Of a DNA stretch of 18,976 bases, positions 1 through 18,976 are shown piece after piece. The notes under the pieces are model-generated. The model was not told where the DNA came from. It did not search any database and worked only from the letters and a program-made list of their open reading frames with translations. How positions within the stretch are numbered: position 1 is the first letter of the stretch; each line of letters opens with the position of its first letter. This stretch comes from a virus. Lineage: Duplodnaviria > Heunggongvirae > Uroviricota > Caudoviricetes. Both the position numbers and the translations under genes were made by a program. The stretch is from positions 1 through 18,976 of IMG/VR virus record IMGVR_UViG_3300037189_028117; one strand, 5' to 3'.

Positions 1-21
1 TTATTTTTTATTGAAAAGCCA

Positions 22-261
22 ATGAAATTATTGCATTTTACTTTGTCTAGTTTTTTAGGAATACCGATTGAAGACATTATATCAAATAAAGACGGATACT
101 TAAAAGTTGAAAAGTTTTCTTCAAAAGAATCTGCTGAAAATTATCTTCAATTCATTTTAGATAATTATAAAAAACATCCATTGTGTCAAAAAGAAAGATT
201 CCGTATAATGGATTAAGAAGAATTAAATGAACTCATAATTATGAAAGAAATTATAGAATGA
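22..261 (+). pseudogene. Small hypothetical protein with in-frame TAA at 214-216; paralogue of 258-530
   Basis: ORF 22..216 stops at TAA, but the frame continues EELNELIIMKEIIE-TGA (259-261), which overlaps ATG 258 and aligns with the IIDEEELKELLLLSEVIS end of the next gene. The frame is open from base 1, so the true start may lie upstream of the window. Confidence 0.55.
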
Positions 262-530
262 AATATTATTTATTAAAAGAAAATATACAAGCAATTATTT
301 TTAAATCAACATATTATGAAAATGTATATCACTCAGTAAAATTATTTAAATTCAACAAAACAATTAATGATTCAAGATTAAAAGTTTTAGAATTTGAAAC
401 AATTGATTTGGCAAATCATTGCTTGTCTGATATTTTATTTCTTCATAGCGAAGAAATTAAAGATAATATTAAAATAATAGATGAAGAAGAATTGAAAGAA
501 TTACTTCTTTTAAGCGAAGTTATTTCTTAA
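258..530 (+). CDS. Hypothetical protein (small LKVxxF family), ends LSEVIS
   Basis: 90-aa ORF; shares the LKVxxFxxxxxAxxxLxxIL pattern with the upstream ORF. Confidence 0.75.
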   Translation: MKYYLLKENIQAIIFKSTYYENVYHSVKLFKFNKTINDSRLKVLEFETIDLANHCLSDILFLHSEEIKDNIKIIDEEELKELLLLSEVIS

Positions 531-544
531 ATAGAAAGATTAAA

Positions 545-760
545 ATGACAGAAAACATATATTATTACATGTTAGTAATAAAGCCTTATGCAAATAAATC
601 TTTATCTGCATATTTAGATAAAAACACTGGCAAAATTTTGTTGTTCAAAAACAAATTACAAGCGGAAAAGTTTCAAAGAAAATACGCTACATATGCTTAC
701 GATTGTATCTTATACAAAGAATATTTAGAATACAAAACATTAGAGGAGATTATAACATAA
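545..760 (+). CDS. Hypothetical protein, ends LEEIIT
   Basis: 71-aa ORF preceded by AGAAAG; TAATG overlap with the next gene. Confidence 0.7.
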   Translation: MTENIYYYMLVIKPYANKSLSAYLDKNTGKILLFKNKLQAEKFQRKYATYAYDCILYKEYLEYKTLEEIIT

Positions 761-1782
761 TGGCAAAATTCATTCAAAATTACAAAAATTTACATATTAT
801 GCCAGATGGGGCAAATGAAATACATGACACCCTTCCATTAGGTTCTTATGAGTTAAAATGGGATGACCGACAAAAGATTTTTTATCTTTACAAAGCAGAA
901 GAATCTAAAATACCCACAAAAATATATGGTAACCAAGAATCTATTGCAAAGAAAATTATAAAAACTTTTTTTCACAAGAATAGCAACTGCGGTGTTCTTC
1001 TAAGCGGAACAAAAGGTACTGGCAAAACAATGTTAGCAAAGCTTATTTCTAATTATTCAAAATTACCTACAATCATTATTAATGTTAACTTTTTAACTGA
1101 TGATCTTGCATCTAGCTTTTTAACATTCATTCAAGATTTAAATCAAAATTGCGTCATAATTTTTGATGAATTTGAAAAGAATTATGATAATGAATCTCAA
1201 GAAAGATTACTAACTTTGCTTGATGGTATAAGTAATTCCAATAAGTTATTTATATTCACTGTTAATAAAGAATATAAAGTATCTGAATTTCTATTAAATA
1301 GACCTGGAAGAATATTATTTCACATTAAGTATAATAAACTTGATGAAGCATCCACCATCCAATATGCCGAAGAAAGTTTAAATAATAAAGATTATTTAAA
1401 GGAAATAATTGAACTTAGAGATCTGATAGTAGATTTTAACTTCGATATGCTCAAGTCTCTTGTAGATTACTGCAATTTGCACGAAGAATCTCCTAAAGAA
1501 GCAATTAAAATATTAAATATTGGCGAGAATTCATCTCACTCATTTGTAGAGTATGAGGTTTTTAAAGATAATAATAAGTATACAGGCATTTGCGGCCCAC
1601 ACAATATTACTGGAGAAAATGGATTCTGGATAAATCATGAATTAAAAGACTCTAACTTTATAGAAGTATATGTTTCTGACAACACTATTTTTGAAACGAA
1701 GAATGGTTGGAGTTATGGAACATATAGCGGAATTAATTTTAAGTTTAGAAAAACAAAACAAACATTCAGAATGGATTTTTAA
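760..1782 (+). CDS. AAA+ ATPase (single domain)
   Basis: Walker A GTKGTGKT, Walker B IIFDE, LLDG, sensor-1 FIFTVN, arginine-finger region NRPGRI. Start moved from 703 to ATG 760 because of GAGGAG at 743-748 and the TAATG overlap. Confidence 0.9.
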   Translation: MAKFIQNYKNLHIMPDGANEIHDTLPLGSYELKWDDRQKIFYLYKAEESKIPTKIYGNQESIAKKIIKTFFHKNSNCGVLLSGTKGTGKTMLAKLISNYSKLPTIIINVNFLTDDLASSFLTFIQDLNQNCVIIFDEFEKNYDNESQERLLTLLDGISNSNKLFIFTVNKEYKVSEFLLNRPGRILFHIKYNKLDEASTIQYAEESLNNKDYLKEIIELRDLIVDFNFDMLKSLVDYCNLHEESPKEAIKILNIGENSSHSFVEYEVFKDNNKYTGICGPHNITGENGFWINHELKDSNFIEVYVSDNTIFETKNGWSYGTYSGINFKFRKTKQTFRMDF

Positions 1783-2537
1783 TGAAAATAGCTTTAGTTT
1801 CAGATGTTCATACGGAACATTACCCATCAGATATGGGAAGAAAAATTTTACAAAAAATATCAAAAACAAAAGCTGATGCTTTGGTTGTTGCCGGTGATTT
1901 ATCCACCATGCAATATATAAAATATGCTTTTAGTATTTTGTGTGATAATTTTGAAAATGTAATTTTTGTTTCTGGTAATCATGAATATTATAATTCCTCA
2001 ATTAAACAAACAAACGATATTTTGGAAGAATGTTCTGATAAACATAAAAATTTACACTGGCTAAATAATTCTTCCGTCAATATTAATGGAAAAACTTTTA
2101 TTGGAGGAACTCTTTGGTATCCAAAGCTAAAAGATGGCGAAGAACATTTCTTTAAAAGATTTAACAAATTCAATGGCAATATTGAATGGTTATGGTCAGA
2201 TTTCGAAGTTATTAAAAACTTTGAATATTGGTATTTCGAAGAACACAATAAATGTAAAGATTTTTTATTTAAAAACTTAAAAGACGGAGATATAGTTGTA
2301 TCTCACATGCTACCTACATTTAATTGTGTTCATGAAAGGTGGAAATCTTCTCTAACAAACTGTTTCTTTAACGCAAGGTGTGATGATATTTTAGAAAATA
2401 TAACTCCTTCTTACTGGTTATTTGGCCATACGCATCACAGGATGAATATAAAAGAAAATGGTTGCGTTTGCCTGTCAAACCCGGTAGGATACCCTAATGA
2501 AACCGGTGGTTATATAGAAACTATTATTGAGGTTTAG
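1782..2537 (+). CDS. Calcineurin-like metallophosphoesterase
   Basis: Motifs DVH, GD, GNHE, HM and GHTH in canonical order. Confidence 0.9.
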   Translation: MKIALVSDVHTEHYPSDMGRKILQKISKTKADALVVAGDLSTMQYIKYAFSILCDNFENVIFVSGNHEYYNSSIKQTNDILEECSDKHKNLHWLNNSSVNINGKTFIGGTLWYPKLKDGEEHFFKRFNKFNGNIEWLWSDFEVIKNFEYWYFEEHNKCKDFLFKNLKDGDIVVSHMLPTFNCVHERWKSSLTNCFFNARCDDILENITPSYWLFGHTHHRMNIKENGCVCLSNPVGYPNETGGYIETIIEV

Positions 2538-2541
2538 CTTT

Positions 2542-3052
2542 TTGAAACATACTGACAAACTAAAAGAACTTGAACTTCATCTTCAGGAGAAATATTCTGA
2601 GGATATTAGTTCTTTTTCTTTTGAATTATGGTCAGGAATATCAACTTATTATTTCTTATCAGAAGAGTTTATTGAAAAATATTCCAATCAAGTTGATTGG
2701 AGGAGGATTTGCGCAAATCAAAAATTATCTGAACAATTTATCGAAAAAATATTCAGATAAACTTAATTGGATTAGGATAAGTTTTTGTCAAGTTTTATCC
2801 GAAAGGTTTATATTAAAACATTCAGATAAAGTTAGTTGGGGAACCATTGGAATTAAACAAGAATTATCTGAAAAATTTATAGAAGAATACTCAGATAAAC
2901 TTAATTGAGAGTCTATTTCTAGATATCAAAAATTATCTAAAAAATTCATTGAAAAGCATAAAAATAAAATTAATATTCTTTGTTTAATTGATAACGAAAA
3001 CATCTCAGAAGAAACTAAACAAGAAATTAATTTATTGAAAGAAATCATATGA
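2542..3052 (+). pseudogene. Disrupted 23-aa tryptophan-repeat protein (5 repeats)
   Basis: TTG 2542 after GAGGT. One extra A in the A6 run at 2744-2749 shifts the frame (EK-YSDK). TGA at 2906-2908 sits at the conserved Trp position (KLN*ESISRYQ). The frame ends LLKEII-TGA overlapping ATG 3049. Confidence 0.85.
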
Positions 3053-3285
3053 TCAAAAAAGTTTTAAAAGAAAAATTTGAAAATGTCACAAAAATAAATG
3101 TTTTTCATATTCCGGAAATTGGAGATATTGTCTTTGATAAAGATGGAAATGAAGGTACTTGCACGGATGTTATCCATCTTTGGCATGGAAGCATTTTTCA
3201 AATATTTGATGGGGAAAAATACGGAACGTTAAATGAAGACCCCTTCAAATCAAAGGTTTTGATGGTCAAAAAAAATAATCAATAA
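3049..3285 (+). CDS. Hypothetical protein
   Basis: 78-aa ORF with an ATGA-coupled start. Confidence 0.7.
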   Translation: MIKKVLKEKFENVTKINVFHIPEIGDIVFDKDGNEGTCTDVIHLWHGSIFQIFDGEKYGTLNEDPFKSKVLMVKKNNQ

Positions 3286-3299
3286 AAAAGTATATTTAT

Positions 3300-3734
3300 G
3301 TGGATGAATTATTAGAATTATCTGATTTTTTCTTTAAAATTGCTTCAAGCCCCGAATATATGAAGCAATATATGGCAAACCGTTACCATAATGTAAGGAA
3401 TAAAATTATAAATGATCTTGGTGGGAAATGCAATAAATGCGGAATAACAAACGTACCGTTTGAAATTGATCATATAGATTCTTCAAAAAAAACATTCAGA
3501 GCAGCAGATGCTCATTCAGTTTCAGAAGAAAGATTAAATAAAGAATTACCAAATTTGCAACTTTTATGCAATCCTTGTCATAAAGAGAAAACAAAAGAAA
3601 GTTGGGATTATGGTACAAATAAACCTTCTCATGGAACATATTGGATGTATAGAAAATATAAGTGTCGGTGTAATGAATGCACTATAGCTTATAAAGAAAA
3701 GAAAAAAGAATGGAATTCTAAAGGTTTGGGTTGA
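3300..3734 (+). CDS. HNH endonuclease with C-terminal HGT-x3-Y-x4-CRCxxC motif
   Basis: LGGKCNKCG, EIDHID, NLQLLCNPCHKEKT, then HGTYWMYRKYKCRCNEC. Start is GTG 3300 or ATG 3360. Confidence 0.85.
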   Translation: MDELLELSDFFFKIASSPEYMKQYMANRYHNVRNKIINDLGGKCNKCGITNVPFEIDHIDSSKKTFRAADAHSVSEERLNKELPNLQLLCNPCHKEKTKESWDYGTNKPSHGTYWMYRKYKCRCNECTIAYKEKKKEWNSKGLG

Positions 3735-3799
3735 TTTTCCTAATTATATTAGGTTTATTGGCTTATTTCTTTTGGCCAAAACAATAAGAAAGAAAAAAT

Positions 3800-4702
3800 A
3801 TGAATTTAGGATATGCTTGCATTAATACCGAATTGCAATCTAAAGGCATTCAATGCTCTAGATGTATGATTAAAAGAACCTTTTTAGATAAAGGTATTAA
3901 TTATTGTGCCGAATTAGCTGAAAAAAATTGCGAAGATTTATTTGAAGTTGTAAAATGGAATAATAAAAACAATATAAAATTATTCAGAATTACATCCGAA
4001 TTATTTCCTTGGTGTTCTGAATATGATATAAATTCTTTACCAAATATTAATCAAATAAAATCAATATTAGAAATCGTTGGAAAAGAAGCAAATAAAGAAA
4101 ATCAAAGATTAACATTTCATCCTGGACCATTTAATGTTTTAGCTTCTCATAAAGAAGATGTGGTAAATAAGACAATTAAAGAACTGCAAGATCATGCTTT
4201 AATTATGGATTTCATTGGAATGCCGCAAAATCATTGGTCAAAGATAAATATTCATATTGGCGGAGCTTATGGGGAAAAAGAAGAAACCGCAAAGAATTTT
4301 GTTAAAAATTTTCAAAAACTAAACGAGTCTGCAAAAAAGAGACTAACTCTAGAAAACGATGATAAGAAAAATCTATATTCAGTTGATGAACTTTACAAGT
4401 ATATTTTCTCAGAATGCGGAATTCCTATTGTATATGATGCTCACCATCATGCGATAGGTTCTAACCCAAACAATCTTTCTCATGAAGAAGCTTTAAAGCT
4501 TGCCCATTCTACATGGGCAGATATTCGTCCAGTTTGCCATATGTCAAGCTCGGCTCAATTGGAGGGTAAGAAATGTCCAATACAAGCTCATTCAGATTAT
4601 ATTTTATCAAAATTTGACAATTGTGGTCTAGATTTGGATCTCATGTTGGAAGCAAAACAAAAAGAACAAGCTTTATTTGATTATTTAAAAAAATATGAAT
4701 AA
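3800..4702 (+). CDS. uvsE: UV DNA damage repair endonuclease
   Basis: LGYACIN, FRITSELFP, RLTFHPGPF, HIGG, RLTLENDD, DAHHH, HSDY and MLEAKQKE match UvsE/UVDE motifs. Confidence 0.93.
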   Translation: MNLGYACINTELQSKGIQCSRCMIKRTFLDKGINYCAELAEKNCEDLFEVVKWNNKNNIKLFRITSELFPWCSEYDINSLPNINQIKSILEIVGKEANKENQRLTFHPGPFNVLASHKEDVVNKTIKELQDHALIMDFIGMPQNHWSKINIHIGGAYGEKEETAKNFVKNFQKLNESAKKRLTLENDDKKNLYSVDELYKYIFSECGIPIVYDAHHHAIGSNPNNLSHEEALKLAHSTWADIRPVCHMSSSAQLEGKKCPIQAHSDYILSKFDNCGLDLDLMLEAKQKEQALFDYLKKYE

Positions 4703-5141
4703 ATTCAACTTAATATTTAATAGATATTCTGAAAAAGAATTGGAAGATAATGTTAATTTTTTTGATGAAAGTGATTGGTCAAGAATTTCTTGTCATCAAA
4801 AATTATCAGAACAATTCATAGAAAAACATTCAGATAAAATTCATTGGAATTCCATTTCTGCATACCAAAATTTATCTAAAGAATTTATTGAAAAATACTC
4901 TGATAAAATTTATTGGGAATTGATTTCTGAATGTCAAAATTTATCCGAAGATTTTATAGAAAAACACTCAGATAAAATTTATTGGGATTGTATCTCTTTA
5001 TCTCAAAAATTATCCGAAGAATTTATAAAAAAACATTTTAATAAAATTGATATTAATTATTTAATGAGAAATGAAAAGGTTTCTGATAAATTAAAAAACA
5101 AAATTAAAAAAGAAATTGATTTATTGAAAGAAATTATATGA
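4695..5141 (+). CDS. 23-aa tryptophan-repeat protein (4 repeats)
   Basis: Repeats of xxWxxISxxQxLSExFIEKxSDK; ends LLKEII. Confidence 0.9.
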   Translation: MNKFNLIFNRYSEKELEDNVNFFDESDWSRISCHQKLSEQFIEKHSDKIHWNSISAYQNLSKEFIEKYSDKIYWELISECQNLSEDFIEKHSDKIYWDCISLSQKLSEEFIKKHFNKIDINYLMRNEKVSDKLKNKIKKEIDLLKEII

Positions 5142-5509
5142 CGCATAATTTAAGTCTAAGTAATAAAAAATATTCAGAAGAAACTTTAGAAAAATATATT
5201 AATTCATTTACTAAATGGGATTGGTATTATATTTCTTACTGTCAGGTTTTATCTGAAAAGTTTATAGAAAAATATTCAGACAGGCTTGATTGGCGTGACA
5301 TTTCTTGGAGTCAAAAATTATCAGAAAAATTTATAGAAAAACATTCAAATAAAATTGATTGGAAAGAAATTTCTCAATATCAAAAGTTATCTGAAGAATT
5401 TATAAAAAAACATTTTGATAAAATTAATATTAAATTTTTAATGCTTAATGGTGAAATTTCTGAAAAAATTAAAAAAGAAATAAAAACTTTGAAAGAAATA
5501 ATACAATGA
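5138..5509 (+). CDS. 23-aa tryptophan-repeat protein (3 repeats)
   Basis: Same repeat; ends TLKEIIQ; close paralogue of 6928-7308. Confidence 0.9.
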   Translation: MTHNLSLSNKKYSEETLEKYINSFTKWDWYYISYCQVLSEKFIEKYSDRLDWRDISWSQKLSEKFIEKHSNKIDWKEISQYQKLSEEFIKKHFDKINIKFLMLNGEISEKIKKEIKTLKEIIQ

Positions 5510-5679
5510 ATTTAAAAGAACAAACAAAAATAAGAGAATATATAAGAAAAAATTTCAAAAACTTCTTAATTGAAGGGGAATTTGATTATGTGATAGCCGC
5601 TAAATCCGCAATCAAAGAACTTTCCCTTTCAAAAGAATTTGAAGATGATGTTTTAAACATATCCGCAGAAATTGAATAA
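5506..5679 (+). CDS. Small hypothetical protein (57 aa, MNLKEQTKIREY...SAEIE)
   Basis: Not in the ORF track. ATGA-coupled to the previous gene and fills the gap to 5682. Confidence 0.7.
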   Translation: MNLKEQTKIREYIRKNFKNFLIEGEFDYVIAAKSAIKELSLSKEFEDDVLNISAEIE

Positions 5680-5681
5680 CA

Positions 5682-6032
5682 ATGTGGTTCTATTTTAAAC
5701 CTAAAGAATACAACTCAGATAATCCAATCTTCTTAGAAGCAGATTCTATTGAAGAAGCTAAAACAATTTTAGAAGAAAAAGATATTCAAGATTTTCTTTA
5801 CTTGCAACCAGAAGAACATCTTGACATAATTTCCGCTTCAGCGTACGATAGAGGGTGCGAAACGGTTTGGTTCCTTGGGCAGTTTTCATATAAGGAAAAA
5901 CAAGGAATTTCCAACCCAAACGAATACATATCTTACCAAAATTGGATTAAAAAAGATTATGGTAAAATGATAATTCGAAAAGATTATAAGTTAATCAAAA
6001 AAGATCCAAAAGATGATGTGGGCCAAATGTAG
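5682..6032 (+). CDS. Hypothetical protein
   Basis: 116-aa ORF in the gene-dense run. Confidence 0.75.
   Translation: MWFYFKPKEYNSDNPIFLEADSIEEAKTILEEKDIQDFLYLQPEEHLDIISASAYDRGCETVWFLGQFSYKEKQGISNPNEYISYQNWIKKDYGKMIIRKDYKLIKKDPKDDVGQM
5821..5849 (+). promoter_or_regulatory. Putative sigma70-type promoter inside a CDS
   Basis: TTGACA (5821-5826), 17 nt, TACGAT (5844-5849). Confidence 0.55.
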
Positions 6033-6132
6033 GATATGTAATGATTGGTATTACATGGCTCAACCAGAAAAAGATGGAAAAATAACATGTTATACATGCA
6101 AAGAAAAAAGGAAAAATCTTGGGATTAAGTGA
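6013..6132 (+). CDS. Small zinc-ribbon-like protein (39 aa)
   Basis: MMWAKCRICNDWYYMAQPEKDGKITCYTCKEKRKNLGIK has two CxxC pairs; not in the ORF track. Confidence 0.65.
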   Translation: MMWAKCRICNDWYYMAQPEKDGKITCYTCKEKRKNLGIK

Positions 6133-6141
6133 AATATATGT

Positions 6142-6291
6142 ATGCCTCGTGAACAAATATTTCCGATATTATCTTTATTTCTATCTTTAGGAGCTTCCAT
6201 TTCATATTTTGCTCAATCAAATGTTGGGAAAGGATTATACTGGTTATTAGGAGCTGGTATAACAATTGTTGTAACATGGGTAATAAAATAA
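6142..6291 (+). CDS. Small two-TM membrane protein (49 aa)
   Basis: MPREQIFPILSLFLSLGASISYFAQSNVGKGLYWLLGAGITIVVTWVIK has two hydrophobic segments; not in the ORF track. Confidence 0.6.
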   Translation: MPREQIFPILSLFLSLGASISYFAQSNVGKGLYWLLGAGITIVVTWVIK

Positions 6292-6578
6292 TAATAAAAG
6301 TTTTCAATAAAGAGTTTGAGCTTATTGAGGATACATATACATATATTTTAGATCAAAGTTGTATTTACAATAGATCTATGTATAAAAATAAAGCTTACAC
6401 TAGGCACCATTTATCTATTGGTTCTATTGATTTGGTTACTAAATCAAATGAGAATTTGAATGAACTTTTAAATGAAGCTTCTAAAGTTTTTGAAAAGCTT
6501 ATTATAAATAAATATTTACTTATAAAAGATTTTATTCCAGAAGTTGAAAATTATATTACTTTAAAAGAAATTATATGA
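6276..6578 (+). CDS. Hypothetical protein, ends TLKEII
   Basis: 100-aa ORF with no Trp repeat but the same C-terminal/junction motif. Confidence 0.75.
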   Translation: MGNKIIIKVFNKEFELIEDTYTYILDQSCIYNRSMYKNKAYTRHHLSIGSIDLVTKSNENLNELLNEASKVFEKLIINKYLLIKDFIPEVENYITLKEII

Positions 6579-6931
6579 AAAAACATAATTTAGATTTTAT
6601 TATTAATAATAAATATTCTGAAAAAGAATTAGGGGATAATATTAATTTGTTTGATAGATTTGATTGGGGCTGGATATCAGCTTTTCAAGTATTGTCTGAA
6701 AGTTTTATTGAAAAACATATAGATAAAATTGCATTTTCAAACATTTCAGAGTGTCAAAAACTTTCAGAGCAGTTTATAGAAAAATATTCAGACAAACTTG
6801 ATTGGTGGTACATTTCTGAATTTCAGATTTTATCTGAAGAATTTATAAGAAAACATATAAATAAAATTAATATAAATTTTTTATTAGAAAACAAAAATGT
6901 TTCTTATGAAATTATGAAAGAAATTATATGA
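6575..6931 (+). CDS. 23-aa tryptophan-repeat protein (3 repeats, short tail)
   Basis: Same repeat; ends IMKEII. Confidence 0.9.
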   Translation: MKKHNLDFIINNKYSEKELGDNINLFDRFDWGWISAFQVLSESFIEKHIDKIAFSNISECQKLSEQFIEKYSDKLDWWYISEFQILSEEFIRKHINKININFLLENKNVSYEIMKEII

Positions 6932-7308
6932 AACATAATTTAAATTTAAGTAATAAAAAATATTCAGAAGAAACGTTAGAAAAATATATTAATTCATTTA
7001 ACTTTAATGATTGGTATTATATTTCTTTCTGTCAACTTTTATCTGAAGAGTTTATAGAAAAACATTCAGACAGACTTGATTGGCGTGACATTTCTTTATT
7101 TCAAAAATTATCCGAAGAATTTATAGAAAAACATTCGGATAAATTAAGTTGGATGTGGGTCTCTGAAAAACAAAAATTATCCGAAGAATTTATAAGAAAA
7201 CATATAGATAAAATTAATATTGAAGGGTTAATGGAAAACAAAAACATTTCTCAAAAATTTAAAAATAAAATTAAATTAGAAGTCTCTTTATTGAAAGAAA
7301 TTATATGA
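6928..7308 (+). CDS. 23-aa tryptophan-repeat protein (3 repeats)
   Basis: Same repeat; ends LLKEII. Confidence 0.9.
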   Translation: MKHNLNLSNKKYSEETLEKYINSFNFNDWYYISFCQLLSEEFIEKHSDRLDWRDISLFQKLSEEFIEKHSDKLSWMWVSEKQKLSEEFIRKHIDKINIEGLMENKNISQKFKNKIKLEVSLLKEII

Positions 7309-7754
7309 CACATAATTTAGATTTGATTAATAAAAAATATTCCCAAGAAGAATTAGAAGAAAGTGTTAATTTACTCAGTTGGGTTGATTGGTATCATATA
7401 TCTAGAAACCAAAAATTATCAGAATCATTCATAGAAAAATATTCAGATAAAGTTGATTGGCTTAGTATATCTTGCGATCAAAAATTATCTGAAGAATTTA
7501 TAGAGAAATATCAAGACAAACTTAGTTGGATTGATATTTCATTTTATCAAAATTTATCAGAAGAATTTATTGAAAAACATTCCGATAAAGTTTATTGGGA
7601 TCACATTTCTTTTCGCCAAAAACTTTTAGAAGAATTCATTAGAAAACATATAGATAAAATTGATATCAAACAATTAATGAAAAATAGAAAGCTTTCGAAA
7701 AATTTAAAAAACAAAATTAGAAAAGAAATTAAAGTTTTAATGGAGATTATATAA
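7305..7754 (+). CDS. 23-aa tryptophan-repeat protein (4 repeats)
   Basis: Same repeat; ends VLMEII-TAA. Confidence 0.9.
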   Translation: MTHNLDLINKKYSQEELEESVNLLSWVDWYHISRNQKLSESFIEKYSDKVDWLSISCDQKLSEEFIEKYQDKLSWIDISFYQNLSEEFIEKHSDKVYWDHISFRQKLLEEFIRKHIDKIDIKQLMKNRKLSKNLKNKIRKEIKVLMEII

Positions 7755-7762
7755 GGAGAATC

Positions 7763-8863
7763 ATGAGAAAATTAGTACATATTGAAAAAGTAAAATCATT
7801 AAAACCAATTGATGGTGCCGACTTCATTGAGTTGGCTCAGATTCTGGATTGGCAACTTATTGTAAAAAAGGGTGAATTTAAAGTTGGTGACCTTGCCGTC
7901 TATCATGAAATAGATTCTCTTTGTCCAGAAAAAGAATGTTATGAATTTTTAAGACAAAAAAAATTCAAAATAAAAACAATGAAAATGAAAGGGGAGTTAA
8001 GCCAAGGTTTAGCTTTACCACTTTCAATATTACCACCTGGCCATTATAAAGAAGGGCAAGATGTAACAGATATTCTTGGGGTATTGCATTGCGACTCAGA
8101 ATCTAGAGAGAATATGCTTTCTAGAAAAGCTCCTAGATCTAAATTTATGAAGTTTATGTTTAAATTTTCTTGGTTTAGAAAATTAAATAATTACTTTACA
8201 TTTAAAGATAAATCAGGTTGGCCAGAATTCGTACAACATACAGATGAAGAAAATATTCAAGCAATATTTTCAAAAGTTAAAAGAGATTTTGGTGATCAAA
8301 CTTTTTATGTTACAGAAAAAGTTGATTATCAATCAGCTACGTATTTTACTAGAAATGTTAAAAAATTTATTTTTGGCATTCCTGTTACAAAGAAAATATT
8401 TGGAGTATTATCTAGAAGCTTGTATAAAAAAACCGATGATGGTTCCTTATGGTGGAAAAATGCAAAGAAATTTAATATTGAACAAATTCTTAGATCTTAT
8501 GATGAAGAATTAACAATTCAAGGTGAGTCTGGAGATACAAATGTTCAAGGTAACAAGTATCAATTAAAAGAATCAAGCTTTTGGGTTTTTAATATTATTA
8601 ATAATAGAACTGGATATCATTATTCCATTGATGAAATGGAAGACTTCTGTAATAAACATGACTTAAAAATGGCACCAGTATTAGATAAGAATTTTAAACT
8701 ACCAGAGACTGTTGGAGAATTAATTGAATATAGTAGAGGAAAATCTGTTATTAACCACAAAACTGATAGGGAAGGTGTAGTTATACGTTTAATTAAAGAT
8801 GGGAAGAAACTTGTTTCTTTTAAAGTTAAAAACCCAGATTTTCTAATAAAGAATAAAGAATGA
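7763..8863 (+). CDS. RNA ligase, DRB0094-like family
   Basis: N-terminal PIDGADFIE...VKKGEFKVGDLAVYHEIDS module; nucleotidyltransferase motifs TEKVDY (I), QGE (III), REGVV (IV), FKVKN (V). SD AAGGAG upstream. Confidence 0.88.
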   Translation: MRKLVHIEKVKSLKPIDGADFIELAQILDWQLIVKKGEFKVGDLAVYHEIDSLCPEKECYEFLRQKKFKIKTMKMKGELSQGLALPLSILPPGHYKEGQDVTDILGVLHCDSESRENMLSRKAPRSKFMKFMFKFSWFRKLNNYFTFKDKSGWPEFVQHTDEENIQAIFSKVKRDFGDQTFYVTEKVDYQSATYFTRNVKKFIFGIPVTKKIFGVLSRSLYKKTDDGSLWWKNAKKFNIEQILRSYDEELTIQGESGDTNVQGNKYQLKESSFWVFNIINNRTGYHYSIDEMEDFCNKHDLKMAPVLDKNFKLPETVGELIEYSRGKSVINHKTDREGVVIRLIKDGKKLVSFKVKNPDFLIKNKE

Positions 8864-9345
8864 TATTTAATCAACCAAAACCAACAAACTTAACGAAACT
8901 AAAAATACAAGAAATAGCAGAGAAATACTTTTATTCTTCTGGTTTTGGCGAAGATATAATTAAATTTGTAAATAGTATTGGTGGTTATGTACACTTTTTA
9001 CCGATAGATTACAAAATAGAACATTCTTTAATTGTTAAAAGAAAAGATAAGTTTGACATTTTCATACATGATTGTTTAGGATTAGCTAGAACAAAACATA
9101 GCATAGCCCACGAATTAGGTCATTATGTTTTACACTCTAACTTTGGAGAACAACCAATTATTGCAGAACCTTATGGCAAATCTATAATTGAATCGGAAGC
9201 AAATTGGTTCGCTATGGCATTTTTAATGCCACAAAAGGAATTTAAAGAAGAATTACTTAGACGTAATCAGAATATTGATTTAATTTGTTCATTGCATAAT
9301 TTTAAAGAACAAATAGTTAAAGCTAGAGTTGATGAAATTATATGA
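8860..9345 (+). CDS. ImmA/IrrE-family Zn metallopeptidase
   Basis: SIAHELGHYVLH (HExxH) followed by ESEANWFAMAFLMP. Confidence 0.88.
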   Translation: MIFNQPKPTNLTKLKIQEIAEKYFYSSGFGEDIIKFVNSIGGYVHFLPIDYKIEHSLIVKRKDKFDIFIHDCLGLARTKHSIAHELGHYVLHSNFGEQPIIAEPYGKSIIESEANWFAMAFLMPQKEFKEELLRRNQNIDLICSLHNFKEQIVKARVDEII

Positions 9346-9608
9346 TTTACTTTGCATATCTTGAAAAACAAGGTTATAACATATTTTGTAAAAATAATAC
9401 ATTTGTAATGCCATATTTTTCTACAAGATGGATTTCAGAATCAGAAATTGAAAATTTTATATCAAATTATTGTTATTTTGATTTAAATGAAGAAGAATTT
9501 GAATTTTTTATGGAAAAATATATAAACCAAAGCCTTCGTAAAAAAATATATAAGGCAAAAGATATTAATGAATTCCTTAGTTTTATGAAATTGACGGAAA
9601 TAATATGA
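9342..9608 (+). CDS. Hypothetical protein, ends KLTEII
   Basis: 88-aa ORF, ATGA-coupled on both sides. Confidence 0.75.
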   Translation: MIYFAYLEKQGYNIFCKNNTFVMPYFSTRWISESEIENFISNYCYFDLNEEEFEFFMEKYINQSLRKKIYKAKDINEFLSFMKLTEII

Positions 9609-9868
9609 GAAAATTAAAAAGATTATTGTTTATATTAAAAAAAAGTATTTATAATACATCACATGAACCGGGGTTAATTGGGATGATTATAGCTATGTGT
9701 ACAAATTTATTTTTAATGCTTTATATAAATAAATTATTTATATATGACTTTATATATGCTTTATTATTTATGATACATTTGACCTATTTTGTTTTTCGTA
9801 TATTTATTCCTAATTGGAAAAAATGCGCTTATGAATATGATATTGGTTTATTGAATGAAATAATATGA
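9605..9868 (+). CDS. Small membrane protein, ends LLNEII
   Basis: 87 aa with two hydrophobic stretches; ATGA-coupled on both sides. Confidence 0.7.
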   Translation: MRKLKRLLFILKKSIYNTSHEPGLIGMIIAMCTNLFLMLYINKLFIYDFIYALLFMIHLTYFVFRIFIPNWKKCAYEYDIGLLNEII

Positions 9869-10248
9869 AAAAACATAATTTAGATTTAAAAAATAAAAAA
9901 TATTCTGAAAAAACCTTAGAAAAATATATTAATTTGTTTGATGAACATGATTGGGATTATATTTCTTCAAAACAAAAATTATCTGAGAAATTTATAGAAA
10001 AACACATAAATGAAATTTGCTGGGAATGTATATCTTCATATCAAGAATTATCCGAAGGTTTTATAGAAAAAAACATAGATAATGTAGATTGGTTTTATAT
10101 TTCTGGAGATCAAAAATTATCTGAAAAGTTTATAAGAAAACATATAGATGAAATTGATATTCATAATTTAATGTATAATAAAAATATTTCAGAAGAATTT
10201 AAAAATAAAATCAAAAAAGAAATCAACTTATTAAAAGAAATTATATGA
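9865..10248 (+). CDS. 23-aa tryptophan-repeat protein (3 repeats)
   Basis: Same repeat; ends LLKEII. Confidence 0.9.
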   Translation: MKKHNLDLKNKKYSEKTLEKYINLFDEHDWDYISSKQKLSEKFIEKHINEICWECISSYQELSEGFIEKNIDNVDWFYISGDQKLSEKFIRKHIDEIDIHNLMYNKNISEEFKNKIKKEINLLKEII

Positions 10249-10603
10249 AAAAACATAATTTAAATTTAACAGGTGAAAAATATTCCGAAGAAGAATTGGA
10301 ATATACCATTAATTTATTTGAAGTTAATGATTTTAATAAAATTTCAATGTATCAAAAGCTATCTGAACAATTTATAGAAAAATATTCAGATAAAGTTTAT
10401 TGGAATTATATTTCTACTTATCAAAATTTATCTGAAGAATTTATTGAAAAGTATTCTGATAAATTAATTTGGCTCTATATTTCTAAATATCAGGTTTTAT
10501 CTGAAAACTTTATAAGAAAACACATTGGTCAAATTGATATTAATTGGTTAATGTATAATAAAAATATTTCAGAAGAATTTAAAAATAAAATCAAAAAAGA
10601 AAT
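10168..10603 (+). repeat. 56-bp exact direct repeat (10168-10223 and 10548-10603)
   Basis: TTAATGTATAATAAAAATATTTCAGAAGAATTTAAAAATAAAATCAAAAAAGAAAT occurs at both sites, 380 bp apart, in the tails of two tandem paralogues. Confidence 0.9.
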
Positions 10604-10628
10604 TAGCTTATTAAAAGAAATAATATGA
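10245..10628 (+). CDS. 23-aa tryptophan-repeat protein (3 repeats)
   Basis: Same repeat; ends LLKEII. Confidence 0.9.
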   Translation: MKKHNLNLTGEKYSEEELEYTINLFEVNDFNKISMYQKLSEQFIEKYSDKVYWNYISTYQNLSEEFIEKYSDKLIWLYISKYQVLSENFIRKHIGQIDINWLMYNKNISEEFKNKIKKEISLLKEII

Positions 10629-11197
10629 AAAACCCATTTAAACTTGAAAAACCATACGCTTTACCATCACGCTTGTTTTCAAAACAAAAAGTTGGACAAT
10701 ACACATGGGAAGATTGGGAAGATCAAATGAAAAGAGAAAAGCCTTTTTTATTCTTTTTAAATGAAACAATTCCAAAAACTTTTCGTAAAATATATAATCG
10801 TTATATTAAACCTCCAATTTATTGGATAAATTACTTCATAATAAAACATCAAAGTTGGATTCATATAAATAAAAATATAAAACTTGTGCATGATATTTAT
10901 AACTATTATTATATAATGTCTTCAAGGGAAAAAATGGAAAAATCTTTAATTGCTTCCTTTTTATCTGAAGTAAATAGAAGACTACCAAATTTAGCGTATT
11001 CTAGTTCTTCTGACAAAGAATACGATGAAATACTTAATGTATATAATTTCTTTACAAAAACTTTACCAGAAGAAATAAATAATCTTTACAATAATAAAAA
11101 CTTATCTCCGAAAGAATATAATGATATTGAAGATAAGCTAATAGAAATTCAAGACCAATATATAGAAAGATTGTTTCAAATAAGAAAAATATTATGA
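10625..11197 (+). CDS. Hypothetical protein
   Basis: 190-aa ORF, ATGA-coupled on both sides. Confidence 0.8.
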   Translation: MKNPFKLEKPYALPSRLFSKQKVGQYTWEDWEDQMKREKPFLFFLNETIPKTFRKIYNRYIKPPIYWINYFIIKHQSWIHINKNIKLVHDIYNYYYIMSSREKMEKSLIASFLSEVNRRLPNLAYSSSSDKEYDEILNVYNFFTKTLPEEINNLYNNKNLSPKEYNDIEDKLIEIQDQYIERLFQIRKIL

Positions 11198-11856
11198 AAA
11201 TAGCAGTTATTTCAGATTTGCATATAGGTCACTGTGATGAAACTCATCAGTTAAAACACTCTGATCATGAGTTTTCTAATTTCCTATTTTATTTGGAATC
11301 AAATTATGATAAGGTAATACTTTTAGGAGATATTTTTGAAATTGAAATGGAATTATTCCATTCCGAAGAAAAAACATATGATTTATGTAAACAAAATCAC
11401 AATTTAATTACAAAAAGATTTAACTCAAACAAATACTCTTATATATATGGAAATCATGATTTAATAGGAAAAAAATTTGGCGGAATTGAAAGTTTAATTA
11501 TAAATTACAATAATTTAAATATAAAGTTCATTCATGGACATCAATTCGATAAACTTTATACAAAATTTAATAGATTTCTATTTCTTGGTGGAGTTTTATT
11601 AAAGTTAAATTTAAAAGATGCTTATAATAAAATAAGCGGCATAGATCTGCATAATAAAGACTTTATCAATGAAGCTATTGATTATGCTAAGAATAATAGT
11701 TATGACGTTATTGTTACAGGTCATACTCATAATCCATGTGTCTTATATCAAGATAATGTTGTTTTTTTAAATAGCGGATCATGCGTTGAAAACATAACAT
11801 ATTTACATATGGATTTAGATAAGAAAGAATATTTAATTAAAGGATTTGAAGATTAA
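11194..11856 (+). CDS. Metallophosphoesterase, LpxH/UDP-2,3-diacylglucosamine diphosphatase-like
   Basis: ISDLHIG, LLGDIFE, GNHD, HGHQFD, GHTH, NSGS. Confidence 0.8.
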   Translation: MKIAVISDLHIGHCDETHQLKHSDHEFSNFLFYLESNYDKVILLGDIFEIEMELFHSEEKTYDLCKQNHNLITKRFNSNKYSYIYGNHDLIGKKFGGIESLIINYNNLNIKFIHGHQFDKLYTKFNRFLFLGGVLLKLNLKDAYNKISGIDLHNKDFINEAIDYAKNNSYDVIVTGHTHNPCVLYQDNVVFLNSGSCVENITYLHMDLDKKEYLIKGFED

Positions 11857-11857
11857 T

Positions 11858-12898
11858 ATGAAAATACTATATGCTATAGCTGGTGAAGGAATGGGGCATG
11901 CTGTTAGATCAAGCGTAATAATTGATCATCTCATTTCTAAAAATCACGATGTTCACATAATTTCATCAGGAAAGCCTTTTGATTTTTTAAATTCAAAATA
12001 TAATAATTGTTCAAAAATAACCGGATTAACAATATCTTATAAAGAAAATAAAATAGATAAATTCAAAACAATATTAAATAATTTAAAATCTTCAAAAGAT
12101 ATAATTAAAAATATAAAAACAATAAATAAAACATTCAAAAATGTAAAACCAAAGTTGGTTATAACTGATTTTGAATCATCCGCTTGTTATTACGCAAAAA
12201 TATTTAAAATACCAGTTATATCTATTGATAATATTCAATCAATTAATAGATGTAAAGTTGATAAAAAATTAAAAAATAAAAATTATAAAATCGCAAAATC
12301 TTTAACAAAAGCTAGAACTCCAGGTTGTCAAAAATATTTAATTACTTCTTTTTTTGAAAATAAAATAATTAAAAAAGACACAAATGTTTATAATCCAATT
12401 ATAAGAAAACAAATTATAAATAAAAAACCAGAATATTTAGATCATATACTTGTTTATAACACTTCAGATTTACCTTCTGATTTAATAAAAAAACTAAATA
12501 AAACAAATGAAAATTACATTATTTATCAAAGAAATTGCGAAAAAGAAAATAAAGTAAATAATTTATTATTTAAACCATTTAATGAAATTTCATTTATTAA
12601 AGATTTATCAGAATGTAAAGCCGTAATTTGTGGCGGTGGATTTACTGTTATTTCAGAATCTTTATATTTAAAGAAGCCAATACTTTCAATTCCTATAAAA
12701 GATCATTTTGAACAGGAAATGAATGCTTTCTATGTTGAAAAACTTGGGTATGGAATGTATTGTGAATTAAACGATGTAAACATAAATAAGTTCTTAAAAA
12801 GGTTATCTTTTTATAAGGACAATTTAAAAGATTACAAACATGATAATAATGAAAAAATATTAAAAAATATAAATTCTATTATAGAAAGCATTAAATGA
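11858..12898 (+). CDS. GT-B glycosyltransferase, MJ1255/VC2487-like
   Basis: MKILYAIAGEGMGHAVRS, ITDFE, IDN, GGFT..SESLYLKKP, HFEQEMNA. Start set at ATG 11858 rather than TTG 11846. Confidence 0.85.
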   Translation: MKILYAIAGEGMGHAVRSSVIIDHLISKNHDVHIISSGKPFDFLNSKYNNCSKITGLTISYKENKIDKFKTILNNLKSSKDIIKNIKTINKTFKNVKPKLVITDFESSACYYAKIFKIPVISIDNIQSINRCKVDKKLKNKNYKIAKSLTKARTPGCQKYLITSFFENKIIKKDTNVYNPIIRKQIINKKPEYLDHILVYNTSDLPSDLIKKLNKTNENYIIYQRNCEKENKVNNLLFKPFNEISFIKDLSECKAVICGGGFTVISESLYLKKPILSIPIKDHFEQEMNAFYVEKLGYGMYCELNDVNINKFLKRLSFYKDNLKDYKHDNNEKILKNINSIIESIK

Positions 12899-12969
12899 TA
12901 CTTTGGTTTATAATCTTATTCATAGTTATTTTTATATTTTTTGGAACCATTCGTTCGGTTAAAAGATAA
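12895..12969 (+). CDS. Putative single-TM micropeptide (24 aa)
   Basis: MILWFIILFIVIFIFFGTIRSVKR; ATGA-coupled to the glycosyltransferase. Confidence 0.45.
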   Translation: MILWFIILFIVIFIFFGTIRSVKR

Positions 12970-12971
12970 GC

Positions 12972-13000
12972 TTGACTAATCTTTCCGGTGGGTGTACTGT
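12972..13000 (+). promoter_or_regulatory. sigma70-type promoter of the helicase gene
   Basis: TTGACT (12972-12977), 17 nt, TACTGT (12995-13000), intergenic, 30 nt before ATG 13031. Confidence 0.7.
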
Positions 13001-13024
13001 TCACGTTCCACCTACCGAGGAAAG
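12981..13024. repeat. GC-rich inverted repeat around the -10 box
   Basis: CTTTCCGGTGGGTG (12981-12994) pairs with CACCTACC-GA-GGAAAG (13009-13024), with one G-T mismatch and a 2-nt bulge. Confidence 0.7.
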
Positions 13025-13030
13025 GTATTT

Positions 13031-14581
13031 ATGCGAAAGTTTTATAAAAAACCAACTTATACAAAGCAAGAAAGATTCACTCCCGCTAATGGATGGAATG
13101 AACAATTCTTAAATGTTTTTGATTTTGTAACCAATAATTCTGGCAATGGTGCAATTGAAGCTGTTGCTGGTGGTGGAAAAACCACTGCGCTTGTTGAATC
13201 TATTATTAGATGGAGCGAAGTTAATCCAAGAAAAACGGCAGTTTTTATTGCTTTCAATGTTTCTGTAAAAGAAGAAGCGGCAAAACGTCTTGCTGGTTAT
13301 CCAGTTGATGTTATTACTTGTCATGGTCTTGGCTTTAAAGCCATTACAAATTATTACAAAGAAAAGTTTGATGTTCAAGGCCCAACTGGCGAATATATGC
13401 AAAAGCTTGCTCAAAACGAATTTGGTTATGAACAAGAATCTTTTGATGATCGTTGTGCTTTGCTTGAATTGGTTTCAAAAGCAAAGGCATCTCTTTCTTC
13501 TACAGATGAAGAACTTCATAAGATTGTAACAGATTTTGGAATAGAGTTTGTTCATGTATCTAAAGATAAGCTTGTATCAACTGCTAAAAAATTACTTCAT
13601 TATACCCAGTATAATTTTGGATCTAATTTTGGAAAGAAAATTATTACATTTGATGACCAAATTTGGTTACCAATTGTAAATAAATTGGATGTTCCACAAT
13701 ATGATGCAGTTTTTGTTGATGAAGCTCAGGATTTATCAAAAGCAAGACAAACTTTAGTTAAGTTGGCCATGAAGAAAGATTCAAGAATTTTCTTGGTTGG
13801 AGATAAGTTTCAAGCAATTTATCAATTCAGCATGGCCGATTCTAATTCATTAGATAATATGATTGAACAACATAATTGCACAAGATTACCTTTAAGTGTA
13901 ACTTGGCGTTGCGGAAATAAGATTGTTGAATCTGCTCAAAAATTTAATCCCGATATTATCGCTGCTCCTAATGCTATTGATGGGGAAATAAATTCAATTG
14001 AAGAAAACTCTTTAATTGATGAAATTAAGTATGGTGATGTCCTCCTAAGTAGGACAAACGCTCCTATTGTAAGATGGTTTTTTAAATTGGCCAAGATAAA
14101 CAAGAAAGCAAAAATCCTTGGAAAAGATTATGGTTCAATGCTTGCCATGAGAATTAAGAAGTGGGAATCTGAACACACCAAAAATGGATATTCTTTTTCT
14201 GCCAATGATATTTTAGAATACAATGAAGATTGGTATTCGGCAATTTCCGAAAAGAGTAAGAAGCCAAGCACAAGGCAAAAGGACGAATATGAAACCATTA
14301 AAGTAATGGTTGAGTTGATTGGTTCTGATTTGGATAGTTATCAGTCCGTAAAAGATGTTTTGAACATCTGTTATAGTTTTTCTTCGGATGAATCTAAAGG
14401 CTTACCTGATAAGGATTGTGTTGTACTTAGTACAATTCATAAATTTAAAGGTTGTGAAAGGGATAGAGTTTTTGTAATTAAAAAAACTTTATCAGAAGAA
14501 TCTGAAGAGGAAAGAAATCTTTGTTATGTAGCTATTACAAGAGCAAAGAAAAACCTAGTTTGGATTGAAAAAGGTGAATAA
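13031..14581 (+). CDS. SF1A UvrD/Rep-like helicase
   Basis: AVAGGGKTT, VDEAQD, GDKFQAIY, TWRC, STIHKFKGCE, YVAITRAK. Start set at ATG 13031 after GAGGAAAGG. Confidence 0.92.
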   Translation: MRKFYKKPTYTKQERFTPANGWNEQFLNVFDFVTNNSGNGAIEAVAGGGKTTALVESIIRWSEVNPRKTAVFIAFNVSVKEEAAKRLAGYPVDVITCHGLGFKAITNYYKEKFDVQGPTGEYMQKLAQNEFGYEQESFDDRCALLELVSKAKASLSSTDEELHKIVTDFGIEFVHVSKDKLVSTAKKLLHYTQYNFGSNFGKKIITFDDQIWLPIVNKLDVPQYDAVFVDEAQDLSKARQTLVKLAMKKDSRIFLVGDKFQAIYQFSMADSNSLDNMIEQHNCTRLPLSVTWRCGNKIVESAQKFNPDIIAAPNAIDGEINSIEENSLIDEIKYGDVLLSRTNAPIVRWFFKLAKINKKAKILGKDYGSMLAMRIKKWESEHTKNGYSFSANDILEYNEDWYSAISEKSKKPSTRQKDEYETIKVMVELIGSDLDSYQSVKDVLNICYSFSSDESKGLPDKDCVVLSTIHKFKGCERDRVFVIKKTLSEESEEERNLCYVAITRAKKNLVWIEKGE

Positions 14582-14593
14582 TATTATATAACT

Positions 14594-14824
14594 TTGGAGA
14601 TTTTGATGAAAACAGAAAAGCAAAAAACAGCAGAAAAAGTAAAAAACTTTGGTACATTTTTGGGAACATTATGGGTTGATAAGTTTGGCCCAGTTGATTT
14701 TTTTGAATATAAAGATGTTACATGGGGTTTATATAAGCAAGATGCGTTTTTTGCAAATCAACTTGGTGACTTTTATATTAAGAGCAATGGAATCTCAAAA
14801 GAAATTGAGTATATAGACAACTGA
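14594..14824 (+). CDS. Hypothetical protein
   Basis: 76-aa ORF; start is TTG 14594 or ATG 14606 (GGAG upstream of the latter). Confidence 0.7.
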   Translation: MEILMKTEKQKTAEKVKNFGTFLGTLWVDKFGPVDFFEYKDVTWGLYKQDAFFANQLGDFYIKSNGISKEIEYIDN

Positions 14825-14845
14825 AATGTTTCTGAAACGTAACGG

Positions 14846-14874
14846 TTGACGGGCCGGCTTGGACGTGGTATAAG
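14846..14874 (+). promoter_or_regulatory. sigma70-type promoter with extended -10
   Basis: TTGACG (14846-14851), 17 nt, TATAAG (14869-14874) preceded by TGG; intergenic, upstream of ATG 14896. Confidence 0.7.
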
Positions 14875-14895
14875 AGTTGTAGAAAGTGAGGCATT

Positions 14896-15447
14896 ATGAA
14901 TGGTAAGTATTTATTTTTAATTTTGTGTTGTTTAGGTTGTAGCGAAACTTTTGTTGTTGCTGGTGAAGGTGGAGATACATCAACTGATACTGGTGGTACA
15001 GATAATACTGGCGGTGATATTGGAACCGGGGGTTTTAATTCTTCTGGAGGTTCATTACAAACCGGAGGAGTATTAAATACAGGTGGCTTTATAAGCACTG
15101 GCGGTACAGATAATACTGGCGGTGATATTGGAACCGGAGGTTCCGGAAACCAATGTTCAATAGCAGAACAACAAGTTAATTGTGCTCTTAATCCTTTACC
15201 AAGTACAGCATTATGCCAAGATAAATATCTTGTTAGTTGTGGTGCAACTAACAACATTCTTAAGTTAAGTGTTATTTTTAATGATTCTAATGACCTTGAT
15301 GTTACTTGTATCCTCGCAAGTGAAAACAGTTATTGTTGCCAAGGAAATAGCAACGAAAATCCTTTTGATTACATGAAAAATCATTTAGAATCAGGTATTT
15401 GCTCTTGGAAGGATAGATCTGGGATCAATCTTATTGAAACAAACTAA
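14896..15447 (+). CDS. Putative lipoprotein with Gly/Thr-rich TGG-repeat linker and Cys-rich C-terminal domain
   Basis: Short signal MNGKYLFLILCCLG-C15, repeated TGG tripeptides, eight Cys after the linker. Confidence 0.75.
   Translation: MNGKYLFLILCCLGCSETFVVAGEGGDTSTDTGGTDNTGGDIGTGGFNSSGGSLQTGGVLNTGGFISTGGTDNTGGDIGTGGSGNQCSIAEQQVNCALNPLPSTALCQDKYLVSCGATNNILKLSVIFNDSNDLDVTCILASENSYCCQGNSNENPFDYMKNHLESGICSWKDRSGINLIETN
14989..15137 (+). repeat. 41-bp intragenic direct repeat (14989-15029 and 15097-15137)
   Basis: ACTGG(T/C)GGTACAGATAATACTGGCGGTGATATTGGAACCGG, one mismatch, 108 bp apart; encodes TGGTDNTGGDIGTG twice. Confidence 0.9.
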
Positions 15448-15464
15448 TTTTCAGCCATATTTAT

Positions 15465-15599
15465 ATGGCACAAAAGCATGATTATTATCACAAATGTCGA
15501 TGCAAAGATTGCATAAATTTTGAAATTATATTGACAAGCAGAATAAATTCAGAAAAAGAAGAATGCAAAATTTCAATAAAGAAAAATTATCAGAGTTAA
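15465..15599 (+). CDS. Possible small Cys-motif peptide (44 aa)
   Basis: MAQKHDYYHKCRCKDC...; not in the ORF track; no clear SD; overlaps the next ORF by 37 nt. Confidence 0.3.
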   Translation: MAQKHDYYHKCRCKDCINFEIILTSRINSEKEECKISIKKNYQS

Positions 15600-15775
15600 A
15601 AGAAAAAATATTATCCGAAACAAACGGAAAAAATATAAAAATAGAAGATTTAATATCATTAATTGATGTTTCAGAAAAATTTATTTTATATTGTGTCAAC
15701 AATAATTTATTATCAGAATTTTATTTTGATAAAGAAACAAAATCATTTTCAAGAAAGTTGAGATTGCTCAAATGA
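15563..15775 (+). CDS. Hypothetical protein
   Basis: 70-aa ORF. Confidence 0.6.
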   Translation: MQNFNKEKLSELKEKILSETNGKNIKIEDLISLIDVSEKFILYCVNNNLLSEFYFDKETKSFSRKLRLLK

Positions 15776-15900
15776 CATTTATTACAGTAATTTTAATAAT
15801 TAATTGTTCTAATTTAACTTGTGAAAATGATTTGTTTAAAACTACAAAAACAGAAGACTTTGCGTTGAAAATAAATTCAACGGAAGATAATTATAATTAA
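15772..15900 (+). CDS. Small hypothetical protein (42 aa)
   Basis: MTFITVILIINCSNLTCENDLF...; ATGA-coupled; hydrophobic N-terminus; not in the ORF track. Confidence 0.45.
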   Translation: MTFITVILIINCSNLTCENDLFKTTKTEDFALKINSTEDNYN

Positions 15901-15915
15901 GAAAGGTAATTAAAT

Positions 15916-16326
15916 ATGAATAAGTTATTTTACGTAAGAAAAGCAAACAAAAACACACTATCTAAGACTGAAATTTCTACTTTAAAGAGAGTTTTAGCAA
16001 AGCTAAATCATCCAGTAGAAAAGACTTTGCAAGAATTATTGTCAGTACATAGAGGTGATCCTATTGCATTAGTTGCATGGGAAGGTGCATCATCTGGAAT
16101 CAAATATTCAGTTGTTACAAAGTATGCAAAAGATAAGCAAAATCGAGATAGACAGAAAGTAATCGCTTATGAGCGTCTAAATAAGAAGGCAAGATATATT
16201 GCAACAGAAGCAACATCTAATGTTGATATACTTAAGCTAATTCTTACTGATATTGTAAATAGTGATTTTCCGCAGAGAACTAGGAAAGCAGCTAAGGAGA
16301 TGTTGGAAAACAGATATTCATTCTAA
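15916..16326 (+). CDS. Hypothetical protein (basic)
   Basis: 136-aa ORF with AGAAAGG SD. Confidence 0.8.
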   Translation: MNKLFYVRKANKNTLSKTEISTLKRVLAKLNHPVEKTLQELLSVHRGDPIALVAWEGASSGIKYSVVTKYAKDKQNRDRQKVIAYERLNKKARYIATEATSNVDILKLILTDIVNSDFPQRTRKAAKEMLENRYSF

Positions 16327-16368
16327 TCATCATTACACTTATTTACTTAATATAAGAAAGGCTTAAAA

Positions 16369-16941
16369 ATGAAAAAAACTACATGTGTATTTGGTGATTT
16401 AACCGCTCTATATTCTGCTCGATCAAAAGACAGAAAACCAATTAATTATTCTAAATTGAATTCTATTATTTGTAAACATCTAAATATAGAATCACTTTCT
16501 GATGAATTAATTGATGATAATACTTTCTATACTCTTTTTTCCGAAACAAATGAAAAACAAGTTTCATTTGTTAAGGGACTTTCCGACTTTGGTTGGAATG
16601 TTGAGACAATGAATCCAAAAGATATACCAAGACATCTTAATTGGCAAAACTATAGATTTGATACAAAAATCTCTTACCAAATTGGTTTGGGTGTAGACAA
16701 TCTATTTCTAATAACAGACTCTTTTGATCTTTATCCAATTATCAAAGCGGTCAAAGAAGAAAACTCTGACAATCAAGTTTGTTTGGCTTTCTTTGGTTCT
16801 TCATTGGACCCTAAGTGGTGGAAAGTTCTTAGAGAAGAAAATAATTTCATCAAATTTGTTGATCTTGATAAAGAACTTTATTCTCAAAGGGGTCTTGACA
16901 ATGAGTCGGATTCGGAGGATAATCTTCCCAAAGCAAGTTAA
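16369..16941 (+). CDS. NYN/LabA-like PIN-fold protein (divergent)
   Basis: VFGDLTAL, INYSKL, RFDTKI and LITDSFDLYPII parallel the NYN blocks (xxVDGxN, KxVD, LxSGDxDFxP). AGAAAGG SD. Confidence 0.6.
   Translation: MKKTTCVFGDLTALYSARSKDRKPINYSKLNSIICKHLNIESLSDELIDDNTFYTLFSETNEKQVSFVKGLSDFGWNVETMNPKDIPRHLNWQNYRFDTKISYQIGLGVDNLFLITDSFDLYPIIKAVKEENSDNQVCLAFFGSSLDPKWWKVLREENNFIKFVDLDKELYSQRGLDNESDSEDNLPKAS
16895..16923 (+). promoter_or_regulatory. sigma70-type promoter in the 3' end of the NYN-like gene
   Basis: TTGACA (16895-16900), 17 nt, GATAAT (16918-16923). Confidence 0.65.
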
Positions 16942-16947
16942 ATAGGA

Positions 16948-16976
16948 TTGACCGGCTCTTCAAAAGGGCCGGTCAA
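16948..16976. terminator. GC-rich stem-loop (terminator-like, no clear U tract)
   Basis: TTGACCGGCTCTT-CAA-AAGGGCCGGTCAA: 13-bp stem with one G-U pair, directly after the stop at 16941. Confidence 0.55.
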
Positions 16977-16985
16977 ATCATTAAT

Positions 16986-17423
16986 ATGAAAACACTTCGT
17001 CATTTTTCTTATGAAGAAATAATTTCTTATATTCCCGAAAAACCAAATAATTCAAAAATAATTATTGACAATTATACATTTAAAACTGGTTCAGACCGTT
17101 TGGTGTTGTTTAAAAAAAACAATAAATGTGTTTGTTGTGATCTAGTTGGAAATAAATTTCTTCTTCAAATAGAAGATAATCATTATTCTCCACACTTAAA
17201 TCTTTATAATGATGATATTTTATTTACAAAAGATCATATCTTGCCAAAAAAACTTGGTGGAAAAGATCATATAAGTAATTATCAAACTTTATGTTTGGTT
17301 TGTAATCAATTAAAAGCTCATTATTTAGTAAATTTAAACACTCTTAAAGAAGCAAAAAAAATGCTTGATGAAAATGTTTCAAAATTATCAATAGAAAATT
17401 ATTTAATAAATAACCAATTATGA
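16986..17423 (+). CDS. HNH endonuclease
   Basis: KCVCC, FTKDHILPKKLGGKDHISNYQTLCLVCNQLK. Confidence 0.88.
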   Translation: MKTLRHFSYEEIISYIPEKPNNSKIIIDNYTFKTGSDRLVLFKKNNKCVCCDLVGNKFLLQIEDNHYSPHLNLYNDDILFTKDHILPKKLGGKDHISNYQTLCLVCNQLKAHYLVNLNTLKEAKKMLDENVSKLSIENYLINNQL

Positions 17424-17430
17424 GGGTACT

Positions 17431-17583
17431 ATGAAACCAAGAAAAAAGAAACATAGAAATATTCTTTTGGCGGTGATTCTTAAAACCGACCCTAATATTG
17501 TAAAAACTAGGGTAAAAAAATCCGAAAAAGGAAAAGGCAGAAAGAACCGACCAAGAAAAAAGAAGGTTGATCTTGATAGTTGA
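17431..17583 (+). CDS. Small basic protein resembling alternative ribosome-rescue factor ArfA (50 aa)
   Basis: GAGG SD at 17422-17425; MKPRKKKHRNILLAVILKTDPNIVKTRVKKSEKGKGRKNRPRKKKVDLDS. The DP..RVxKxxKGKG pattern matches ArfA as recalled from E. coli. Not in the ORF track. Confidence 0.6.
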   Translation: MKPRKKKHRNILLAVILKTDPNIVKTRVKKSEKGKGRKNRPRKKKVDLDS

Positions 17584-18136
17584 CTTAAGTGAAATTAAAA
17601 AAAATATAGCATTTAAAAAAATAAATAAAAATATTAAAAATCAAATTCTAAATATAAACGAAGATACTGATTATTTATCTTCTGGAGTGGAAGGTGATGT
17701 ATATGATTTAGGTTTTAACAAGGTTATCAAGTTTTCAAATTTTAATAATGAAGTATTTTCTTCAGATATTAAGATAATACTTAAAACTTTAAAGTTTATA
17801 AAAGAAAACAAACAAAGAAATTTGCCAAAAGTTTATGATTTTGGTAAGATTGATAAAAATATATATTTTTATATTTGCGAAAAACTATTTCCAATCTCCA
17901 ATAAAGAACAACGTATAATTGGAAAGTTATATGAAATATACGAAGATCAAAATAAAATAAACTTAAAAACAAAAAATGAAAAAATAATTAATGATTACAT
18001 TAATATTTTCAAAAATAAAAACTTTCTGGTAAATGATCTTCATGAATCAAATATAATGAAAGATAAAAGAGGAAGTTATAAACTTTGCGATTTAGGTTGC
18101 GTAAGATTAAATCCATTACTTAAAAAAATAAAATGA
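17567..18136 (+). CDS. Minimal protein-kinase-like protein
   Basis: Gly loop LSSGVEGDVY, KVIK, catalytic loop DLHESN, DFG-equivalent DLG. Confidence 0.75.
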   Translation: MILIVDLSEIKKNIAFKKINKNIKNQILNINEDTDYLSSGVEGDVYDLGFNKVIKFSNFNNEVFSSDIKIILKTLKFIKENKQRNLPKVYDFGKIDKNIYFYICEKLFPISNKEQRIIGKLYEIYEDQNKINLKTKNEKIINDYINIFKNKNFLVNDLHESNIMKDKRGSYKLCDLGCVRLNPLLKKIK

Positions 18137-18147
18137 AAGGTCGTACT

Positions 18148-18717
18148 ATGAGTCAAAATTTCCCAATGCCATCCCCCAATAGAAACATTTACTTTTTTGA
18201 ACAAGTAAATCAGCAATCAGTTTTGAACGCAACAAAATCAATTCTAGAAATAAATGCTGCCGATGAATATCTTAAAGATTACTATAAAGTCTATGGTTTA
18301 GTTTACGAACCAAAACCAATTAAAGTTTATATTGACTCTTATGGAGGGATGGTTTATCAAATTCTTGGTTTAGTTTCTGTGGTTGAAAATAGTAAGGCAG
18401 AAATCCATACAATTTGCACTGGAACCGCAATGTCAGCAGGAGCAATATTCTTAATGTCTGGACATAAGCGTTTTGCTTACAAAAACTCAACCGTTATGAT
18501 TCATCAAGTTAGCTCAGGGACATTTGGTGCATTAAAAGAAATGGAAGATAATGTTCATGAAGCCAAAAGACTTAATGATAACCTTTGTAAAATAATTACT
18601 GAGAAAACTAAAATTAAACAACCAACACTAAATAAACTATATAAAGAAAAAACTGATTGGTACTTAAACAGCCAAGAAGCAAAGAAAAACGGAATAATTG
18701 ATGACATTATTGAATAA
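18148..18717 (+). CDS. clpP: ATP-dependent Clp protease proteolytic subunit
   Basis: YIDSYGG, AMSAG (catalytic Ser), MIHQ (His), TDWY (Asp), EAKKNGIIDDI. Start set at ATG 18148 after GAAAGG. Confidence 0.92.
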   Translation: MSQNFPMPSPNRNIYFFEQVNQQSVLNATKSILEINAADEYLKDYYKVYGLVYEPKPIKVYIDSYGGMVYQILGLVSVVENSKAEIHTICTGTAMSAGAIFLMSGHKRFAYKNSTVMIHQVSSGTFGALKEMEDNVHEAKRLNDNLCKIITEKTKIKQPTLNKLYKEKTDWYLNSQEAKKNGIIDDIIE

Positions 18718-18976
18718 GTTATATTCTAGAACTTCTATTGGTCAAGTTGCCGAATGGCAAATTGAAGTTAATGGAGATTCCTATAGAACTCATGAAGGTA
18801 TAGTTGGAGGAAAAATAACTACATCTAACTATACCAAATGTGAACCAAAAAATATAGGAAAGAAAAATGAGACTTCCGCAGAGGAACAAGCTTTAAAAGA
18901 AGCTCAAGCAAAACATAAGAAAAAGATTGAATCTGGATATTTTGAAAATATAAACGAAATTGACAATCAGATTTAT
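18701..18976 (+). CDS. 5' part of a probable phage ATP-dependent DNA ligase (runs off the window)
   Basis: MTLLNKLYSRTSIGQVAEWQIEV...KNIGKKNETSAEEQALKEAQAKHKKKIESGY resembles the N-terminal module I recall from large-phage DNA ligases. The catalytic motif is not in the window. Confidence 0.6.
   Translation, partial: MTLLNKLYSRTSIGQVAEWQIEVNGDSYRTHEGIVGGKITTSNYTKCEPKNIGKKNETSAEEQALKEAQAKHKKKIESGYFENINEIDNQIY

What the first reader, a model, noticed from the sequence alone, without database searches (positions are those of the whole stretch)
241..10628. Shared C-terminal motif (LKEII-stop) on 15 related and unrelated genes, usually fused to the next start codon
Seen: gene ends read MKEIIE (241-261), LSEVIS (530), LEEIIT (760), LKEII (3052, 5141, 6578, 7308, 10248, 10628), LKEIIQ (5509), MKEII (6931), LMEII (7754), VDEII (9345), LTEII (9608) and LNEII (9868). 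Seven of these are not Trp-repeat genes, including a membrane protein and an ImmA/IrrE peptidase. The DNA consensus is TTRAAAGAAATWATATGA with the ATGA overlap. Variation is often synonymous (TTG/TTA, GAA/GAG, ATT/ATC/ATA). The peptide persists where there is no overlap (ATG GAG ATT ATA TAA at 7740-7754, followed by its own SD) and where an extra residue is added. No gene end after 10628 has it, apart from ClpP's family-typical DDIIE. Inference: this may be a C-terminal peptide address shared by a protein class (degron, packaging/ejection signal or docking tail). Alternatives are a translational-coupling element (GAAAG sits 7 nt before ATG in most copies) or a short recombination site joining exchangeable gene cassettes. 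I know of no named system that accounts for it.
Basis: partly seen in the sequence, partly recalled or inferred. Interest (0 to 1): 0.9.

Follow-up and report, generated by a model that had tools for sequence, protein, structure and literature searches.

The report
Dual-use gene boundary in phage arrays
In this AT-rich large phage about a quarter of all genes end in the same five amino acids (L-K-E-I-I), because those last codons are both the tip of a protein helix and the ribosome landing site plus start codon of the next gene. The repeated boundary is also a place where genes are gained and lost, so this is operon biology taken to an extreme rather than a demonstrated protein address.

Summary
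In the whole 115.6-kb contig, 43 of 169 plus-strand ORFs end in [ED][IV][IL]. Thirty belong to a 38-copy Trp-repeat family. Thirteen are unrelated, against 0.6 expected.

Best reading (about 0.6): a dual-use boundary.
- The tail closes the family's C-terminal helix.
- Its DNA (TTR AAA GAA ATW ATA TGA) resembles the genome's own ribosome-binding site (AGAAAG, 5-10 nt, ATATG) and carries the overlapped ATGA start.
- Synonymous choices favour SD-like G's only where a gene overlaps.
- Unrelated genes carry the tail almost only with an ATGA overlap (12/34 against 1/97) and beside family arrays (9/13).
- A 97%-identical relative lacks exactly two genes, with the crossover inside the 30-nt junction repeat.
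- ImmA homologues never end this way, and in ImmA the tail is a rewritten helix end, not an appended tag.

Not explained by the ribosome site alone: Leu at -5, Ile at -2, and a few tails without overlap in related contigs. A true peptide signal therefore stays possible (about 0.15-0.2).

This scan reached the same reading on another window of this genome (e1-1681425). It also noted similar shared tails in other genomes (e1-1849891, e1-1930708).

The parts
241..261 (+). 6-codon mini-ORF M-K-E-I-I-E with the boundary word TGAAAGAAATTATA, then GA and ATGA, overlapping the start of gene 258-530. It lies in frame behind the TAA of gene 22-216.
   Evidence: the motif is present without a full protein upstream
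513..530 (+). loose tail L-S-E-V-I-S, stop TAA, no overlap; the next gene (545) has its own AGAAAG site
740..762 (+). loose tail L-E-E-I-I-T with a TAATG stop/start overlap; the two Glu codons are GAG GAG, giving a GGAG Shine-Dalgarno for the AAA ATPase gene starting at 760
   Evidence: gene call
2527..3052 (+). broken Trp-repeat gene (frameshift near 2760, TGA at a Trp position) that still ends in an intact L-K-E-I-I / ATGA junction serving gene 3049-3285
4695..5509 (+). array of two Trp-repeat genes (4695-5141 ending L-K-E-I-I, 5138-5509 ending L-K-E-I-I-Q), each overlapping the next start by ATGA
6276..6578 (+). unrelated 100-aa ORFan ending I-T-L-K-E-I-I, with ATGA overlap onto a Trp-repeat gene
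6575..7754 (+). array of three Trp-repeat genes with tails M-K-E-I-I, L-K-E-I-I and L-M-E-I-I. The last ends in TAA and is followed by a separate GGAG site; it has lost the AAAGAA core (ATG GAG).
8860..9345 (+). ImmA/IrrE-type M78 peptidase gene ending R-V-D-E-I-I with ATGA overlap; the tail is the end of the last helix of the fold
   Evidence: Pfam PF06114 E 4.5e-16; 149 homologues never end this way; model helix 150-160, pLDDT about 92
9342..9608 (+). unrelated 88-aa ORFan ending K-L-T-E-I-I with ATGA overlap
9605..9868 (+). unrelated 87-aa hydrophobic (probable membrane) ORF ending L-L-N-E-I-I, with ATGA overlap onto a Trp-repeat gene
9865..10628 (+). array of two 127-aa Trp-repeat genes, both ending L-L-K-E-I-I with ATGA overlap
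   Evidence: model of 9865-10248: mean pLDDT 95, C-terminal helix 110-126

Best explanation
The L-K-E-I-I stop is a dual-use gene boundary of a large AT-rich phage.

1. As protein, it is the last turn of the C-terminal amphipathic (capping) helix of a greatly expanded Trp-repeat family, with 38 copies in this contig. This is shown by alignment and model.
2. As RNA, the same 15-18 nt (TTR AAA GAA ATW ATA TGA) form an SD-like purine tract, an A/U spacer, the preferred ATATG start context, and the ATGA stop/start overlap of the next gene. Ribosomes ending one gene can therefore restart on the next. This is inferred from sequence; it is not shown by experiment.
3. Tandem amplification has copied this boundary dozens of times. 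The copies act as direct repeats for homologous recombination that adds or removes whole genes. This is shown once between relatives.
4. Unrelated genes lying in or beside the arrays have taken on the boundary. In at least one case this was by recombination. In others, such as ImmA, the last 3-5 codons of an existing terminal helix were rewritten. This step is inferred.

On this reading the common peptide on unrelated proteins is mainly a by-product of a shared boundary, not a signal read by a receptor.
For: Family and structure:
- An HMM built from 25 seeds finds 38 members, 30 of them with the tail.
- In 25 aligned members E119 and I127 are invariant, and I120, L123 and I126 are nearly invariant.
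- The model has mean pLDDT 95, with helix 110-126 ending in the tail.

Ribosome-site reading:
- Intergenic starts of this genome use AGAAAG(G) 5-10 nt before ATG, with ATATG as the preferred context; T at -1 is 53%. The tail reads GAAAG plus 7 nt plus ATG.
- Leu -5 is TTG in 11 of 19 overlapped family tails, against 14% TTG in family bodies (p = 1.3e-5).
- Lys -4 is AAG (giving AAGGA) in 5 of 9 non-family tails, against 20% (p = 0.018).
- The AAAGAA core is intact in 18/20 overlapped family tails against 4/10 non-overlapped ones (p = 0.007).
- The word TTGAAAGAAAT also stands before an ATGA in another frame, reading I-E-R-N-V-K, at contig 48268-48288.
- The junction is kept behind a 6-codon mini-ORF (241-261) and behind two broken family genes.
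- The last Ile is as frequent as in virtual translations of intergenic sites (14/34 against 20/57, p = 0.66), so the start context explains it.

Link to overlap and to arrays:
- Non-family tails occur in 12/34 genes with ATGA against 1/97 without (p = 1.9e-7).
- 9/13 lie directly beside a family gene, against 25/118 other genes (p = 7e-4).

Recombination:
- Contig L094 (97.4% identical over 3,024 nt) lacks contig positions 81476-82076, which is two whole genes. The switch lies inside the 30-nt junction shared by both ends.
- The unrelated gene 81472-81765 is flanked by a 33-nt junction repeat with one mismatch.

The tail is not native to the unrelated genes:
- None of 149 ImmA representatives ends this way.
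- In ImmA the tail is the end of helix 150-160 of a 161-aa protein that is no longer than its homologues.

The tail is lineage-specific:
- The LKEII-type family ends seen among the fetched loci lie on the close contigs L002-L004; family members on the 80 more distant metagenome loci end otherwise.

General precedent:
- Intragenic SD motifs before ATGA overlaps promote termination-reinitiation (PMC6728339).
- NNA codons before UGA are enriched because of overlapped AUG starts (PMC7246954).
Against: - The ribosome site alone does not give this peptide. Of 55 intergenic sites read in the ATGA frame, none reads as a tail.
- Ile at -2 (18/34 against 9/57, p = 3e-4), Glu/Asp at -3 and Leu at -5 exceed the intergenic pattern.
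- About half of the copies have only AAAAG, a weak SD.
- In contigs from the same samples and in a more distant relative (L101, RNA ligase 67% identical), unrelated ORFans carry K-D-I-I or I-K-D-I-I-E tails without any overlap and with differing synonymous codons. Pooled, that is roughly 8 against 1.8 expected.
- Only one junction-bounded indel and one repeat-flanked unrelated gene were found. For the other 12 non-family tails, DNA similarity to family ends does not clearly exceed controls beyond about 18 nt.
- Paralogues are not independent, so the p-values on family tails are optimistic.
- No expression or translation data were examined.
Confidence: 0.6

Rival explanations
1. The tail is a true peptide signal. 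This would be a C-terminal tag or docking helix shared by some 45 mostly small, probably early proteins. It could be read by a protease or unfoldase (the phage has two ClpP-like genes), by a packaging or ejection system, or by a common partner. Its use as a ribosome site would be secondary.
For: - Leu -5 and Ile -2 are enriched beyond the ribosome-site pattern.
- Leu is kept through TTR and CTN codons, and Ile/Asp through synonymous codons, in related contigs.
- Tails exist without overlap: contig 53326; L004, L086 and L088; and two I-K-D-I-I-E ends in L101. That is roughly 8 against 1.8 expected.
- The bodies of about 30 tail-bearing ORFans show no detectable homology to each other.
- Hydrophobic C-termini are generally depleted in bacteria and lower protein levels through degradation (PMC7246954), so a widespread Ile-Ile end is unusual.
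Against: - In this genome, non-overlapped unrelated genes show no enrichment (1/97 against 0.4 expected).
- The tail is helical and confidently modelled in both proteins folded, not a free end.
- One-residue extensions (I-I-Q, I-I-E, I-I-T, I-I-A) are common. That argues against recognition of the free carboxyl end.
- The DNA word persists in a mini-ORF, behind broken genes and in another frame.
- Tails cluster next to family arrays.
- No receptor candidate was tested.
Confidence: 0.17
2. This is pure convergent selection for one optimal termination-reinitiation element. Each unrelated gene would have evolved the word GAAATWATATGA by point mutation because it couples best in this host. Neither shared descent by recombination nor any peptide role would be involved.
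For: - Strong tie to the ATGA overlap.
- SD-favouring synonymous choices.
- ImmA looks like a rewritten helix end rather than a transplanted segment.
- For most non-family tails, similarity to family ends stops at about 18 nt.
Against: - 22 of 34 overlapped non-family genes use other ends with other embedded SD-like words, so no single word is required.
- Tails cluster beside family arrays rather than across all overlaps.
- One unrelated gene carries a 33-nt family-derived end.
- This does not explain Leu -5 or the non-overlapped tails.
Confidence: 0.15
3. This is a dedicated cassette system. The junction would be a site for a site-specific recombinase that moves gene cassettes, as attC sites do in integrons.
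For: One indel bounded by junctions. Unrelated genes lie between identical junctions.
Against: - The crossover lies in 30 nt of plain identity, as expected for homologous recombination.
- The junction RNA/DNA has no significant structure (z from -1.0 to +1.3).
- There are no inverted repeats, terminators or excess promoters in the arrays.
- A second breakpoint between relatives lies inside a family gene, not at a junction.
- No recombinase was linked to the arrays.
Confidence: 0.03
4. This is chance or composition: an AT-rich genome rich in Ile, Lys, Glu and Leu gives such ends by accident.
For: Two unrelated 26%-GC phage contigs each show a single N-L-K-E-I-I / ATGA end.
Against: 13 observed against 0.58 expected in non-family genes (p = 4.5e-14). 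The DNA word occurs 26 times on the + strand and 0 times on the - strand.
Confidence: 0.01

Closest known systems
Translational coupling by termination-reinitiation at ATGA overlaps with an intragenic Shine-Dalgarno motif (Huber et al. 2019, PMC6728339)
   Same: There is a 4-nt ATGA stop/start overlap and an SD-like purine tract inside the 3' end of the upstream gene at normal spacing. The arrays are co-directional and have no internal terminators.
   Different: One and the same 15-18-nt boundary, and therefore one peptide, is reused on about a quarter of the genes, including unrelated ones. The SD is weak (GAAAG or AAAAG). Coupling itself was not measured.
Tryptophan repeat gene family of entomopoxviruses and jumbo phages (e.g. 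Bacillus phage vB_BpuM-BpSp gp045, phage G gp538)
   Same: The same roughly 23-residue W-x-x-I-S-x-x-Q-x-L-S-E-x-F-I-E-K repeat. DNA-level hits fall on genes annotated with that name.
   Different: The L-K-E-I-I end and the M-K-K-H-N-L start are confined to this phage lineage. BpSp gp045 and the family members on 80 metagenome loci end differently.
PeSL mobile regulatory cassettes of T4-type phages (Arbiol et al. 2010, PMC2839356)
   Same: Short conserved intergenic or boundary repeats in regions of small non-essential genes serve as substrates for recombination that inserts, deletes and swaps ORFans.
   Different: PeSLs are a promoter plus a stem-loop terminator between genes. Here the repeat is coding, unstructured and translational (ribosome site plus start), with no promoter or terminator signal.
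C-terminal degradation or targeting tags (ssrA-type LAA ends, encapsulin cargo-loading peptides)
   Same: A short, hydrophobic-ending C-terminal peptide is shared by unrelated proteins.
   Different: Those tags are exposed and are read at the free end or as a flexible peptide. Here the tail is part of a confident helix, tolerates an added residue, and on unrelated genes tracks the overlap with the next gene. The comparison rests on recalled knowledge and was not tested.

Membership tests
Tryptophan repeat gene family | tandem ~23-residue repeats with conserved Trp and the L-S-E-x-F-I-E-K core | tested here: met
   Repeats are visible in translations. The HMM finds 38 members. blastn hits fall on genes annotated as this family in phages BpSp and G.
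Tryptophan repeat gene family | the L-K-E-I-I end is a general feature of the family | tested here: not met
   Family members on the 80 more distant metagenome loci and BpSp gp045 end otherwise. The LKEII-type ends lie in this phage lineage.
Termination-reinitiation coupled gene pair | stop and start codons overlap (ATGA or TAATG) on one strand | tested here: met
   32 of the 43 tails end in ATGA with an ORF starting at that ATG. 760 and contig 53033 use TAATG.
Termination-reinitiation coupled gene pair | SD-like motif inside the upstream gene at working distance | tested here: inconclusive
   25 of 30 tail junctions have at least 5 nt matching the extended SD, against 18% of random 19-mers, and TTG and AAG are enriched. 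About half have only AAAAG, and the 16S rRNA of the unknown host was not available.
Termination-reinitiation coupled gene pair | downstream translation depends on translation of the upstream gene | not testable with these tools
   Needs reporter constructs or ribosome profiling.
PeSL-type regulatory cassette | strong promoter followed by a stem-loop terminator | tested here: not met
   Junction folds are no better than shuffles (z from -1.0 to +1.3). There are 0 terminator-like sites, and promoter-like sites fall below shuffle expectation (33 against 49.8).
PeSL-type regulatory cassette | gene gain/loss breakpoints between close relatives fall in the repeat | tested here: met
   One case: L094 against contig 81476-82076, with the switch inside the 30-nt shared junction. 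A second breakpoint lies inside a family gene.
C-terminal peptide tag (degron or address) | tail is exposed or flexible and added beyond the folded domain | tested here: not met
   The tail is the end of helix 110-126 (family, pLDDT 83-93) and of helix 150-160 (ImmA, pLDDT about 92). ImmA is no longer than its homologues. These are predicted models only.
C-terminal peptide tag (degron or address) | presence is independent of what lies downstream in the DNA | tested here: inconclusive
   In this contig it is not independent (12/34 against 1/97). In related contigs several tails lack an overlap.
C-terminal peptide tag (degron or address) | a receptor binds the tag and changes the fate of the protein | not testable with these tools
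   No partner is known and no complex prediction was run.

The most novel reading that the evidence does not exclude
The L-x-[DE]-I-I end is a real C-terminal signal shared by several dozen otherwise unrelated early proteins of a huge-phage lineage. For example, it could be a timed-destruction tag read by the phage's own ClpP-type protease with a host unfoldase, or a common docking helix. The ribosome site would then have been written into it secondarily. The leftovers are consistent with this: Leu -5 and Ile -2 beyond ribosome-site needs, non-overlapped tails in relatives, and the general disfavour of hydrophobic C-termini.
Probability: 0.15. Interest if true: 0.8.

Novelty: new variant of a known kind. 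Interest (0 to 1): 0.42.

Why it matters
- It shows how far overlapping codes can shape proteins. One translational boundary, multiplied by tandem amplification, fixes the last five residues of about a quarter of a phage's proteins. It even rewrites the end of a conserved enzyme fold (ImmA).
- It offers a translational counterpart to promoter-terminator cassettes (PeSLs) as a substrate for shuffling ORFans in phage genomes.
- For annotation, it warns that a shared C-terminal motif on unrelated phage proteins need not be a sorting or degradation signal.
- If the minority reading is right, it would be a new phage-wide protein tag.

Tried and rejected
- Alternative code (TGA = Trp), which would fuse the arrays into polyproteins. 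Rejected because the conserved Trp positions are TGG and the ORFs are open under table 11; the one TGA at a Trp position sits in a gene that also has a frameshift. No formal codon test was run.
- Frameshift fusion at the junction. The A-AAA-AAC run lies behind the stop, and nothing slippery lies at ATT-ATA-TGA. This was judged by eye only.
- Close relatives among deposited phages: none. Only Trp-repeat hits at about 70% in Bacillus, Listeria and Clostridium phages, and helicase hits below 33%.
- An RNA-ligase scan of IMG/VR gave one unrelated 43%-GC phage.
- A junction-word scan of IMG/VR gave two unrelated AT-rich contigs with a single chance copy each.
- The metagenome scan with the family profile returned only distant members without the tail.
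- The word-based search for ImmA found only itself.
- Contigs L002-L004, L086 and L088 share no non-family genes with this contig. They come from the same two samples as the window's own copy, L089 (99.995% identical). They may therefore be other parts of the same or a sister genome, not independent relatives.
- Homology among tail-bearing ORFans: none by blastp or phmmer. Pfam and PHROGs were empty except for ImmA and a tRNA nucleotidyltransferase-like protein. Atlas look-ups were uninformative.
- DNA similarity of non-family 3' ends to family ends beyond 18 nt: at or above the control 95th percentile (0.63) for 4 of 13, and not convincing for the rest.
- No complex prediction was run, because no binding claim is made.
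- Sequencing-run tools were not used.

Full report
**What the window is**

The window is the first 18,976 nt of a 115,645-nt single contig with 27.9% G+C. My simple ORF caller places 169 of 182 ORFs on the + strand. Genes overlap by ATGA or sit a few bases apart. Identifiable functions are phage-like: an AAA ATPase, metallophosphoesterases, UvdE, RNA and DNA ligases, an ImmA/IrrE peptidase, a UvrD-type helicase and ClpP. A JGI metagenome contig, L089, is 99.995% identical to the window. No deposited phage is close. Earlier notes of this scan call it a huge phage.

**Checking the observation**

Every listed gene end is present at its coordinates. Four details need correcting.
- 241-261 is a six-codon mini-ORF. 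It lies in frame behind the TAA of gene 22-216 and overlaps the start at 258.
- 3052 closes a Trp-repeat gene that is broken by a frameshift and by a TGA at a Trp position.
- Only 6 of the 15 copies have GAAAG seven bases before the ATG.
- The motif does not stop at 10628. Contig-wide, GAAAT[AT]ATATGA occurs 26 times on the + strand and never on the - strand, and 43 of 169 + strand ORFs end in [ED][IV][IL].

An HMM built from 25 clear Trp-repeat genes finds 38 family members, 30 of them with the tail. Thirteen further ORFs with the tail are not members. They also show no similarity to each other by blastp.

In non-family proteins the tripeptide pattern occurs at 0.44% of internal positions. 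That gives 0.58 expected C-termini against 13 observed (p = 4.5e-14). For L-x-[ED]-I-I the count is 8 against 0.03 expected.

**The tail in the family**

- Twenty-five aligned members, from this genome and from metagenomes, share M-K-K-H-N-L at the start and K-I-K-K-E-I-x-L-L-K-E-I-I at the end. E119 and I127 are invariant. I120, L123 and I126 are nearly invariant.
- The AlphaFold model (mean pLDDT 95) is a stack of short helices closed by one long helix, residues 110-126, that ends in the tail.
- The conserved hydrophobic residues fall on one face of that helix. This is my reading of the spacing, not a measured burial.
- In the family the tail is therefore part of the fold.
- The repeat itself belongs to the named but functionally unknown tryptophan repeat gene family. 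However, the members on 80 more distant metagenome loci and BpSp gp045 end differently. The tail is a trait of this phage lineage only.

**The same letters as a ribosome site**

- Genes with free upstream DNA in this contig are preceded by AGAAAG or AGAAAGG, 5-10 nt before the ATG. They prefer ATATG as the start context.
- The tail DNA reads TTG-AAA-GAA-ATT-ATA-TGA, which is GAAAG, seven bases, ATG. This is the same layout.
- Three tests indicate selection on the nucleotides:
  - Leu -5 is TTG in 11 of 19 overlapped family tails, although TTG is only 14% of TTR codons in family bodies (p = 1.3e-5).
  - Lys -4 is AAG (making AAGGA) in 5 of 9 non-family tails, against 20% usage (p = 0.018).
  - The AAAGAA core is intact in 18 of 20 overlapped family tails but in only 4 of 10 that end in TAA or TAG (p = 0.007).
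- At 760 the two Glu codons are the rare GAG, producing GGAG before a TAATG overlap.
- The word TTGAAAGAAAT also stands before an ATGA in a different reading frame at contig 48268-48288, where it reads I-E-R-N-V-K.
- The junction is intact behind the mini-ORF at 241-261 and behind two broken family genes.
- Overlapped genes that lack the tail carry other embedded SD-like words in other frames.
- The junction RNA is unstructured. The arrays contain no terminator-like sites and no excess of promoter-like sites, as expected for polycistronic, translationally coupled arrays.
- Intragenic SD motifs at ATGA overlaps, and their role in termination-reinitiation, are established (PMC6728339). The NNA-UGA bias caused by overlapped starts is also established (PMC7246954).

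**The tail on unrelated genes**

- These genes are mostly short: 69 to 161 residues for twelve of them, and 248 for the thirteenth, against a median of 187 for other genes.
- Two have known folds: ImmA/IrrE (PF06114) and a tRNA nucleotidyltransferase-like protein. One is probably a membrane protein. The rest are ORFans.
- Twelve of 34 non-family genes that end in ATGA have the tail, against 1 of 97 that do not (p = 1.9e-7). Each such ATGA opens a downstream ORF.
- Nine of the 13 lie directly beside a family gene, and 12 lie within three genes of one (p = 7e-4 and 0.003).
- The tail is not native to these proteins. None of 149 representatives of ImmA homologues ends this way; they typically end R-[IV]-x-x-L-G-L.
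- In the ImmA model (pLDDT 95) the tail is the end of the last helix, 150-160, of a protein no longer than its relatives. The end of an existing helix has been rewritten. Nothing has been appended.

**Recombination at the boundary**

- Contigs from another sample are 96-97% identical to parts of this genome.
- L094 matches contig 78457-81480 at 97.4% and then continues at 82040 onwards at 93%. It lacks 81476-82076, which is exactly two genes: one unrelated ORFan with a family tail and one family member.
- The switch from left to right partner lies within the 30 nt that are identical at both junctions.
- The ORFan 81472-81765 is flanked by a 33-nt junction repeat with one mismatch, so its tail is family DNA.
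- A second pair of related contigs (L092 and L004) differs by a 600-nt indel flanked by a 59-nt repeat that spans a different stop/start junction.
- L091 switches partner inside a family gene.
- Any long enough paralogue identity therefore recombines, and the junction is one such stretch. This resembles the role of PeSL cassettes in T4-type phages (PMC2839356), but without their promoter and hairpin.

**What the boundary model does not explain**

- I read 57 intergenic ribosome-site regions in the frame an ATGA overlap would impose. Only two gave a tail, and both are the relics of broken family genes.
- The last Ile is explained by the ATATG context (14/34 against 20/57). Ile at -2 is not (18/34 against 9/57, p = 3e-4). 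Neither is Glu/Asp at -3 or Leu at -5.
- For most non-family tails, DNA similarity to family ends stops after about 18 nt.
- In contigs from the same samples (L004, L086, L088; possibly other parts of the same genome), further unrelated ORFans end in K-D-I-I, L-K-E-I-I or D-I-I-E, some without any overlap.
- In a more distant relative with no Trp-repeat gene in 21 kb (L101), two such ends (I-K-D-I-I-E) lack an overlap and use different synonymous codons.
- A rough pooling gives 8 non-overlapped tails against 1.8 expected.
- Another relative (L102) has its own paralogue family ending K-I-I-I / ATGA.
- These leftovers fit three possibilities: decaying former junctions, a common need for an amphipathic terminal helix, or a real peptide function.
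- Hydrophobic C-termini are generally depleted and destabilising in bacteria (PMC7246954), which keeps the last possibility alive.
- Against the peptide function stand the helical, confidently modelled state of the tail, the frequent extra residue behind it, and its tie to the overlap in this genome.

**Verdict**

The tail is best read as a dual-use boundary: helix end plus ribosome site plus start. It has been amplified with the Trp-repeat arrays, reused as a recombination joint, and imposed on neighbouring unrelated genes (confidence about 0.6). A peptide signal is the main rival (about 0.17). A purely convergent coupling element (0.15), a dedicated cassette system (0.03) and chance (0.01) follow.

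An earlier agent of this scan reached the same main reading on another window of this genome (e1-1681425). The tests here are my own. They add the synonymous-site tests, the virtual-translation null, the ImmA comparison and the junction-bounded indel.

Noticed in passing
window 2527-3052: A Trp-repeat gene is broken by a frameshift near 2760 and by a TGA at a conserved Trp position. Its junction with gene 3049 is intact.
   Followed up: partly
window 22-261: Behind the TAA of gene 22-216 the same frame continues for 14 codons (E-E-L-N-E-L-I-I-M-K-E-I-I-E) to the ATGA at 258-261. This suggests a nonsense mutation cut off an older tail-bearing end.
   Followed up: partly
contig 22019-22328, 35571-35760, 52355-52560 (outside the window): Several family copies are interrupted at poly-A runs, and the reading continues in another frame. 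They could be pseudogenes, homopolymer assembly errors or slippage sites.
   Followed up: no
window 18133-18717 and contig 38304-38924: There are two ClpP-like genes, 36% identical over 139 residues. Two AAA ATPase paralogues lie at window 760-1782 and contig 57176-58477.
   Followed up: no
L102:13570-15728: A more distant relative (RNA ligase 61% identical) has a different paralogue family whose members end K-I-I-I or K-I-I-V with an ATGA overlap. This is the same kind of boundary with another peptide.
   Followed up: partly
L101:772-1104 and L101:9429-9797: Two ORFans with no detectable similarity both end I-K-D-I-I-E and TAA, without an overlapped start, and use different synonymous codons. 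This is the best single hint of selection on the peptide.
   Followed up: partly
L092:1020-1620 against L004:10609-10667: A 600-nt indel between 91-96% identical contigs is flanked by a 59-nt repeat covering a different stop/start junction and the first 14 codons of the next gene.
   Followed up: partly
L086:10954-11325 and L004:15768-16031: Two non-overlapped tails (K-D-I-I and Q-D-I-I, stop TAA) are both followed at once by GGTTGACAT, a -35-like TTGACA. This may mark array ends with a promoter.
   Followed up: no
many tail-bearing ORFans (e.g. contig 29974, 36402, 81472; L086:12063, 12350, 12637): Most begin M-[KFY]-[YI]-[IF]-[VIL]-[VIL]. This could be a shared N-terminal strand or merely the A/T-rich codons favoured after the start.
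   Followed up: no

Follow-up and report, generated by a model that had tools for sequence, protein, structure and literature searches.

Tryptophan-repeat paralogues of an uncultured huge phage as candidate modular protein binders

What are the small tryptophan-repeat proteins that recur along a stretch of phage DNA, nearly constant over most of the repeat and different from one another at the same few residues, and what might they do? We address this question in a window of 18,976 nt (the whole stretch of DNA that was analysed), which makes up the opening 19 kb of a viral contig of 115,645 nt. The original prediction described an eight-member library and proposed that it is a diversifying repertoire of small binders or, alternatively, of nucleic-acid readers with a position code. 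The source is an uncultured AT-rich huge phage with an expanded paralogue family. The eight genes are real and mostly functional, and they belong to the tryptophan repeat gene family, which is found in entomopoxviruses, giant viruses and jumbo phages.

The window contains eight tryptophan-repeat paralogues, seven intact and one broken, all on the + strand. A repeat HMM recovers the predicted 28 units in these eight copies, with a period of exactly 23 residues and a split of 5, 4, 3, 3, 3, 4, 3 and 3. Copy 1 (2542..3052, +), the five-repeat member, is probably a pseudogene; it starts with TTG, an additional A within the A-run at 2744-2749 produces a +1 frameshift, and a TGA occupies 2906-2908, where the repeat tryptophan is expected. 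Copy 2 (4695..5141, +; 148 aa, 4 repeats) has an atypical N-cap (MNKFNL...), and its stop is overlapped through an ATGA by the start of copy 3 (5138..5509, +; 123 aa, 3 repeats). Further along on the same strand lie copy 4 (6575..6931, +; 118 aa, 3 repeats), copy 5 (6928..7308, +; 126 aa, 3 repeats) and copy 6 (7305..7754, +; 149 aa, 4 repeats), the last being the protein that we modelled and used as the query for all searches. Copy 7 (9865..10248, +) and copy 8 (10245..10628, +) each encode 127 aa with 3 repeats. Because these two have zero synonymous differences (pS 0.00) over the 12 C-cap codons compared, their C-caps suggest a local conversion patch. An alignment of the paralogues bears out the conservation of both the N-cap (M-K-K-H-N-L...K-K-Y-S-E) and the C-cap.

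The family genes are chained via ATGA stop/start overlaps, and the gene that follows has its ribosome-binding site and start codon within the conserved C-terminal tail. The in-frame TGA of copy 1 prompted us to consider genetic code 4, which we rejected. TGA terminates all eight family genes in the window; in copy 3 it comes one codon late, and in the other seven its place is precisely at the conserved tail, within the ATGA overlap with the next start. It stands at repeat position 1 in only 1 of 101 units. A promoter and terminator scan of the window found promoter-like sites to be rarer than in shuffled sequences, and no tRNAs were found there.

Across the whole contig the family has 48 matching places and about 35 ORFs; the 101 good units share the entropy profile of the window units. 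Tryptophan occupies position 1 in 93 of the 101, and the number of repeats per copy ranges from 2 to 6, compared to 3-5 in the window. The predicted library of eight thus describes the window correctly as a count of copies, but one of the eight is broken and the contig carries about 35. Decay extends beyond copy 1 to contig positions 52337-53030, 35547-35865 and 22001-22276; as several copies are decaying, single copies are therefore dispensable. We also considered variation driven by a diversity-generating retroelement (DGR) and rejected it, since no match to the reverse transcriptase model RVT_1 is present on the 115.6-kb contig (~27% of the genome) and it is old paralogues that differ, not members of one population.

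Per-position entropy in the 28 window units separates scaffold from variable sites, as had been proposed for the residue pairs after W and after IS. Positions 2, 3, 6 and 7 reach 3.57, 3.38, 3.71 and 2.82 bits, whereas W1, I4, S5, Q8, L10, S11, E12, F14, I15 and K17 are each at or below 0.6 bit, with positions 9, 13 and 23 intermediate (2.1-2.6 bits). The composition of the variable positions is strongly biased relative to the phage proteome. Tyr makes up 25.5% of them (6.1-fold) and Cys 7.7% (5.6-fold), Trp and Arg are enriched 2.6- and 2.2-fold, and Pro is absent, with Lys, Ile, Leu and Val under-represented, a composition that would not be expected of AT-rich DNA under neutrality either. 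By analogy with an antibody binding site, it can be described as paratope-like. At position 7, where 41% of units have Tyr, the side chain may be partly buried. Combinations of variable residues hardly ever recur, with 94 distinct quadruplets among 98 units; for the (2,3) pairs in these units, we counted 70 distinct combinations versus 72 in shuffled columns, so that recurrence is no greater than in shuffles.

The AlphaFold2 model of copy 6 (pLDDT 96.1, pTM 0.85) predicts a capped alpha-solenoid in which each repeat forms two short helices, in agreement with the solenoid fold that had been anticipated. In this model, helix A spans repeat positions 1-7 (W-x-x-I-S-x-x) and helix B positions 12-17 (E-E-F-I-E-K), the core is predicted to be built by W1, I4, S5, Q8, L10, F14 and I15, and the C-cap terminates in a long helix. 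Positions 2, 3, 6 and 7 correspond to b, c, f and g of a seven-residue helix; because the a, d, e face (W1, I4, S5) is conserved, we infer that the variable residues should line one outer face. This orientation was deduced from the DSSP string and helix geometry, and it agrees with the predicted lining of one solenoid face, with solvent exposure and contiguity of that face following by the same deduction. A two-copy homodimer prediction scored 0.01, which counts neither for nor against the model.

Comparison with solved structures places the fold only in a general class. Foldseek against the PDB with the copy 6 model returned a best E of only 0.22, and VIA-align over 48,161 chains gave generic PPR, ankyrin, alphaRep and HEAT solenoids with a best Z of 5.8, below the level that signifies kinship among helical repeats. 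By sequence, the PDB yielded only engineered OspA repeat constructs, which we rejected as a chance match of period.

Family membership is directly supported from several sides, and with it the link that the original prediction made to a 23-aa tryptophan-repeat family in entomopoxviruses. The five copies tested match PHROG 3532 with E of 9e-41 (copy 2) to 1e-30. In tblastn, Bacillus phage BpSp gp045, annotated "tryptophan repeat gene family protein", is 55% identical (E 6e-24), and phage G gp556 matches at E 3e-18, with identities to phage family members of 55-64%. Foldseek against BFVD, in which both query and targets are predicted structures, retrieves MSV027 of MsEPV (E 1.5e-13, TM 0.80, 43% identity), AMV029 (E 1e-11) and MSV205 (E 4e-12). 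The family was reportedly founded in the MsEPV genome paper of 1999. GenBank annotation and papers already use its name and give it as of 'unknown function', the label that its members also carry in the phage G paper; our window result is thus confirmatory, adding eight copies to a named family. The repeat matches ~9,900 clusters (50% identity), mostly viral, with up to ~40 copies per genome, while the window proteins match no Pfam family at E up to 1.

The named members include MSV027, MSV029 and MSV205 of MsEPV, AMV029 and AMV254 of AmEPV, and, among jumbo phages, BpSp gp045, phage G gp556-563 and the arrays of Listeria phage LPJP1. They have in common with the window copies the 23-residue repeat W-x-x-I-S-x-x-Q-K-L-S-E-E-F-I-E-K and multigene expansion in one large viral genome, and their predicted structures resemble that of copy 6 at TM 0.78-0.83 and 34-43% identity. 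In the cultivated phages LPJP1 and BpSp, scaffold and variable positions are the same as in the window. The window proteins differ in being minimal, with 118-149 aa, 3-5 repeats and no extra domain, compared to 5-12 repeats in LPJP1 genes and 290-630 aa in poxvirus members, and their N-cap is confined to this phage lineage, with different caps in BpSp and LPJP1. Some homologues carry the same repeats fused to a RING finger (P0074, P0138); an F-box is present in 32% of the members of one giant-virus cluster and in AMV254 (PMC7728225). Other fusions involve DUF7666, Peptidase_S74, an integrase and DarT; a Pfam scan of 17 long homologues showed no informative extra domains.

We then compared orthologues on three close-relative contigs (L002, L013 and L014; 94-97% nt identity). 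Variable sites had changed in 20.7% of residues, with an omega of 0.94-1.22 (1.16, CI 0.66-1.88), about the silent-site rate, versus 8.3% and an omega of 0.35-0.38 for the scaffold (Fisher p 3e-4) and 2.1% and 0.13 for neighbouring non-family genes. In every copy compared, purifying selection acts on scaffold and caps (omega 0.35-0.45). Because an omega near 1 with this interval fits neutrality or mixed regimes equally well, diversifying selection at the variable sites is no more than plausible, and the part of the original prediction that called the repertoire diversifying does not find the expected omega significantly above 1. Between paralogous repeats, pN/pS by column is uninformative because of saturation (pN 0.63-0.69). 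The paralogues are old (pS 0.3-0.8), and individual copies are nonetheless kept in the relatives. In L002, the orthologue of copy 3 is 88% identical, that of copy 4 has identical variable residues at 12 of 12 sites although the window copy has a C-cap five residues shorter, and that of copy 5 differs by block replacement of the second repeat. Turnover of whole genes is also seen: L014 (97% identical) has an indel spanning one family gene (~81480-82043), and L013 has an intact gene at the place of fragments in this contig. The RNA-ligase neighbourhoods L003-L010, taken from viral and metagenome collections, are too distant (34-67% identity), and the closest of them, L010, lacks family genes beside its RNA ligase.

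We regard it as somewhat probable that the family proteins are modular protein-binding units, each paralogue recognising a different host or phage protein via its variable face. They look like a binder set because four fast-changing, Tyr-rich residues per repeat fall on one helix face. Each gene would encode a free-standing mini alpha-solenoid consisting of the lineage-specific N-cap, 23-residue tryptophan repeats and a C-cap; positions 2, 3, 6 and 7 would point away from the core on helix A, and stacking of the repeats would form one continuous Tyr/Trp/Arg/Cys-rich surface, different in every paralogue, through which recognition might occur much as in ankyrin repeats or DARPins. The predicted small-binder repertoire is therefore retained for its fold, its outward face (deduced from helix geometry) and its paratope-like composition, and is no more than plausible as regards diversifying selection. 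Alternatively, the paralogues may share a non-specific or structural job, or be near-neutral passengers whose hypervariable sites are simply the least constrained surface positions. A variable-site omega whose interval includes 1, the fast turnover of copies (broken copies, the L014 indel, the intact L013 gene) and the saturated variation across paralogous repeats are what such an explanation expects, and we consider it unlikely. However, it does not readily account for a composition so far from neutral or proteome values, for orthologues that retain all 12 variable residues, for scaffold and cap constraint in every copy compared, or for the F-box and RING fusions in eukaryotic viruses, which imply target recognition.

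Two further readings assign the variable residues a more specific task. As TALE/PPR/PUF-like nucleic-acid readers, the proteins would recognise one base per repeat with the variable residues as a code; a modular solenoid with few variable residues per repeat, a weak structural likeness to PPR proteins (Z 4.4-4.8) and neighbouring genes that act on DNA or RNA (UvdE, RNA ligase, helicase and HNH nuclease) agree with this, but any helical repeat would be expected to match PPR and ankyrin proteins to this degree. Moreover, the near-absence of repeated quadruplets and of recurrent (2,3) pairs leaves no recurring code, window copies have only 3-5 repeats, and all of the seven proteins but copy 3, which is basic, are acidic or close to neutral (pI 5.2-6.5, net charge -5 to -1; overall range -5 to +3), making a position-code reader, as originally put forward, highly improbable. 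The proteins could also serve as substrate adaptors, with the caps docking all paralogues on a shared machine and the variable face picking the victim, the prokaryotic equivalent of what eukaryotic viruses have in their F-box and RING fusions. These fusions, the strong conservation of the lineage-specific N-cap among otherwise old paralogues, and the presence in the window of ClpP (18133-18717) and an AAA ATPase (760-1782) speak for adaptors. Yet the caps have no link to either ClpP or the ATPase, and in a huge phage, proximity within 19 kb says little. The tail is conserved at least partly for the ribosome-binding site and start codon that it contains, and a solenoid needs sealing caps anyway; we consider this reading very unlikely. 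Distinctly unlikely, too, is a version in which each of about 35 or more DARPin-like mini-binders disables or redirects a different host protein, e.g., one belonging to a defence system, with shared lineage-specific caps delivering the targets to a phage machine such as its ClpP or AAA+ protease, as the counterpart in a prokaryotic virus of the F-box and RING forms known from insect and giant viruses.

The modular binders that we favour resemble DARPins and natural ankyrin binders in design, since these also flank a few helical repeats with an N-cap and a C-cap and combine a fixed scaffold with few, aromatic-rich variable surface positions per repeat. Ankyrin structures match the copy 6 model only weakly (Z 4.1-5.0), their period is 33 residues and not 23, their variable residues sit at hairpin tips and not on a helix face, and the window proteins have no beta-hairpin, TPLH motif or Pfam Ank match (E up to 1); the likeness is best taken as a design analogy, not homology. 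LRV, LRV_2 and HEAT_PBS repeats are likewise short (~24-residue) all-helical solenoid units, and LRV_2 occurs in 17% of the members of one related Atlas cluster and HEAT_PBS in 15% of another's. However, the consensus is Leu-based in LRV and Trp-based here, the window proteins have zero matches to Pfam LRV or HEAT_PBS even at E 1, and no LRV structure is among the PDB matches listed. TALE and PPR proteins share the solenoid form and hypervariable residues at fixed repeat positions, but they have 34-35-residue repeats, few recurrent code residues and basic surfaces, none of which is found in the window proteins.

The family to which these genes belong is very large, extending from phages to giant viruses to insect poxviruses, and has neither a Pfam model nor a solved structure. 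As the cultivated phages LPJP1, BpSp and G share the repeat, the idea that its members are binders is testable now. If the variable helix face does bind, the arrays would form a major class of viral proteins for host manipulation that is as yet unexplored, and their very small units (~120 aa) would offer a ready scaffold for engineered binders.

The window covers nt 1-18,976 of a 115,645-nt IMG/VR viral contig (GC ~25%), whose CheckV completeness of 27% implies, by our own arithmetic, a genome of ~400 kb. Eight tryptophan-repeat genes lie on the same strand: copies 1 (2542-3052, five units), 2 (4695-5141, four), 3 (5138-5509, three), 4 (6575-6931, three), 5 (6928-7308, three), 6 (7305-7754, four), 7 (9865-10248, three), and 8 (10245-10628, three). 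A repeat HMM built from the contig detects 28 units in them, spaced at exactly 23 residues throughout. Per-position entropy across these units, a check suggested in the original prediction, is high at positions 2, 3, 6, and 7 (3.6, 3.4, 3.7, and 2.8 bits) and at most 0.6 bit at the scaffold residues W1, I4, S5, Q8, L10, S11, E12, F14, I15, and K17. The prediction of eight repeat genes with variable residue pairs on a fixed scaffold was right and not due to chance, and the conserved N-cap and C-cap it described are present in the alignment of the copies. Across the contig, we count 48 matching places and ~35 family ORFs (several broken), with 101 good units whose entropy profile matches that of the window units; the window holds only a fraction of a far larger set.

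Non-structural genes surround the copies: an AAA ATPase, two metallophosphoesterases, an HNH nuclease, UvdE, an RNA ligase, an IrrE-like M78 peptidase, a glycosyltransferase, a UvrD-type helicase, and ClpP. Both the ClpP protease (18133-18717) and the AAA ATPase (760-1782) are phage-encoded within the window. Separately, the highest-GC stretch of the window (13-15 kb, ~33%) contains a + strand ORF (14896-15447) whose product has a hydrophobic leader at its N-terminus, short repeats rich in Gly and Thr (T-G-G / D-N-T-G-G type), and a Cys-rich C-terminal part; the long antisense ORF that overlaps it (14778-15257) is probably a by-product of these repeats.

Pfam has no model for the repeat, and the phage family it matches, PHROG 3532 (E 9e-41), is of unknown function. 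By tblastn, matches occur in the cultivated jumbo phages Bacillus phage BpSp (39 or more places), Listeria phage LPJP1 (40 or more), Bacillus phage G (27), AgentSmith, and Clostridium phage c-st, and gp045 of BpSp carries the annotation “tryptophan repeat gene family protein.” The copy 6 model matches the predicted structures of the entomopoxvirus founders of that family at 34-43% identity (MSV027, E 1.5e-13, TM 0.80; also MSV205, MSV029, AMV029, and proteins of further entomopoxviruses), as well as phage G gp558-563. These founder and annotated phage matches establish family membership and verify the link to a 23-aa entomopoxvirus family made in the original prediction. A profile search, of the kind suggested in the original prediction, yielded thousands of matching clusters: among 1.84 billion cluster representatives, 9,876 matched at E ≤ 1e-3 and 5,551 at ≤ 1e-10, and the Atlas clusters with the repeat are nearly all viral (Uroviricota and Nucleocytoviricota). 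The literature only names the family, the phage G study labeling it “of unknown function”; the window genes are members of a known, named but unstudied family.

The genes commonly end in GAAAT[TCA]AT[TCA]TGA, which encodes E-I-I-stop and contains the ATG of the next gene. This motif has 28 instances on the contig's + strand and two on the opposite strand, with window occurrences (12 nt each) at 3041, 5130, 6567, 6920, 7297, 9334, 9597, 9857, 10237, and 10617, and it also closes the unrelated genes 6276-6578, 8860-9345, 9342-9608, and 9605-9868. Because stand-alone genes are preceded by an AAGAAAG-like ribosome-binding site, the K-E-I-I tail also serves the next gene as its ribosome-binding site and start. 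In a more distant relative (RNA ligase 67% identical), unrelated genes have similar tails, with I-I plus one residue at the end. The reading frame of copy 1 opens with TTG and shifts by +1 at a surplus A in the A-run (2744-2749), and a TGA (2906-2908) stands where a repeat's Trp codon belongs. Recoding of this TGA to Trp is excluded because all eight family genes in the window terminate in TGA, and in seven the stop falls at the conserved tail, within an ATGA overlap with the next start; on its sequence, copy 1 is read as a decaying pseudogene.

AlphaFold2, given a 20-sequence alignment, returned a model (pLDDT 96.1, pTM 0.85) with a helical N-cap, a helix A (positions 1-7) and helix B (12-17) per unit, and a C-cap whose last element is a 17-residue helix. 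No close solved structure was found by Foldseek (best E 0.22), and exhaustive structural alignment reached only generic PPR, ankyrin, and alphaRep solenoids (best Z 5.8). The original prediction asked whether the variable residues share one solenoid face. By the geometry of the seven-residue helix A, positions 2, 3, 6, and 7 lie opposite positions 1, 4, 5, and 8, where W, I, S, and Q are conserved; solenoid stacking of the A helices would merge the variable positions into a single surface.

The composition of the variable sites is far from both the phage proteome and the AT-biased neutral expectation: Tyr reaches 25.5% (6.1x the proteome), Cys 7.7% (5.6x), Trp is enriched 2.6x and Arg 2.2x, Lys, Ile, Leu, and Val are underrepresented, and Pro is absent. 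We compared orthologues from three short, colinear contigs of close relatives (L002, L013, and L014; 94-97% nucleotide identity), with omega CIs computed against pooled family dS. Residues changed at 20.7% of 116 variable-site codons (omega 0.94; 1.16 against pooled family dS, CI 0.66-1.88), versus 8.3% of 539 scaffold codons (0.35, CI 0.25-0.55; Fisher p 3e-4), 8.3% of 554 cap codons (0.45), and 2.1% of 2257 codons in neighboring non-family genes (0.13). The window genes alone give 1.22 at variable sites versus 0.32 at other repeat positions. The variable sites thus change at about the pace of silent sites, roughly three times that of the scaffold. An omega of 0.94-1.22, with a CI (0.66-1.88) that spans 1, falls short of demonstrating positive selection; the diversifying selection implied by the repertoire originally proposed is plausible.

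The paralogues are old (pS 0.3-0.8), with a few conversion patches. Copy 4 keeps every variable residue of its L002 orthologue (1665-2036) and lacks five C-cap residues, and in copy 5 the whole second repeat has been exchanged relative to L002:2033-2413, all four variable and several scaffold residues differing between identical flanking repeats. Phages with 97-99% identity in their other genes also differ in family gene content: one gene at contig 81480-82043 is absent from L014 (3024-3271), and an intact 150-aa gene in L013 (2081-2533) corresponds to three frame-broken fragments at 52337-53030. A DGR as the source of the variation was rejected, as no reverse transcriptase was found on the 115,645-nt contig.

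As for function, the original interpretation holds in part; it offered binders or nucleic-acid readers with a position code. The code is unlikely: 98 units contain 94 different residue quadruplets, their (2,3) pairs are about as diverse as with shuffled columns (70 distinct versus 72), pI is 5.2-6.5 for all but one of the seven intact proteins, and each copy in the window has only three to five repeats. Many homologues of ~240 aa join the repeat to DUF7666, and others couple it to RING fingers, a Peptidase_S74 chaperone domain, or an integrase; DarT with HD is also among its partners in Atlas clusters. One giant-virus cluster carries an F-box in a third of its members, and AMV254 is reported to be a family protein with an F-box (PMC7728225). 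Judged from these domain architectures, fusion to E3-ligase modules fits the expectation for a substrate-recognition domain. The best reading of the window genes, which we favor with moderate confidence, is a repertoire of binders in which each paralogue would recognize a different protein through its variable helix face.
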